A stretch of DNA of 63,821 nucleotides, counting the filler, from Folioceros fuciformis (Eukaryota), in the NCBI GenBank assembly GCA_049999805.1. It is 13 parts of 13 records of this genome, joined end to end, with 100 filler letters (N's around TTAATTAATTAA, not from the genome) between each part and the next. Parts side by side here need not be neighbours in the genome. Positions count along the whole stretch, not along the records: positions 45,988 to 53,554 come from JBNGIO010004963.1; 12 more parts are not named here. One strand, written 5' to 3'. The notes under the pieces were generated by a model. That model worked only from the letters and a program-made list of their open reading frames with translations, searched no databases and had not been told where the DNA came from. The position numbers were made by a program, and so were the translations under genes. Position 1 is the first letter of the stretch. Every line of letters starts with the position of its first letter. Below, one piece after another: positions 1 to 63,821 of the stretch.

Positions 1-450
1 TTGAAACCCCCTATTTACATTACTGGAGCTAGCATGTACCGGCGTTGAAACCCCCTATTTACATTACTGGAGCTAGCATGTACCGACATTGAAACCCCCT
101 ATTTACATTACTGGAGCTAGCATGTACCGGCGTTGAAACCCCCTATTTACATTAGGGGAGCTAGCATGTACCGGCGTTGAAACCCCCTATTTACATTACT
201 GGAGCTAGCATGTACCGATGTTGAAACCGATGTTGAAACCCCCTATTTACATTACTGGAGCTAGCATGTACCGGCGTTGAAACTCCCTATTTACATTACT
301 GGCGTTAGTATGTATCGGGAAAAATGGTGGACTGTTAATTACCTTAAAAAAATGGTGGGTGTTGAAACCCCCTATTTACATTACTGGAGCTAGCATGTAC
401 CGGGAAAAATGGTGGACTGTTAACTACCTAGAAAAATGGTGGATTGTTAA
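1..450. repeat. 44-bp tandem minisatellite (~8 units, TTGAAACCCCCTATTTACATTACTGGAGCTAGCATGTACCGGCG) grading into GAAAAATGGTGGACTGTTAA-containing units
   Basis: Units start at 1, 45, 89, 133, 177, 233, 277 and ~362, are near-identical and have no unique spacers; the array runs off the left edge. Confidence 0.95.
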
Positions 451-946
451 CGTGCCCAGCATGGGTTAAGAAGCTTGAATCCGACATTCCGCACCATTTG
501 TACAGCATGAAGGAACATTCACATGTCGGAGCTCCCACTCGATCTGTCCCCAGGACATAACCGATGGGCATCAATATTCGCAAGAGACAAATGCGCCAAC
601 AATTCACCAAGAAACGCGAGATGGATAATGTCCTTTTGGGTTTAATAAGCTACTTTTTCATCTTTGCAGCGGAAATCGGACCGTACGTGATAACAAAAAA
701 GGAAACCCTACTTCATTCAAAAGATAAACCCCGAAGTTGCCGTGACGATCTGGCAGTGGCGATCCCATCCAATCACCCACTGCACCGTCAACTACATTCT
801 CAGTCAGGATGTTAGTTTTCTGCCTTAACTAAAACTTCATCTCCTTGCCACCTTTGACATAGCCGTCGGAGTCTAGATATGGGGGCTTTAGGTTCAATTG
901 GAACCCAGAAAGAAAAATCAGTTCCAGACAAAAAAAGGGACAATGC

Positions 947-2592
947 CTAATTAGCAAGCTTCTTGATGCCCGGGAAAGCTGGACGAATGGCAATCAAGGG
1001 GTCTCCATAGCCGACGGGGTCTGCAGTTCACCAACCGATGTCAGTACGTACGTCTTACAAACCTCTTAGACGCAGAAAGCGAAGTTTACAAACATTGAGG
1101 ATCAAGATTACCTTCATCATTCCACAAGATCTTGACGATCTCACCGCTGATGTCGGTCTGCAAGGTCATTCCAAGTAAGAGTGGGACCAGGGGGGATGAC
1201 ACAGGACATAGATCAGCCGCACAGCAGCATTCACGCCACACACACGAGAGACACACCTCTACTGGTTGCTGCGTTCCTAGCTGCTCCAAGTAGCACACGA
1301 CTTGCCCTTCTTTCACGACCTGACCCTGCACATGACAGCTTTCCCACTTTGTAGCAACACTCTTCAGAGACATGGGCAGGGACCAGGAGCGGAGGCAGGA
1401 TCACATACCTCTTCAACTGTAGGCTTCCCAAGCTTTCCCTTGACCACGCGTCCCCTTCGGAAGTAGCCAACCTGGAAAAAGGACATGAGACCAAGTCTTG
1501 ACGTTCTGCGGGGCAAGGAGAACTGGCACACGCCACACAGGAGAAGTCGCAGACATACCTTCGGCGACTGTACGAAGGACAGGCCCTCATTCACGGCTTG
1601 TTCCAGAACTTGCAGAATAGACCCGGGTTTGGCGAGGGACGTTTCTGTGACGGACTGTTGCTTCACTGCAGGGGTGGGTGCTGCTGTTCCTGCAGGGATA
1701 GATGCTACTGGCTTCTCTGCAACAGCAGGTGCAGGTGCAGGGGGAGGGGCTGGTGCTTCCTTCGCCTTGATAGCTCTCTTGACATGCAGCTTGAATGCTC
1801 CAATCTAATTCAGCACGACATATACTGAGCCGGGCCAATATAACAACAAGACTGCACCTCTCTACTTCACGATCGACCAGCATCAGGGAAGGTAAATGCA
1901 GTCCAGCCAAACGTTCACACTCCACGATCCTAACCTTGAGCGAAATTTCCGCAATGCTGGTCTCGTCACAAACCTCCGTAAGCAACGACTGAATCTGCCA
2001 AGTACAAAAAACGGGATCAACCAGTTGCCCCGGCAAAACCTACACCATTCTGACACTACACAAACACCCCACCCTCACCTCTCCTGGGCTCGGTGTCAAA
2101 GGACTCAGCGTCTCTGACACAGTCTCCGGAACCTCCTTCCCGTCCACCGCCTCCAACTCCGCATCCGGAGCTGTAAACCGGACAATGATGTCATCAAACG
2201 ATTTAGACAACATCCACCACCAGCTCGGTCTCTCCTAAATATGAAAATTCTCGCGTCCACACCTTCAGGTGCAGCAATGCACGCTGCATGGAGTAAGCGC
2301 ACTTCCCGCCTCTTCGGCTGGAGGACCGTAGCCCACATCTGCCAGGATGAGCAGCGTGCAACACCATACCTTGCGGAGGCCAGGCCAGCAGGAGCAACAC
2401 TCGGCCGCAAATTCACAGCTCTGAGCTTGGCGACCTGCACGGAGCCTGCAAGAGGCGAACCAGCATGAAACAAAAACGACACCGAGCCTCCGATCCCGAG
2501 CTCCTCCAGCCAGAAAAGGCATCATCACGGAAAAATTGCATCCACATACCGCAGCACGGGGACGCCAGCTTGGACGCAGTCATGGTGGCCAT
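947..2592 (-). CDS. BADC: Biotin attachment domain-containing (BADC / BCCP-like) protein, plastid acetyl-CoA carboxylase-associated; multi-exon
   Basis: Spliced exons give IQSLLTEVCDETSIAEISLK / IGAFKLHVKR...FVQSPK / VGYFRRGRVVKGK / GQVVKEGQVVCYLEQLGTQQPVE / TDISGEIVKIL / DPVGYGDPLIAIRPAFPGIKKLAN* (stop 947-949). EQLG replaces the EAMK biotinylation motif, as in BADCs. The start (MATMTASKLAS, transit-peptide-like) is inferred. Confidence 0.88.
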
Positions 2593-3073
2593 GGCGGCAG
2601 GAAAGGAGGACGCTGCGCAGCGCGAACGACGTTCAGATAACCCTGAGCCTCACTGCCAAAACCGGCTGAATCGTCTTCCGCGTTCACGGACAGCTGTTCA
2701 AAGGGTCCGCGGCACAAAAATGCCGGAGCGTGAAGGCCAACTATGCTGGAGCGCCAAGGCAGCGGAGAGGCGTAGGCGGGGCGGGGAGTTCCAGTGCATG
2801 CAGCAGCCGGCCTACTCCCGCCAGCCTCTTCGACAACGCACTTCTCCAAGAAACGGGTCGGGTAGGTGAAGGGAACGAGGAGTGGGGCCCCTGAATCCTG
2901 ACAACGAAGAATTCCATCTCTTCCTCCACGGACATTCCTCAATCGCTTACTGTCGAGTGACAACGGAAAACAGAGTGTGCTGCGCTTCCAATGAATGCAG
3001 ATTATGAGATTAAATCAACGCTGCTGCAAATGGTGAAATTTTCTTTTTGAGCTACAGCTTAGAATTGCAAGCT

Positions 3074-6000
3074 TCAATCGGTGACGATTTCCTCATCGAT
3101 GCCGTCCTCCGTCTCCTCTGGCATGACCCGGACTCCGTTGGCCTGGAAGCATCAAATCCACGAATGAGGGTTGCTGCATTTAGGACTAAGCATGGTGAGA
3201 GAAGGGAAGGACTGGATCCACCACCGTGCACTACCTGATACACAGCCTCGACTATCGCGGGATCCACATACGGGCCAAGAGGAATTTTCCTGGATGCCAT
3301 CAGGTTGATCGTGATATATGCCTGCTCCATGTTTCCCTCACTGTAGTAGAACTCTATGAGCAGGGCGTACAGGTCCCCGATCCGCACAGCTGCCTGCGAC
3401 AAGCATGGTTCTCAGATGGGGATTTATGCTGTAAACAGTTGGGGAGTTTCATGGCATTCCTCTCACCTCCATGAAGTTGGGGCTTTGCGAGAGCTGCGCG
3501 AGGAGGTCAGAGCATCCCTTCACCATCCCTGCGGAGTCGGATTTTGCCATCCTCCGGATCTGTAGATCCACTTGTGATTGTGACATGATGTATGGATTAA
3601 AGGTGTGTTGGGGGACAGCTCTCTGATCACAGCCATGACCCACCTGGACAAATCTCTCAACCTCGAGAGTTCGTCGTTGTAATGACTTCACCTTTTCATC
3701 TCGGTTCGGGGCATCAGATTTCAGCAGGTGCTTAAGAGCTTCTTTCATGGCCCGTATAGCCTGAAGGTCTCACCAGTGAGCATGAGGGCAACAAAAGACT
3801 TATCTGCGATGGTTTGGATAGCACAGCAGGGAAGGCACCTTTTCGTAGTCACGGTACTCATCTATCTCAAGTTGGGCACATGAGTCATAGAAGGAAGCCA
3901 ACAAAGTCATCTCTCCAGCTTTCGTGTACATCTGAGGTCAGTGGGTTTGAGAATCAGCGTAGCTCATGTCTTTGGACCCATCAAAGTGTAGTTGCATTTG
4001 CCCAAAGCAGGAAGATTCTTTGCACCTGCACAATGTGCTTCATGATGCTGGCATCTTGATGCCTGTCAAGGCTCTGCAAGTAGTTTGCTGCGAGGACATA
4101 AAGCTGCTTATGCCTGGACCACAGAGCACTCTTACCACAGCTGGCCAAATTTCTCACAGTGCAACATAAAGTGTACGTTTGGCACTAGGAGCTCCATCTC
4201 TCACCTCGATATATTCGCGAAATATATTATCCTCTCTGTGTCACAAGACTTGAGTAAAGCCTGGTAAAAACAAAACATCAGAGAAGACAATCTCATTAGA
4301 GACCAATCCACCGAGGGTTACTTTCAAGCCAATCAAGCAGCTCTTGAACAAATACAGTGTCTTGTCAGACGTCAAAACCTACCTGCATGGCCTTGACCCG
4401 CTCCCCTGCTTGTGCATATTTTTTGCAGGCAAGATGATAAGAACCCTGACCTTGACAACATTCTGCTATTCTCAAGAGAAGCTGTGTGGAATCTTCTGAT
4501 CTCTTCCCTTCTTTACCCACGGAAAACAAATCAGCCAGTCTCTCCGTTATCTTTACCCCTTCCTTGACGCACTGATAAGGTTTCAGAATGTGTCAGAACC
4601 AGCAAGTCGATTGTTGTTTTGCCGGTAGTCACAGGTTCTGGACAGCTTTTTTTACCAGGTCAAGGGCATGGTCATACATCTTTGCAGCTATGAAAAGTTG
4701 AATTGCCTTTTCCACTTGCTTATGCTCCATCAAAAAATCCCCACACCTGTTAAGGACCCAAGATGGAGGTTGACAGAGCAGTGGAAGCACCAGTCTCGCT
4801 TCATAGGCTTTCAAATGCGAAGCAATGCTAGAACTCTGTATCCAGTACCTCGCCAGCAGCGCCGGATCGGCTCCTTCATCAAGATCATCAGCAATAGCCT
4901 TCAATGCATTGAAACGCTGAGAGCTAAAGCAGACATCTATTGCTTTTTCCAAGTCTCCACCCTGTAGATTGGTGTCATTTGCGACACTCCTCTCAACAGA
5001 CTCAACAACTCATCAGTCTCAACAACTGAGAACATCCACCTTGTAAAACTAGACAATGAATTTACAATTGGAGTCAAAGACCTTCTGGTAGAGGAGAACC
5101 GACTCCTCATACATGGCTTTAGCCTCGAAATATCTGGCTGAAGCAAGCATCAACTCCGTTGGACTCTGCAGTTGACGTGCCCAGTCATTATCTGTACTCT
5201 GCCTATGCCAAGTGTAAAAGCTCTTCTATATAGAAAACCGTGTTACCTGCAATGACAACGCAAGCAACTCGCTATCCACCCCGTATTTCATGGCAAGCTC
5301 CGCAGCATAGCTGTATTTTCCTGCCTTTCCAAAGAACTGGATGGCAAGCGGCACATTTCCGATCTTCTCATACTGCACATTATTCCAGGCGCCCTTATTG
5401 GACAACTAGAAAGATTTAAGGCCGCAAAAGAGACGATGCCACTAAATACCAAGAACGCAATACCTGTCGACCAAGATAAAATGCTGCAGATGCATTTGAT
5501 GTTTCTTTAACAGCTGCAGCTGCCGCAGAAAAATCGTTCTGAAGGCAGTATACGCGTACCAAAGAAATTTTATCTCCAGCCTACACCCTCTCCACGGATC
5601 GTTCATTGACATTATTCACCTAGGTCTAGTAATGCATCACATCCTTCGGTGAAACTTACAGGAACTATAAGAGCTTGGAGCTCCTTACAGCTTTATAATA
5701 GGCTATGGCATTCGGAAGATCACTGTTTGATTCACAATAATGAGCCCACCATCGTTGCAAAACTGGGTCACTGCTGTTGTCAATATAAGCATGCAGTGCG
5801 TCTAACTGTTGCCCTGAATATAACATCCTTGGTACTTCATACCTAAAGCCAAGAAATTGAGCCGCTAATTTTCAGTGAACAACGAGTACTCATAGCAATG
5901 TCGACATTCTTGCACACAACCAGGAAGAGGCTGCAAACAAGAACAGTCTGTGAATTGCAGTGGGGTTGTAATTATCAGGTAGCTGGTCACCTATGGGTTT

Positions 6001-8679
6001 CAGACAATTCGTAGTGTTGGATTGCTGCTTGAATATTGCACATATCTTCGAAGTGTTTAGCATACGCATGATGTGTGTTTTTCAGATGAACTCTATCATG
6101 TTTTGTGGCAACCTCAATAGCCTTCTCCCAATCTCCACACATCTAAACCAAAGTAAATTGATTAAACTCTGAAGCAGGTGTACAGCAGTCTGTAGCAGGA
6201 ACAAAACCTCTGAATCGTTACCCTTGCTATGAACGGCCCAAGGGCAGACCTGATATAGCTGATTCAAAAGGTCATAGCGCCCACATTCCACGTAGAGTCT
6301 GGCTGCCTCATCTTTTAGGTTCAGCTGTAGGGCAATTCTTGCAACCTTGGCTTCCTCCTCTTCCTGGACCAAAGATAATAGACGGCTGACGCTGAATTTT
6401 GGTGTAGTTTTTCAAACTGCTGAAACTGAGATCCTGAATATCACAAAGCATACCAGATCCTCAAGACCAGCCCGAACAAAAGCCGCAGCAGACGCGAGTT
6501 TCATTTTTCCAAAACAGTAGAGGGCCACATCAATTCGCTTGGACTTCACACAACTGCGAGCCACTTTTTCCCAAATCTCTGGGTCTTCTATAGCACATAG
6601 ACTTTTATAAGGTGCATCGATATGGTCAGCACATATGTGATAACTATATTCCAGCAAAGCAGCCTTGGTTTTCTGATCTGCAGATTCCTGCGTACTTTGC
6701 AGAAAACCCAATACCATGCTGTTGGTTAAGCAACAGTCTCAATTTCCTGTTCTAGCAACTCATGACAAGAGCTATTAAACAACAACTGAGTACCATTCCC
6801 CAAAAGTCACAGATTGTTTGCCTCTGAATGACAGAGCTTGGGCCTCCTTCGCGAGTCTGCGTTCGTACAAGGTACAGATATGGCACGTGCACCCCCAACA
6901 GCCCCAAACTTGGATCGTCTAATTTGACCTGAATCCAGTTCAGCGAATACAGGTTCAGAGAACTGCTTGTCCTAAACCAGAGAACACCAAAAGTTCAGTA
7001 TGCCCAAGCAAGTGGCCATCCCTCTACCTAGAGAGGTGCTACAAAGTTGTTTAAAATGTTGTAAGAAAATGTAATTCCCTTTTATGGAAAGCAGTTCCTG
7101 CCTTGTCCTGTATGTATATGTCGTTTGCATAGTCAACAAAGAAGGTAGTAACGGTCCCCTGCAGCTTCTTTCCAGACGGGTCACTTGTGGCAATCTGCTT
7201 CACGTAGGTATGTACCCCATTAGACCATACAAAGAGCAACGGCTAAGGTTTGAAGCAACTTCTTACAACAACACGGTTTCTGTGCTGCCACTTACTGGAT
7301 ATGTTTCACATGCCAGCAACTTAGGCTCCTCAACATCCCAGCAATGTGAGCATGGGATTCTGTTGTCAGATCTGTCAATGCAAGCAAACAACTGAACGTC
7401 TGGACAACAGTATGTTTCAAAAATGTCATGCACATGACAACTTATGCGACAGCAACAATTACATGGAAACTACCTGAAACTGTATTCAACTGTTTTGTTA
7501 TATGCAGTATCATAGATAAACAAGCGCGGATCCCCATCCCCAGAGCTATTGATGAGAAAGCTCACTTTCCTAGCATCGAAATTACATCGGACAGTGTGAA
7601 TATCAGCATCTCCTGAATCAATAACAATCTGCACCAACAAGCACATTAAACTCCTGCCTGTGCTTTGCATCCTTGGAGCAACACTAAGGGTGTACTTACT
7701 TACCCTTCTACGGTCACGTGGCCCATATAACTTGATCTCCGACCCACTTAATTCCCACATATGTACAAAGAATTTTGAAGTGACCTGCGAGATCAAGAGG
7801 AACACAGTCCCTGCTCGACAGATCCTACACGCAATATTGCAAGGTACTAAAGTCCTGGAAGCCACAAGAAGTCCTCAGCTCACCAGTACGAGAAACCCGT
7901 CACACACATCCATGTTGCAAGCTTTGTCACTTGGTTCATTCGTGAAGAGAGTCTCAGATTGTGCACCCTGGAATGAATCCGGATAGAAGGCTTCAAACGA
8001 CTCGCTTCATCTTACACTCTCCTCCCTCCCTCCAGTCAACGCAGTCAACATGCAAGAAGAGATATGCCTCTGTCTTCTGAGCTCCAACCTCTAAGGTCAA
8101 CGCCTTCAATCCTCCCTCCCAGATTTGAAAGATGGAACTGTGGTGCATCATGAGAGTTGATCCTTCAGCAATTGAGAAAGTGGTCTTTAGCTCCATTCCT
8201 GAAGGCACACCAACAGTGAGCAGCAGCTAGAAATGCAGGATTGTGGAAGCCAATCCGTGACCATGTGAACACAGACAGACCCGAAGCTTCGAACTGGTAG
8301 ACTTCGGCACTAGCAGCCTTCCAGAGGAGGACCTGCTGGTCCCAGACATCCACACCTTTGATATCCGAAGTGGAAGTCAAAACATGTGAGCACTGCCATC
8401 AAAGAAATCTGTCAACTCAGGAGAAAACACCCATCGAAGCATCTCATGCCACGTAACGAATGGTGAATGTCAGCTGCACAGTCCATGCAGAACCACAACT
8501 CGCTAACAATCGATGTCTCCGAGAAGATTGAATCGTACCTCCGAGTGTAGGGCTGAAACAAGAGCCTCAGAAGCAGAGAGCTGGACAACTGCCAACTGCT
8601 TGCGGCAACTTCGCTGGATTCGCTTGGTGCTGGCATCTCCCTTGGGGAGCGACGCGCGGGCAGAAGCCAATCCTGTCAT
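3074..8679 (-). CDS. IFT140: Intraflagellar transport protein 140 (IFT-A subunit), many short introns; appears N-terminally truncated
   Basis: Exon peptides: [133 protein letters not shown]...PYVDPAIVEAVYQ. Acidic tail ...DEEIVTD* (3074-3076). First exon MTGLAS...KQLAVVQLSASEALV from ATG 8679. Confidence 0.92.
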
Positions 8680-8936
8680 TCTCGAATCTCAGGCTCCCCT
8701 CTCTCCAGCCCTGCAGCTGGATTTTCAGACTGCCGAGCTACACGAAAGAAGCGTAGATTTACGGGAAGAAAGGGCGAGAACAGAAACAGAGCGCACGACC
8801 GAGGGGAGGAGGAGATAACGGCCCGTTGTCACACCAAGCGGAAGGCAAGATAAAACGACCTAATCTTACAGGCTACAGTGAAAACGAGGACGAGGTTGAA
8901 GATCATCGTCGAGACATCGGTGGCGTCCTGAAGGAT
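8680..8936. promoter_or_regulatory. Putative bidirectional promoter / 5' UTRs between divergent IFT140 and TRM6
   Basis: Only 257 bp separate the two inferred divergent start codons. Confidence 0.5.
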
Positions 8937-10516
8937 ATGGAGAAGGTGGAAGTGAGCGAAGATGGCGAGGAGGAGAGAGCACGATTACGCCGAGCTCCTA
9001 TCATGGAGGCTGGAAATGCTGTGCTTTTGGACATCAATGATGGCGACCGAGCTCTGTTTGCGCATCTCACCCTCTCTGCGTGCGTAATTCATTTGCATGC
9101 CCTGGCTCATGCTGTTAAGATCACTTTGGCCCTGCTGCCGGTGCTAATTCCCAAATTCTTGTCCTCAGGGACGTGAAGATCGGGAAGTCCAACTGCTCAC
9201 TGGCTCCCTTGATAGGATGTCCCTACGGCACAGTTTTCGAGGTCCAGTACGGAGGTGGCAAACCCCGACTCCACAAACTAAAGCACGGGACCGATTCTGA
9301 GCAGCAACAGGCAAGGGAAGATGCAAGTGAAGAAGGAGAGGAGCACCATGGCAGAGACAACCGAAATTTGGTTGATGATAATACTGCCCAGAGTCTATCA
9401 TCGGAGGACATAGAGAATCTGCGCAGGTGTTTTGCCAAACTGTCAACTCTCTTGCTCCTGCGATTTTGTGCTCTCGGTTTGCTTGCTGGATGTAATGTAG
9501 AACATTTTTGAAATTGAGGTACTTTGACTGCACAGGTCGGGGGCATCAGGGAAGAAGATTATTGATGCACTAATTGAAAACAGTGCATCTTTTCACACTA
9601 AAACTCAGTATTCGCAGGTGAGCATGATGTGGGAGAGACTTGAAGAGTGGATGCTGCACGGTTCCTTTGCAATTTTTCAATCCTGCTGCTTTTGCTGCAG
9701 GAAAAGTACAAGAAGAAAAAGCAGAAAAAGTACTCACCTCAGATCACCACCAGGAGGCCGACTGCGCAAAGGTTGGTGATTCTTGTTCTTATGATTTGTG
9801 GGAAAGTTACTACGCCTATTTCAAAGCTGTGTGTGGGCTATCTGCAGTGTCTGTGAAGCATACTTCGTGAAAAGTCCACAAAAGATCGGGTACTGTCGCT
9901 TTTCCTTCTGCTTCTCGCCATACTGTTGTTGCTGATTTCTGCTGCAGAGATTTTGTACCCAGTTATACCATGGGTAGCACAATTTGGTTCAGCTTCCGTA
10001 ATCTGGGTGCAGATTCATAAGATCGGACACACTGGCACTATTGCTTTCCCTAGCAAACATTGGAGCGCATGCAGATGTGTTAGTCCTGGATCTTGTTGGT
10101 GGCCTGCTTACAGCTGCAGCCGCAGAGCGTGTGGGAGGTGAGACGCATCATCCATATTTCTTCATATTTCTGCGCATCTCCTCTCCCTGACTGTCCACCA
10201 TAACTCCTGCTACCTTTTCAGGCTACGGCTCCATCTGCAGCACATATGTTTCTCCAAAACCCCCCTCCATGGACATGATACGGCTTTTCAACTTCGATAC
10301 TGATACTGCAGCCAGGTAACCTTGTCATACATCTCTCACACCCATCCCATCTTGCAGCCCTTCAATCACACTTCCCATAACCCACTCCTCCACGCGTGCC
10401 TTGTGCAGCATCCAACGCGCGTCCTTGGCGGACCTGGTCACCGCTCGTGCTGCTGACAGTCCTACCACGGGTAAGGCTCACTCAGACCATGCACAACGGG
10501 ATGCACCGGGGGAGCA

Positions 10517-10572
<56 letters not shown>

Positions 10573-11388
10573 GGCCTCATTCCACATGCATGCCTTTCCC
10601 CGAGAGATCCTGCGAGGGGGTAGAAGCACCAAGTGAACCAAGTGCGAAGTCATCAAACAGGGATGGAGTTAACGCGGCTGTTGATCTCCAGGTCCAAGAA
10701 AGCAGCATTTGCCCAGAACCAAACGGGAACGCTGCCACAACAAGTAAGCCAAAGTCAGGCAGGCTTGCAAGTCCCCAGAACATCTCCCGCTGGACACACA
10801 AGGGTTTCAGCAGGTACACACGCCCAATTCCATCTCCTCTGCACACGGAAATGCACCTCCAGCCCACCAATTCAACCTAACCAGCCTCCTTGTTCGTTTC
10901 TTTCAGCTTACTCGTCGGGGCACCCGACATGAATCCATCCTCGGTAGCCGAGAAAGTCCTGCCACTGCTACGGGGTTCAGCCTCCTTCGCCATCTACCAT
11001 CCCTACCTGCAGGTCTCTTCACTCTCACCACATCCCGCCCCACGTTCACCCACCATTTCCTTCTAACCAAATTCTTTCTTTTTATTGTTTTTTTTTTTTT
11101 CATGTTCCGCCAGCCTCTCGCAGAATGCATGCAGACCCTACAGCAGCGCCGCATGGCTGTGGCCTTGCAGCTATCGGAGCCATGGCTTCGAGAATACCAG
11201 GTAATTCGACAACCTCGTGTGAGTAATGAACATAATATATATGAACCCAGACATGTGCGTGCGGGTCTGACCTTTCCTCCCCGTAATGTGCTGCACTACA
11301 GGTACTTCCGGCTCGGACCCATCCGCAAATGCAGATGAGTGCAACCGGCGGCTACATCCTGAGCGGGATCAAAATTGTCCAGACGTGA
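8937..11388 (+). CDS. TRM6: tRNA (adenine-58-N1)-methyltransferase non-catalytic subunit TRM6/GCD10; multi-exon
   Basis: Exons give VLLDINDGDR, VKIGKSNCSLAPLIGCPYGTVFEV, RDNRNLVDDNTAQSLSSEDIE, IIDALIENSASFHTKTQYSQEKYKKKKQKKY, RSDTLALLLSLANIG, FAIYHPYLQPLAECM, LSEPWLREYQVLPARTHPQMQMSATGGYILSGIKIVQT*. GT-AG introns preserve the frame at the junctions checked. Confidence 0.95.
10518..10571 (+). repeat. (GAGCCT)9 coding microsatellite encoding (EP)9 in the TRM6 variable insert
   Basis: Nine perfect hexamers in frame within the 10401..10880 ORF region. Confidence 0.95.
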
Positions 11389-11687
11389 AGTGAAGCTGTG
11401 TCAGGAACAGTTCTGTTGCTGCTGCAGCCGACACTTGTGCTCCAACTGTTCTTGTCCATCTCTACTCCTGTTTGATGTATGGAAATCCCACTTGCCACAT
11501 CCACCAGTGTCCCATGGATCTGCCAGCCGTGCCTGCCACTCGCCTGCTCCAGTCACAGTGCAATGCACTGCACGGTCAACAGTATGAAGCCACTTCGCTT
11601 TCCGTCCCTTCCCAATCATTTGCACCCGTCATGGGCCAAAAGCTGCCAGTCGGACGGAACCAGCTTACTGTAGTCTTTCTACGCTGG

Positions 11688-11857
11688 TTGCACTCCGACT
11701 CACCAGGGCCCACCACCTCGTTGGATGTTGTTGCAACCCCTTGCAATCTCGTCGAATACTAAGACGATCTGATTGCATTCCGACTCACCAGGGCCCACCA
11801 CCTCGTTGGATGTTGTTGCAACCCCTTTGAATGTTTTTACAATCTCGTTGAATATTT
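11688..11857. repeat. ~85-bp direct duplication downstream of TRM6
   Basis: TCCGACTCACCAGGGCCCACCACCTCGTTGGATGTTGTTGCAACCCCT occurs at ~11694 and ~11779. Confidence 0.85.
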
Positions 11858-12467
11858 CTACAATCAGCATTTCATATACGTACCTGGTTCTTCTCCTTAT
11901 TTCACTCCAATTAGTAATTTTTTTAGAGGGTAGTTAAGTTGTTATGGGCTGGTTAATTTATTACCGGGTGGGATAAGCTTTCGGGCTTTTTATCTGTAGT
12001 ATTTTATTTTTTATAAATTTTGATATTTTAAATTTTTATAATCATAATTTTTTATATTAATATTTCACTTTTATATCATACATGTTAATACATGTGCTCA
12101 ACCAACCATTAATAATAACAATGACATAACATTGAACATAATCAAACACCTTTTCCTCCTAAGCAAATTCATTGTTTTATGTTGCATTTAAATCATCATA
12201 AATTTGGGCAAAAGTAATTTGAGATTAAATTAATCAAGCCAAAAACAATTAGCAAACCCTACACATCTTGTTGGATAATGCTTCGTCAAATCTAGCTAAC
12301 AAGTAAGCATGAAAATTTGTACCCAATATTAGAGTTAAATGCCTTTCTTCTTTCTACCTGTAGCATCAATGACATCGAGAAATCCAAAGCCGAGGTTCGA
12401 CTGTCAACATCACCCCTCATCTACCATGATTGATTGCTTCCATATACTACATAGCTCACGCTTTCCA

Positions 12468-15400
12468 TGAAGGATCCTCCATGAAGGAGGAGAAGAGGAG
12501 GTAAGGAGGAGAGGAGAAAGAGAGGTCACACTCTCACAATGTCTCAATAACAAGGGAGCTCGAGGGGGTTTATATACCCTCTAGAAGAGCTCCCTAGGAA
12601 GCTTCACAAGAAGCTTCCTACATATTAGCTTAAGCTAATCTAAACTAATTATACCCATTTAGACACTAATCTTAGACTAAACACATTAGTCTAAGCACTT
12701 TGAGCTTTAATAACCCTACAACCTCCCACTTAAAGGCCAATTTACCTTCATAGGAGAGTGGTCTACCTCATGCCCATGAGTGTCCGAGCTTGTGCGAATT
12801 CCTCCGTGGAGAGCCCCTTGGTAAGAATATCTACAGGGTTCTGACTGGTGTGAACTTTGACAAGCTGTACCCTCTTGTCTTCCAACACCTTTCGAATGAA
12901 GTGATACTTCACTTCCATATGTTTGGTCTTCGCATGAAACACTGGATTCTTCACCAACTGGATAGCACTCTGGCTATCACAATCCAACATTAGCAGCTCA
13001 ACCTTGATCCCCAAATCTCGCACTACACGAGCAAGCCACGTGGCTTCCTTGCAAGCCTCAGTCGTTGCAACATACTTGGCCTGTGTGGTAGATAGCGTTA
13101 TGCACAATTGCAAACGAGATCGCCATGAGACTCCCCCTCTAGTGCACATGAAGACATAACCTGATAAGGACCTCCTTTTGTCCATATCCCCTATATAATC
13201 AACATCCGTATATCCCACTTCAGATGCATCTTCACTACCAAAACATAAGCACAAAGCTTTCATACCATTCAAGTACCTCATAACTCCTTTCACTGCCTCC
13301 CAATGCTTCTTGTCAGGGTTTGACATAACCTGCTAATCACTCCCACTGCAAAGGCAATGTCAGGACGTGTAGCAATCATTGCATACATCAAACTCCCTAC
13401 AGCTGATGAGTATGGAACCTTCTCCATTTTAGCTTTGTCCTCCGCAGAGCTTGGGCAATCCTTGCTCGAAAGTTTCACATATGGAGGCAACGGAGTACTC
13501 AATACCTTTCCCTTCTCCATGTTGAAACATTGAAGCACCTTGTTAATGCTCTATATATTCATATTCTTGGCATGCGTATTCGGCGAGACAGACAGAAGCA
13601 TTTGCTTTACAGAGCAAGCTTCCATCCTTAGCTTGCTTCGTATAGAGGCAATGATCCTCCACGCTACGTTTGTAGCCTTGAGAAAGCATAAATGAGTGGA
13701 ACTTGTAATACCACTCCCTGGGTGCCTGTTTCAAACCATAAAGGCTCTTCTTTAACCTGCACACCAGATTCTCTTTGCCCTTCTCAATAAAGCCCTCTGG
13801 TTACTGCATGTATACCTCTTCCTGGAGCTCACCATGCGGAAATGCCGACTTCACATCCATCTGGACAAGTTCCATGTCGTTCCTTGCAACCAGAGCAAGA
13901 ACATATCGCAAGGTGGTCATTTTAATAACTGGTGAGAAAATCTCATCAAAGTCAATACCTTGTTGTTGCTTAAATCTGTTAACAACCAATAGTGCCTTGT
14001 ACTTGCCATAATGGGATATGTCCTTCATCTTATGCACCTATTTACAAGGCATCGCCTTCTTGCCCCTAGGCAACCAAACCAACTCCCAAGTTTGGTTCTT
14101 ATGGAGCGAATCCATCTGCGACTACATCGCCTTCTCCCACTTGTCCTTGTGAATCACTGACATGGCTTCTTGATAACAAAAGGGCTCCCCACAATCCGTC
14201 AGCATGACATAATCAAGAGATGCAACATACCTGTCAGGAGGACTTGAAATCCTTTCTGACCTACAAAGCACTGGCAGATCGACCAGAGCTTGTTGCACTC
14301 TCTCCTCTTCTACAAGTGGAGGAACTTGTTCCTGCACATCACGACGTTCAACCTGCGCGGGACGATCAAGTCCATCTTCTTGGAAGACCACCCGTCGCAC
14401 CTCCACAGTTGGAGTAGGCTTCTTGTGCATCTTGGCCTCATTGAAGAACATGTCATTGCTGCGAACAACCCTCTTGGCCTCTGGATCCCATAGACGGTAT
14501 CCCATCTCTCGAGATTCACTACAGCCAAGAAAAATACATTTTCTTGACTTGGGAGCCAACTTTTCCCGAAACTCCTTCGAAACATGGTAGTATGCCTCGC
14601 AACCAAACACTCGTAGATGCTTGTATGACGGCTTCTTTCCAGACCACATCTCCTCTAGAACCTGTTCATCCATAACCCTATTAGGAGATCTGTTAATAAG
14701 ATGCACCACAGTAACCACTGCTTCTGCCCAAAATCCATTAGGGAATCCAGAGTTTTACAACAAACTACGTATCCTCTCCAAGATGCTCCTGTTCATCCAT
14801 TCAGCCACACCATTCTGGGGAGGGGTATACGGCGCAGTCAATTCTCTCTTGATTCCCTTGGAATCACAGAATGACTAGAAAGCCTTCGAAACATACTCTC
14901 CTCCATTGTCTGTCCTTAGACACTTCAGCCGGAGGCTAAATTGATTCTCCACAAGGGTGACAAATTTCTGAAACACTGTCAGAACATCATCCTTTTTCCT
15001 CAAAGAATAAACCCACACCTTGCGTGAGAAATCATCTATGAAAGTGACAAAATAGGATGCACTACCTAACAATACAGTGAGCATAGGTCCACAAACGTCA
15101 TTGTGAACCAACTCAAGAGGTTTACTTTTGTGTTTACCTCTTGCTCTATGTGGTGACTTCGTTTATTTCCCATACAAACAGTGCTCACACACGGAGAAAT
15201 CGGAGCAGTCAAAAGTAGGGATGTAACCAAAACGAGATAGTATCTTCATTCCTTTTTGAGACATATGTCCTAAGCGACAATGCCACAAGGAAACACTTGG
15301 CTGTTCCATTACACAAATCACATGATCTTTGACAAAGGTTACCTGAAGTGAGTACAAAGTGCCACACTTCGATCTACGAGCTAACACAAGAGAACTTTTG

Positions 15401-17115
15401 GAGATCTTCCAAGAATGATCTCCAAACCAACAGTGGTAGCCAGCGTCGTCCAACTGCCCTGCGCTAATCATGTTTTTTGTCAACTTCGGAACATGCCTAA
15501 CATCCTTCAGTACGAATGAAGATCCATTGTCGAACTTCAACTGCACATCACCAACGCCTGCAATCTCGCATGCGTAGTTATTTCCAAGCCGAACACATCC
15601 TTTCCTAGTAGCATCATAAGTGCTAACTACTCCCTATGCGGAGTAACATGGAAAGATGCTTTAGAGTCAATTATCCAATTAGAGAATAAGTGACTCTCCA
15701 CGGCTATCAATTGTGCAGAATCGAAGGAAGACGAGATAAGAACATCTCCATCATCAACAGAGTTCACCTTGTCACGCTTGGTACTCAGACCTGCCTTGTT
15801 GTCACTTTACTTCTTCTCCTTTCCTTTGTCCTTCTTGAACTTCTCGCAGTCCCTTCTGATGTGACCCTTCTTGTGATAATGGTAACACTCAACATAGTTA
15901 CGACTACGAGATTAACTACGGGAAAGATTTCGCTCCTTGTACTTCCCCTTTGAAGTGGACTTCATCTCACCATGAGGGCATTGGAACCTTTCGAAGGTTC
16001 CATATTCTTCTTATTCACCTCCTCTGTTAACTGGCTACCTTCTACATTTACAACAGTAAGACCATTGGCAGGAGCGGAATTACTCAGAGCTGGACGAAAC
16101 GTGTCCCAACTCTTTGGTAATATGATCAACAGAAACATTCTCTCACGGAATCTGGGAATGAGATACCTTGAGATGAGAGCTGGCTGAAAATGATCTTGAA
16201 CTCATTCAGATGATCGAACATCCTCGTCCCTTTCTTTATCTTCAAGTCCACCAGTTGTTTCAACCAGTACACCTAAGAAGCCGCACTTTGCTTCTCATAC
16301 AAGTCACACAATTTCTGCCATAGTTCGTAACTTGTGGTCTTGTTTTTCACATTGAAGTAGACTAACTTCCACAATGTTAGCATGATGGTAGACCTAGCAA
16401 GCTCATCTACATCCTGCCACTCATCATGAGTCATGCTAATAGGTTTCACTCCTAGCAGCTTGATGGGCTTGATATGCTTCTTTTGTACTAGAACATTATG
16501 CACTTGTTCTTTCCACAATGGGAAGTTAGTATTATCTAACTTCTCAATATTGAACATGACGTTTTCTGAGCACATCATGATTCAAAATCGATGCAAATCA
16601 ACCAAAAGGCTAGTTAGAAACTGTCGGAATGTAATGTAGATGTTAATAGTTAGCCTCACAACTCGTTCCGAACGATTGTCCACAACTTCGGCCTCAGTCG
16701 CTCACAACTAGAATGTCTCTCATCGTCTGATCGAGATCCTAACTTCCGCGGCCAAGATCGGTTCGTCGCCGACACCCTCGCTCTTGACGTTTGCGCTCTC
16801 TGCGACCACGATCTGGCATCCGCTATGCGGCGCCCGGCGGCCTACCTAGCCGCGCCCCAACGGTGCCCCGGTGGTCGGCGCCGACGGCCAAAGGGCTTTG
16901 ATACCAATTGAAGGATCGCTAGAGGAGCTGCATGGTGAAGGAGGAGATGAGGGGGCAAGGAGGAGAAGAAAAAGAGAGCTCACACTCTCACAATGTCTCA
17001 ATAGCAAGGGAGCTCAAGGGGGTTTATATACCCTCTAGAAGAGCTCCCTACGAAGCTTCACAAGAAGCGCACAAGAAGCTTCCTACATATTAGCTTAAGC
17101 TAATCTAAATTAATG
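12468..17115 (-). mobile_element. Near-complete decayed Ty1/copia LTR retrotransposon (family A)
   Basis: 3' LTR 12468-12720, PPT 12721-12730, RNase H/RT/INT/PR/gag fragments 12763-16578 with stops and frameshifts, tRNA-iMet PBS (GCTTTGATACCA on +) before 5' LTR 16909-17115 (cut by gap). Confidence 0.95.
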
Positions 17116-17215
17116 NNNNNNNNNNNNNNNNNNNNNNNNNNNNNNNNNNNNNNNNNNNNTTAATTAATTAANNNNNNNNNNNNNNNNNNNNNNNNNNNNN
17201 NNNNNNNNNNNNNNN
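17116..17215. other. Artificial contig linker N44-TTAATTAATTAA-N44 (first of 12; others at 18630, 21670, 24825, 33617, 41093, 45888, 53555, 55290, 58035, 59767, 62464)
   Basis: Identical 100-bp structure; the 12-mer places stops in all six frames. Confidence 0.99.
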
Positions 17216-17707
17216 AGGGGGAGGGGGATGGGGGCGGCCGCAACCCCTGCCTCTAGCCCTAGCTAGGGCACGGCCTCCACGACCGTTCAGGCCAGCTAGG
17301 CAATTAGCCAGCCTGACCCCTGACACTGATATACCCCACATATTCTCGTTCCTATGTTCAGACCATTATTTTAATATTTAATATTATTCTATATTTAATC
17401 ATTTAATATTATATATCTTTAATTAATATTAAACTAATCACCAGACCTAGACTCAAACTTTCCCAACCCTATGGCCCGGTACCCGACCTAAACTTTCCCA
17501 GGTATGGGACCAAACTTGTACCCACTTTAATAACCAAACTAACTATTTCCTAGTCAATTAACCTAATTAGTACAAAAAAAATAGGAAAAATGACCAGAAA
17601 ATAAAGAAAAATTAGGAAAAAGAAGTAAAAAAAGAAAACCAAACCATACCACTATTAATCCTTTTTCAACCAAAACAAACTACTACCCCAAACTTTGGAG
17701 GTTCACA
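17216..17707 (-). mobile_element. LTR fragment, family D (homologous to ~34070-34544)
   Basis: Long similarity with the 34 kb copy; both end GGAGGTTCACA (TGTGAACC on -). Confidence 0.75.
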
Positions 17708-17799
17708 CAACTAAAGAAAACTACTTAATACCCTCATGAAATCATTAAGTTCTAGGTGCCAAAGTGAAGAGAGCCCTAATAATAGTGACCTATTTCATC

Positions 17800-18030
17800 A
17801 ACTAATGCTAGGTAAAGACAATGTACACTATTAGCCAATGACAAACATAAGGCAAACAACATCATCTTCGTGGCTAGTGCTAACTAAACATAGTGTACAC
17901 TACTAGAACAATGGCTAACATAGGGCAAACAAGATCATCTTCGTTACTAGTGTTAGCTAAACACAATGTATATTAAAGGAGGATGGCAAGCATAAGGCAA
18001 ACAACATCTTCGTTACTAGTGCTAGCTAAC
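17800..18030. repeat. Degenerate ~72-bp tandem repeat, ~3 copies
   Basis: GGCAAACAA(C/G)ATC..CTTCG at ~17851, ~17924, ~17996. Confidence 0.7.
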
Positions 18031-18063
18031 TAGCTAGGACTAGTCATGAAGTTTTTGTCCTAA

Positions 18064-18629
18064 TATGGACTCCACATGCTGAACAGACCCATGGGAAATG
18101 ATAGGTTTTCTTTTTTCTGGATCTATGAGTGAGTGTTGTAGAGGAAATGTTGGGAGGTTAGGTTAGAATAGTAGCTAGATTTATGGTGAGTCGATAGGGT
18201 AGGTAGGTTGTGGGGTAGATAGGACACGGGCTCTGGTTCCTCAGGGTAAGGTAACGGAGGAATAGGAAACCCTAGGACGGGTAGTGGACGGCGAGCTAGG
18301 GGTCCTCTGGCTGTTGTTGGGAGAAGCGGGAGATGGAGATCGAGGTGCCTGGGGCCAAGGACCTGGGAGCAAGCAGCCGGGTTGGCGGCTGTTGGGAAGC
18401 TTAGGCCGCAACCTAGCCCGGTCCAGTTAGGCAAGAAGCAGAGGTGGTGTCGGATTTGGGCTAGGCGAATCTTGGTGGATCCAAGCGATGAGGGCTGGCA
18501 GATGTGGCGTGTCAGGCCGAAGTGGTCGGTTTCAGCAGGAGGACGGCGCTGGACCAAGATGGATGGGACTCGACTGGGCCATGTAGCAGGCTAGCCAGGT
18601 GAAGGCGGACTCGAGACCAGCGCAAGTGG
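18064..18629 (-). mobile_element. Repeat/LTR fragment, family G (inverted homolog of ~41935-42326)
   Basis: Its reverse complement shares CCCTATCGACTCACC...CATGTGGA(G/C)TCCA with 42190-42326. Confidence 0.65.
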
Positions 18630-19392
18630 NNNNNNNNNNNNNNNNNNNNNNNNNNNNNNNNNNNNNNNNNNNNTTAATTAATTAANNNNNNNNNNNNNNN
18701 NNNNNNNNNNNNNNNNNNNNNNNNNNNNNAGCTTTCTTCTGAATCAAGAATCAAAGTATACAGGTAAACATGGAGATAGAAAATTACATTCAAAGAACGA
18801 GTTGGTTGCTGTCTTCTTTGACACATAGAAAGACATATATTGGACCATATTAAGATTGAGATAGATTTTTCTGAAGCCTACAATAAGAGAATTTTTTCTA
18901 ATCCATTCTTACAGCCTAAGAATCAGTATAGACACTAGAATAGACATCCAAAGAACTCATAACAAAAGCTGAGTTGGTTTTCTTCTTTCACACATAGCTC
19001 AAGATATCTTCAACACAAACAAGGTACAGATGACTCATTTTGAAGCTTGAATTGAGAGCGTTTTTTCGAATCAAGCCATGGAATTTGTGGGCAAGTATGA
19101 AGACTACGAAAACCATTCAAAGATATGATAACATAAGCTAGTTGTTGACCAAGATCACAGTATAGTTACGTACAAGTGTGAGAAGGAGGTCCTGAGTTGA
19201 ATGCAATTACCCTTTCATTTGTAATACCTTTGCTTGGTGTTTGCGGAAAAAGCCTTGCATTCCTCTTAGACAATTGCAACATGCCCAGTCCCCTACAGGA
19301 TTGTAAATTGGGTATATCAGCCTTTTATCTGTGCAGCTTTACACAAGAGCTTGTTCTTTATCGTCAGTAGGAAGTGTAACATTGAGAGTAGT

Positions 19393-20323
19393 TAGCAAGG
19401 GAGCTCAAGGGGGTATTTATACCCTCTAGAAGAGCTCCCTAGGAAGCTTCACAAGAAGCTCACAGGAAGCTGCGCAAGAAGCTTCCTACAGATTAGCTTA
19501 AGCTAATCTAAACTAATGATACTTAACTAGACACTAATCTTAGACTAAACACATTAGCCTAAGCACATTGGGCTTGAATAACCCTACAACCTCCCACTTA
19601 AAGGCCAATTTACCTTCATAAGAGAGTGGTTTAGCTCATGCCCATGAGTGTCCGAGCTTGTGCGAATTGCTCCGTAGAGAGCCCCTTGGTAAGAACATCT
19701 GCAGGGTTTTGACTGGTGTGAACTTTGACAAGCTGTACCCTCTTGTCTTTCAACACCTCTCGAATGAAGTGATACTTCACTTCCACATGTTTGGTCTTCG
19801 CATGAAACACTGGACTCTTTGCCAACTGGATAGCACTCTGGCTATCACAATGCAACACTGGCAGCTCACCCTTGATCCCCAAATCTCCCACTAAACGAGC
19901 AAGCCACATGGCTTCCTTGCAAGCCTCAGTCGCTGCAACATACTCGGCCTCTGTGGTAGATAGCGTTATGCACGATTGCAAACGAGATCGCCATGAGACT
20001 GCCCCTCCAGTGCACATGAAGACATAACTTGATGTGGACCTCCTTTTGTCCATATCCCCTGCATAATCAGCATCCGTATATCCCACTACAGATGCATCTT
20101 CACTACCAAAACATAAGCACAAAGCTTTTGTACCATTCAAATACCTCATAACTCCTTTCACTGCCTCCCAATGCTTCCTGCCAGGGTTTGACATGAACCT
20201 GCTAACCACTCCCACTGCAAAAGCAATGTCAGGACGTGTAGCAATCATTGCATACATCAAACTCCCTACAGCTGATGAGTATGGAACCTTCTCCATTTCA
20301 GCTTTATCCTCCGCAGAACTTGG
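19393..20323 (-). mobile_element. Family A copia fragment: partial 3' LTR (19393-19588), PPT, RNase H/RT end
   Basis: LTR matches 12540-12720; ORF has YTDADYAGDMDKRRSTS...HCDSQSAIQLAK...NPADVLTK. Confidence 0.93.
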
Positions 20324-21669
20324 TCCTGAACAAAGTTCTGCGGAGTTTCGCGGAACTTTGTTTGCGCGGCCGCTGGGAACCACCAAGGCAGTTCTGGAGA
20401 AGCGCAAACTTGCTGCGCTGAAGACTGAAGCTGAGGCGCCTGGTCCGTCCGACTTGCAGCCGCGCCCTAAGACACTGCCAGAGTCCAGCGAGAGTGACGA
20501 AGTCATGCCCATCATCAGGACTCTGAACCTAGATGTCGCCTACTACCATCATGCTGAAAGCAATCACCTTCCTGTGAAGTTGCCCAAGCCTGTGAACTGT
20601 CAGACTGAGACCAAGCTCGTGACATGTGGCACACTTGCGTATCCTTGCTCTCCTGTCTGATATAAAATCTGGGTTGGCTTAGAGAACTTGCTGATGAAAA
20701 GGGTGAAGGTGCAGCAAAGCAGGTGCTTCGAAGACCATGTTGTGAGCTTCTATAGTAAGCCCCTGCCTTTGATTTCTTTCTGTTGTTGCTGTTCCTACAG
20801 GTTTCCTTGTGCTTTGATATTTCTTCACCACTGTCTGCAGGTTTCCATGATCTTTGGAACCTGCTGACATATCTTCTTGGCTATAAATACAGGGTCTGCC
20901 CAGAGGCTCAGTGAGGAGTGGAGGCTGATAAAAAAAATGAGTGAAGAGAAGACACGAGGACTGAAAATGAGAACACTCCAAGTTCCACTGCCCGAACGAC
21001 GTCCCGGCTACACCATCAAAGATGAGTCCACCAACGATATCATCCAGTCGGGGGTCGCAATAGAGATAGAAGAGGTTTCTGACTCTGATGGTTCCATCTC
21101 TTCGAGCTTCTAGTTAGTTTGAGTATTAGTCAGAAATGTCCAGGAGGGCTTCTGCCTCTCCCATGCCCAGACGTTGCATGTGTCTGTGGTGAGCATCTCT
21201 GCTCAAAGACTTTGTAAGTATGTCCGCCGGGTTGTCTTGAGTCGGAACATATTTTAAATTAATCTTCCCTTCTGTCACCAGTCCCCTAATGTAGTGGTAC
21301 TCCACTTCAACATGCTTTGTTCGTGCATAGAACACTGGATTTTTGGCTAAGGCCATCGAACCCTAATTGTCAGTGTGAATTGTTGTGCAACTAGGTATCT
21401 GGATACCCAGCTCTTTGAACAATAACTTACACCACACTATCTCTTTCGCAGCTGCTGTCAAGACACGATACTCCGCTTCAGTAGAAGACAGAGCCACCGT
21501 TGGCTGCTTTTTTGCTGGACCAACACACGGGACCACCAGCAACTGAAATTATGTAGCCAGAGACTGATTTTCTACTGTCCACATCTCCAGCATAGTCTGA
21601 ATCGGTAAAGACCTCCAAATCCAGTTGCTTGCCATTTTGATACTTGTATGCTAATCCAATCTTGGCAGT
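20324..21669 (-). mobile_element. Copia fragment (different family): RNase H end (21126-21669) plus 3' region carrying an antisense ORF
   Basis: FTDSDYAGDVDSRKSVSGY...HTDN...NPVFYARTKHVEVEYHYIR...NPADILTKSL. Confidence 0.85.
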
Positions 21670-21769
21670 NNNNNNNNNNNNNNNNNNNNNNNNNNNNNNN
21701 NNNNNNNNNNNNNTTAATTAATTAANNNNNNNNNNNNNNNNNNNNNNNNNNNNNNNNNNNNNNNNNNNN

Positions 21770-22329
21770 CGCGCGGGGCAGGGCCAGAGCGATGAAACCT
21801 ACCAGCTTTGGCTCACAACGTTCGAGGCGCAAGCGCACACGGCTGTGCATTTCTGGATGGGCGATAGGACTCGTTCTTTCGCCGACATGGGCGTCGCCTA
21901 CCACGCCGTTCGGGACCCTACATTCTTTGCACATCACGCGAATGTGGACAGACTGTGGAACGTCTGGCTGGTCAGTGCTCGTTGTCCCCGACACTGCTGT
22001 ATTTGCATATATCGTGTGGATCGGTTTGTCCACATTAGAAGTCGATCATCCCCAGCCTTGGACTGACTTTGTGATCATCCGTATTATGTTTGCAGGGCCT
22101 GGAAGGACGGCACAACTATGACGATCCAGACTTCCTGAACGCCTACTTCTACTTCTACGATGAGAACGGGGACGTTGTGAAAGTGACGGTAGCAGAATGC
22201 TTGGACTATAAACAGCTTAGGTACGAATTTCAAGAGGTGCAAAACTCTTGGCTCAACTTCGATGCGGCCGCTGAATCCCTCGAGCTCTACATGGACGTTG
22301 CATCTCCTCACAACCGATCCCGTACCTGA
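21770..22329 (+). CDS. PPO: Polyphenol oxidase (tyrosinase family) 3' fragment: CuB site plus DWL domain, intron 21971-22095; 5' part lost in gap
   Basis: AHTAVHFWMG...DMGVAYHAVRDPTFFAHHANVDRLWNVWL | GLEGRHNYDDPDFLNAYFYFYDENGDVVKVTVAECLDYKQLRYEF. Confidence 0.9.
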
Positions 22330-22913
22330 CCGAGCCAGTCAAATTGGAGGAAACTTGTATTTAGGAGGGAGCGTGTGCACATCGGCAACGGTTGCAGGTG
22401 TGCACACTGAGATGAGAAAAAAAAGGCCGAGGAAAGGACAAGAAAGCCTATCCTACAGTGTCTCAGAAAGATTTTGACAAGCTTGGAAACAGATCACCAC
22501 TGTTACTTCCGTTAGTTTGTATAGCAACATTCTTTTAGCACGTGGTTGAGAAATTTTTTACTCGGACTTCACTGATAAGGCCCAGCCCGCCGTCCGCGTT
22601 ACATACGAGTTCTCGTAGTTAACGCCATATAGCACTAGCTTACAGGAAATAACTGTTTTTTTATGCATTGACGCCAATACTGTTGCAGTGCAGATTCACA
22701 GTTATGTACACACGAAGTAGTCCCGCGTTCCAGTGACCGTTGCAACTTTCCCCCATAAGTCCTCACTAACTCCGTAAGCCCAAATCTGTGTGTGATTGTA
22801 ACAGCACTTCATCCCGCGAGAACAGGGTAATGAGATATCGAGAATATTACATAATATTCTAGAAGCTGTACCTCATTATATGCAGAGACTGAAAAAACGA
22901 GTTGTGTTAGTTG

Positions 22914-24824
22914 TGTTGGAAGTAACCCCGTTAGGGTTAGCCTCTTATAAACGTTGCAGCTGTTAGGTGTTTTAATAGCTAATTATGAAAGGTCATGACT
23001 CTTGGAGAGTTTTTTGTATATAAGCACTTTATTATTCATAAATAACATAACATGAGAACAACTTTGAGTATGTTAGATCCTCAAATGTTTCACATGGTAT
23101 CAGAGCTCTTAAGGTCTTGATATCTATGTCTGCAAGAATCTTAGTCTAGTACTGTATATGCATGGTCGAAGGAAAAATGAGGACACAAAATCCATTAGTT
23201 ACAGCTAGTGGCTCCTGGACCTTATGTCACCATTCTTCCTCCCACCCTGCGGTACAACATCAATACTGGGCTACGATTCACAACTTGTATGACAATAATT
23301 AAAGCGAAAAATTCCGCTGTGCAAATCTGCTTGCAACAGAGCAGCAGATGATGACAGTCAAAGATGTCTCGACGAAGACGATCTCGTGTCGAGCATCCGA
23401 ATGGCGCGCCCTGTAGCCATCACAATTTCAGACAACATGTGGGATCATCCAGACATGCTCGAGACAACAGGGCTGGACAGGATGACATCTCATACAACTT
23501 ACCTTTCTCTCGATCACCCAATCGCGTTGAAGGGCAACCAAAAGTCGAGTTGAGGAATACCCTCAGTTCTGGTTCAACAGACTTACTTGAAATTGTAGGA
23601 GCATACAGAGTGCTCGACGACAGATTGCTAGCTACAAAGTCAGCATTGTTGGCGGCCTTATCCCACCAGGGTGAGGTGCAATTTGCTCGACACAAAGAAG
23701 TTCTGGCGGCCATCGATCTTTTCTTGCGAATACAAACAACCTTGCTTGAGGAAGTGCGCGATTTGACAGAACTGGTGCGGAATCTTACCTCTCATTCCGG
23801 AGCGTCTTCCACAGTCGCAGATTTGTTGCAGGTGCTTGTTTTCAATCGCGAGAAATCCAGATCTCGGGAGCCACCAACGGCACCGTAGCGTTCAGCTCAG
23901 GCACGCGGCATCGCCAGGCCTGAAGCGACGTTCGGCAAGGCATGATTCTGGCTGGGATCCGCGATCCATCGTGGAAGTTGTGTTCTTTCCAATCCAGCGA
24001 TGCGCTCGAGATCTCAAGCGGTGTCTGCAGTTGAGCGGGCCTGAAGAAATCTGTCTCGTGGGCCTTCCCAGTCTGAAGCGTCGCACATCTTGAACCTGAA
24101 GCGGTGCACCCTTGCCTCGAAGCTGTGATTCTTCCTGAACTCTGGTTGCGGGTGCCTGAAGACTGGTTCTCTTGGTTGTTGCGGACGCCCCCGCAGCATG
24201 ACTCCGGTGACATCCAGCGTGCTACCAATTGTCACAAGCGCTCTCTGCTGCAAAATCTAGAAACCCTGACTTTACCTCTCTCCCGCTACGCGCTTCTCTT
24301 CCGACTGTCAACCTTTCTTATTGCATGATCCATTCTTCGAAGAAGATCTTGGGCGGTCTGATCATCCGTCCTGATCTCCTTCTGAAATAAAGGTCATGGC
24401 TACTGGAAGCGGAGGAGGAAGCGGTACCGGAAGTGGAGGTGGAGGGGGAGGAGGCGGAGGTGGAACTGTCCCCTCTCTTCCTGCAGTTCCTGTCATCCCA
24501 CAGCCATCTTATTCTGTGGAGTTTAAGGAGCGAGACAGATTCAATGGCCTGAAATTTGAAGGCTGGAAGGTGCGCATGACAGCTGCCTTGCAAGCTCGGC
24601 ATGTATGGGGAGTTGTTATTGGCACGCTTAAGGAACCGGCACAATCTGCCACACAAGAAGAAAAGGACAAGTGGGCGAACCTGAATTACGTTGCACGCGC
24701 CGTCTTGATTAGCGGGTTGGACGAATCTCTTCTCGCCGATGTCGCTTTTCTTACCAAGGCTGAAGAGATCTGGACTCTTCTCACACAGACATATGAGGCT
24801 AAGAATATTCTTACCATGTGTGCT
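22914..24824 (+). mobile_element. Copia 5' end: LTR 22914-23094, PBS 23095-23106, ~1.3-kb leader with extra ORF, gag from 24396
   Basis: TGTT...CACA LTR with TATA, PBS TGGTATCAGAGC, copia gag N-terminus FNGLKFEGWKVRMTAALQARHVWGVVIG. Confidence 0.9.
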
Positions 24825-24924
24825 NNNNNNNNNNNNNNNNNNNNNNNNNNNNNNNNNNNNNNNNNNNNTTAATTAATTAANNNNNNNNNNNNNNNNNNNN
24901 NNNNNNNNNNNNNNNNNNNNNNNN

Positions 24925-26240
24925 TCAGCATCCGTATATCCCACGACAGATGCATCTTCACTACCAAAACATAAGCACAAAGCTTTTGTACCATTCAAGT
25001 ACCTCATAACTCCTTTCACTGCCTCCCAATGCTTCCTGCTAGGGTTTGACATAAACCTGCTAACAACTCCCACTGCAAAGGCAATGTCAGGACGTGTAGC
25101 AATCATTGCATACATCAAACTCCCTACAGCTGATGAGTATGGAACCTTCTCCATTTCAGCTTTGTCCTCTGTAGAGCTTGGGCAATCCTTGCTCGACAGT
25201 TTCACATATGGAGGCAACGAAGTACTTAATACCTTCCCCTTCTCCATATTGAAGCGTTGAAGCACCTTGTTAATGTATTCAGTCTGAGACAAGTACAGCA
25301 AACGCTTCTGTCTATCTCGACGAATACGCATGCCAAGGATATGGCTTGCCTCTCCCAAGTCTGTCATGTCAAAGCGACCATTCAACTTTGACTTCAACGT
25401 TGAAATTTCATCACTGTTAGTCCCAGCAATTAGCATATCATCCACATAGAGGACCAGAATGAGCAAGCTTCCATCCTTAGCTTGCTTCGTATAGAGGCAA
25501 TGATCCTCATCGCTACGCTTGTAGCCTTGAGAAAGCATAAATGAGTGGAACTTGAAATACCACTCCCTGGGTGCCTGCTTCAAACCATAAAGGCTCTTCT
25601 TTAACCTGCACACCAGATTCTCTTTGCCCTTCTCAATGAAACCCTCTGGTTGTTGCATGAATACCTCTTCCTGGAGATCACCATGCAAAAATGCCGACTT
25701 CACATCCATCTGGACAAGTTCCATGTCGAGCCTCGCAACCAGACCAAGAACACAGCGCAAGGTGGTCATTTTGACAACCGGTGAGAAAATCTCATCAAAG
25801 TCAATACCTTGCTGTTGCTTAAAACCCTTCGGGTTTAGGGTTTAGGGTTTAGGGTTCAATGCTCCTCCAAATCTTTGTCTGTGGCATCTGCAGACATGAC
25901 CATCTCGCTCCACAACTTGAGCTCCACAACCTGGCTCTGATACCACTTGAAGGAACACTCTAGGAGCTACATGGTGAAGGAGAGGAGAGGAGGAGGCAAG
26001 GAGGAGAGGAGAAAGAGAGGTCACACTTCACAATAGAGTCACACATACAAGAGAGCTCAAGTGGGTATTTATACCCTCTAGAAGAGCTCCCTAGGAAGCT
26101 TCACAAGAAGCCCACAGGAAGCTGAACAAGAAGCTTCCTTGAGATTAGCTTAAGCTAATCTAAACTAATGATACTTAACTAGACACTAATCTTAGACTAA
26201 ACACATTAGTCTAGGCACATTGGGCTTTAATAACCCTACA
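24925..26240 (-). mobile_element. Internally deleted family A copia: 5' LTR 25948-26240, PBS, ~100-bp leader joined directly to RT
   Basis: PBS GCTCTGATACCA; RT (QMDVKSAFLHG, YVDDMLI) begins at KGFKQQQG immediately after the leader; gag, PR and INT are absent. Confidence 0.92.
25831..25856 (+). repeat. Interstitial plant telomeric repeat (TTTAGGG)3
   Basis: GGGTTTAGGGTTTAGGGTTTAGGGTT at the deletion junction. Confidence 0.9.
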
Positions 26241-26296
26241 TCGGTCGCAGGCGTAGGCCACCATCGTGGCTAGCGCGGGACACAGCCTGGCCGTGA

Positions 26297-26502
26297 GGGT
26301 AGGAGAGCCTACCCGAGGGAGAACTTACCCAACGGGTAGCCTACCCGAGGGAGCTTACCTGGCAGGTATCTTATCCAGCGGGCATCCTACCTAGTGGGGA
26401 TCGTACCTAGCAGGTAGCTTACCCGACGGATAGCTTAACCAGTAGGTAGCTTATCCGGGTGGTGTATTAACGGGTTATTAGAAAAAAAAAAAAAAAAAAA
26501 AA
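26297..26502. repeat. Array of ~17-bp imperfect palindromic units (CTTACCCNNCGGGTAG-like) followed by A21
   Basis: About 9 degenerate TACC...GGTA units at 26297-26460; A tract at 26482-26502. Confidence 0.7.
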
Positions 26503-26721
26503 GTCTGGAGGGAAGTGCTTATGAGGATTACTACCTTTTGACACACATAGGCTGGTTAAGTTGTGTGAATGTCTAGTGTTGATGGTGGGGAAAGTGATAA
26601 GGAGTACGGATTAGAGTCAGAATACTTCTCACCGATGAATAGTCCACGGTTCAAGTATTCAAGAGGCACGTGGTGACGATGAGAAGAAGAAGAGGTTGAA
26701 CAGCCAATCACAAAGGCAACC

Positions 26722-29150
26722 ATGGAGAGTTTGGAGCAAGGAGGCAAGTATAAGGTGTTCACGGGAAGACTCGAAATCTTGACGTTTGAGGAATTTGAGG
26801 ACAAGGTTGAGGCCATATTGGGAGAATTAGAGTTCAAAAACCCAACAAGGTACACTTCGCATTTTGGGTTTACTCAAATGGCTAGGTCTCTTGGAGGCGA
26901 GGCGTTGGCTGCTTATAGGAAGCATAAGGCGGAGCTCACCTGTTTCACTATGGTGACTGAGAGTGGAATGTTGACAACAGTGAAGTAGTACGATCACGAG
27001 GATCCAGTCAAGGAGATGATGGACATCTTGAGAGGAGAGTTTCCAAGGACATCGTCAGAAAAGTTATATGAGCTAACGCATTTTGTGCGAAAGCAGGGAG
27101 AGACTTTGAAGATGAGGTACAGGAGGCTAGAAAGGTTGATGGAAGACACCAAAATCCTCAGTGGGAAGCAAGCTGCGGAAGTGTACTTAAACAACATTCT
27201 AGGGAAGCTGCGAGACAAAGTGACTACACAACTATGGGGAACATTTGGGCAGCAACACATGTTGAAGGATGCTTACGCAATTGCTGAGAAGATGGATACA
27301 GCGGAGGCATACAGTAGAGCTTTTGCGGAGCAAATGCGGAGGCCAAGCAACAACCAACCAAGACTTGGAGAGGGAGCAAGGCAGCAATTCAAATCTGGAG
27401 TGACAAGTGTTTATGGTAGGCCAAGGCACGCTAATGGGGCCATGAACACAATGGAGGACAAGTGTTACAGGTGTTGGAGCCTAACACACAAAGTGAAGGA
27501 ATGCTCTTACTCATTTGGGGGGAATAGAGCTCATGTGAAGTGTAGTGGGTGTGATCGAGTAGGCCATACGGAAGCTGTGTGTTGGCAACTACATCCAGAG
27601 TTGAAACTAGCAATAGGCTAACCTAGCAACAATGCTAGTGGAGCGGGTGCATCTGCATTATTGAGGCCGGATACACGCAAAAGGAAGGCAAAGGTAGTCC
27701 CTAAAGGAAAGAAAACGATGATGGTGAAGGGCGAAGATTTGGAAGCATTGCAGCAAAGCTTGGCAGCTTTGACTGCGAGGAGAGGAGACAATGATGAGGA
27801 GCCTTAAGAAGAAGAAGTGTTGCCTGTGTATGTAGCACATCGAGCAATGGCTGTCACGCAACAACAACATACCAGAGGAATGCAACAATTGCCTATGATG
27901 GAGGAGAATGAAAATGTTGAAGAGGGAGCGGAAAAAACAGACAACTACCGGCATCTGCGACGCAAGTTTGCTAGGATGCCTGCTGGTTTTTAGCAAAAGG
28001 AGCAGCAACCAACAACATTGTCACATGAAGGAGTCAGCATGGAGCAGCCATACCAGAATTCAGCAGCTGTTTTTGCTCGACGATGGGTAAGTGCACCTTG
28101 CATCAACATGTCTAATCTAGGTATGACCGTGGAGCAAGCACAATAGTGGTTGACAGGGTGGCAAGGACGCGGTGCACATGTTGCGATGAAAGAAGATGAG
28201 GGTGGAGGGTTGGAAGGAAAGCCAACTAGGAGTATGGCGGCTAGAAGAATAGCCAATGTAAATGTGGCATTGGTGGATAATTGTGCAAGGCATGTTGACA
28301 TAGAAGGGTTTGCACCAGCAAAAGTACTTGTAGATATAGGTGAACAACCAGTGTTGATAGGAAGGAGGGTGGTGGAAGCTTTGCACCTACATGGAGACAA
28401 GTTGAAACCATCCAGGTAGAACATACGTACAGCGGCTGGCACGACCGAGTCTGTGTTAGGAGAGACGTCCAAATCGTTGAACATAGCATTGAAGCTGAGG
28501 ACAGATGATGCTACATGCATTAAGGTAACTGGTTTGGCTACTGATGCGGCCGATTACGATGTTTTGTTAGGGTCTGAAGAATTGTACCTAGCTTGGGGAG
28601 GAGTTGACAATTGGATAGAGCAAATGTTCTTCCGTCCAAAGTGGAAAGAAGGAGTAGGAACATTGGCATTTGTGCCATTGTCATTGTTGCACCCGGAACA
28701 AGCGGCAATGATGGCTCACACGGTGTATCAAGTGTGTACAACAAGTCTGGAGCTAAGGGAGTCAGTGGCATCAATGCACGAGTTGGAAGAAGACAACGGT
28801 TGAAGAAGCCACATTTGAGAGCTTGTTGGCGGAGGCAGCAATGGAGCAACAAAGGCAAACAATAGCACCTTTACAAATCCAAGGTAGGTCTGCATTTCGG
28901 CAAGCAATGAGAAGGCTAACGTTGTACAAACAAAAGGATGTTGAGCATGTGGAGTACCAACCGGAATCATACTGCCAAGACCAGGGTGTGATTGCTAGTA
29001 ATCATCCAGTAGACCAAAGGATCATTGAGTGGAATGTCACCGAAGAAGGGATCACACTAGTGGAGTTGTTTGGTGGCATATGCTCAGGGCTAGAAGCAAT
29101 GTTGCGAAGTGGTGTGAAGATAAGAAAATATGTCTATTGTGACATAGATG
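26722..29150 (+). mobile_element. Decayed gypsy-like retrotransposon polyprotein: Gag (two zinc knuckles) - aspartic protease - C5 DNA methyltransferase N-terminus
   Basis: One frame from 26722 to ~28800 with point stops, then one frameshift. Motifs: RKQGETL, CYRCWSLTHKVKEC, CSGCDRVGHTEAVC, VLVDIGEQPVLIG...YDVLLG, then GITLVELFGGICSGLEAMLRSGVKIRKYVYCDID. RT was not seen, so the superfamily is inferred from Gag/PR. Confidence 0.8.
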
Positions 29151-29234
29151 TGAAGGATCGCTCCAGGAGCTACATGGTGAAGAAGGAGAGGAGGAGGCAA
29201 GGAGGAGGAGAAAGAGAGGTCACACTCTCACAAT
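29151..29234 (-). mobile_element. Family A LTR end inserted in the methyltransferase domain and itself interrupted
   Basis: TGAAGGATCGCT...CACACTCTCACAAT matches the LTRs at 16909 and 46313. Confidence 0.9.
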
Positions 29235-32200
29235 TGTTAGAAATCAAGCTCTAACTAAATTGTTATTTAGAGCATACAACACTTAGGATAGTGTAGATTA
29301 TCCCATATTGAACTCGTAGTTATCTATCACCTAAGTGTTATCAGGATATATCAGGATATACTAGGATATTGCACCCTCGAGACTAAGGCTTACCTTATCG
29401 AGGGTTGCCCCGCCTGAAGGCTATATGTAGCATCCTGTGCACCATAAGAAAGGAACTCTGGAGTCCTTCTAAGCATGTGGTGCTATTTCAACATGGTATC
29501 ATAGCCAGAGAGAGCGCCGGCGGCCATTGCAGCTATGGTGGGGGTTTGAGGCTATGGCCGTGAGCATGAAGGTGGCAGCCGGCAACGCAAGCCATTGAGA
29601 GGCGCAGGAGGCGCAATGGCGTAGGCGGCGTAAGAAGCCGCAACAAGCGCTACATGCGCAAGAGCGCGCGAGAGGCGTGAGAGGGAGAGAGACTCAGGAG
29701 GAGCAGCAACTACTGGAGGTAACCAGGCCGTGGAAGCCATAGCAGGCCCAGGATTTGCGAGGAGGAAGGCTTGAACTTGGCAAACAATGTTTTGTTTTTT
29801 TTGTTTATTGAAAGCTTGAGCAAAGGTTGTTTTTACTTAGCGAAGAGTCAGCTGCACATTCAGGAATTGTTGAGATTTGATTGAGGCTTGTGGAGTGCTG
29901 GAGCTCTACAGCAGTGCAGGGAGTTGCAGGACAAGTGTTGGTGCGTAAAGGAGCCTGAATCATGGCTAATGTGCAGGGATCAGACAATATCTCTCAGGTC
30001 GTGGGAGAGAAGTTGGATAACAAGAATTTTGCTTTGTGGAAGTTCAGGATGAAGAACTTCTTGGTAGGTAGAGGCTATTGGGACCTCTGCACAGGTGATG
30101 AGAGTGAACCAGAGATGGATCGTACTCCATCACACGAGCAAAAGACTACTCACAAGCATTGGACTGAGAGAGCATGTAAAGTGTTACACTGGCTCTCCTT
30201 AAGCATTTCAGATGCTATGGTCATACAAATCACGGGATGTGAGTCTCCGAAGGATGCATGGGACATACTCATAAGGAACTATGGAAATGTCACACATGCT
30301 AGGAAAATCCAGTTGAAGCAACAGTTCAACAACTTGTCACGAGGTAGCAGATCCATACTTGTGTATACAACAGAGGTGAAGACCATAGCTGATCAACTTG
30401 CTACAATCGGTGCAAGTGTGACAGAAGATGACATGGTTGCAATTACTCTGAACGGACTTGGCAAGGAGTACAAGTCCTTTGACACATCAATCTACGTGAG
30501 AGTTGAGTTCCCAAGTTGGGATGAATTGGTTGCTTTGTTGCTGCATGAGGAAGTTAAGCTTGGTCTGAACACAGGTTCAGGTATATCTCAAGGGAGAGAC
30601 ACTGTTTTGTTTTCTAACCAGCGTGGGAGAGGCCACAGAGGTCGTGGTTCATTCCAAGGACGGGGTGATGCTCGGAACACGCAGAATTAGCAAGACAATT
30701 GGCGTGGAGGAAATGCGCAAGGCTAGAGAGAATCTGGAAGTTTTAGAGGCGCAGGTAGAGCCACAAGAGGAAGAGATGGTTCTTTTCCATCTCATGACCA
30801 TTCCAATAGAGACAAGGAGTGTTACTACTATGGTAAGGTTGGTCATATTGCTAAGGACTGCTATAAGCAGCAAGCAGACATGAGAGGAAAAGGAAGGCAG
30901 CATGGGAACTATGCCTCCTCTAATAATGCTGGAAATGACCAGGATAGGTTGTTCGCCATGCAACATCTCTCTGAACAGGATCGGCAGAATGATGAGAGAT
31001 GGTACATTGATTCAGGAGCATCAAACCACATGACTCCGCATGGCGAGTGGTTTAACAAGATGGATGCAGGTTCCCATGGCCATGTGTGTATAGGAGATGA
31101 CACACAACATGACATAAAGCACAGAGGAATTGTTCCTCTTAGGATGCCGAATGGTCAGCAGAGGAGTCTGCAAGATGTGTTGCATGTTCCAACCATTACG
31201 AAGAACCTGTTGTCTGTTGGACAGATGGCTGAACAAAATCTGCAGGTTCAATTCAATAAAGATGGATGCTTTATTGAAGAATATGACAGAGGGCGCAAAC
31301 TGATTGCTAAAGGTAGTAGGAATGGACGGATGTTCACTCTGGATGCATCCATTCCAGAGCTAAATGCAGCAATGTTTGCAAATGATGCAGGTGCGATACG
31401 TGATGTTGAAATATGGCATAAGAGGATTGGGCATGTGAACATAGAGAAGCTGAAATCTATGCAACAGAAAAGCGTGGTGGAAGGATTGCCCAAGTTCAAG
31501 TATGCTGATCTTGGTCATGTGTGTTCTGCATGTCAATTTGGAAAACAGTCAAGGTTTCCATTTGTGCGACACGTGCAGAACAACTCGAGACCTTTGCAAT
31601 TGATACACTCTGATGTATGGGGTCCTTCACAGAATGCATCGTTTGGAGGAGCCCACTACTATGTCTCCTTCATTGATGATTTCAGCAGGTACACGTGACT
31701 GTACATACTGAAGCATAAGGATGAAGTGTTCGAGTCTTTCAAGGACTTCAAAAAGCATGCTGAAAATGAATTCAGCTGCTCCATCTCTTGTCTAAGATCA
31801 GATGGAGGGGGAGAATATGTCTCAAATGAGTTTGACAAGTATCTTGCAGATCATGGTATACGAAGACAGCTGACGCAGATACACACCAAAGCAGAATGCT
31901 GTTGCAGAGAGGAAGAACAGGGTAGTCATGGAAACAGCAAGGGCAATGCTGAATGAGAAGTGCTTACCTAATGATTATTGGGCAGAAGCAGTGTATGTAC
32001 TGAATCGAACGCCTACGGCAGGAATTCATGATGCTACACCAATTGAGAGACTGTATGGCTATAAGCCGGATATTAGGCACTTGAAAGTGTTTGGGTGCAT
32101 TGCATATGTGCATGTACCTGATGAGAAGCGTAGGAAGCTGGATCCTAAAGCAGTGAAGAGTGTTTTTCTGGGGTATACACGAAATAGGAAGGCATATAAG

Positions 32201-33616
32201 TGTTATGTGCCATCCACACATGAGATCCTCATAAGCAGGGATGTGGTATTTGATGAGTTAGCCTCCTGCTATAGCAACTCAGTTGCACTACCCTATGACA
32301 AACCCACAGGGGAGAGTACTGTTAAGAGTACTCCAGCAAAGAGTGAGGATGTGACCAATGGTGGATCACCAACGGTGAATCCATGGTCTGGAAGATTGCG
32401 GAATGGTAAACCGAAGACCACTGACCCAGATATGTCAGTGAGGGGGAGAGTAGAAAGCAGCAAAACTGGAAATGAGGGATATGAATCCTCAAGTAGTGAG
32501 AGCATTGATAGTGAGTTTGGCATTCTGTCTGTGGAAACGCCAGGTGCTAAGGAGCAACAATATGCAAGGTAGGTTCAAAATGAACCAAGACCAAGGAGAT
32601 CTGAGAGGGTTAGGAAACCCATTGACAGGTACACCTATACAAGCTACAATGCGCAACATTATGCGTATATGACAAGGGTCACCGCTTGTAAGGAGCCAAC
32701 CAAGTTTGTTGAGGCAGTGACAGATGATAAGTGGTGTCAAGCCATGGATGAAGAATATTCAGCATTAGTTGAGAACGGAACGTGGGATTTGGTTCAATTG
32801 CCTGATGGCAAGGTTCCTATTGGTTCCAAGTGGGTGTACAAGCTGAAGTTCAAGTCAGATGGAACGCTGGAGCGTTACAAGGCCAGGTTGATTGCAAAGG
32901 GATATGCACAATAGTATGGTCTTGATTATGAGGAAACCTTTAGTCTAGTAGCCAAGATGACAACTGTAAGGACAGTCATAGCATTAGCAGCAGCTAAAGG
33001 ATGGAAGTTATGGCAAATGGATGTCAAGAATGCCTTCTTGAATGGTGAGTTGCAGGAGGAAGTGTACGTGGAACAGCCTGAAGGCTATGTTCATCCTAAG
33101 TTTCGAACATATGTCTGCAAACTGAAGAAGGCATTGTATGGACTCAAACAGGCACCTAGAGCATGGAATGCTCGTATCACAAGCTATTTGAAGGAGCGAG
33201 GGTTTATGATTGGAGACGCAGATCACAGTCTGTTTGTAAAACAGACCAAGGTAGGACAAGTGTGTCTTGTCGTTTATGTTGACGACCTGATCATCACAAG
33301 AGATGATGCAGATGGTATTGCAGATATCAAGGTGAATCTACAAAAAGAGTTCTAGGTGAAGGATCTTGGTGAACTCAGATACTTCTTAGGAATTGAGGTT
33401 GTGTCTACACCTCAAGGAATCTGGCTATTCCAAAAACAATATGCTAAGGATATGTTGCAGAAGTATGGCATGGCAGATTGCAAAGCGATGGATACACCAT
33501 TGGAGCATAACGTCAAGTTGCAAATGGATGTAGGAGCTGAGCTGGAAAATGTGACTATGTATCGACAGATGGTCGGAAGTTTGATCTACTTGACTATCAC
33601 ACGTCCTGACTTAAGT
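29235..33616 (+). mobile_element. Ty1/copia element (family B): 5' LTR 29235-29493, PBS, gag-PR-INT-RT 29962-33616 with stops and a frameshift
   Basis: TGTT...AACA LTR, PBS TGGTATCATAGC, WYIDSGASNHMT, HSDVWGP, LRSDGGGEY, QMDVKNAFLNG, YVDDLII. Confidence 0.95.
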
Positions 33617-33716
33617 NNNNNNNNNNNNNNNNNNNNNNNNNNNNNNNNNNNNNNNNNNNNTTAATTAATTAANNNNNNNNNNNNNNNNNNNNNNNNNNNN
33701 NNNNNNNNNNNNNNNN

Positions 33717-36700
33717 GACAATGCCAACGGGGGGATGGCAGCGAGGATGAGAAAGCGGGACAGCGGGAATCAAGACAGCAGCAGGACTGCGGATTGGGGA
33801 GGAAATCGGGACAGGGCAGGAGGGGAACGAGGCAGGAAATCAGCAGAAAGAAGAAGAAGGCAGGCCTGGCCCTATATCGGCCGAATCCTCCAGCTCCCTC
33901 AACCTCCTCTTGTGCACACATTTAGTCCCATCACCGGCGATCCCTCCTCCTACCTGCAATGTGAATCCAACGAAGCGGGACAAAGAGATGGAGAGGGAGA
34001 AGAAGAAGAAGAGGAGGCAAGAGGAAAATGAAGGAGGAAGGGAGAAAGGGAGGGAGGAATGGGAGCGGCCGCAGCCTGTGGCCCCTGCTCTAGCTAGGGC
34101 ACGGCCTCCATGGCCGTTTAGTCTAGCCAGACCTGACATAGACTCTAACCCTCTAACCCCCGACATACCCCATATTCCCATTCCTAGGTTCAAACCATTA
34201 TTTTATTATTTTATATTACTCTATATTATTTAATCATTTAATATTATATATCTTTAATTAATAATGAACCAAATCACCAAACCTAGACTCAAACTTTCCT
34301 GACCCTATGGTCCGGTACGGACCTAAACTTTCCCAGGTCTGGGACCAAATCTATACCCACTCTTATAACAAAACCAATTATTTCCTGGTCAATTAACCTA
34401 ATTAGCACAAAGAAAAATAAAAAAAAATGATCAGAAAATAAAGGAAAATTAGGGAAAACAAGTAAAAAAAGAAAAACAAACCATATCACTATTAACTCTT
34501 TTTCAACCAAAACAAACCACTACCCCAAACTTTGGAGGTTCACAACTGCCTCTTCTTCATCAGAAAATCCTACCGGCACTTCATGCTAGATTGGCTCAAC
34601 TTCCTCATCTGCGTAGGGTGTAGAGAAGAACTCCTCTTGAGAACACGGGGATGCTATGTGTCTCCCGGGTGGACTGAGACAAATGTTATCAAGGGACTCA
34701 AGGTCATTACTCTCGCCACCCCCATCCCTGGTGTAATCCTTGTCCAACTCCAGGCCCCCATGACAGGTCGCACCGAGGGGGGTTGTCCCCCCGAGATTAC
34801 CTAGGCCTTGTCCCGCAACGTCCACTCTTGCCTCTTCATGCCCTGCCAGTGCCACCCCCTTACCCACTCTGATCTTTTTTCCTTTGGGCGAGGCAGCTGC
34901 CTAAACCCATTGCTGCACTGCTTTGTTAAGGGCCTTCCTCGCCACAGCCAAAGCAATTTGGTCTTGTCGCATAGTTACACCTGGGAGGTTCTCAGATAAA
35001 CGGGAGTGTTTCCCTTTGCCCCTACTGAGAGACGCCCTAGGCCTAGGCGCCTGAACCCGAGCTCCCTCCCATGCGGAGGGCTAGTGTACCCCTTACAGAG
35101 TTTAGACTCAGGATAGCAGGAGTTATCCAGAGGAGGTTTGGAACCACAGCGCTCACTGGGGACCAAAACCAAAGTCCTTTGAGCGTAACTAGCATCGGCA
35201 CTAGCCTCCTCAGGAATCTCGGCATTTAGATTAGCTTGTAGTTGAAGAAACCTGCTTACTTCCATTTCGCCAACACTTTCTGTGTGAACCTCGTGTTGAG
35301 TGGTAGCCATACGTCCAAGCCTCCTACAGCCCACTCTGCCCGCCTAACTTACACCACCGCTGGGTGGATCACATACCTCCCTTAAGACCTTGTCCTCTTG
35401 GGGGGGGGGGTACCAAGGACTTAGCCTGAGTCTGGGAATCTTGTTCCTTAACCGCGTTTGGGGGCTGTCTTCCCTGAGTATCATGTGCCTTATCCGCCTC
35501 TAGGAGCTACCTTTCCCCCACGGGAGCACAACTCACAGAGAGCCCGACACTAGTGATCAGGTGACTGGGGCTACTAATAGTGTGAGTTCTCCTAGCATAT
35601 TCTTGCACCATCCCTTCCACCCCAAACACCCCGTGCACACCCTCTGAGTGGTCCACCGCAGCCTTAGATATACCTTCAGCTTGCCCTTCTCCTCTCCATC
35701 TTTCGGGCCGAATTCCTTCCTTCCCAGGGTCCTACAAATCAGAGCCCAACCCTTTTGGAACCAGTGGGTTCTTGTTGCGAGTTTCAACCTTACTCACATC
35801 CAGCCTGTAGGTTTGATGTAGAGATGTCATGCCAGGACCTTGCATAATCTCACTCTGCCTGACCGCCAAGGCTGGATCTCGAGCATCACCCTGCACACGT
35901 CAACCCTTTGAAGATAAGGTAGCTTCTTCCATACCCCGAGCATCTGCTTGGGCATGAGAGTCTCCGGCATCCAGTTGTGACCCCCCACTATGGCATAGAG
36001 TTGTCCCTTGTGTCTTGCTAGCCTTTTTCAGTAGGCTGGACAAGGCCGCCTCCGCCTCCAATAGATCCCCGGCCGGTCTATCCAGTTGCTGCTCTCCAGC
36101 CAGGTGAGATTGACAGCACCCTCGCCCAGGCAGTTGGTTAGTTTCCTTTATGCTCTCATCCTTGCTGCCCATCGAATTGGTCCCAGACGCTGACTCCTAG
36201 AGATTTGGTGCGTGAAACTTGCTGGAGAAACCTGCACCAACACTTTCCATGCTCCCATGCTCTGCCACCGATTTGGAATTGGTGCAGGATTTGTCAACCT
36301 CGGTATGAGTTCCGCCTCGAGCATAATCGGGTTGGCCTCCCGAATTGCATGGGCAACCAAGGAGCGCGGACCGCCTTCAGCCTTAGAATTCTCCTTGAGC
36401 TTGTGTCTAGCTTCATCAAACCCTCTGGTTTGCCCGGTAAATCCGCCTTCCGGAAGCATAGCATCATCAGCAGGCTTGTAGAAACCTTCCAGCTCCATGA
36501 GCGGGCAATGGCGTCGACCCAATGTTGGCTCTACACCACCGCGCCTTCTGCTGCCCTCAAGGTCAGGGATCTCATCGTGGCTTCCTTCCTTGTGGAGTCC
36601 CCTCCCTGAGGAGGTGTGTGGGGCACCTCCAGTCGTTCCATCCAGCGTTACCTCCGCCTTTCCCTCGGTGAGGCGGTGGGCCGAATCCTTGGCAAAAGTG

Positions 36701-38731
36701 GGAGATTCCTGTTGGGAGGCAAGCTCCCAACGCTCCACCCCATGAGGAGCAAACACGAGACACTCCTGCTCACTCTCCTAATGAAGGCAGGGCCGCTCTT
36801 TACCTTCCTTGCCAGAATATACAAACCAGCGGCTGATTCCATCTACAACTTGTGAAGTCGTCCTGTTTGGATGTTCATGATCCCCTAGCCATCCTGGTAA
36901 GCAGCCAACAATTTCTGTAGTCGCCTCCTCACGTCCAAGAAGAACATCAGCCACAGGGTTGTAAACACCGGAGAGGGCTCTGTCCTACATCGTGCGCAGC
37001 AAGGAATCAACATGCTCCTTGTCCCACCTCGTCCTAGCACCCTTGCGGTGCTTCCCGTTCGGGACATGGCTAGATCTTTCCAAGGCTTCCACCTCCTTGG
37101 CTCCTGCACCTAGCGGTTGTTTATAAGCGAGAAGAGCCCCACGTTGCTTGCAGTTGCTTGGGTCTGTCTCCACCAAGTCGGAGGGCAGGATCTTCACCTG
37201 ATCCTGCTGATCCATGCCACCTTAAGCACGCAAGCACTGTTTAGGCTTTCTGTGACCACTGAGCAGCATCGCAATCCCACCGCCCGAGCTAGTTCCCCCC
37301 TCCGCAGGCCTATGGGGTCCCTTTTGCTTCACGAGTGGGGACAGGGGACGATTCGAGAGCTGCTCCTCTCCTTCCAGCACCTTAACCCATTGTGATTCAC
37401 ACCGCATGTTGCCACCAGACACAAGCACCTCCCCGTTGATTCCCTCCTCGTGTTTTCCCTTCCTTGAAGAGGAGTGAACAGTGCCTCCAGGCACTCCAGC
37501 CAACAGCGAGTCAGTCTCCCCACCAGAGAGGCGGTGCCCTGAATCCCCTCCTCCAGCCTTTGAACTCATCTTGTCTACACCTGCATGCTTCCCTGGCTGT
37601 CCTGACAGGCAGTGAACCAGCACACTAGACACGTCCTCGTGGCAAGGAGAAACACAAGTCTGCAAGGTGACCTCCTTATCACCCAACGTAGAAGACATGC
37701 CCGTCCTGCAATCTAGTCGACCTGAAGCAGATTCACAAGCGCCAGTCATGGCCTTATGGCAGGATGGGGACCGCAGAGCATCCGGCTGGAGAACTTCATG
37801 TGGTTCCTCTACACTCTTGCCACCGTGATCACCTCCCAACGTTCCGTCTCACCAAAGCCATAGGGCAACTCAGTACTGCCGCCGCCCACAGGCATTCCTC
37901 CCCCCGCCAATCCAAGGGATCCCTTCAGGTCCAGGCATGAGGCCTAGATCCAACTCGATCCCGGATTTCCACCGTCTGCTCCACCACCCCGTTGCGAGCG
38001 TCGGCATCTGCTGCCCTCGGATTCAGGAACCTCCACGTGACTTCCTTTCGTGTGTAATCCCCTCCTTAAGGAGGTGTGTGGAGCACCTCCCGGCGTTCCA
38101 ACCCACAGTAAACCAGCCGCTTCACCGGTGGGGCGGTGAACCGAAGCCTTAGCAAAGGAGAAGCTGACCTGTTTGAAGGCAGGCTTCCACTGCTCCACTC
38201 TATTGGAAGCAATCCCAAGGCCATCCTGTTCGCCTTCCAATTGAAAGGCAAACCGCTCCTTACCATCCCCACCAAAATCAGCAGACTAGCTGCTCACACT
38301 AGCACAAGTGTTGGATGTCGTCCTGTTCGGACGATCGTGCTCCTCTGGCCATCTTGACAAGTAGCTAGCATGTTCGGTGTGCTCTTGAAATCTTGTGCTC
38401 CTGATCCCTCTTCGCCCCTACGCCCTTGTATGCCTTTCCGCTCGGAACTTGCCCAGCCCACTCTGAGGCCACCACCACTTTGGCACCTTCACCTGGCCGC
38501 TGGAGTTGTGCGAGAGGTGCCCCGGGTTGCTGGCAATTGCCTGGGTCAGTCGCCTCCAATGTGGGGAGGGGGGGCATCAGCAAACCTGTTGGCCCGCTGC
38601 TTGAATTAGCCATCGCTTGCCTTCCTTTCAACACCTCTCCTAAGTCACCAACGGGGCATGTCAATAGGATCGACTCCAATCTACGTGCAAGTGTAGGAGA
38701 GGAGAGAGGGTGGTATTGGTGATCACAACCA
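33717..38731 (-). mobile_element. Family D element: 3' LTR portion (33717-34544), PPT-like tract, and ~4 kb internal region with a degenerate ORF of unknown type
   Basis: LTR homology to 17216-17707; minus-strand GAAGAAGAGGCAGT abuts TGTGAACC; no gag/pol motifs recognised; internal duplication ~36550-37200 vs ~37990-38580. Confidence 0.55.
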
Positions 38732-40572
38732 TGAAAACAATACACATCACCACTGTCTTACTATGAAGGTCTGAGGTCTCCATTTAAGTAGTACATTTAG
38801 GGCTACACAACTTCCAGGTTCAATATGGGATAATCTACACTATCCTAAGTTCACTAATAACTAGAACTAGTCTAGTATGAACCCAACTGGGATAACTAAC
38901 ACCACATGAGTTTAGCTCATATAGAGCTCGATAACTCAACACTCCCCCTCGAGCTCAACATAACATCTGTACGCCTAACATAGCTCGGAATTTCTTCAGC
39001 TTCTCTGCTCCCATTGGCTTAGTAAATATATCGGCTATCTGCTCGTCTGTGTTGACATACACAAGATCAATAGCTCCAGATAAAATCCTTTCGCGAAGAA
39101 AATGATAATGTATTTCAATGTGTTTTGTCCTGGCATGAAACATTGGGTTTCGCGCCAACTGTATGCTGCTAAGATTGTCACAGTAGATAACAACCTTGTC
39201 GTTGACCTGCAATCCAAGATCTCCGAGTAACTTACAAATCCAAGTCACTTCACACGCTGCCATTGCTGCGCCTCTGTATTCAGCTTCTGTACTAGACAAA
39301 GCCATTGTAGGCTGCTTCTTGCTACTCCATGTAATTGCTGCACTCCCAAGTGAAAAAATGAATCCACTTGTAGATCTACGATCAGTAACACTGCCTGCCC
39401 AATCTGCATCTGTGTACCCACACAGGTTTATTTCTAAATCTGCAACATAAAAGAGAGCATGATCCATAGTTGCCTTCACATAGCGCAACGTTCGCCTTAC
39501 TGCATCCAAATGTGGCTTTCTTGGCGCCTGCATAAACTGACTTTGCAATCCCACTGTATAGTTCAAATCTGGTCGGGATAGAGTGAGATATATCAAGCTA
39601 CCCACAATCTTCCTGTACATTGTTGGATCTTCAAGTGCTTCACCATCATGAGCACTGAGCTTTAGATTTTGATCCAAAGGAATCGAGATTGGCTTGCACT
39701 CAACCATACCATACTTAGTTAGTACATCCGACGCATACTTCCGCTGTGACAGCCAAATGCCTGTGTTGGTTCGTATAATTTCAATGCCCAAAATGAACCT
39801 CAGTTCACCTAGGTCCGCCATCTTGAACTCTTGTTGTAGAAGTTCCTTGATCTGCTCCACTTGATCCAACTGATTACCTCCAATGATTAGATCATCCACA
39901 TAAATGGTCACAAAGACCAGTCGTTTTGTACTTTTGCACACATACAACGAATGATCCGCATCTGCCATGTTGAATCCGATGTGAATCAGATGCTCAGCAA
40001 GACGCTCATGCCAAGCCCTCGGGGCTTGCTTCAGTCCGTACAACGTTTTTTTCAGCTTGCACACATGATTTGGATGATCCGAATCCTCATAACCTGGTGG
40101 CTGGTCCATGTATACTTCTTCCAGCAATTCTCCATGTAAAAACGCATTCTTCACATCCATATGATGTAGGACCCAACCCTTCGATGCCGCTAGTGCGATC
40201 ACGGTTCGAATTGTTGCCATTTTGGCAACTGGACTGAACGTCTCCTCAAAATCTATTCCATATGTCTGGGCATATCCCTTGGCCACAAGCCTTGCCTTGT
40301 ACCTGTTGATACTACCATCTGCGTTGTGTTTGACCTTGTACACCCATTTGCAACCTATTGGTTTCTTGCCTTCAGGTAGTTGTGCTAGGTCCCATGTTGC
40401 ATTTTGATTTAACGCATTCATTTCTTCATCCATAGCATGTTCCCACTTTGTGTCTCCAATAGCTTCTTCAAAGCTTCTTGGTTCCACATCCTGTACAACC
40501 TTTGCCATATAGGCATGGTGCCTAGCTACATAGCTATCATAGGTCAACCGCTGTATTGGAACCTTCTGCCTT
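38732..40572 (-). mobile_element. Copia 3' half: uninterrupted RT-RNase H ORF, PPT, 3' LTR 38732-38941
   Basis: HMDVKNAFLHG, YVDDLII, YTDADWAG, IADIFTK; PPT CTCCCCCTC on +; LTR shares a 30-bp block with the family B LTR. Confidence 0.93.
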
Positions 40573-41092
40573 TGTGGAGGCAAAACCCCGGGCACTGATT
40601 GCCGACGGGTCCCACCTTTAGTGGCCACACTTATCCCACTGTCGTTGAGACATTGGGTTTCGTTCCCACGAAGGAGCGATGGGGTTCCTTGCTGCTGTGG
40701 ATGGAGGGTCGGACTTGATGAACTCGATGATGGATTCGAGGGCTCCCCTCCAGCTCCGATCAGGCGTAGGACAGGCCTCGCTGTCCGGCGGTCAGCTGCA
40801 CCTCTCTCGGTGCCCACAAACTCACTCCAGTCACTACAACGACTCTAACCTCTCAGATCTGCGTCTTCCTTCACTCACTTCACTCACTCTCTCGCTCCAG
40901 CACCAACACCAGCAACTACTAGCAACCAGCAACGACACCACTACCTTGTATACTTCCCTACGGACTCCTCTTACCCGGCAAGAGTCACTAGACTAACCCC
41001 AAACAAAAGGAAGAAGGGAACACACTCCCCTCTTGGGTATCTCCTCCCCACAACCTTACCAGACACCATGAGACATGGCCGGCCTACAGCAC
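40573..41092. mobile_element. LTR family C fragment inserted in the copia pol
   Basis: Begins TGTGGAGGCAAAACCCCGGG and closely matches 44350-44850. Confidence 0.85.
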
Positions 41093-41192
41093 NNNNNNNN
41101 NNNNNNNNNNNNNNNNNNNNNNNNNNNNNNNNNNNNTTAATTAATTAANNNNNNNNNNNNNNNNNNNNNNNNNNNNNNNNNNNNNNNNNNNN

Positions 41193-41723
41193 CAAAATCC
41201 ACCAAATCTGTCACTCAAAAAGGGGTTCGCGAATAGTTTTTCCCTCTACAAAGAGCGAATGCGAAAAGGAAGCCAAAAGGAGCAGAAGCAGGAAGTGAAG
41301 CGGAGTGGAAGTGATTCAACGACTGTTAAGACGGGTAGAATGTATACAAAGAACTGGCGAGTGGGGTAAGAGAGAACAAAGCCGTGGAAACCCTGGGTTC
41401 GTGGTGAGTAATGTGTGTGGGGTGCAACGAGACGTGGTGTGTATGTGTGACTGGTCGCGATGAGACTGGAGAGGCTATGAAGAAGCTGAATTGAGACCGC
41501 AGGGGGTATATCTAACGTGTGAGGAAGGCGGGTGGAAGGCGCCCAACAGATTGCTGCTGTTCATGTGTGCGTGCGCTTGTTCCTGAGGTGAGTGAGGCGG
41601 TTTTGTGGTGAACCAAGGAAGGGAAGCGCAAAAGGGGATGCGCGGGTAGGAGGTAATTAGTCGGGGAGGAACGACCCGGTGGGAGAGAGGAAACCCTAGG
41701 GAGAGAAAACCCTAGAGAGAGGG

Positions 41724-41758
<35 letters not shown>

Positions 41759-43490
41759 TGGGACCCACAAGCAGTAGACCGTCAGGCGACCATCGCCCGA
41801 AAGCCGACAGAGGTAGCCCGAAAAGCGACGGAGGTAGTCCAGGGGGCGACGGTAGTAGTTCATTGGGGAACGAAGGGTAGCCCGGTAGGCAACCAAGAGT
41901 AGTCCAGGGGGAGGTAGTCCTTGGGGCGACTAGGTGGCTTCCCTCCAGCCTTGACTAGCGTCTACCAGGAGCCTACCACCAACCCGCCTGGCTGCTAATC
42001 CGGCCACCTTTGCTCTCGTGATCCTTGCCTAGCCGGTGCACCAGGAGCAAGGGCCCGTCCTCACCATCTTTTCCCCCAGGAACCCCGACTCGCCCTTCCC
42101 ACGCACAGTCCTAGGCTTCCACACACATCCAGACACCCTAGCCAAGGGGACCTAGACCCGTGGCCTACCGACCACACATCCCACCAAGCCCCTATCGACT
42201 CACCGTTAATCTAACCTCTAATGTAACCTAATCTTCTAACCACTCCTCTACGAATTTCAATCAGAAAACCAAAAAAAACAAACTCTGCCATTTCCTAGGG
42301 GATCTACTCGTCATGTGGACTCCACAGAAAGTCAGTTTAGGTGCAATAGTTGTATCGGCTACTTGTAGTAGCTGAAAGCACTACCGCGGTAGCTATGACT
42401 ACTACTCCAGCAGTTGTAACCACTAAGCAGCCTTACCCACTGTATGGGGAAAGGAAGGGTTATGAGGATCCTAATGACTTTGTTGAGCATTTTGAGCAGC
42501 TGACCATTGCCAACCAAGAGGTAGGAGATGCGCAACGTGTTCCGCTGTTCTACGGAGTCTTGCGTGGAGCTGCAGCCAAGTGGTACAAGCGGGAGTACCT
42601 CAAGTCGTCCACACCTCCAACCACCTTCCAAGCATTGAAGAGAAATTTCTGTGAGAGGTTTTGAGGAGTGGATGTTGAGGGATACGTCTTGTCCAAGCTC
42701 GAGGGGCTACGAAGGAAGCAAAAGGAGACGTTGCAGGCCTATGTGGAAAGATTCCATAGCTTGTGGGACCATGCTGGCCCCCATTCGGAGCGCATGGCGA
42801 TACGCTGGTTTGCTAGGGGCCTAGGCACAACGCTGGGGAAGCACGTACGACTCCGAGCTGAGAGGAATTTGGACCAAGCAATTAGGGCTGCCATGCAGGA
42901 ACTACAAAGAGTCCAATGCGAATGAGGGGAAGAAATCAAGGAAGGATGAGAGGAAGGGCTGGGGAGACAAGAAGAAATCCAAGAAGCCCACGAAGAAGTA
43001 CTCCTCGTCCTCGGATGATGATTCAACGGAGGAAGAAAGCTCTTCCCGGGAGTCCTCGGACAGCTCCATAGAGGAAGAAACCAGCGACAACTCGGAGGGA
43101 GATTCGTCGAGTGATGAGCGCAGTCGGAGGAAGAAAAAGAAGAAATCAAGAATCGAAGCGGAGTGGAAGCACCGCACCCGAAGGAAGGAGCTGGTGAAGG
43201 AAAAACAGGAGGTCGCAAGCATAAGGAAGGACGCTGAACACGTGAGGAGCGAAGTGGAGAAGGCGGCCAAGATGGAAGCGAGAATGGAGAAGATGATGGT
43301 TGAACTGGAGGAGATGATAGTGCAATTGCTGGACTATGAAGAAGGGGAGGAAGAAATGTACCTGGCTGACTGTGGGGGAAAATATTGCACCCGAGGCTGC
43401 TACAAGGTCCACACAAACCCTCTTTGTCGTTATAGCATTGGGATTCGATCCCAAGGGAATGATTTGTGTTAAGTAACACAGGTTTTCTCA
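41193..43490 (+). mobile_element. Gypsy-type LTR/leader (GA microsatellite, ~21-bp GGTAG repeats), family G insert (~41935-42326) and decayed gag (42350-43470)
   Basis: Retrotransposon gag motifs EDPNDFVEHFEQL...LRGAAAKWY...FCERF, RRKQKETLQAYVERF, WFARGL. Confidence 0.75.
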
Positions 43491-44349
43491 CAAGGTCAGT
43501 CTACTGCTCACCTGCCACCTATTCGGCTACCTCAACCTTACTACGACTTGACTACCACCGTCGCCCCTCCAACTACCTTAACCCTGGGTTACCTGATGGC
43601 TTACTCGGCTACCGGGGTTTATGCCACTCCAACTACCAACTTCCGGCTACTTCGTTACCTCTACGGCTACTGCAACACTCAACTACTCCCGTTGCTCTTC
43701 CACGACGGTCGCCCAACCAGCTACCCCGGTGGGGTCCACTCTCTCTCTCTCTTTGCTCCCTCTTTCCCTCTCTCTTCACTCTCTCTCTCTCTCTACAATT
43801 TACTCCGTGACTTACTTTTCCGGCTTATGCCTCCTGACAGGCGTGACACACTGCGACCTTCTCTCTCTCTTGCACGCGGTTGCTCCTCCCCCTACGTCCT
43901 TCCATCCACTCACGATTACTCACCGCCTCCTCCAAGACTCGAAGGTGCTTACTTCACGCACACATACACACCAACTCGCTGGCTGCGTTGGCCCCTAGCT
44001 CCTCCCGTTTTCCTCAGGACCCCTTTTTCTACGCGCGTCGGCGTATTCACACACACACACACACACACATCCACGGTTTCTCAATCAGTCCGCACACCCT
44101 CACTCACTGCCATACTCCGCTCACAACCTCAAGCCAAACTCCCACGACCACTCATGCGGCCCTGCACTTCAGTCACACATGCATATCGACTTCTCTTCCG
44201 TTCGCAGCATTCCGTCACAATATATAGTCGCGTCTCATTCTCGTCACCCCCTTACCCCATTCACTCTCTTGTCGGCCACGAACCCCTCCCCGCAGTGCAA
44301 CATACTCACCGTCCCGGTTTTACAATCCCTCAGCTCAACTTTCGTCACA
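43490..44349 (-). mobile_element. Inverted relative of the 41.2-41.9 kb LTR/leader
   Basis: CTACC repeats and CT/CA microsatellites mirror 41400-41930; ends GTCACA (TGTGAC on -). Confidence 0.55.
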
Positions 44350-45878
44350 TGTGGAGGCAAAACCCCGGGCACTGATTGCCAACGGGTTCCACCTTTAGTG
44401 GCCACACTTATCCCACTGTCGTTGAGACATTGGGTTTCGTTCCCACGAAGGAGCGATGGGGTTCCTTGCTGCTGTGGATGGAGGGTCGGACTTATGATGG
44501 ATTCGAGGGCTCCCCTCCAGCTCCGATCAGGCGTAGAACAGGCCTCGCTGTTCAGCAGTCAGCTGCACCTCTCTCAGTGCCCACAAACTCACTCCAGTCA
44601 CTACAACGACTCTAACCTCTTAGATCTGCGACTTCCCTCACACACTTCACTCACTCTCTCACTCCAACACCAACACCAGCAACTAACAATGATACCACTA
44701 CCTTCTACACTTCCCTACTGACTCCTCCTACCCGGCAAGAGTCACTAGACTAACCCCAAACAAAAGGAAGAAGGGAACACACTCCCCTCTTGGATATCTC
44801 CTCCCTACAACCTTACCAGACGCCATGAAACATGGCCGGCCTACAACACTTGTCCGAGCAAGGAACAGGAGTGGACAGGTCGAGAGAAAGACACATCCTT
44901 TACAATCAAGAGCTAGGGGCAAGCCCCTTCACCCTGGTCGTTACACCTTGTGATCCTACCAGACACTGTACGCCGGCAACACGCTACCTGCGATCCTACT
45001 AGACATTGTACAGCCGGCAACACGCGGCTTGTGATCCTACCAGATGTTGCACAGCCGGCAACACACTGCAGGTCCTAAACCAAGCAGGGACAGACCACAA
45101 GAGCCCATGAAGAGAGGACCTCCAAGAGCTCACAAAGAGATAGACTGACTCCCAAAAGTGAATGACTCCCTCCTCCTACAGGCTCACCTGATCTTATAGG
45201 AGCCTCTCTCTCTCTCTCTGACTTCACCTCTCTCTAACTTGAGAAATATTATTTTAATAGCCTAGCCGGCTGTTACCAGCCACTTATTTAGACTTCTAGC
45301 ACAACCTGCCACCAATGAGCTGGCCCTACCACCACAAGGATCTACCACCTCTTAGACTATCCTTAGACTTCAAAGGATGTCTGATCTTCAAAGATCTGCG
45401 GACGCCGCCTCTTCCATGCTGGATGGTCACCCTCTAAGTCTTCCCCTGCAACTGTTCACCCTTGGTGGCTGAGCTAGTCTCTAGGGGAGGAGCATGAGCA
45501 ATGGGAAAGATAGAGAAGAGGTGGGAAGGAGTGGGATCAGCAGTCGGAACCTGGCCTGAAAACGGTAGCTTATTCAGCGGGATCAGCTTCCAGCCGAAAT
45601 GGTTCCTCAGCCATGGAAGACTGACCTTGGGGTGCTAGGGAAGGCCTTGAACTAAGAGGAAAAGAAAGCAGGTGAAACAGAGTTGAATTGGAATTTCTGG
45701 AATTAAATCCAGAAAAATAGGGATGAAAATAGAAAAGGGGAAATTAGGAAAATAAAAATAAAAGAAATACGGGGATACGTATATGGTATACGTATTAATA
45801 CGTATCTAAATCATATAAAATACAAAAAAGGGGGGTATATGTATACGGACCGTATACGGTCTCTAAAAAAACCCTACA
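44350..45878. mobile_element. Long (~1.5 kb) LTR, family C, with internal ~41-bp x3 repeat (~44947-45066)
   Basis: TGTGG...CCCTACA termini; duplicate of 40573-41092. Confidence 0.7.
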
Positions 45879-45987
45879 TGGAGGCAANNNNNNNNNNNNN
45901 NNNNNNNNNNNNNNNNNNNNNNNNNNNNNNNTTAATTAATTAANNNNNNNNNNNNNNNNNNNNNNNNNNNNNNNNNNNNNNNNNNNN

Positions 45988-46626
45988 CCTGAGCCCCCGC
46001 TAGGGGCTGGGGGCAGAGCGCCCCTGGCCGCGGGGCTGGCAGCCCGCACGGGGCCGGGGTGCTCTATGCACCCTCTACGGCTGGGGTGTCTTGTGCACCC
46101 GTGGCTGAGTGCCCTACGCATAGACGCTCTTGGTGTTCCTAGCGATCTTGAAGCTCCCCAGACGTTGCACATAGCCCAAGATCACTCTTGCTCCTTACTG
46201 CCACTCCTTGCACGGCGGGGTTCGAGACCCTCGCACCTCATAGCCTTGAGCGTCTGTCCGCATCACCTACGGACATCACCATCTTGCTCCGCAACCTGGC
46301 TCTGATACAACTTGAAGGATCGCTAGAGGAGCATGGTGAAGGAGAAGAGAGGAGTAGGCAAGGAGAAGAGAGGAGGGGCAAGGAGCAGAGGAGAAAGAGA
46401 GGTCACACTCTCACAAAAGGTCTCTTTAAATAGCAAGGGAGCTCAAGAGGGTATTTATACCCTCTAGAAGAGCTCCCTAGGAAGCTTCACAAGAAGCGCA
46501 CAGGAAGCTGCGCAAGAAGCTTCCTACAGATTAGCTTAAACTAATCTAAACTAATGATACTTAACTAGACACTAATCTTAGACTAAACACATTAATCTAA
46601 GCACATTGGGCTTTAATAACCCTACA
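45988..46626 (-). mobile_element. Family A copia 5' LTR (46313-46626), PBS and leader, inserted in a gypsy protease
   Basis: TGAAGGATCG...CCCTACA, preceded by GCTCTGATACAA. Confidence 0.9.
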
Positions 46627-49031
46627 GATGTTATAGTTGATGGTGGTTTGTCTACTAACCTAATCAATATAGGGTGGCTTGAGGATCTTGGTTTGGCCTC
46701 TGTAAAGAGGCTAGCTTGCAATCAGGTCTTCAAAGACGCATCCAACACAAGGTTGCCTGTGGTAGGGATTGTTGAGGGCATTAAAGTGGCAGTAGAAGGT
46801 ATAAAGGTATACATGGGATTTACAATTGTGGAATTACTAGAACCAGCATACGGGGTCATCTTGGGTCAGCCCTAGCTTGAATTGGTGAAGCCTAATCATC
46901 ACTAGAACACAAGGGTTTTGGAAACCAGGCCAACCACCCATTGTGTCCAGATCAAAGCATGGCAGCCAGAGGAATTCAACATGTCTAGCAACAATTCAGA
47001 TTAAAGTTCAGAGACTTTTGTATATGAAGAGAGTGGATTAGACCAGGAGGTGGACTTCACTAGTGAACACTTCAACAGCGAGTGAGAGATGTTGCACATT
47101 TTGTCCATACGCATGGCTCAAGATAAGCTCAAACCTGCTTTCAGCGTCAAGCATCCACAGTTGAAGGACTTGAACTTTCATGCTGCTAACAATATTGGAA
47201 AAGTGGTTAACGTGGGTGTAGGAGTTAAGGGTGAAGAGATGGAGAAATATCAAGCCCTTTTCACCAAGTTTGAACATCTATTTATCACTGGCCACCAGGA
47301 GATGCCACAAACTTGACCAAGTTTAAGACTGACATTCTTGCTGATACCAAGCCCAAGATAAAAAAAATTTGTCAACTCTCATGATCACCCAAGCACATGA
47401 ATGAGGTACGACAGGAAGTCATGAGGTTAAAAGTTGTAGGTTGTATTGGGAAAGTTCAGTATCCGATCATGATACTGAACTTTCCCAATACAACCTAGTT
47501 GCTGCCTGGTGTGCAAGTAAATGTCATAAAAACTTCTTCCATGACGTTTTTGTTTTATGTCACAAATATGTTTACATTTACACAAAGCAAAAGCATCATA
47601 AGAACTCTAAAAACCACATTCCCCCATCGTATGTTGTGGCATACATAGGGGCTAAAAGTAGTAGTGTGAATGGGTGTCTCCAATAGTGATGTCAATGACG
47701 AAGAATGGCAAAATTCGTACATGTGTTTACTTTAGGGAGCTTAACAAAGCCACCAAGAAGGATAAGTTCCTTTTACCACATGTGGATGAAATATTGGATG
47801 AGGTATGAGGCTATGAGATGTATTCCTTCTGTGATGGGTATTCAAGTTTCCATCAAGTTGCGATCTCGGAGGAAGATTAGCTAGAAACAACATTCGTAAA
47901 GCCGTACGGTGTTTTCATGTCTAAGATGATGCCTAAGATCAGTCGCAAACAACATTCGTATTTCCGCGGGGTGTTTTCATGTCTAAGGTGATGCCTAAGA
48001 TCAGTCGGAAACAACATTCGTATTTCCGTGGGGTGTTTTCATGTCTAAGGTGATGCCTTTTGGTCTTTGTAATGCACCTTCTTGTTTCCCACGGGTCATG
48101 GTTGAAGTATTGGGAACTACAATAGGGAGATTTCTTAGAGTTTTCCTCGCTGACTTCGTAGTCTTTGGAAATAGGATTGAACATCCCAAGCTCTTAGAGG
48201 AGGTGTTCTTGAGACTCACAATGTCAACATAGGTCCCAACCCAAAGAAGTGTGTCTTTGTTGAAATTGAAGGAGAGCTTCTTCACTTCATGGTAAATTTA
48301 GAGGGTGTCCATGCGGAACCTAAGAAGGTATAGAAATTCCTAGCTAGACCCACCTCCGCAACTGTGGAGGAGGTCAGGTCATTTGTATAGGCAGCAAGTT
48401 TTTATAAGAGGTTGCTTCTTGTCTTCACTAAAATTGCAACACCATTGTACAAGTTGATTAGGAAAGATACAGGCCTTTTAGAATGGAGTGGAACATGCAT
48501 ATAGACAACTCAAAGACTTGATGACATAAGCTCAAGTCATGAGACTGCCAAACTAGGACAAGACTTTCTTCATCAGTATTGAGGTGACTAAGACCTCGCT
48601 TGAGTACAATCTGTTTTAGAAGGATGATGAGACAAAGTTGTACTTCCTAATCTACTTTGTAGGAATGCTCATGACTAGTTGTGAGTCAAGGTATAATTTT
48701 GTGGAGAAGGTTATAGTAGGGATGGTTACAATTGTAAAAAAGTTCCATCATTACATAGCCTCTAGGAAGTTCGCTTTCTTCGTTACCTTCCATCATTAAA
48801 TAGCCTCTAGGAAGTTCGTTTTCTTCGTTACCTTGCACGCTACAAGGTATTTGATGATGATACCAAACCCATTTGGACGTTTTGCTAAATGGCTATGTGT
48901 TCTTTTTGGATATGATTTTGATGTGCAAGTAAAGACATTGAAATTTCGGAAATTTGAGGCATGCTTGTGTGGCTATCATTGTGAGGAGGTTGCAATGATA
49001 CTAAACCTTCTGACATAGAACACAAAAAGAA
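46627..49031 (+). mobile_element. Heavily decayed Ty3/gypsy pol (protease-RT-RNase H)
   Basis: VIVDGGLSTNLI...YGVILGQP; EWVSPIV; RELNKATKKDKF; MPFGLCNAPSCF; RFAKWL. Many stops. Confidence 0.88.
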
Positions 49032-52000
49032 TGTTGTATATCAAAAAGTAAAAGTGTTTAATAAACAATAGTCTTAAGTAAACCCTAGGTTAAACTAACT
49101 AGCCTAACCTGTGAGATTAACTAACCAAGGGTTAACCAAACCCTAACACCCCCTCTTAACCGAACAAGTTAAAGACGGGAGGAGTTATTGAGCACACACG
49201 CGGAGGTTGCGTTCGGCGCTTTAGCTTCTCAGGCAGGACACGAGGAGACTATGAAACATGGGGATATCTATCCCCCTCGCGCTGGTCACTCTCAGCATCA
49301 CAGGTGTTTTTGGAGTTGCGCTGCTACTACCATGGCTCAGTCGATCAATGGAGCCCTCAGCAACCAGAGAAGACCAAGAGAAGAGTCTGTGCAAAGAAGT
49401 ACCATCACCGACGAGGAGAAGTTGAGGAGGGACTGTTGGCCATCGCAGGCGGATAGAGCCCTAATCAAGCACCTCCTTCGGACCGAGAAACCATGCAAGA
49501 AGCTGGAGGAAATGCTGAAGTCTACCAAGGCCAAAACTCTAGAAGTGCAGAACTTGGTTGCATCTACTCCAGCCAGAGACACACGCTCGCCCTCACTATT
49601 AGATGCTGAGATCAGAGTCCTCGTTAGCGAGCTGAGGAGGCTCGGCTATGGCGGCCAAGTCAACGAGGGAGAGGCACATAGTCAGCTCCGCGTTGTGGAG
49701 AGGTAGGTCTGCTAAAGACACCCCACGTCTAAGTTGTTGTCGATAAGCTTCATTCACTGAACTGTCTTCAAGCTAACACGCTGTTGTACACCTGTAGGGA
49801 AGAACACAGCACAGAGACAGTGAACACAACTGCAGCTTCGAAGTACTAACCTTGTGCTATCCTTAGACTACAGTAAGCAGGCTTCTAGGATCTGGTAGGA
49901 GTAGGTAAGACAAACTCCCTTAGCCCCAAGGCTGCTAAGTGTTTAAAGTGTTTCTGTCTGGACAGACGTTTAGTAAACAGATCAGCTGTATTCTCGTCTG
50001 TGCTAACATACTACACCTTCACAAGTCCTCGTTCAGCCACATCCCTAATGTAATGGTGGTACAACTCAATGTGTTTGGTACGGGCATGGAAACGGGGGTT
50101 GGAAACCAAGGCAATGGTAGACATGTTTTCACAAAACAAATCAGTTGGTCCAGGTTGAGGTAAGTGAAGAGACTCAAGAAACTGACGCTCCCACTCTATT
50201 TCCTTATAGGCCTTCATTAAGGCCTTGTACTCAGCCTCTATGGACGAAAGGGCTAAGGACGTTTGCTTTTTGCAGGACCAGTTGACAGAACCTGAGGCGA
50301 GTAGGCATGCATAAGCGGACAAGCTCTTACGAGAATCTGCATCCAAGGCCCAGTCTGTGTTGGCAAAGGAAGTAAGTAAAAATTCTCTCCTACCACTGCT
50401 TGTGTAATGTAACCCATTACTCAAAGTTCCACGCAGGTAACGATACACATGGTTAACTGCTACCCAATGGGATCTGCCAGGATTCTTTAGGAACTGAGAG
50501 ACCATACTCAAAGAATAGCTGATGTCAAGCCTTGTCCAGTTAGCAAGAAAAATTAGGCAACCCACAGCTTCAGCATAAGGCACTCCAAGCATATCCGACT
50601 CCTCCTTAGCAGTTTGAGGGGACTGCTGAAAAAGTCAGCTTTTCCCCCATTGTTGAAGGTGTGGCAACTGGATGAGCCTCATGTAAAGTTGAATCGTTTT
50701 AGAATTTCCTTTAAATACTTAGTCTGGTGCAGAATGACTGTTCCTTGAGATCTATCTATGAGAATCTAGATACCCAAACAATATTGCAATGGCCCTTGAT
50801 CAGTCATTTTGAATTCTAACCTAAGCTAGTCCTTGATCTTGTTGAGTTGTGAGGTGCTATTGCTCAGGAGGATTGCATCATCAACATAGAGGGCAAGCAC
50901 CACAAATAGTCCAGCATCAGCAAGATAAAAGACATTAGAGTCAGCCGAGGACTGAACAAAGCCAAACTTGCGCAGAAACTTCATTATGCGTTTATACCAG
51001 GCTCGAGGTGATTGTTTAAGTCTATATAGTGTTTTTAGTAGTTTGCACACTTTATGAGGCCATTGTTTACTAACGAACCCCTTTGGCTAGTGCATGTAGA
51101 GCTCTTCCTCAAGCTCACCATGAAGAAACGCGGTGCACACATCCATCTGATGCAACTCAAGATCAAACTCAACTGCCATAGCTAGCAGGATCCTTACTAA
51201 GGGGGACTTCACAACTGGCGAGAAAGTATCTCCATAGTCAATTCCAGGAATCTGGCTAAAACCCCTCGCAACCAACCTGGACTTATATCTTGAGATGGTG
51301 CCATTAGCATTCAATTTGGTTTTGAAAACCCATTTACACGAGATAGGCTTGCGGCCAGGTGGTAAGTCAACTAACTCCCAAGTGTTGTTCTTCATTAGGG
51401 AGTTGAACTCATCATCAATGGAGACACGCCAATGCTTGCTGTCAGGACCATTAAGCGCTTCTTCATAGCTCTGTGGATCAGGCCTAACCTCAGGTACGTG
51501 CACATCTGTAACATGAGCAGATTGTCTTCTAAAATCAATGGACTGATACTATGTCTCAACCCAATTTTCACGTGCTCTGCATTCTCTCGTAGGGTAGCGA
51601 GATAAAGGGGGCTCCTCGACAGCATTCTGATCTAGAGAAGCATCATCTCCTGCATCTGAAGTAACACCATCCACAGCAAGTTCGTCTGAAACATGTGAGT
51701 TAATCGACTGGATAGACTGATCATCTCCTTCATCCTGAACTATTGCATAATCTGGATGGGCTGCATCATTCTGAACTGCCTCATTATCCTCATCTTGAAC
51801 AGGGTCTAACTCTGCTACTACCGAAGCATCAAGCTGTTCCTCACCGTCATACTCAAGGTAGTTGTGAAACACTTGTGTTGGTTCTAAGCTTAAACCAGAA
51901 AGCACAACATCACTAATACTAATAGGATCTACTGGATAGAGCTGCTCTACAGAGGAATCTGAACGAGGAGAGGTGAATTCAGTGATGGTAGCACTTCTGG

Positions 52001-53554
52001 ATAAGGTAATCCTTGACGTCATAGGATCTAGACGTTTATAAGCCTTAGACTCTTCAGAAAAAAACCTACAAAAAGAAGAGGCTTAGACCTATCATCTAAC
52101 TTCTTTCTTTTATGTTCAGGAACAAGAGCAAAGGAAGGTGAACCAAAGACTTTTAAGTGGAGAAGACTAGGTTTTCTTCCCCAAAATGCCTCATATGGAG
52201 TTCTACCTAGAAGAGCTGACGTGACCACCTTATTTAAGATGTAAGTGGCACACACAACTGCTTTTGCCCATAAAGACTTGGGGAGAGTAGACCATGACAA
52301 CATGCTCCTTACCATGCCCATTAGAGTATGATTTTTACGCTCTGCAACTCCATTCTGTTGCTGCGTGTAAGGGACTGAAAGTTGCCTAACTATGCCATGT
52401 GCAATAAAGAGATCATCAAACTGTCTGCCAGTAAACTCCCCTATGTTATCAGTACGAAAGCACTTCACTAGTTGACCAGTCTGTCGTTGCACCATCTGTA
52501 TCCAAGTGGAGATAGTCTCGAACACATCGCTCTTCAACTTGAGGGAGAAGGTCCATGTGTACCGAGAGTAGTCGTCCGTCAAGGTAAGATAGTACTCCGC
52601 TCCTCCAAGCGACTTCACAGGCAGCTTTCCAGCAATGTCAACATGTATAAGCTCCAGAACTTGCTTTGCTCGAGTTGCTTGTTTGTTCTTAAAGGGCAAT
52701 TCTTTTTGCTTGGACAGGATACAAGAGCTGCAAGGTTTAAGATGCTTGAAACAAGGAGGTAATCGCTCATGGTAGCAAGAAGAGTTAGCTATCAAATCAA
52801 GTTTAGAACGATTAACATGGCCCAACCTAGCATGCCACATATTAGCTTGAACATGAAAAGCAGTAAGCAAAGCTCTGACCTTTGACTTATGTACTGTGAC
52901 AAGTTGGTAGAGATCATCTACTAGAACTGCTCTAGCAACATGAATCTTTGGATATGTGAGATGATAGACATAGCAGGGTTTGTCTTCAAACCTAAACCCA
53001 TACTTACGACTGCAAGCTATGGCCCTAATCGACAGAAGGTTTTTACTAATGTCTGGAACAAACAACACATCCTCCAGCAACAAGGAAGACCCATCAAGAA
53101 GTGGTATGTTCACAGAGCCAAACCCCTTGACCTGAACACCTCGTGAGTCACCCACAAATATTGACTATGGTCATGTCTGCTTGTGAAAGGTCGAGAAGAG
53201 CCCACGTTTGTTGCAGATGTGCGTCGTGGCTCCTAAGTCGACAAACCATTATGAGGAATTCCATTTGGAAAGTGTCAGGCAAACTATTAGGGTTGTAGCT
53301 AAACTGCCACTCTTCTGCTGTGAGCTGTGATTAGAACCAGCAAACTTCTTCTCTTTAGAAGTGGTATGAGCCTCCTACTTGACTTCATGTTTAGGTTCAC
53401 CAGCCTTCTTTTTGCGGCAGTCACGTTCCCGGTGCCCTAGGATCTGGCACCAATTACAGTTGCCTTGTCTTTTTGTCAAAGAGGATGGAGATGAGGTAAA
53501 ATCATTGGATTGCTTCTTGCCTCCTTTATTATCTTTCCCCTTCCAAGGTCCTTT
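49032..53554 (-). mobile_element. Decayed copia: gag knuckle-PR-INT-RT-RNase H, extended 3' region with antisense ORFs, PPT, 117-bp 3' LTR (49032-49148)
   Basis: CNWCQILGHRERDC, LELIHVDIAG, FRTDNIGEF, QMDVCTAFLHG, YVDDAIL, NPRFHARTKHIE; TGTT...AACA LTR and CCCCCTCTT PPT on +. Confidence 0.93.
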
Positions 53555-54129
53555 NNNNNNNNNNNNNNNNNNNNNNNNNNNNNNNNNNNNNNNNNNNNTT
53601 AATTAATTAANNNNNNNNNNNNNNNNNNNNNNNNNNNNNNNNNNNNNNNNNNNNGGTGTTTTCCATCGGAAGGTCTCCGATGTTGTGCGAGGACCTCACC
53701 TTAGGAGTGCCAAGCCCTTGGCTATACCACACATTGTGAATGCTGGTTGGGACTGAAATCATGGACGGGGAGGCCACGACTCCTGAGTCTGCTTACGAGG
53801 AGGTGCTCACTGGAGGGCGGGCTGCGAGTGTTGTGGTGGAAGCGGCGGAAAAGTACTCTCAGCTGAGCATTCAGGTGTGTTGCTTAGGGGCTTTGATATG
53901 TTATGGATGCGTGGATCTTGAAGTCCTCTTTAAGATGCTTATCCAGGTTCCGAATCCAGACCATCTTTCGTTATGACCCAAGTATGCTTGTGCTTTGCAG
54001 GCAGACAGAAAACAAGGACCTAACTAAGATACCTCTAGTCGGCGGAAGGCAGATGCGGAAGAAGTTGTGGCGTGTTCGTCAGAGACATTGAGAGACGGTG
54101 GGGTGAGCACAACCAAAACGAGGCTCCGT

Positions 54130-54760
54130 ACGGGCCTTTGCTGCCTTTGCACTGGCAGACTGGTGATGAAGTGGTGAGCTTCGTCTAGGCGACCTGACTG
54201 GCCTAACATGTCGGTCATGCATAAATAGTGGTCCATGTCAGCAGCCACACCGTATTGCTCATACATGGCCTGGAAGAGGCGGGTTTCTTCCTCTAACAGG
54301 CCACTGTGACTGCAGGCAGACAGTAAACAGACGGCAGACAGTAAACAGACGAATGTGACCTTGTTGGGATGTACGCCCTCCCTACGCATTTGATAGAAGA
54401 GCTGAAGGGCCATCTAACCATCTCCATACTGGGCATATCCACCCATCATCGCATTCCAAGACACCAGATCCTTCTCTGCCAGTCCTTGGAACACGGTTCT
54501 TGCATCTTCCAAACTCCCACATTTTCCATACATGTCAGTCAGAGTGTTGCCCACATACACATCTGTGTCAAGGCCAGTCTCCACTGCGGGACTGACGTTC
54601 ACTTCTGATGATAACGGAGTGAACTCGTCTGCCCACATCCAAATCTTTCTTTGCAATGCACCTTTGCAGGAGACTGTACAGGATGTTTGTCGAGAGACGA
54701 ATGCCTTGCTGTTGCAAAGCTTCCACAGCCTGGATTCCATGTTCGAGCTGCAGCCAATCC
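54130..54760 (-). pseudogene. PLS-class pentatricopeptide repeat gene relic
   Basis: VGNTLTDMYGKCGSLEDARTVF...DLVSWNAMMGGYAQYG*MALQLF...TFVCLLSAVCLLSACSHSGL...HYLCMTDMLGQSGRLDEA. It has a frameshift, an in-frame stop, an 18-bp duplication and a truncated E domain. Confidence 0.88.
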
Positions 54761-55389
54761 TGGTCCCTTGTGTGCAACTTTCTAAGTCCACAACTGTCAT
54801 CCCGTCCCAATCTGCAACATTGCATGAAGAAGGTGGGGCCCTGGTCAGTAACTGAGCACACAGGAAGATGCACATCCAGGAATGTACTTGCCTCAAACCA
54901 ATTGCTCCTTGGGAAACTCCTGATGCTGCCGTTTGCTGACCTCTAACTGCTTTCTGCCATTCCATAGCCACCCCTTTGCTCTGTGTTGCAAAAGGTTGAA
55001 GAGTTCTGATGCTGCCTGTCAGTGACGTATCCGCAAGGTCAATTCTTCGAATACAGCTCCTATTGCACGTAAAAAGAGGAAGAGGCAAATGTACAGCTTG
55101 CACAGTTTTGCATAACCAAGGACCAGGGAAGGAAGTATTACCATATAGCTCCCGCAGACATCGCCTGCCTAGACTTGCGTCCGGCAGGTTCCGGAGCTGT
55201 TTCGCTGCAGCTCATGGTTGCTCTGATGGCATCCCACGTCCTGGTGGCAGGGATCGTTCAAACAGCCTTCTTGGCTGCAAGTTTTAGGGNNNNNNNNNNN
55301 NNNNNNNNNNNNNNNNNNNNNNNNNNNNNNNNNTTAATTAATTAANNNNNNNNNNNNNNNNNNNNNNNNNNNNNNNNNNNNNNNNNNNN

Positions 55390-57636
55390 CCACTCTGAAT
55401 GTGCTATTTAAGGGAGACAAGTGCATAATTGTTGACGGTGTGGATTCATATGCCGTACTTGCAGAAGGGTTTCCAATGAATGATATATACCAACTGAGCC
55501 TTGAAGGTAGTAGCTTGCCGATGCTGAATGTTGTTGGTATTCCTGCGAATCTCACACCCGGTGAGACAGCTATGCTATGGCATCTGCGCTGTGGACATCC
55601 ACATGGCAGAAAATTATCAGCAATGTCGAACAGCTCTTTATATGCTGATGGGATACCTGGTCAAGTGGGGGACTTACCGCTATGTGAGTCGTGCATCTAT
55701 GGGAAACATCATGAGGCTGCTTTTGACAAGACAGGTGCTCATCGTGCCTCCACACCTCTAGAACTCATGCATACGGATATCTGTGGCCCGATTTCAGTAC
55801 CTTCCATTGGTGGTGGGTCGCATTTCCTCACTTTTATCGATGACTGCACTCGCTACTGCACTCTGTACATTCTGAAGTACAAGAGTGAAACCCTTCAGCA
55901 CTTCAAAGATTTCCTGCACATGGGTGAGCGACAAACTGGTCATAGTTTGCAATGGTGGGGAGTACATCTCTAGTGAGTTTAAAGCATATTGTCGGGATCT
56001 TGGCATCACGAGGCAACTTACAGTCCCCTACACAGCTCAGCTCCACGGCGTCACAGAGAAGAAGAATCAGCTGTTGCAAGAAACTGCTCGGGCTTTGCTT
56101 AAGCAAGCTAGGCTTCCTATGCGATATTGGGCTGAGGCCATGAACACTGCTAACTATTTGCTCAATAGGTTACCAACTCGAGTGTTACCTGGCAAGACGC
56201 CATTTGAGGCGTGGTGGGGATGAAAACCAGCAATGCAGCACCTTCGCATTTTCGGTGCTCCAGCATATGTGTTTGTTCCAAAGCCTAAAAGGACAATGAA
56301 GCTGCACGACAGGGCACACAAGTTAGTGTTCATAGGTTACACTGATGGCATCAAAGCTTATAAGCTTTATGACCCTGAGGCATGCATTGTCAGCCATGCA
56401 CGTAGTGTAGTTTTTGATGAACGACGAGTGATGCATTCTCCTATTGCCTCCATTGAGTAGGATAGAAGTAAAAATGTTGTACCTGAGACTGTTGAGGACC
56501 CTGACGAGGATGATCCAGTTGATGGGGCACCCATTATGAGTCATGCTGATGTAGATCAGTTTGAAGTTTCATATTTTGGTTAATCTGGCGAGGATGATGA
56601 TTGTCATATTTTTGAGCCTGCAGTCGAGGGTGACAGTATATCACCTGACACCTATACAGAAGAATTGGAAGCAGTAGAGCCCATAGAGGAGGTGCCCATT
56701 GCTGATGTACCTGCTTCACAAGTGAGAAGCTCATATAATCTGCGTGAAAGAAACAGGTCGTGGAAGGAGCCTCCCCTTGAGATGGAAGACTGGAGGCCAG
56801 CTAGGGGGACTAAATTATAGAAACAAAAGGTAGACAAGTCAAATGCTGGTAGTGTTGTTACCTTGGAAGTGCCTACAGTTGGGGCACCTGCATTAGTACC
56901 AGCACCTGCTGAGGTGGACAGTGAAGATGTATTTTCAGCTGGGCATGCAACCCCGTCCACGTGGTTTGTCCAAGCTATGGTGGCATCCACCTTCGATCCT
57001 GCTGAACCAGTCTCTATGCAACAAGCATATTCAAGACCTGAGGCAAGACAGTGGAAGAAGGCAGTAGAAGATGAGTATGTATCAATAGTTAAAAATGGAA
57101 CTTGGACATTGGAGGAGTTGCCAAAGGGTAGAAAACCTATCTCAAGTAAATGGGTTTTCAAGCGAAAAATGAAAGTTGATGGCAGCATTGAACGTTACAA
57201 AGCCAGACTGGTGGCAAGAGGGTTTTCTCAGATTCCTGGCATAGATTTTACTGACACATTCGCTCCAGTTGTCAAGTTCTCAACCCTTCGGATGATTCTT
57301 GCCCTAGCTGCACATATGGACCTGGATTTAGAGCAAATGGACATTAAGACCGCTTTTTTACATGGTACTCTTGAAGAAGACTTGTACATGGTGCAACCTG
57401 AGGGCTACGTGAAGCCAGGGACAGAGCATCTAGTCTGTAAGCTAAAGAAAACCTTGTATGGACTTAAACAAAGCCCTAGAGCTTGGAATCAGCGGATAGA
57501 TACTTATCTTAAAAGGATGGGCTTCAAGCAGGGTGATGCTGACCCAAGACTATATGTCCTGACTGAGGACAGGAGTTTCCTGATACTTCTACTGTACGTA
57601 GATGACTTAATTCTCATTGCAACCACAGGCAAAGGG
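55390..57636 (+). mobile_element. Copia fragment (GAG-pre-integrase, INT, RT to YVDD)
   Basis: LWHLRCGH, MHTDICGP, QMDIKTAFLHG, YVDDLIL. Confidence 0.92.
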
Positions 57637-58034
57637 TGATGAAAATCATGCTAAGCTCTAGCATAAAAGATGCTTGCATTACAATGTACATAATAGAAAG
57701 TACAAAGCCTATTTATAGGCAAGGTGGTTAGGTGGTTAGACGGTTATAACCATAAGTTGTTGTAGCCGTCAGTTGGTTGTAACTAATATAACAACTAACC
57801 TCTTAGGACAACTAACTAAGTAGCTACTTAATGCCCTAGTGATAAATTAAAGCATAAGTAAAAGTGCCCTAGTGAATAGTGCCCTAAACTATATGTATTT
57901 TATCACTCCCACTCACTATCAACGTAGGGGTGAAAATAAGCTACAAAATGAAACTAAATACACTAGTAAACTCTTACTAGATAGATAGTTACTAGCTCAG
58001 AACATAAACTGAGAGTCTATGTGGCTTAAGCAAA
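57637..58034 (-). mobile_element. Inserted 3' LTR (57637-57905, TGAT...ATCA) with PPT and 3' region
   Basis: Interrupts the RT ORF; minus-strand CCTATAAATAGG; PPT CTCCCACTC on +. Confidence 0.8.
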
Positions 58035-58134
58035 NNNNNNNNNNNNNNNNNNNNNNNNNNNNNNNNNNNNNNNNNNNNTTAATTAATTAANNNNNNNNNN
58101 NNNNNNNNNNNNNNNNNNNNNNNNNNNNNNNNNN

Positions 58135-59280
58135 AAAACCATAGATGCTTACCTCAAGTCCATTGGTTTCTTGCAGAATCCAGGTGATGCAAATGTTTAC
58201 CTCTACTCCAAAGATGGCCGTATAGTGGTGCTTGCCCTTTACGTTGACGATGCAATTTTAGCATCCAATGATCCTGCATTACTAAGCTGGGTTAAACAGA
58301 TGCTTCATCAAAAGTTTGACATGAAGGATATAGGGCCTCTGACCTTTGTACTTGGCATACAGTTGGTTCGAGACCTTTCTTCCCATACTATTGTTCTACT
58401 CTAGGCTAAGTATATTATGGAGACTCTTCAGCGTTTTCATCTTGCGTCTGCCAAGCCTGTTTCTACCCCTGGTGTGGCTAGTGCTAAGCTGTCATCTGCA
58501 CATTGCCCACAAACTGTTTCTGAGAAAGAGGCTATGGCCAATATTCCTTACCGTCATGTTGTTGGGTGCCTCAACTATATCAGTTGCTGGACTCACCCTG
58601 ACATTCAATTTTCAATGAGTGCTGTTTCTCAGTTTCTGGATAACCCCGGCAAGGAACATTGGGGCGCGGTTAAACGTATTCTTCGGTATCTGAAGGGTAC
58701 TCTGCATCATGGGCTATGCTTCCGGGGGCGAGCAAATGACAAGCTTACCGTTTCTAGATGGGCTGATGCCAACTGGGTCACAGATCCAGATGCACGACGA
58801 AGCATATCCGCATATTGCTTTACCCTTTCTAGTGCTGCAATTCATTGGAGTTCCAAGAAGCAGGTTTCCATGGCACTCTCCTCTACCGAGGCAGAGTATA
58901 AGGCCTTGACGGAAGCCTCCAAGGAAGCTATCTGGGAGCGTTCCTTTCTGAATGGTCTTGGGTTTCCGCAGTTCCAGCCAACGCCCATTTATTGTGACAA
59001 TATGTCGACAATTGCCATGACAGCTAATCCGTGATTTCACGCCCGCACTAAGCACATTGAGGTGCATCACCATTTTATTAGATACTCTGTGGAGCAGAAA
59101 GAAGTGCGAATTCAGCATGTGACTACAGATTTGAACGCAGCTGATCTCCTCACCAAGTACCTGCCTGCTCACAAGCACCTGATACATATGGAGGCTTTGG
59201 GCATCAAGCCCTATACTCAAACCTAGTTCTTCTGGTTACCTCAGCTGCAGGCATGGTGGATGAAACTTTTCCTTCAAATT
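58135..59280 (+). mobile_element. Copia RT-RNase H fragment
   Basis: YVDDAIL, WADANWV, YCDNMSTIA, AADLLTK. Confidence 0.92.
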
Positions 59281-59766
59281 AGTTGGAAGACTACATGCGG
59301 AAGCGTGTCTTCCATACAAAAGATAAAATTAAGAATAATACAAAATACAAATAGTTGTCCTTTTATAGGTATCACCCTAAAGGGTGTGACTTTTCACTAG
59401 CCTAGCAAATTAACATAACTCTTGGTTGGCTAAACTAGCATGACTTATGGTTACTTAACTCTAGTGGACTGGTACCCCTTCTAACTCTCCCTCTCAGTCA
59501 CGTAGAGGTTATGAGAGCTCTATTAGAGGTCAGTGCTTCGAAAGTTTGTAGCAAAGAGCTATCTACTTCAGCTCGGCTATCAAATCTTCCAGTCGCTGAC
59601 ACTGTCAAGAAGTCTGTCGCTGGCGACAACCTCCATAGTAGCGCACTGGTCATGACCAGAACAACAGTAATACTCCAGTTACAGCTACCCTTGCACTAGA
59701 TGGAGCAAGAAGGAATATCATTACCACGTCTTCAAGTTTTCTTGAGTAACATAACCACTACAATCT
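59281..59766 (-). mobile_element. 3' LTR (59281-59486) with AG...CT termini, PPT and 3' region
   Basis: Minus strand reads TGAGAGGGAG|AGTTAGAAG...CCTATAAAAGG...CTTCCAACT. Confidence 0.65.
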
Positions 59767-59866
59767 NNNNNNNNNNNNNNNNNNNNNNNNNNNNNNNNNN
59801 NNNNNNNNNNTTAATTAATTAANNNNNNNNNNNNNNNNNNNNNNNNNNNNNNNNNNNNNNNNNNNN

Positions 59867-62463
59867 TACCAGACAGCTGACCATCCCTTACCACTCTGAC
59901 ATGAATGGACGTGCTGAGCGAAGACATCGTACTATTCAACATGCTGCAAGGTCCTTGTTGTACCAAGGGAGATTGCCTCTCCGCTTCTGGGCTCAAGCAG
60001 TACAGGTATCCACCTACTTGCAAAACAGATCAGCTGTCTCCTCCCTGAAGGGTACTACACCTTTTGAAGCCTGGACTGGTAGCAAGCATGATCTATCTCA
60101 CCTCAGGGTTTTTGGTAGAACAGCTTACGTCCACATCCCTGACCAGTTACATAAGAAGTTTTCCTTTAAGACTAAAAGACACATCTTCATTTGTTATACC
60201 CCAGCGATACATGGATACAAGCTTTTTGAACCTACTTCTAGGAAATTCATACATGCACGTACTGTAGCATTTGACGAGCGTGCTGTACTCACAACCCCTT
60301 CACATTCTTTTACTGATTTCCTTGATGATGAGAGTATAGAGCTTGCCCCTTCAGAGGGGGGCGGGGAGGATCACACATCAGATGAGGATCCAATAGATAT
60401 AGTTAGTTTTCCAGACTTTGATCCCTCTAATGAACACATAGACCCTGCCCATTTACAGCAAAATGGCTTGTCCTTACCTCCTTGTGATTCTGTTACACAA
60501 CATACTTCTGATCCAGCTGATTCTTTAGACATAGATGCACAGCCTGCTGTAGCAAATGATGAAATGCAAACTCCAAATGAACAGTCTGATAATGATCGAC
60601 AGTCAGGTGTTGATGAACCTGTTCAAGCTGCTCCTCAATATTCAGATCCACCGGATGATTTGTTTGACGACCCAGTTGAGTATTTTATGCCGGTTCAGCC
60701 TGACCTGCCTCGTCGGTCTACTCGTCTTAGGAGGCCTCCTGCAGATTGGAGGGAACCTCCTTACAGAAGTGAAGACTTTGGGAAGGTGCCTCGCTCACAT
60801 GACTTAGGAGCTGATGAGGTGGTCATTGATATGGCACATATGGTGATCAATTGAGGACATGAACCTGCCACATACCACGAGGCTAAAACTGGACCTGATG
60901 CAAAGCACTGGAAAAGCTGCTATTCAATTTGAATACGACTCTTTGCTTCAAAATACAACCTGGGAGCTATGCCCACTGCCTGAGGGGACGAAAATAGTAA
61001 CCTCGAAATGGGGTTTCCAGCTTAAATATAAGGCAAACGGGAGCATAGCTCGATACAAAGCTCGGTTAGTAGCACGTGGTTTCGCACAGGTACCAGGTCT
61101 AGACTATCACGACACCTTTTCCCCTGTCGTGAAGTCTCAGTCCATTCGAGTCCTCTTCGCTATGTCTGCCTTCTTTGGTCTGCACATCCACCACATGGAT
61201 GTCAAAACTGCTTTCTTACATGGAAAGTTAGAGGAAGAAATTTTTATGCAGCAACCAGAGGGGTTTGAGCATATTGGCAAGGAGGAGTCGGTGTGTTAGT
61301 TATTGAAGACCATTTATGGTGTCAAGCAAAGTCCATGTGCTTGGTACCAATGCATCAATGAGTTTTTGTTAGTCCAAGGTTTTCTACAAAGCTTAGCAGA
61401 TACAAATGTTTATTTCTTACAAGACTACAAGGGCAGCTTTGTTATTTTAGCCCTTTATGTGGATGATTGTATAATCCTGGGTACAGACCTGGATGGGATC
61501 TCTCGTGTGAAGGGTTTGCTGTCAAGTCGTTTTGACATGGTGGACATAGGTGAGTTGTCTTATTGCCTTGGCACTCAACTTCAGAGAGATCCTGCCACTG
61601 GAACTCTGTTAATACACCAAGAAAAATACATCTATGATATGCTTTATAAATACAAGTTGACAGAAGCAAAGCCAGCCCTTACTCCCCTTGAGGCTGGATG
61701 TAAGCTTTCTATTACTCAGTCTCCACAAACTGATGAGGATAAGGCAGAGATGAGTGCTGTTCCTTATGCTCAAGCTGTTGGATCTTTACTCTTATGCTCC
61801 AACCATACTCGTCAGGATGTGGCTCTTCCCGTTAGCATGGTTTCACAATTTCTAAAAGAGCCAGGACGAGCACATTGGTCAGCAGTTAAGAGGATTCTGC
61901 GATATTTGAAGGGAACTAGTGGACATGGCATTCACTATCTGAAGCGTATAAGTGGAAATGAGGAGCTTACCTTGCTGGGCTATTGCGATGCTGACTGGGC
62001 TGCAAACCCAGACACCAGAAGGTCAGTCTCTGCCTATTCTTTTCTTCTTGCAGGTGGTGCTGTTACATGGTCTTCCAAGAAACAGACTCTTGTCTCCCTC
62101 TCATCGACAGAGGCTGAGTATTCAGCTTTGACTCAAGCTTCGAAGGAAGCGATATGGTTGAGAAGGTTACTTGCGGACTTAGGACAGCCACAAAAGTAGC
62201 CAACAGTTATTTTTTGTGACAATCAGTCTGCACTTGCTCTAGCTCAGAATCCAGTCTACCATGCCCGTACAAAGCATATAGAGGTTCATCACCATTTTAT
62301 CAGGCATGCTGTTGAGACTGGAGAAGTGAAGCTGGAGTATATATCCACAGATTCCAATGCAGCTGATCTTCTTACCAAGGCCTTACCAAGGCTCAAGCAT
62401 CACCAGTTCAAGGAAGCATTAGGAGTATTGGGGCCGCTTCACACAGCAAAGTTTTCCAGCAGA
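59867..62463 (+). mobile_element. Copia INT-RT-RNase H fragment
   Basis: NGRAERRHRT, HMDVKTAFLHG, YVDDCII, YCDADWA, AADLLTK. Confidence 0.93.
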
Positions 62464-62563
62464 NNNNNNNNNNNNNNNNNNNNNNNNNNNNNNNNNNNNN
62501 NNNNNNNTTAATTAATTAANNNNNNNNNNNNNNNNNNNNNNNNNNNNNNNNNNNNNNNNNNNN

Positions 62564-63821
62564 TCAATTTTATGTGACAACATGTCTGCACTTGCCCTTG
62601 TTGCCAACCCTAGGTTCCACGCACGTACTAAGCACATTGAAATACAGCACCACTACATCAGAGATGTTGTGGGGCGTGGTGCTGTCAAGGTTGGCTACAT
62701 AAGCACAGAGGACAATGTGGCAGATGTGTTAACAAAGGGCTTGGTGAAGCATAAGCACTACAAGCATATGTCAGGCTTAGGCCTGGACGACTACTCAAGG
62801 TATTTGGGTGCGGAGTGACGTATCTGTGGATGGTGGGGCGGGAACCCGAAGGTTCCCTAGGTGATGATGGGTTGTGTCTGCAAGCTTCTTCGCCGACATA
62901 GATAACTGCACTCGGCCACACACCCACAACTAGGTCAGCTACCGCACGCTAGCCCTTGAGGAGACAGAGGGAGTACATATCACTTTGTTGCAAGAAGGAT
63001 GAAGCTCACCTTAATACACAATCTTCTTGTAGTACAGTGCCCTCTACAGAGACGGTTTCACATCCTCCTCACCGTCGTCAGGGTTTGGTCCCTTTCCAGC
63101 TGCAATGATGTCCTCCAGCTTCTTGATCCTGTCAGTTGCCCGCCGAAGGCTGGTGATCAAGGCAGGCAGACCCAGCTCAGAGTAACGGAAGTCCGGTAGC
63201 CAGGGATCACGTCCTTGCCCGAGTACCAGTCACTGGTACTCGAGTATCGCTCTGTCCCTGGGAGAGGCCCTGGATCGGCTGCAACGCTGCTCATCAGCTG
63301 CGAGAGTTCCTCCGGCGAAGTGCATCTAACCTATGGCAGAGGCTCCCGAGGTTCTTCCGTAGCTGGTGCTGGTCTGGGTTGCCTTCTGCACCTCTGGGTC
63401 TTTGGCGGGGTGGTACAGATCTTTCCACTGCGCGTCGGCATCTCTTTGAGGCGATGGCGAGCGTGACAACTGAGCTGGATCGCGACAAGGAAACTGAGTG
63501 CGATGGTGGCGGCTGCTAAACCCAGCGTAAGAAGGATGGCCATTCCTGAGCGCTGGGGTTTAGGCGTAACCGTGCAGCATCGTAATCGTGACTCCGTTGC
63601 AGAGCGAAGGACCCCGTTCCGTGATAATGGTGAAGAGGGGACTTATCTATATGACCGTTTTTCTAGACCTAGTGTTGCTTGAGAGGGAGTGTTGAGAGTA
63701 AAAGCCAACACATAGTCTAAGTAACGTTAGGGTTAGCAGACTAGCCCAAATGAAACGTCATTCGGGTTTAGTATAAAAACAACACACGATGTCAATTCTA
63801 AAACTCACTTTCTTTATTTTT
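62564..63821 (+). mobile_element. Copia 3' end: RNase H end (to 62818), ~0.86-kb 3' region with antisense ORFs, PPT 63681-63689, 3' LTR from 63690
   Basis: NPRFHARTKHIEIQHHYIRD...VADVLTKGL; GAGAGGGAG|TGTTGAGAG. Confidence 0.9.

Follow-up and report, generated by a model that had tools for sequence, protein, structure and literature searches.

A decayed Ty3/gypsy-type retrotransposon fragment, very probably from a lineage with a DNMT3-like cytosine methyltransferase in the Gag-protease frame

The window, i.e. the whole 63.8 kb stretch of DNA analyzed here, contains a reading frame which starts with the ATG at 26722 and extends to the TGA at 28801, and whose translation comprises a Gag-like region, zinc knuckles and an aspartic protease. 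Six in-frame stop codons interrupt this frame (TAG 26986, TAA 27619, TAA 27805, TAG 27991, TAG 28144 and TAG 28417), and a +1 frameshift lies at ~28790-28800, where the protease frame and the frame of the following linker and methyltransferase (DNMT) part overlap (28757-28803). The frame downstream of the shift is open from 28757 to 29254, of which the element can be read as far as 29149 with the peptide end GITLVELFGGICSGLEAMLRSGVKIRKYVYCDID; from 29151 onwards the sequence is that of a copia LTR. In detail, the Gag-like region (26722-27621) includes the stop at 26986, is closed by the one at 27619 and carries two CCHC knuckles, both of the form CX2CX4HX4C (27463-27504 and 27541-27582). A spacer with the stops 27805, 27991 and 28144 (27622-28209), located inside the alignments with the related proteins P0061 and P0170, leads to a retropepsin-type aspartic protease (28210-28689, stop at 28417), which was detected by Pfam and by tblastn matches to P0160, P0162 and P0164. 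The Asp_protease_2 match at 28294-28575 reaches 27.2 bits (6.7e-6), the cut-off being 24.3. At 28333-28341 the residues of the catalytic triad are D-I-G; the relatives have D-S-G or D-T-G there. The protease is followed by a linker (28799-29026) which aligns with those of P0002, P0007, P0017 and P0090, and finally by the N-terminus of a DNMT3-like domain with ~41-43 residues (29027-29149), delimited by a family HMM and phmmer and broken off behind the codon whose last base is 29149. All features of the locus are located on the plus strand.

Upstream of this frame, outside the element, lies a fragment of an LTR of copia type (“LTR-A”, 25948-26240), comprising the initial ~290 nt of that LTR and broken off at 26240. 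According to blastn within the window, 25921-26240 is similar to 46286-46626, 19396-19588, 12482-12720 and 16894-17115, and beyond 26240 many contigs of the source sample continue differently. A 16-bp tandem array (26302-26453, Tandem Repeats Finder) and a run of 21 adenines (26482-26502) mark the upstream limit of a possible element. No 5′ LTR of the gypsy element is recognizable, and since blastn found no second copy of 26241-26720 anywhere in the window, the window copy is regarded as truncated on both sides. At the downstream side a Ty1/copia element, itself incomplete, occupies 29151-33355 and truncates the DNMT part, as recognized from its shared LTR start, ORFs and Pfam domains. It consists of an LTR-like start with leader (29151-29958), gag (PF14223, 29959-30690), protease, pre-integrase and integrase (30727-32572) and RVT_2 (32915-33355); PF22936, PF13976, PF25597 and PF07727 are the further Pfam families of this insert. 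Over the first 84 nt from 29151, which begin with TG, the sequence is 84-93% identical to the starts of four other LTRs in the window; a 3′ LTR of this copia element and a target-site duplication are absent from the window. Judged from the 5′ junction, the copia insertion at 29150/29151 probably removed everything past motif II of the methyltransferase. The window copy sits within a nest of copia elements. Its host carries a PLS-like PPR pseudogene and is, in view of this and of the occurrence of the family in Marchantia, probably a land plant. A decayed gypsy RT/RNase H region at 47668-48969 was considered as the rest of the element but could not be linked to it; it shows only 27-38% identity to ORF2 of the metagenome locus L001 and is not preceded by a DNMT remnant.

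A preliminary description of this DNA had read a single frame with six stops and a frameshift near 28800, running from Gag over two zinc knuckles into an aspartic protease and cut off by a copia LTR. Translation, the Pfam protease match, the colinearity with relatives described below, the LTR start at 29151 and the copia domains at 29959-33355 bear this out. The order of a Gag with CCHC knuckles and a retropepsin is that of Ty3/gypsy elements; the flanking LTRs of such elements were not recognized here, and DNMT motifs IV to X, RT and INT could likewise not be assigned to the window copy. It is a dead relic, given its six stops, the frameshift, the mutated protease triad and the loss after motif II. 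Altogether, 26503-29150 is with high probability the decayed remainder of the 5′ part of an LTR retrotransposon of Ty3/gypsy type, which belongs to a DNMT-bearing lineage termed type A in the following.

The methyltransferase part is short and its identification depends largely on its relatives. ELFGGICSGL at 29063-29092 contains the glycine loop expected of the SAM-binding motif I; its column pattern is common to 67 aligned domains and the loop aligns with that of DNMT3B. The acidic residue of motif II lies in YVYCD (29129-29143), extended to YVYCD(ID) at 29129-29149; the aspartate column is invariant in alignment A1 (D225) and stands opposite a glutamate of DNMT3B. Both strings, VELFGGICSGL and YVYCDID, were each found in members of the family. 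A DNMT profile built from the relatives, searched in six frames of the window, matched solely at 29027-29155 (i-E 2.3e-19, profile positions 3-45 of 342), and no DNMT remnant, including motif IV onward, was found with it elsewhere in the window. When the translation of 28799-29149 was searched with phmmer against 1.84 billion representatives, 130 matches were obtained at E<=1e-3, 126 of which match the DNMT family profile. P0001, P0004, P0005 and P0006 were rejected as unrelated; they are repetitive proteins, among them a VWA-domain protein (P0006), and their numerous matching stretches involve other parts of the query. With the fragment itself, PF00145 (DNA_methylase) gave no match at E<=1, as only ~41 of the 324 profile positions are present, and the fragment stays below the Pfam gathering cut-off of 22 bits. 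A phmmer comparison with solved structures returned nothing relevant, and word-indexed protein searches with the piece of linker and motif I and with Gag gave no matches. A weak pointer to PF00145 clusters in the ESM Atlas (score 0.90) was left out of the evidence. The assignment of the window copy is hence transitive via its relatives, because the fragment alone lacks a PF00145 or structure match; on this basis it is taken as the true N-terminus of a C5 cytosine methyltransferase resembling DNMT3, including motifs I and II. Profiles of linker and motifs I/II from type A and from a second lineage, type B, score the fragment equally (74.0 and 74.7 bits) and so do not discriminate, and the window copy is assigned to type A only because of the protease upstream.

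The relatives were found among annotated proteins as well as in metagenomes. The closest one, P0061, is 33% identical from knuckle to protease (423 aa, E 1e-47), and colinearity of Gag, protease and motif I was also observed with P0017, P0036, P0038, P0047 and P0127. The Gag part is colinear with P0162 and P0170 of Marchantia (24% over 448-629 aa, E 2e-15 to 5e-22), and all five annotated Marchantia polymorpha proteins match motif I, four of them also the Gag region and four the protease. A first metagenome scan with P0017 as sole query confirmed nothing; in total, 334 metagenome stretches encoding relatives are now known. In 78 of 80 metagenome loci Gag, protease and motif I of the window copy are colinear, with a Gag match of 28% over ~345 aa in L025 and L068. 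In the 80 loci only six reading frames extend across the complete DNMT domain, so that most known copies are dead. Coleochaete, Spirogloea and the five Marchantia polymorpha proteins are assigned to type A as its named members. Within this family the window copy represents, by its sequence, a distant branch, as even P0061 is only ~33% identical, and an intact form of it was not seen.

The arrangement in the relatives shows type A to be a real lineage with the order Gag-knuckles-PR-DNMT and subsequently RT-RNaseH-INT-PHD, as the preliminary description had expected. Among the 47 metagenome loci with at least 1.5 kb of downstream DNA, 46 encode RT within 2.5 kb past the DNMT. In L001, ORF1 (976-5082) contains Asp_protease and DNA_methylase (51.1 bits) and is followed by a TAG and the in-frame ORF2 (5086-8226) with RVT_1, RT_RNaseH, Integrase_H2C2, rve and PHD, which is the Pol order of gypsy elements. 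Gag, protease and DNMT share one frame in the intact relatives, and RT either continues this frame directly or follows after one in-frame stop. Of 59 loci, 37 have DNMT and RT in a common frame; the junctions of these 37 show no stop (16), TAR-CAA-CCC (12), TAG-CAG-TTA (2), TAG-CAA-CTC (1) or other stops (6). The tobamovirus-type leaky context UAG-CAG-UUA is thus present at the stop of two loci, and UAG-CAR-YYA is the leaky-stop motif given in the relevant part of PMC3159437. L013 has direct repeats of 292 nt, 8848 nt apart, and at its 3′ end additionally an A-B-A arrangement; L001 and L009 show no terminal repeats within the DNA covered.

In the relatives, motifs I, II, IV, VI, VIII and X of the DNMT domain are conserved. 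Motif IV reads AGWPCQGHS in uninterrupted relatives, with C and Q invariant and P nearly so among 16 type A proteins; a pattern match for this motif in 18 type A sequences gave PC in 11, EC in one, SC in one and no match in five. E-N-V, A-H-R-x-R..W.N and E-R-E-R-A-M-G are nearly invariant. The PF00145 cut-off is passed by 8 of 8 type A proteins and by 12 of 25 mixed matches. All 29 matches of P0038 to solved structures are DNMT3A/B/C (best E 1.8e-10), and an AF2 model of the L001 domain (pLDDT 89.2) gave DNMT3A/B/C for all Foldseek matches listed, with TM scores of 0.80-0.83 against bare catalytic-domain chains. In sequence and predicted fold, the domain of the relatives is therefore of DNMT3 type. 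A comparison of L001 with L002 yielded dN/dS values of 0.155 for the DNMT, 0.11 for the protease, 0.46 for the linker and 0.54 for the tail, from which purifying selection on the DNMT is deduced for this one pair of copies; the linker evolves faster than the DNMT in the relatives. Several propositions of the preliminary description hold up against these data, namely that ELFGG and the acidic strand represent DNMT motifs I and II, that motif IV, ENV and R-x-R occur in uninterrupted copies, and that the domain belongs to the DNMTs and does not represent some other Rossmann fold. The proposed PF00145 search on the fragment, as mentioned above, produced no score.

A chance or generic Rossmann-fold resemblance of 35 residues not derived from a cytosine methyltransferase would fit the missing PF00145 and structure matches of the fragment and its loop G-G-I-C-S-G, which deviates from the textbook form F-x-G-x-G, but is considered practically negligible in view of the single highly significant site of the family profile, the 126 of 130 matches from a single family, with motif IV, ENV and RxR present in its longer members, the same loop form in DNMT3B (lfdGiatG) and the colinearity of the upstream protease and Gag with these same proteins. 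The preliminary description had also named a one-off capture, in which a Gag-PR element or pseudogene picked up a piece of a host DNMT3, or landed beside it, without any lineage behind it. A second DNMT-bearing copy was indeed not seen in the window. However, the junction of protease, ~100-aa linker and motif I recurs in Coleochaete, Spirogloea, Marchantia and many unnamed sources, including the 78 of 80 loci, and even the linker aligns; furthermore, several diverged Gag-PR copies are found on contigs of the source sample. With 334 metagenome stretches encoding relatives, an isolated event of this kind is very improbable. Equally hard to sustain is a remnant of a domesticated host gene, i.e. 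a Gag-PR-DNMT fusion kept by the plant and no longer a transposon. The Marchantia polymorpha copies carry the annotation of ordinary genes whose end lies after the DNMT, as would be the case for such a gene. Yet the five proteins are separated by very short tree branches (0.009-0.04), as expected of recent transposition, the same ORF is followed by RT-RH-INT in the metagenome loci, and the window copy is full of stops, lies inside the copia nest and has diverged paralogues in the sample. The reading as a fragment of a DNMT-bearing gypsy element is therefore retained.

Elements of this kind are already known, and the window copy adds to them a new but distant member. In its sections on these elements, a study of Klebsormidium and Symbiodinium describes KnitGypsy-Dnmt3 from the streptophyte alga Klebsormidium nitens as a gypsy-type LTR retrotransposon with an intronless Dnmt3-type DNMT, conserved key residues and Ka/Ks < 0.2 (de Mendoza et al. 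2018, PMC5890265). The preliminary description had correctly pointed to DNMT elements in both genera, but the novelty is lower than it supposed. By that description, KnitGypsy-Dnmt3 resembles the present family in being a streptophyte gypsy DNMT3 element whose methyltransferase is subject to purifying selection, its Ka/Ks < 0.2 comparing with 0.155 for L001 and L002. It differs from the window copy, which is a dead fragment in a host with a PLS-like PPR, probably a land plant. No sequence named as Klebsormidium was among the matches of our sequence searches, so KnitGypsy is compared by its description. The Symbiodinium elements SymbioDIRS-Dnmt3 and SymbioLINE-Dnmt, whose acquisition the authors judged to be independent (PMC5890265), likewise represent retrotransposons bearing a DNMT, but belong to the DIRS and LINE classes and to another eukaryotic supergroup. 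In the literature search, with subscription journals and supplements outside its range, no account of land-plant retrotransposons with a DNMT was found; “KnitGypsy” appeared in one paper only, and the coverage found in print consisted of that study (PMC5890265) and one sentence in a survey from 2025.

Type B, found in the present analysis, has the order RT-RNaseH-DNMT-(G-patch)-INT-PHD(-Tudor), with the DNMT between RNase H and integrase and not after the protease as in type A. It shares with type A the same DNMT3-like domain family, the gypsy RT/RH/INT set and the PHD finger after the integrase, and its named members are Cymbomonas tetramitiformis, Chromochloris zofingiensis and Haematococcus lacustris. 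In an unrooted domain tree one branch (SH-aLRT 99) splits 36 of 36 type B from 15 of 15 type A rows, and E-C-Q predominates as motif IV of type B (33 of 42 proteins) versus P-C-Q in type A. The animal enzymes DNMT3A, 3B and 3C have the glycine-loop form, P-C, E-N-V and R-x-R in common with the transposon domain. In contrast to them, the latter is only ~21% identical, lacks PWWP and ADD and is located inside a Gag-PR polyprotein, and the PHD finger of DNMT-bearing gypsy elements is found on the integrase, unlike in animal DNMT3s. Chromoviruses are gypsy elements whose integrase bears a chromodomain at its C-terminus, and they are not known to carry a methyltransferase; they resemble the present elements in the fusion of a chromatin reader to that C-terminus, here a PHD finger, there a chromodomain.

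From the frame layout and the leaky-stop context of the relatives, a possible mode of action can be sketched. As the DNMT is placed in the same frame as Gag and protease, the methyltransferase would be made at Gag-like abundance, with readthrough of the stop codon at the DNMT/RT junction, and could be released by the protease of the element itself. It might then act on new cDNA of the element or on DNA around the insertion site, and the C-terminal PHD finger of the integrase might direct insertion toward certain types of chromatin. The window copy performs none of these steps. A rival to this mechanism, not to the identity of the domain, would be a genuine DNMT domain which does not methylate DNA but acts on RNA, e.g. 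its own transcript, or only binds SAM or nucleic acids. In yeast, the Klebsormidium domain produced no methylation, a test which the authors call inconclusive, and they raised RNA methylation for the LINE-borne DNMT, while SymbioDIRS-Dnmt3 caused de novo CG methylation in yeast (PMC5890265, passages on these assays). The negative result carries little weight because human DNMT3B was negative in the same assay (PMC5890265, same passages). The replacement of Pro by Glu in the Pro-Cys of most proteins of the sister lineage, type B, speaks for the rival as well; against it stand P-C-Q, E-N-V and R-x-R, invariant or nearly so in type A, the predicted fold of the DNA enzymes DNMT3A/B/C and the low dN/dS. 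We consider the rival rather unlikely, and methylation of DNA by the type A enzyme the preferred reading.

The contribution of the window itself is one distant, dead member, but the streptophyte kind is widespread, as indicated by the 334 metagenome stretches and the named algae, with relatives in Marchantia and many further green organisms. Two domain orders occur, which differ in their habit at motif IV. Near-identical annotated “genes” of the family are present in the model liverwort Marchantia polymorpha, and since this plant is genetically tractable, the use of the enzyme to the element is directly testable. Cytosine methylation is the main weapon of the host against transposons, and a de novo methyltransferase borne by a transposon thus inverts the usual picture. 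A further-reaching proposal, to which we attach little probability at present, is that land plants, and not streptophyte algae alone, harbor a living gypsy lineage in which a de novo methyltransferase of DNMT3 type is expressed in one frame with Gag and PR, and in which a programmed leaky stop of the UAG-CAR-YYA type keeps RT-INT low relative to it. If this were true, the enzyme would be abundant and packaged with Gag and would methylate new cDNA before or at integration, so that copies would arrive already marked. Such pre-marking could represent self-restraint or a mimicry of host methylation, and the elements could be a recurrent source of, or a competitor for, host DNMT3 activity in bryophytes.

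Inspection of the region 26400-29700, with all frames translated, bore out the preliminary description of one reading frame with Gag, two zinc knuckles and an aspartic protease. This frame starts with a Gag-like protein at the ATG at 26722 and continues through two CX2CX4HX4C knuckles (27463-27504 and 27541-27582, plus strand) and a long spacer into a retropepsin, which matches Pfam Asp_protease_2 with 27.2 bits (cut-off 24.3). The protease triad reads D-I-G (28333-28341) and is D-S-G or D-T-G in relatives. The six stops and the frameshift near 28800 were likewise recovered: stops are located at 26986, 27619, 27805, 27991, 28144 and 28417, and the frame closes at a TGA at 28801. The continuation lies in the +1 frame, which is open from 28757 and whose meaningful part closes at 29149, ending ...GITLVELFGGICSGLEAMLRSGVKIRKYVYCDID. 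The window copy is a nonfunctional relic. The proposal that a copia long terminal repeat (LTR) cuts off the frame also holds, with a TG-initial sequence beginning at 29151, the first 84 nt of which match the starts of four further LTRs elsewhere in the window, and with copia gag, pre-integrase and RVT_2 domains downstream of it. No LTR of the element itself was found upstream in the window; a copia LTR, itself broken, occupies 25948-26240 there, followed by a tandem array with a 16-bp unit and by 21 consecutive A (A21). Just before the broken LTR, a short interstitial run of the plant-type telomere unit (GGGTTTA, 3.7 copies) is found at 25831-25856.

The identity of the last residues had been proposed from an ELFGG motif and an acidic strand, read as motifs I and II of C5 cytosine methyltransferases (DNMT). 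The suggested Pfam check (PF00145) on the piece itself failed: neither Pfam nor the search against sequences of solved structures gave a DNMT match for the fragment alone, which is too short. An exhaustive phmmer search with 28799-29149 against 1.84 billion representative proteins (E<=1e-3) yielded 130 matches, nearly all on query residues 80-117, which comprise motifs I and II. Whereas 126 of them fit the profile of one domain family, the remaining four were repetitive, unrelated proteins and were set aside. The family profile, built from 67 members and 342 positions long, was then searched against the six frames of the window. Because its only match is 29027-29155 (i-E 2.3e-19, profile positions 3-45), the piece is, as judged by sequence comparison, real and corresponds to the N-terminus of the DNMT domain of this family, the remainder of which was found nowhere in the six frames. 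The reading of motifs I and II thereby stands.

Family members occur in two domain orders. Type A proteins (among them P0017, P0038, P0061, P0036, P0127, P0047 and the Marchantia proteins) show Gag-knuckles-PR-linker-DNMT without an intervening reverse transcriptase (RT), and type B proteins show RT-RNaseH-DNMT-(G-patch)-INT-PHD(-Tudor). The window fragment was assigned to type A because of the protease upstream. A single branch (SH-aLRT 99) of an unrooted 76-domain tree separates all 15 type A rows from all 36 type B rows. Additional modules of type B are the G-patch between DNMT and integrase (P0106, P0068) and a PTM/DIR17-like Tudor domain behind the PHD finger (P0020). P0191 of the P0102 cluster, a type B polyprotein piece of 151 aa, is filed by NCBI as a hypothetical protein under a Betaproteobacteria metagenome-assembled genome and probably represents eukaryotic DNA binned into a bacterial genome.

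Motifs IV, VI and VIII, which had been named as a check on intact copies, are present in longer relatives: past the motifs of the window, the family alignment contains AGW(P/E)CQ.., E-N-(V/T/A), AHR.R..W.N and ERE.A.G. Proline of the catalytic Pro-Cys motif is present in 11 of 18 type A proteins; in type B (e.g. P0012, P0024, P0030, P0054) its place is taken by glutamate (..GWECQDLS) in 33 of 42 proteins, and proline is present in five, the motif IV cysteine being retained in both types. Pfam DNA_methylase scored above cut-off in eight of eight type A proteins and in the first open reading frame of the intact metagenome locus L001, and in only 12 of 25 mixed first matches. Against solved sequences (E<=0.01), the type A protein P0038 gave 29 distinct matches, all of them DNMT3A, 3B or 3C (best 1.8e-10), and in the alignment the glycine loop, P-C, E-N-V and R-x-R coincide. 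The L001 domain was modelled with AlphaFold2 (pLDDT 89.2) and compared by Foldseek, where every match listed was a DNMT3A/B/C chain with approximately 21% identity, and bare DNMT3 catalytic-domain chains reached TM scores of 0.80-0.83. By sequence and model, the family domain is a DNMT3-type cytosine methyltransferase.

A metagenome scan with the type A alignment detected 334 stretches encoding relatives, 80 of which were kept as loci. The window Gag-PR translation matches 78 of these at 26-37% identity, with no similarity at the nucleotide level. In L001, ORF1 (976-5082) encodes Gag-PR-DNMT and is followed by a TAG and the in-frame ORF2 (5086-8226) for RT-RNaseH-INT-PHD. RT was found within 2.5 kb behind DNMT in 46 of the 47 loci with at least 1.5 kb of room, and the postulated Gag-PR-DNMT-(RT) lineage is thus confirmed in relatives. 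Both parts share a frame in 37 of 59 loci. The context 3' of the stop between them is conserved, with TAG-CAG-TTA in two loci (L001, 5083-5091; L002, 2081-2089) and TAR (TAG or TAA)-CAA-CCC in 12 (e.g. L004, 13715); one further same-frame locus has TAG-CAA-CTC, 16 are stop-free, and six have other stops, which probably reflect decay. UAG-CAR-YYA is described as a tobamovirus readthrough signal (PMC3159437). Because the stop context is conserved, yet 16 same-frame loci lack a stop, the data suggest that some subfamilies use programmed readthrough and that others make a fused polyprotein. Most copies are dead, since only six reading frames in the 80 loci span the whole domain. For the single pair L001 and L002, dN/dS (NG86) was 0.11 in PR and 0.155 in DNMT, against 0.46 in the linker and 0.54 in the tail. 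Repeats around one element in L013 are arranged as B ... A-B-A (6764-7055, 15435-15619, 15612-15903, 15904-16088) and not as two plain LTRs, which recalls the DIRS-like repeat structure of Klebsormidium elements (PMC5890265, legend of Fig. 4c).

The DNMT fragment lies in a window of nested copia elements. The only host-gene-like piece examined is a PLS-like PPR pseudogene with an internal stop (53655-55211, minus strand; PF01535 1.1e-16, PF13041). PLS-type PPRs mark land plants, and the host is termed a probable, not a proven, land plant. Among contigs from two runs of one sample, aligned to the stretch at >=80% likeness, the Gag-PR part exists in several diverged forms: at a single position as many as 12 contigs differ from the window, internal deletions occur, and most differences are transitions. 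The family is therefore multi-copy in the source, as seen for this part. A heavily decayed gypsy RT/RNaseH (47668-48969, plus strand; RVT_1 and RT_RNaseH_2 in two frames, internally duplicated and with many stops) shares 27-38% identity with L001 ORF2. It shares the strand of the DNMT fragment and lies 18.5 kb downstream of it, but no tie to the DNMT element was found. Further observations are a 44-bp satellite at the window start (1-457, at least eight copies, 85-100% identity) and N runs in pairs (two of 44 N each, with 12 bases between them) at 12 places from 17116 to 62563, which break several copia reading frames and look like withheld or masked stretches rather than assembly gaps.

Named type A sources are Coleochaete scutata (transcript), Spirogloea muscicola and five Marchantia polymorpha gene models, including Mp_4g09160 and Mp_8g17980; those of type B are Cymbomonas, Chromochloris and Haematococcus. 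De Mendoza et al. (2018, PMC5890265) reported gypsy elements with Dnmt3 from Klebsormidium nitens, which were under purifying selection but for which activity was not detected in yeast, and one sentence of a 2025 survey repeats this finding (PMC12344493). In openly accessible article texts, we found no published description of DNMT-bearing gypsy elements in land plants. Since the kind is already known from a streptophyte alga, the window fragment is a new, distant member of it. The role of the enzyme for the element is inferred. The more interesting yield is the relatives, with their spread over green plants and algae, two architectures, a likely readthrough junction and their presence in Marchantia.

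Follow-up and report, generated by a model that had tools for sequence, protein, structure and literature searches.

A possible decayed antisense gene pair in the 3' tail of a Ty1/copia element from Folioceros fuciformis

Two overlapping open reading frames (ORFs) lie on the strand opposite to pol in the 3' tail of a copia element of Folioceros fuciformis (designated E1), and the question raised by this locus is whether they are genes of the element or by-products of a non-coding spacer. The original prediction regarded them as a conserved accessory module expressed antisense from the 3' LTR. The window, that is the whole stretch of DNA analysed (63,821 nucleotides), consists of separate contigs joined by 12 linkers, each made of 44 N, TTAATTAATTAA and 44 N; since it is a chain of separate contigs, nothing was read across the linkers. 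Overall, our analysis gives about an even chance to the reading that the two frames are a decayed, lineage-specific antisense accessory module in the copia tail; modules of this kind are known from Ty3/gypsy elements and are unusual in copia.

E1 is a dead Ty1/copia element on the minus strand, and its class is given by the order of its Pol domains together with the junction between its polypurine tract (PPT) and LTR. Pfam analysis of the minus strand revealed Pol_BBD, gag_pre-integrs, rve and SH3_retrovirus at 52031-53164 and RVT_2 at 51090-51548, in copia order, with RNase H homology at 49888-50247. The integrase precedes an RVT_2-type reverse transcriptase (RT), which is the domain order of Ty1/copia. 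The pol region (integrase, SH3, RT and RNase H; 49885-53164, minus strand, from Pfam and ORF reading) is broken by at least two frame changes and by in-frame stops at 50011-50013 and 51549-51551, and it ends with a stop codon at 49885-49887. The contig ends at 53554, inside the integrase, and gag and the 5' LTR are off the contig.

Direct sequence reading and a regex scan placed the PPT of E1, AAGAGGGGG, at 49149-49157 (minus strand). The start of the 3' LTR, TGTTAGGG, follows directly (49032-49148, minus strand), so that the two strings occupy 49157-49141 with the PPT abutting an LTR whose first letters are TG; the junction at 49148/49149, read on the minus strand, is a purine run and then TGTTAG. 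This PPT/TGTT junction motif is common to E1, to the related element at the end of the window (copy 2), to element C and to locus L001. The LTR start is also marked in the DNA runs of the organism, where about 8 contig variants were found over 49032-49148 versus 2-5 in the spacer next to it, and where the summed contig depth rises. Below about 48955 the contig depth is no more than single-copy, and the far end of the E1 3' LTR is probably truncated. The possibility that the spacer is itself part of a long LTR was ruled out, as contig variants approximately double at and below 49149 and the PPT/TGTT motif sits there.

Both ORFs are inside a pol-PPT spacer of about 735 nt counted with the PPT (49158-49884 without it, minus strand), since pol stops at 49885-49887 and the PPT occupies 49149-49157. 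It had been claimed that typical copia elements have only a short region between pol and the PPT, and the comparison agrees with this: in the remaining copia ends compared, the spacer after pol is 17 to about 150 nt. A GGGGGAG/TGTT junction lies 17 to about 25 nt past pol in element C and in locus L001, and about 150 nt past pol in element F. Locus L001 came from a pol-based metagenome scan that yielded three loci with 33-38% identity and is useful only for showing the ordinary short spacer. The long spacer is thus special to E1 and copy 2 among the copia ends compared. On the sense strand of the E1 spacer the longest frame has 102 codons from stop to stop and 26 from an ATG. Antisense hydrophobic bits in element F (59236-59766) were dropped because they are inside its LTR, as indicated by the PPT-like junction about 150 nt past its pol.

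The E1 coordinates and peptide strings of the original prediction were all present, and what it had described as an open second frame proved to be complete, an ORF of 151 codons that begins with an ATG (49251-49706, plus strand, from ORF reading) and whose product is charged, predicted to be helical and without a known domain. From stop to stop this frame has 177 codons (49173-49706), and its ATG has A at -3. The explanation that survives best beside the accessory module is that the spacer is a non-coding 3' UTR of a copia clade with one or more conserved cis-acting elements, serving for example RNA packaging, dimerisation, polyadenylation control or antisense non-coding transcription; the frames would then be by-products of composition or chance, and no protein would be made. 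We consider this explanation quite possible, if somewhat on the improbable side. The length of the frame argues against it, as frames of at least 177 codons appeared in only 5 of 2000 dinucleotide-preserving shuffles of the E1 spacer (six frames). On the other side, at least 13 further unannotated open frames of at least 170 codons are present in the window.

The second E1 ORF (55 codons; 49258-49425, plus strand, from ORF reading and hydropathy) overlaps the long ORF in the +1 frame. Its ATG, with A at -3 and G at +4, is 7 nt downstream of the ATG of the 151-codon ORF, and its product begins with a hydrophobic N-terminal segment of about 25 residues (hydropathy 2.23). Copy 2 also has an antisense ORF with a hydrophobic N-terminus (70 codons; 63331-63543, minus strand, from ORF reading; hydropathy 2.38), with G at both -3 and +4. 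Among 207 ATG ORFs of at least 50 aa in the 63.8-kb window, these two were the only ones with a hydropathy of at least 2.0 in the first 40 residues. Both are antisense and PPT-adjacent, and the two elements that carry them are related. Shuffled spacers were searched for an antisense ATG ORF of at least 50 aa with a 19-residue Kyte-Doolittle mean of at least 2.2 in the first 40 residues; such an ORF occurred in 2 of 3000 shuffles of the E1 spacer and in none of 3000 shuffles of the copy 2 spacer. That the two ORFs with the most hydrophobic starts in the window share place and strand in two related tails argues against a non-coding 3' UTR, whereas the position of the hydrophobic segments in locally pyrimidine-rich stretches (57-65% C+T) is in favour of it.

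E1 and copy 2 are mutual closest pol relatives in the window. The copy 2 contig begins within RNase H at 62564, and the C-terminal end of its RNase H/pol (62564-62818, plus strand) has 61.8% identity to E1 over 76 residues. Sequence reading and a regex scan located the PPT of copy 2 at 63681-63689 and the start of its 3' LTR, TGTTGAGAG, from 63690 (together 63681-63821, plus strand); this LTR runs off the window. A decayed counterpart of the long frame, recognised by its similarity to the 151-codon ORF, covers 63047-63580 (minus strand), with stops beginning at 63562, 63328 and 63232 and a final stop at 63044-63046. The architecture had been said to recur at 63044-63543; the 70-codon ORF with its hydrophobic start is indeed there, but the second frame is broken by stops and the longest ORF in the copy 2 spacer is no longer than expected by chance (635 of 2000 shuffles). 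In summary of the two tails, both frames are open in E1 despite its broken pol, and in copy 2 this is true of the short frame only, the long one containing stops. The broken long frame of copy 2 counts in favour of a 3' UTR.

Smith-Waterman comparison (BLOSUM62, gap -8/-0.5) of the 151-codon ORF with its antisense counterpart frame in copy 2 revealed a colinear alignment with a score of 87.5. This score was equalled in none of 1500 whole-sequence shuffles and, with local composition kept, in 3, 0 and 1 per 1000 shuffles. The remaining 17 frame pairs between E1 and copy 2 (8 antisense and 9 sense) were not significant. Similarity in one frame pair only, absent from the two remaining registers, argues against plain nucleotide homology, because the latter should appear in the remaining registers too, and in this respect it speaks against the 3' UTR. 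The conserved relative frame of the two ORFs points in the same direction, the hydrophobic ORF being +1 relative to the long frame in both E1 and copy 2. Comparison of the long ORF with five further copia tails gave no significance for 34 of 35 frames; antisense frame 1 of element A (z 3.3) was taken as noise, its alignment being stop-ridden and its sequence AT-rich.

The similarity of E1 and copy 2 was not significant with standard gap penalties (-11/-1), tblastn or tblastx (E 0.6-4.3, or 10 of 200 shuffles); its significance needs permissive gap penalties chosen post hoc, three parameter sets and 18 frame pairs having been tried. The two tails share their layout beyond chance. The claim of a conserved accessory module stands in part: shared layout and frame-specific similarity agree with it, but the similarity does not reach significance under standard gaps or BLAST.

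Local alignment further identified a block of approximately 80 nt inside the 151-codon ORF (49458-49535, plus strand) whose nucleotide sequence is conserved in copy 2 (63084-63163, minus strand). The local nucleotide alignment score of 21 was equalled in 0-2 of 300 shuffles, and an 18-nt core has 94% identity. Mismatches in this block by codon position are 7, 4 and 4, that is without an excess at the third position, and the block is therefore as compatible with a cis-acting element in RNA or DNA as with coding sequence; the missing codon-position pattern is a point for the 3' UTR. Codon-position identity computed on the protein-guided alignment was set aside, since aligning by protein biases the result towards positions 1 and 2 from the outset.

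Analysis of the predicted products gave further points on the side of a 3' UTR. Pfam at E of 0.1 or lower assigned no family to the products of 151, 177, 55 and 70 residues, and Transposase_28 (TRP28, PF04195) was absent from all four at this threshold. With the 151-residue product, phmmer against 1.84 billion representatives found two matches, both to repetitive unrelated proteins, and a word-index search gave no match; the PDB search gave a best E of 0.95, the ESM Atlas no usable match, and the metagenome, prokaryote-genome and viral contigs no match. This lack of a homologue among the representatives, Pfam, PDB, Atlas and contig sets is in line with frames that are not translated. In codon usage, scored by log-odds with copia gag/pol as the training set, the long ORF was neutral (about 0) and the two short ORFs fell below zero, compared with +0.065 to +0.19 for E1 pol. 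A coiled coil in the long product stays a proposal: the AlphaFold2 single-sequence model shows helices, but its mean pLDDT of 39.7 is too low to support a fold search, and a model of such low confidence likewise fits a non-coding spacer.

A different origin would be the acquisition of foreign DNA, once, by the common ancestor of the two elements, either as a transduced fragment of a host gene or as a fragment of a mobile element inserted in reverse; the ORFs would then be decaying cargo with no role for the element. The spacer is missing from the other copia ends, as this account would have it, and the excerpts of PMC7264820 name the capture of genes into the region from pol to the 3' LTR among the origins discussed for extra ORFs. 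We nevertheless regard it as decidedly improbable, since no similar host or mobile-element protein was found in 1.84 billion representatives or Pfam, the spacer has no match elsewhere in the window, and the layout was kept while pol diverged to about 62% identity, where cargo without a use should have disappeared or become scrambled. It is very improbable that the hydrophobic start and the long frame form one membrane-anchored helical protein, joined by -1 ribosomal frameshifting or splicing: an identical -1 shift links the two frames in both elements, but reading the overlap by eye, non-systematically, showed no canonical slippery heptamer and no fitting GT..AG pair, and the long frame of E1 has its own good-context ATG upstream of the overlap.

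In the accessory-module reading, the region is the 3' end of the internal part of a dead Ty1/copia element, which belongs to a small clade with two members in the window, and in this clade pol and the PPT have become separated by a spacer of 0.7-0.9 kb. The first part of the module would be a gene of approximately 150-170 codons for a charged, probably helical protein. The second would be a short gene in the +1 frame, overlapping the first third of the long gene and encoding a single-pass hydrophobic peptide. Transcription may begin at the inner edge of the 3' LTR, or close to it, and proceed towards pol, and both ATGs, which are 7 nt apart and have a purine at -3, may be used by leaky scanning. 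By analogy, the products might act on the cycle of the element itself, as a regulator or in copy-number control. The analogy is taken from the antisense extra ORFs of Ty3/gypsy elements, whose own function is unknown according to the excerpts of PMC7264820. Roles in membrane targeting, cell-to-cell movement or anti-silencing, which the original prediction had mentioned, are speculation. The most specific version of the module is unlikely, namely that a copia clade in a flagellate, PPR-rich and probably streptophyte genome carries a compact dual-coding antisense module in which one mRNA started in the 3' LTR yields a small single-pass membrane peptide and a helical charged protein from ATGs that are 7 nt apart and in different frames.

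Comparison with known systems was made with excerpts of three papers. According to these, antisense extra ORFs at the 3' side (aORF-3R) occur in plant Ty3/gypsy elements, including maize Grande (gene23), rice RIRE2, Silene Retand (TRP28, PF04195) and bean pvRetro13, and also in Boty of Botrytis (PMC7264820, PMC11963269, PMC4093653). The same excerpts describe their function as unknown and contain proposals of a regulatory role and of an internal or LTR antisense promoter (PMC7264820, PMC11963269, PMC4093653). Both E1 ORFs lie between the PPT and the pol stop and opposite to the minus-strand pol, and this is the position and orientation of aORF-3R, which are described between pol and the PPT or 3' LTR and opposite to gag-pol. 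A further likeness is that aORF-3R products are described as having no database homologues, save TRP28 or SMC in some, and the E1 products likewise have none in the searches above. They differ in that the described carriers are all Ty3/gypsy elements of the Tat/Retand type, whereas E1 is Ty1/copia. They also differ in size: Retand spacers are given as 2.9-6.6 kb and bean extra ORFs as about 200-900 aa, compared with a spacer of 0.7-0.9 kb and overlapping ORFs of 151 and 55 codons here. Unlike Retand with its TRP28, the E1 and copy 2 products have neither a TRP28 match nor any other Pfam match.

Extra ORFs of copia elements are on record as well. In the bean survey, as excerpted, 2 of 65 copia families had an extra ORF, both in sense orientation (PMC4093653), and env-like extra ORFs are described for SIRE-type Ty1/copia elements, i.e. 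soybean SIRE1, tomato ToRTL1 and bean pvRetro3/4 (PMC7264820, PMC4093653). These resemble the E1 case in being extra ORFs of copia elements that follow pol and precede the 3' LTR, and in the hydrophobic or transmembrane segment described for them. They differ from it in that, as described, they are sense and several hundred residues long, whereas those of E1 are short and run antisense, and the searches gave no similarity to them. Deltaretroviruses have a minus-strand gene, named HBZ, between pol/env and the 3' LTR with its promoter in the 3' LTR, a layout like that of E1, where the promoter is putative. The difference is that these are animal retroviruses and that the product is a bZIP protein, with no sequence relation to the E1 ORFs. 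For HTLV, the antisense promoter is mentioned in the excerpts of PMC7264820. No antisense extra ORF in copia was found in the literature searched, much of it as excerpts; supplements and the Neumann 2019 survey, which are outside this search, may hold cases.

Opposite-strand genes behind pol are thus recognised, and unexplained, in some plant Ty3/gypsy elements, and the excerpts describe copia extra ORFs as sense only (env-like). A short, overlapping antisense pair in a copia clade, with a membrane peptide as one product, would, if true, point to repeated origins of such modules and would provide a small system (about 0.5 kb) for testing what antisense accessory genes do for retrotransposons. 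In the unlikely dual-coding version it would also be the first overlapping antisense accessory pair directed to membranes that has been described in copia elements, comparable to the packed accessory genes of complex retroviruses. Should the frames prove to be non-coding, what is left is a long 3' UTR containing a single conserved element of 80 nt, which would be of minor interest.

Several genomic copies, 10-17% diverged, were found in the DNA runs of the organism. No run on record as RNA matched 48900-50700, and a single run presumed to be RNA contributed one 44-nt piece, in pol. Among the four long diverged pieces listed for one of the DNA runs, three span at least 300 nt of the long ORF without an indel, a point for the module. 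Against it, the fourth carries a deletion of 4 nt at 49352, and in a further copy the stretch 49662-49733, where the long ORF ends, could not be aligned. Substitutions were taken from the 40 variant places listed out of 543; in the non-bisulfite runs, both of the in-ORF substitutions listed there (49541 A>G and 49655 C>T) are at the third position and synonymous in the 151-codon frame, which again is in favour of the module.

The contig that carries the broken Ty1/copia element E1 and both antisense ORFs spans 45988-53554. Pfam matches on the minus strand identified Pol_BBD, gag_pre-integrs, rve and SH3_retrovirus (52031-53164) and RVT_2 (51090-51548), and the RNase H of E1 runs on the same strand down to the stop codon at 49885-49887. 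At least two frame changes break the pol, and stop codons interrupt it in frame at 51549-51551 and 50011-50013; the contig ends before gag and the 5' LTR are reached. Downstream of pol, a purine run, AAGAGGGGG (49157-49149, minus strand), is directly followed by TGTTAGGG, and this junction motif recurs at three other copia ends, namely element C, copy 2 (the second copia tail with the hydrophobic ORF) and the metagenome locus L001. Contigs from the DNA runs showed about eight variants over 49116 versus two to five at places in the E1 spacer (the pol-PPT interval), and below 49168 their summed depth steps up to 240-290 from about 60. Both the variants and the depth step agree with an LTR starting at 49148; hence the E1 spacer is real and measures about 735 nt.

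Just beyond the truncated 3' LTR of E1 lie three tandem copies of a 62-nt unit (47873-48058 and 48041-48232, plus strand; 81-84% alike), which are at single-copy depth in the DNA runs and adjoin a short ORF on the plus strand whose RT motif is of the Ty3/gypsy type. C>T at 117 places and G>A at 73 make up nearly all of the differences between DNA run X3 and 48600-50700. X3 looks like a bisulfite-type library of the same sample and could yield the methylation state of E1.

The original prediction placed two overlapping frames antisense to E1 pol, and reading of the sequence found both at exactly the positions claimed. The second frame, predicted simply as open, is a complete ATG ORF of 151 codons (49251-49706; 177 codons from stop to stop). 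The 55-codon ORF is read in the +1 frame from an ATG 7 nt further on than that of the long ORF; an A stands at -3 of either start codon, and a G at +4 of the second. When the spacer was shuffled 2000 times with its dinucleotide composition preserved, a frame as long as that of E1 appeared in 5 shuffles. Length alone is not decisive, since at least 13 other unannotated frames of at least 170 codons occur in the window.

The contig of copy 2 (62564-63821) starts within RNase H. No other pol end in the window is as close to E1: the two share 61.8% identity over 76 residues, against 36-57% for other pol-end pairs. In copy 2 the PPT/TGTT junction follows pol at a distance of 866 nt. The claim that the same architecture recurs here was borne out for the hydrophobic-start ORF, which has 70 codons (63331-63543, antisense, minus strand), and failed for the long frame, whose counterpart is interrupted by stops beginning at 63562, 63328 and 63232. 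No ORF in the copy 2 spacer exceeds chance in length (635 of 2000 shuffles).

A hydrophobic start was defined as a 19-residue hydropathy of at least 2.0 within the first 40 residues, thresholds chosen after inspection of the data. Only two of the 207 ATG ORFs of at least 50 aa in the window pass this hydropathy value, the short ORFs of E1 and copy 2, and all six frames of the window hold only 20 such segments. A comparable antisense ORF appeared in 2 of 3000 spacer shuffles for E1 and in none of 3000 for copy 2. The hydrophobic segments fall in stretches of 57-65% pyrimidine, and in both elements the hydrophobic ORF is shifted by +1 from the long frame. Statistically, the signs that the layout is conserved are genuine.

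Conservation in translation is weak. Between the copies, neither BLAST nor Smith-Waterman found significant similarity with standard penalties. Once the gap penalties were set to -8/-0.5, the 151-codon ORF aligned colinearly with the matching copy 2 frame at a score of 87.5, reached by none of 1500 shuffles and by 3, 0 and 1 of 1000 shuffles keeping local composition; reversed sequences scored 50.5. No other frame pair between E1 and copy 2 (eight antisense, nine sense) was significant, and the corrected significance is about 0.05 (three parameter sets, 18 frame pairs). Among 35 frames from five other copia tails and the remaining frames of copy 2, one reached a z of 3.3 and was judged noise from its alignment. 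Of the predicted conserved module, the layout of the two tails thus holds beyond chance, while translated conservation is weak and not significant with standard penalties. Both E1 and copy 2 are dead elements.

Overall, we give about an even chance to a decayed, lineage-specific antisense accessory module common to a small clade of copia elements whose pol-PPT spacers are long. Antisense transcription would start in or near the 3' LTR, and both closely spaced ATGs would be used via leaky scanning. A plant virus in which translation of two frames begins at AUGs separated by 7 nt offers a precedent.

The main rival, somewhat less probable, is that the tail serves as a non-coding 3' UTR in which a cis element is conserved, the frames being by-products; the E1 tail would then be an ordinary long 3' UTR. 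A block of about 80 nt, which is also one of three lines of evidence that the two tails share more than chance would give, is conserved at the nucleotide level (49458-49535 versus 63084-63163; score reached by 0-2 of 300 shuffles), with no third-position excess among its mismatches (7, 4, 4). A codon-usage log-odds model, for which 3802 gag/pol codons of copia elements in the window served as training set, gave the long ORF about 0 and the short ORFs -0.14 and -0.15, as against +0.065 to +0.19 for held-out E1 pol pieces; a hydrophobic peptide is expected to score poorly under such a pol-trained model. These codon scores, the lack of homologues and the low-confidence structure model all count against coding. 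On the other side stand the shuffle counts for the hydrophobic ORFs.

Two DNA runs of one sample cover the stretch, and their contigs, aligned at 80% likeness, revealed that 49079-49661 exists in several copies, diverged by 10-17%. Among the long diverged pieces listed for run X1, three of four have no indel inside the long ORF; one piece has a 4-nt deletion at 49352 and one is unalignable over 49662-49733. At least two substitutions in the ORF, 49541 A>G and 49655 C>T, are among the variants listed for the ordinary DNA runs (40 of 543 variant places are listed); both fall on third codon positions of the long frame and leave its product unchanged. Indels also occur in pol pieces of these contigs; the copies are therefore decaying, and their differences mostly reflect neutral decay after insertion.

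That the spacer is captured foreign DNA is improbable: the long product has no homologue among 1.84 billion representatives (both matches were repetitive unrelated proteins) and no match in the word-index search, Pfam, PDB, the Atlas, or metagenome, prokaryote-genome and viral contigs, and the layout has outlasted the divergence of pol to about 62% identity. A single protein made via frameshift or splicing, for which the identical -1 step from the hydrophobic to the long frame in both elements speaks, is very unlikely, the long frame of E1 having its own ATG upstream of the overlap. The predicted coiled coil is not established, because the single-sequence AlphaFold2 model of the long product is helical with a mean pLDDT of only 39.7.

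Extra ORFs that lie antisense in the interval from pol to the 3' LTR have been reported for maize Grande, rice RIRE2, Silene Retand, bean pvRetro13 and Botrytis Boty, with function unknown and mostly without database homologues (PMC7264820). In Retand elements this interval measures 2.9-6.6 kb, and a TRP28 domain is encoded by 97% of clusters (PMC11963269). The 15 common bean families that have an antisense ORF2 all belong to Ty3/gypsy, and only 2 of 65 copia families have an extra ORF, both sense and env-like (PMC4093653). The E1 tail matches such ORFs (aORF-3R) in position and orientation but differs in its Ty1/copia host, the lack of a TRP28 domain, much smaller size and overlapping frames. 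The passages of the literature consulted held no copia example.

Other copia tails were also recorded. Elements A (12766 downwards, minus strand) and H2 (19637 downwards, minus strand) are 84% identical over the first ~240 nt after pol and so belong to one family; A may also have a long spacer, with a candidate PPT/TGTT junction about 606 nt after pol. The sense strand of element C holds, downstream of the element, four open frames (113-209 codons; 36151-38757, minus strand) with mildly positive codon-usage scores and no Pfam match; they lie in or beyond the LTR of C, as its PPT/TGTT junction follows pol by only 17 nt.

Twelve identical linkers (44 N + TTAATTAATTAA + 44 N) connect separate contigs at 17116-17215, 18630-18729, 21670-21769, 24825-24924, 33617-33716, 41093-41192, 45888-45987, 53555-53654, 55290-55389, 58035-58134, 59767-59866 and 62464-62563. 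Adjacency across them is therefore artificial and the window is not one continuous genome piece; the linkers come out as repeat families in a repeat search. A pol C-terminus (to 62427) closes contig 59867-62463, and another (62564-62815) opens contig 62564-63821; at 57.5% identity these represent two different elements, not one split by the gap. Near-identical segments at 17592-17679 and 34429-34516 (both minus strand), which stood out through shared hydrophobic segments in six-frame translation, are both found a few hundred bases past a linker and form a dispersed repeat. A cluster of long open frames at 42742-44718 (up to 300 codons, several frames, both strands) has low-complexity Pro/Ser/Thr/His-rich translations, mostly strongly negative codon scores and no Pfam match, and looks more like simple-sequence DNA than genes. 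From Pfam matches alone, the source is probably a flagellate streptophyte or alga, as it has both flagellar and PPR proteins; the host gene pieces matched are IFT140 (TPR and beta-propeller domains; 3055-7874, minus strand), Gcd10p (9119-9508, plus strand) and PPR repeats (54027-55211, minus strand).

Follow-up and report, generated by a model that had tools for sequence, protein, structure and literature searches.

The window, the whole stretch of DNA that was analysed, comprises 63,821 nt from Folioceros fuciformis. Close to its 3′ end lies the terminal part of a copia element with a small gene on its antisense strand, located on a separate contig (G000:C4969, 62564–63821). The window is made of 13 unrelated contigs joined by linkers of the form N44-TTAATTAATTAA-N44 (at 17116–17215 and 11 further places), so neighbourhood across the linkers carries no meaning. 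The pol that lies 5′ of the N linker at 62464–62563 is that of a different element. The start of the first contig (1–457) is an array of a 44-nt repeat.

Starting at the 5′ terminus of the contig the sense strand encodes the RNase H end of pol, with the stop at 62818, and continues for about 870 nt before reaching the PPT and the 3′ LTR (Table 1). The RNase H end is 86–96% identical to those of the nearest copies of the family to which the antisense gene belongs, here termed F2. As the window copy itself retains only this end of pol, the copia domain order is read from relatives, including an F2 element, in which gag, protease, integrase and RVT_2 domains are found by Pfam in copia order. Across 74 nt the 3′ LTR is 74% identical to that of the full-length element L197, which has a pair of 158-bp LTRs (94% alike), a 5-bp TSD and a PBS that we take to be of the tRNA-Met type. 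A truncated member of the copia clade elsewhere in the genome adjoins a 289-aa open frame (L015:1–1200), presumably PPR-like.

Table 1. Features of the antisense gene, its host element and the related gene of copy 1, in window coordinates.
Feature	Position	Strand	Basis or remark
RNase H, 3′ end of copia pol	62564–62818	+	Cut at contig start; translation and tblastn against other copia RNase H ends
Conserved stem-loop, invariant 8-mer at 5′ side of loop	62992–63028	+	3′ region of element
Decayed antisense accessory gene, family F2	63044–63543	-	Open copies have about 165 codons; comprises ORF-A and ORF-B
C-terminal amphipathic helix and acidic tail	63044–63217	-	In-frame part of ORF-B; profile 88–144
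Frameshift zone	63217–63251	-	Common to nearest sister L002; pairwise DNA alignments with three other subfamily copies
Conserved gene core, in ORF-A frame, not ORF-B frame	63247–63330	-	C4969 match 684–968, query 6–103, one stop
Premature stop, read earlier as end of ORF-A	63331–63333	-	Profile continues past in same frame
Second Met and basic motif M-x-T-R-S-G-K	63415–63441	-	Common to F3 and F4; hhalign F2–F3, F2–F4
Hydrophobic N-terminal helix, putative membrane anchor or leader	63478–63534	-	Hydropathy 2.38; membrane insertion putative
PPT	63681–63689	+	Purine run, TG directly after
3′ LTR	63690–63821	+	Runs to contig end; 89.6% over 125 nt to sister copy
Antisense gene of copy 1, family F1, one gene in two frames	49258–49706	+	Element on minus strand; F1 profile 49323–49688

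The sequence-only reading placed two antisense genes here, ORF-A (63543–63331, 70 aa, with a hydrophobic N-terminus) and ORF-B (63325–63044, with one internal stop). Both translate as described, and the Kyte–Doolittle 19-residue maximum of ORF-A is 2.38 from residue 4. Their status as a gene pair does not hold, as the family profile joins both into one antisense gene. This profile (A1, built from 13 natural stretches that include the C-terminal piece of the sister copy and exclude that of the window) matches in two consecutive pieces. The first (63510–63247, profile 4–83) lies in the ORF-A frame and runs through its stop, and the second (63217–63047, profile 88–144) lies in the ORF-B frame. 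Because the profile keeps the ORF-A frame there, about the first 30 codons of ORF-B, including its ATG, are off-frame. A single frame spans the profile in 19 of 23 F2 loci (C4787, C1283 and C6285 being counted among the 19 despite partly shifted stretches), nine have no stop within the match, and an open copy encodes 165 aa. The sister copy L002 is 93% identical to the window copy. The F1 family, that of the second such gene in the window (copy 1), likewise has one gene, in a single frame in open copies such as L027. ORF-A and ORF-B are thus almost certainly one real antisense accessory gene, dead in the window copy by a stop and a frameshift. That they are two separate genes conserved as a pair deserves hardly any credence: two frames with a hydrophobic first part are present in both window copies, but the breaks fall at different places in copy 1 and copy 2, the single frame of most F2 loci and of open F1 copies and the off-frame ATG of ORF-B contradict it, and no programmed frameshift that might rescue it is conserved at one site across the F2 loci.

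Codon comparisons show the F2 gene to be protein-coding and, as judged from substitution patterns, under purifying selection. Nine pairs drawn across two F2 subfamilies give dN/dS values of 0.31–0.41, which are subject to a downward bias from protein-guided codon alignment. The same pairs give pN/pS of 0.51–0.60 in the gene frame versus 0.91–1.23 in four other frames, with 0.60–0.68 in the sense frame whose third positions coincide with those of the gene. The fewest stops and the third-position excess are also found in the antisense gene frame. The codon set comprises 12 copies (the window copy excluded) and 66 pairs that are not independent, many of them saturated. Pairs within a subfamily range from 0.35 to 1.16, as expected from decay after insertion. 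All segments of the gene have pN/pS below 1, the least constrained in F2 being the hydrophobic leader (0.65) and the motif stretch (0.68); the leader of the F3 family gives 0.55. Frame tests and profile hits revealed no conserved sense-strand ORF in the region.

The gene occupies a fixed slot. The proposal that it would lie consistently antisense between RNase H and the PPT is borne out in 22 of the 23 distinct F2 loci found by searches of the same genome and in 75 of 89 F1 loci, with none in the sense orientation. For F1 there are 96 matches, and the 89 distinct loci checked for position combine 26 of 29 with 49 of 60; for nine of the misses in the latter set the contig ends within 500 nt. 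Four further F1 loci entered via RNase H, and two are not included. The further families F3 and F4 were found among 80 RNase H neighbours drawn from the best 150 of 2096 candidates, a sample biased towards the element studied here. F1, F3 or F4 is carried by 41 of these 80, and profile hits are 53 antisense and none sense, a count that is partly circular in that 26 of the same loci had gone into the F3 and F4 profiles. Small antisense genes of this kind extend across the clade, with at least four families and more than 140 loci in one genome. The four families have different cores, share the one slot and are interleaved on the pol tree. Antisense frames that match none of F1–F4 occur in the same slot at L118, L130, L183, L175 and L180, at L119 and L131, and at L160, L161 and L182; these could possibly be fifth and later families. 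In a subclade of 11 loci (L108, L110, L111, L114, L120, L122, L126–L128, L132 and L167) RNase H and the PPT are separated by about 280 nt. This leaves no room for the gene, and the stem-loop described below is kept. This subclade has nevertheless multiplied, and the gene is therefore dispensable.

The proteins of F1–F4 are built to a common plan. They open with a Met and some 20 hydrophobic residues, then have another Met with a basic stretch, and continue through a core that differs from family to family to a helix at the C-terminus. The N-terminal hydropathy exceeds 1.5 in most full-length members of F1, F2 and F3, and several F3 and F4 copies have stops within the hydrophobic stretch. The second Met is kept in 16 of 23 F2 rows and 19 of 27 F3 rows. 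Comparison of profiles with hhalign gives probabilities of 77–83% for F3–F4, 55% for F2–F4 and 29–45% for F2–F3, with reversed controls below 1% for these pairs; the link rests mainly on M-x-T-R-S-G-K/R-x-Y. In an unpicked count, an exact M-x-x-R-S-G is present in 8/23 F2, 10/27 F3 and 2/6 F4 rows. Two of these 20 (from 56 rows in total), the F3 copies L138 and L151, carry Leu in third position and match MXLRSG exactly. Among 22 rows picked for the motif M-x-T-R-S-G its Arg is specified by six different codons and its Ser by AGY only. The motif is absent from all F1 members and from one F2 subfamily (L039, L040, L042, L043 and L050), which is on a separate pol branch and is without the hydrophobic leader as well.

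The AlphaFold2 model of the F2 protein is of low confidence (pLDDT 45.6), its best-predicted part being a helix of residues 121–146. That of F3 (pLDDT 64.9, pTM 0.33) is a helix, a beta hairpin and a helix; it has no match in the PDB or BFVD at E ≤ 0.001, and the best Z (4.5) is to single helices. Pfam gave no usable domain for F1, F2 or 21 F3 members, PF04195 (Transposase_28) included. A PDB sequence search provided nothing usable, nor did the ESM Atlas, where recognition was below threshold. No outside homologues of F1, F2 or F3 were found among proteins of near length in libraries poor in plant transposon ORFs, so that absence is not implied. For expression, the reads of one run compared with an F3 element matched it in two 40-nt stretches of pol, too little to inform.

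A stem-loop adjoins the gene in the 3′ region of the element. Its 8-mer is located between RNase H and the stop of the gene in 117 of 144 loci, in all families and the geneless subclade, against an expectation of at most 0.2 per group. None of six other copia RNase H ends in the window is followed by it, and in copy 1 it is degenerate. In 35 loci picked for the motif, with kinship uncontrolled, 6.83 of 8 stem positions pair, compared with 6.13 ± 0.13 when the 3′ halves are swapped. G-T combinations outnumber A-C (38 versus 12), which points to the sense RNA. Rfam gave no match on 62780–63821. The stem-loop is also seen in L107, L112, L124, L126, L181 and others. It may possibly be a packaging, dimerization or 3′ processing signal, which is a guess.

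The covarying stem-loop and its retention by elements that lack the gene could suggest that the region is kept as RNA (an antisense RNA or a structure) with the reading frame a by-product, and micropia and other elements do have non-coding antisense RNAs (PMC7264820). This is improbable, however, given that the third-position excess, the lowest pN/pS and the fewest stops all fall in the gene frame, that the arginine of the motif is conserved through six codons, and that the stem-loop is outside the gene frame.

The copy 1 stretch is at 49173–49706 (+), in or beside an RT remnant, gypsy-like in our judgement, that has within it a 62-nt unit repeated three times in tandem (47873–48058). The RNase H ends of the two copies are alike (62% identity) and the LTRs are not, their similarity being limited to 45 nt at 76% (E 0.008), just as the sequence-only reading had it. 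Its ungapped match of the two ORF-B peptides is indeed their best local alignment, with 9 of 21 residues identical by direct count. The score of 39 has p 0.019 against 5000 full shuffles, 0.029 against local and 0.012 against heptad-keeping shuffles, which is weak for a hand-picked helical pair, and the ORF-A pair (A2 versus A1) gives p 0.055. Between F1 and F2 hhalign gives a probability of 1.5%, at E values that range over the comparisons from 0.005 to 0.03, or 6.8% with enlarged alignments of 100 and 29 rows, where a reversed-profile control reached 11.3%. Its register is two heptads off that of the 9/21 match, and with weak p values and profiles favouring another register we reject that match as proof of homology. 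Cross-HMM scores between F1 and F2 are no better than those on reversed sequences, and genome searches provided no locus common to both families. Of the protein-level conservation of an accessory gene pair that had been suggested, a coding gene across divergent families stands and the pair does not, and the homology of copy 2 with copy 1 is not supported by sequence.

In a pol tree of 125 rows (nine that are too short, including the window copy and its sister, being left out) the main F1 clade has a support of 1.0, and it groups with F2, F3 and F4 elements at 0.996. Inner branches of the tree are weak, and neither F2 nor F3 forms a single clade. The pol tree and the shared stem-loop make common descent of the two 3′ regions likely. 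Common ancestry of the copy 1 and copy 2 genes themselves is plausible from position, related pol and shared stem-loop, and we lean slightly towards it.

Eight of 64 F1 loci (L066–L070, L083, L219 and L061) belong to a distant copia lineage, with a pol identity to the main clade of 0.36–0.43. Their cores nevertheless reach 0.50–0.60 identity with genes of the main clade (for L061, possibly a nested chimera, the figure is 0.78), compared with a median core identity of 0.32–0.34 for main-clade pairs at a pol identity of 0.55–0.75. The gene tree places them within the main clade, and the 8-mer is present in four of six of these loci. High core identity with a distant pol, together with the nesting and the 8-mer, suggests capture of the whole 3′ cassette. 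The sequences point to transfer of the cassette into the distant lineage, probably by template switching.

Antisense ORFs behind pol are described for maize Grande (gene23), rice RIRE2, Silene Retand, bean PvRetro13 and fungal Boty (PMC7264820; PMC11963269). Grande GENE23 is nuclear with its own antisense promoter, and the function of such ORFs is an open question (PMC7264820). With this aORF-3R/eORF-3′R group the present genes share place and orientation, retention in most copies, conservation between families and lack of a host protein match; the nuclear role is proposed there, and for the F2-type protein it is likewise by proposal only. Grande, RIRE2 and Retand are gypsy elements (Retand lineage) with a pol–3′ LTR region of 2.9–6.6 kb and a TRP28 (PF04195) domain. 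The F2-type gene differs in being in a copia element with a region of about 870 nt, in its length of 130–200 codons, and in having an N-terminal hydrophobic helix and no Pfam domain.

The extra ORFs of bdelloid rotifers (ORF3) are small, with transmembrane and coiled-coil parts; unrelated retroelements share them through exchange between lineages, for which template switching has been proposed (PMC5408684). They lie downstream of pol in animal gypsy-like and Penelope-like elements, and the likeness is one of description. The REXdb survey counted extra ORFs of at least 250 codons (PMC6317226), and with that minimum it would have missed genes of 130–200 codons such as these. Its Additional file 5 gives reverse 3′ ORFs at 1% for SIRE and dashes for most copia lineages; for Bianca and Ikeros there are two small figures each in ambiguous columns, and copia stands at a few percent at most (PMC6317226). 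A literature search restricted to papers outside subscription found no work that describes such reverse ORFs as characteristic of a clade of plant copia elements; some may be listed in Additional files 1 and 3 of REXdb. Antisense 3′ ORFs are already known in gypsy elements; those described here form a diversified family of small genes in a plant copia clade.

The best overall explanation, which we hold with modest confidence, is that the gene encodes a small adaptor for the element's own cycle that acts at the nucleus and is transcribed antisense from the 3′ LTR. A nuclear or membrane tether role takes about half of the confidence placed in a real single gene. The antisense transcript would start in the 3′ LTR, the putative promoter site, which lies 147 nt from the first ATG in the window copy and 143 nt in one other copy. 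The product would comprise a hydrophobic anchor, a second Met with the basic motif, a variable core and an oligomerizing helix. The anchor may fix the protein to a membrane of the ER or nuclear envelope, and translation beginning at the second Met would yield a soluble version. The basic motif may bind nucleic acid or chromatin, or be an import signal. Such a role would be akin to those of the gypsy antisense 3′ ORFs and of retroviral accessory genes, which are helpful, not essential, fast-evolving and exchangeable.

The product might instead be an env-like or movement-like membrane protein that aids particle assembly on membranes or cell-to-cell passage, a role also proposed for the ENV-like proteins of Sireviruses; we consider this unlikely. 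The Sirevirus (SIRE) ENV-like ORF also belongs to copia elements and is located between pol and the 3′ LTR, and the hydrophobic helix and coiled-coil-like helix seen here are both features of its proteins (PMC3414828; PMC6317226); for the F families these are judged by hydropathy and predicted helices only. The ENV-like proteins also fall into many mutually dissimilar groups (19 in REXdb), as does this multi-family slot (PMC6317226). Against this, the Sirevirus gene is sense, its length as counted in REXdb is 250 codons or more, and its elements measure about 9.9 kb, whereas here the gene is antisense and short (130–200 codons) in elements of about 6.8 kb. Moreover, the N-terminal anchor is followed by a basic low-complexity stretch with no large ectodomain, and the leader is absent or broken in some copies.

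Slightly less likely again is an anti-defence factor directed against host silencing, where unrelated or fast-diverging genes of the slot would be swapped between lineages in an arms race. The interleaving of four families with different cores, and an F1 gene in the distant lineage with a core identity that is high relative to pol, are what this would lead one to expect. However, there is no known suppressor domain, dN/dS indicates constraint, and transfer would suit any useful accessory gene.

Within the adaptor explanation a more specific form can be proposed by analogy. MXLRSG is the chromatin-binding motif of KSHV LANA and IL-33 (PMC4958301), and its arginine anchor binds the acidic patch of H2A-H2B (PMC9040877). 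The Met, Arg, Ser and Gly of M-x-T-R-S-G are equally spaced with those of MXLRSG, with Thr usually in place of Leu. This likeness is confined to six residues, absent from F1 and many rows; it implies no homology, and makes binding a lead only. The exchangeable cassette (stem-loop and antisense gene) might then encode a nucleosome tether, membrane-anchored or soluble, whose arginine would anchor on the H2A-H2B acidic patch. It could guide the element DNA to chromatin, or loosen silencing. This is a speculative proposal, and as a whole a little less likely than either of the preceding alternatives.

A single genome with more than 140 loci, at least four families, a gene-losing subclade and a seemingly gaining lineage is a natural comparative set, and the short motif M-x-T-R-S-G is open to testing at the level of peptides. 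If the nucleosome tether proved true, it would provide a concrete and testable mechanism for the long-unexplained antisense ORFs of LTR retrotransposons.
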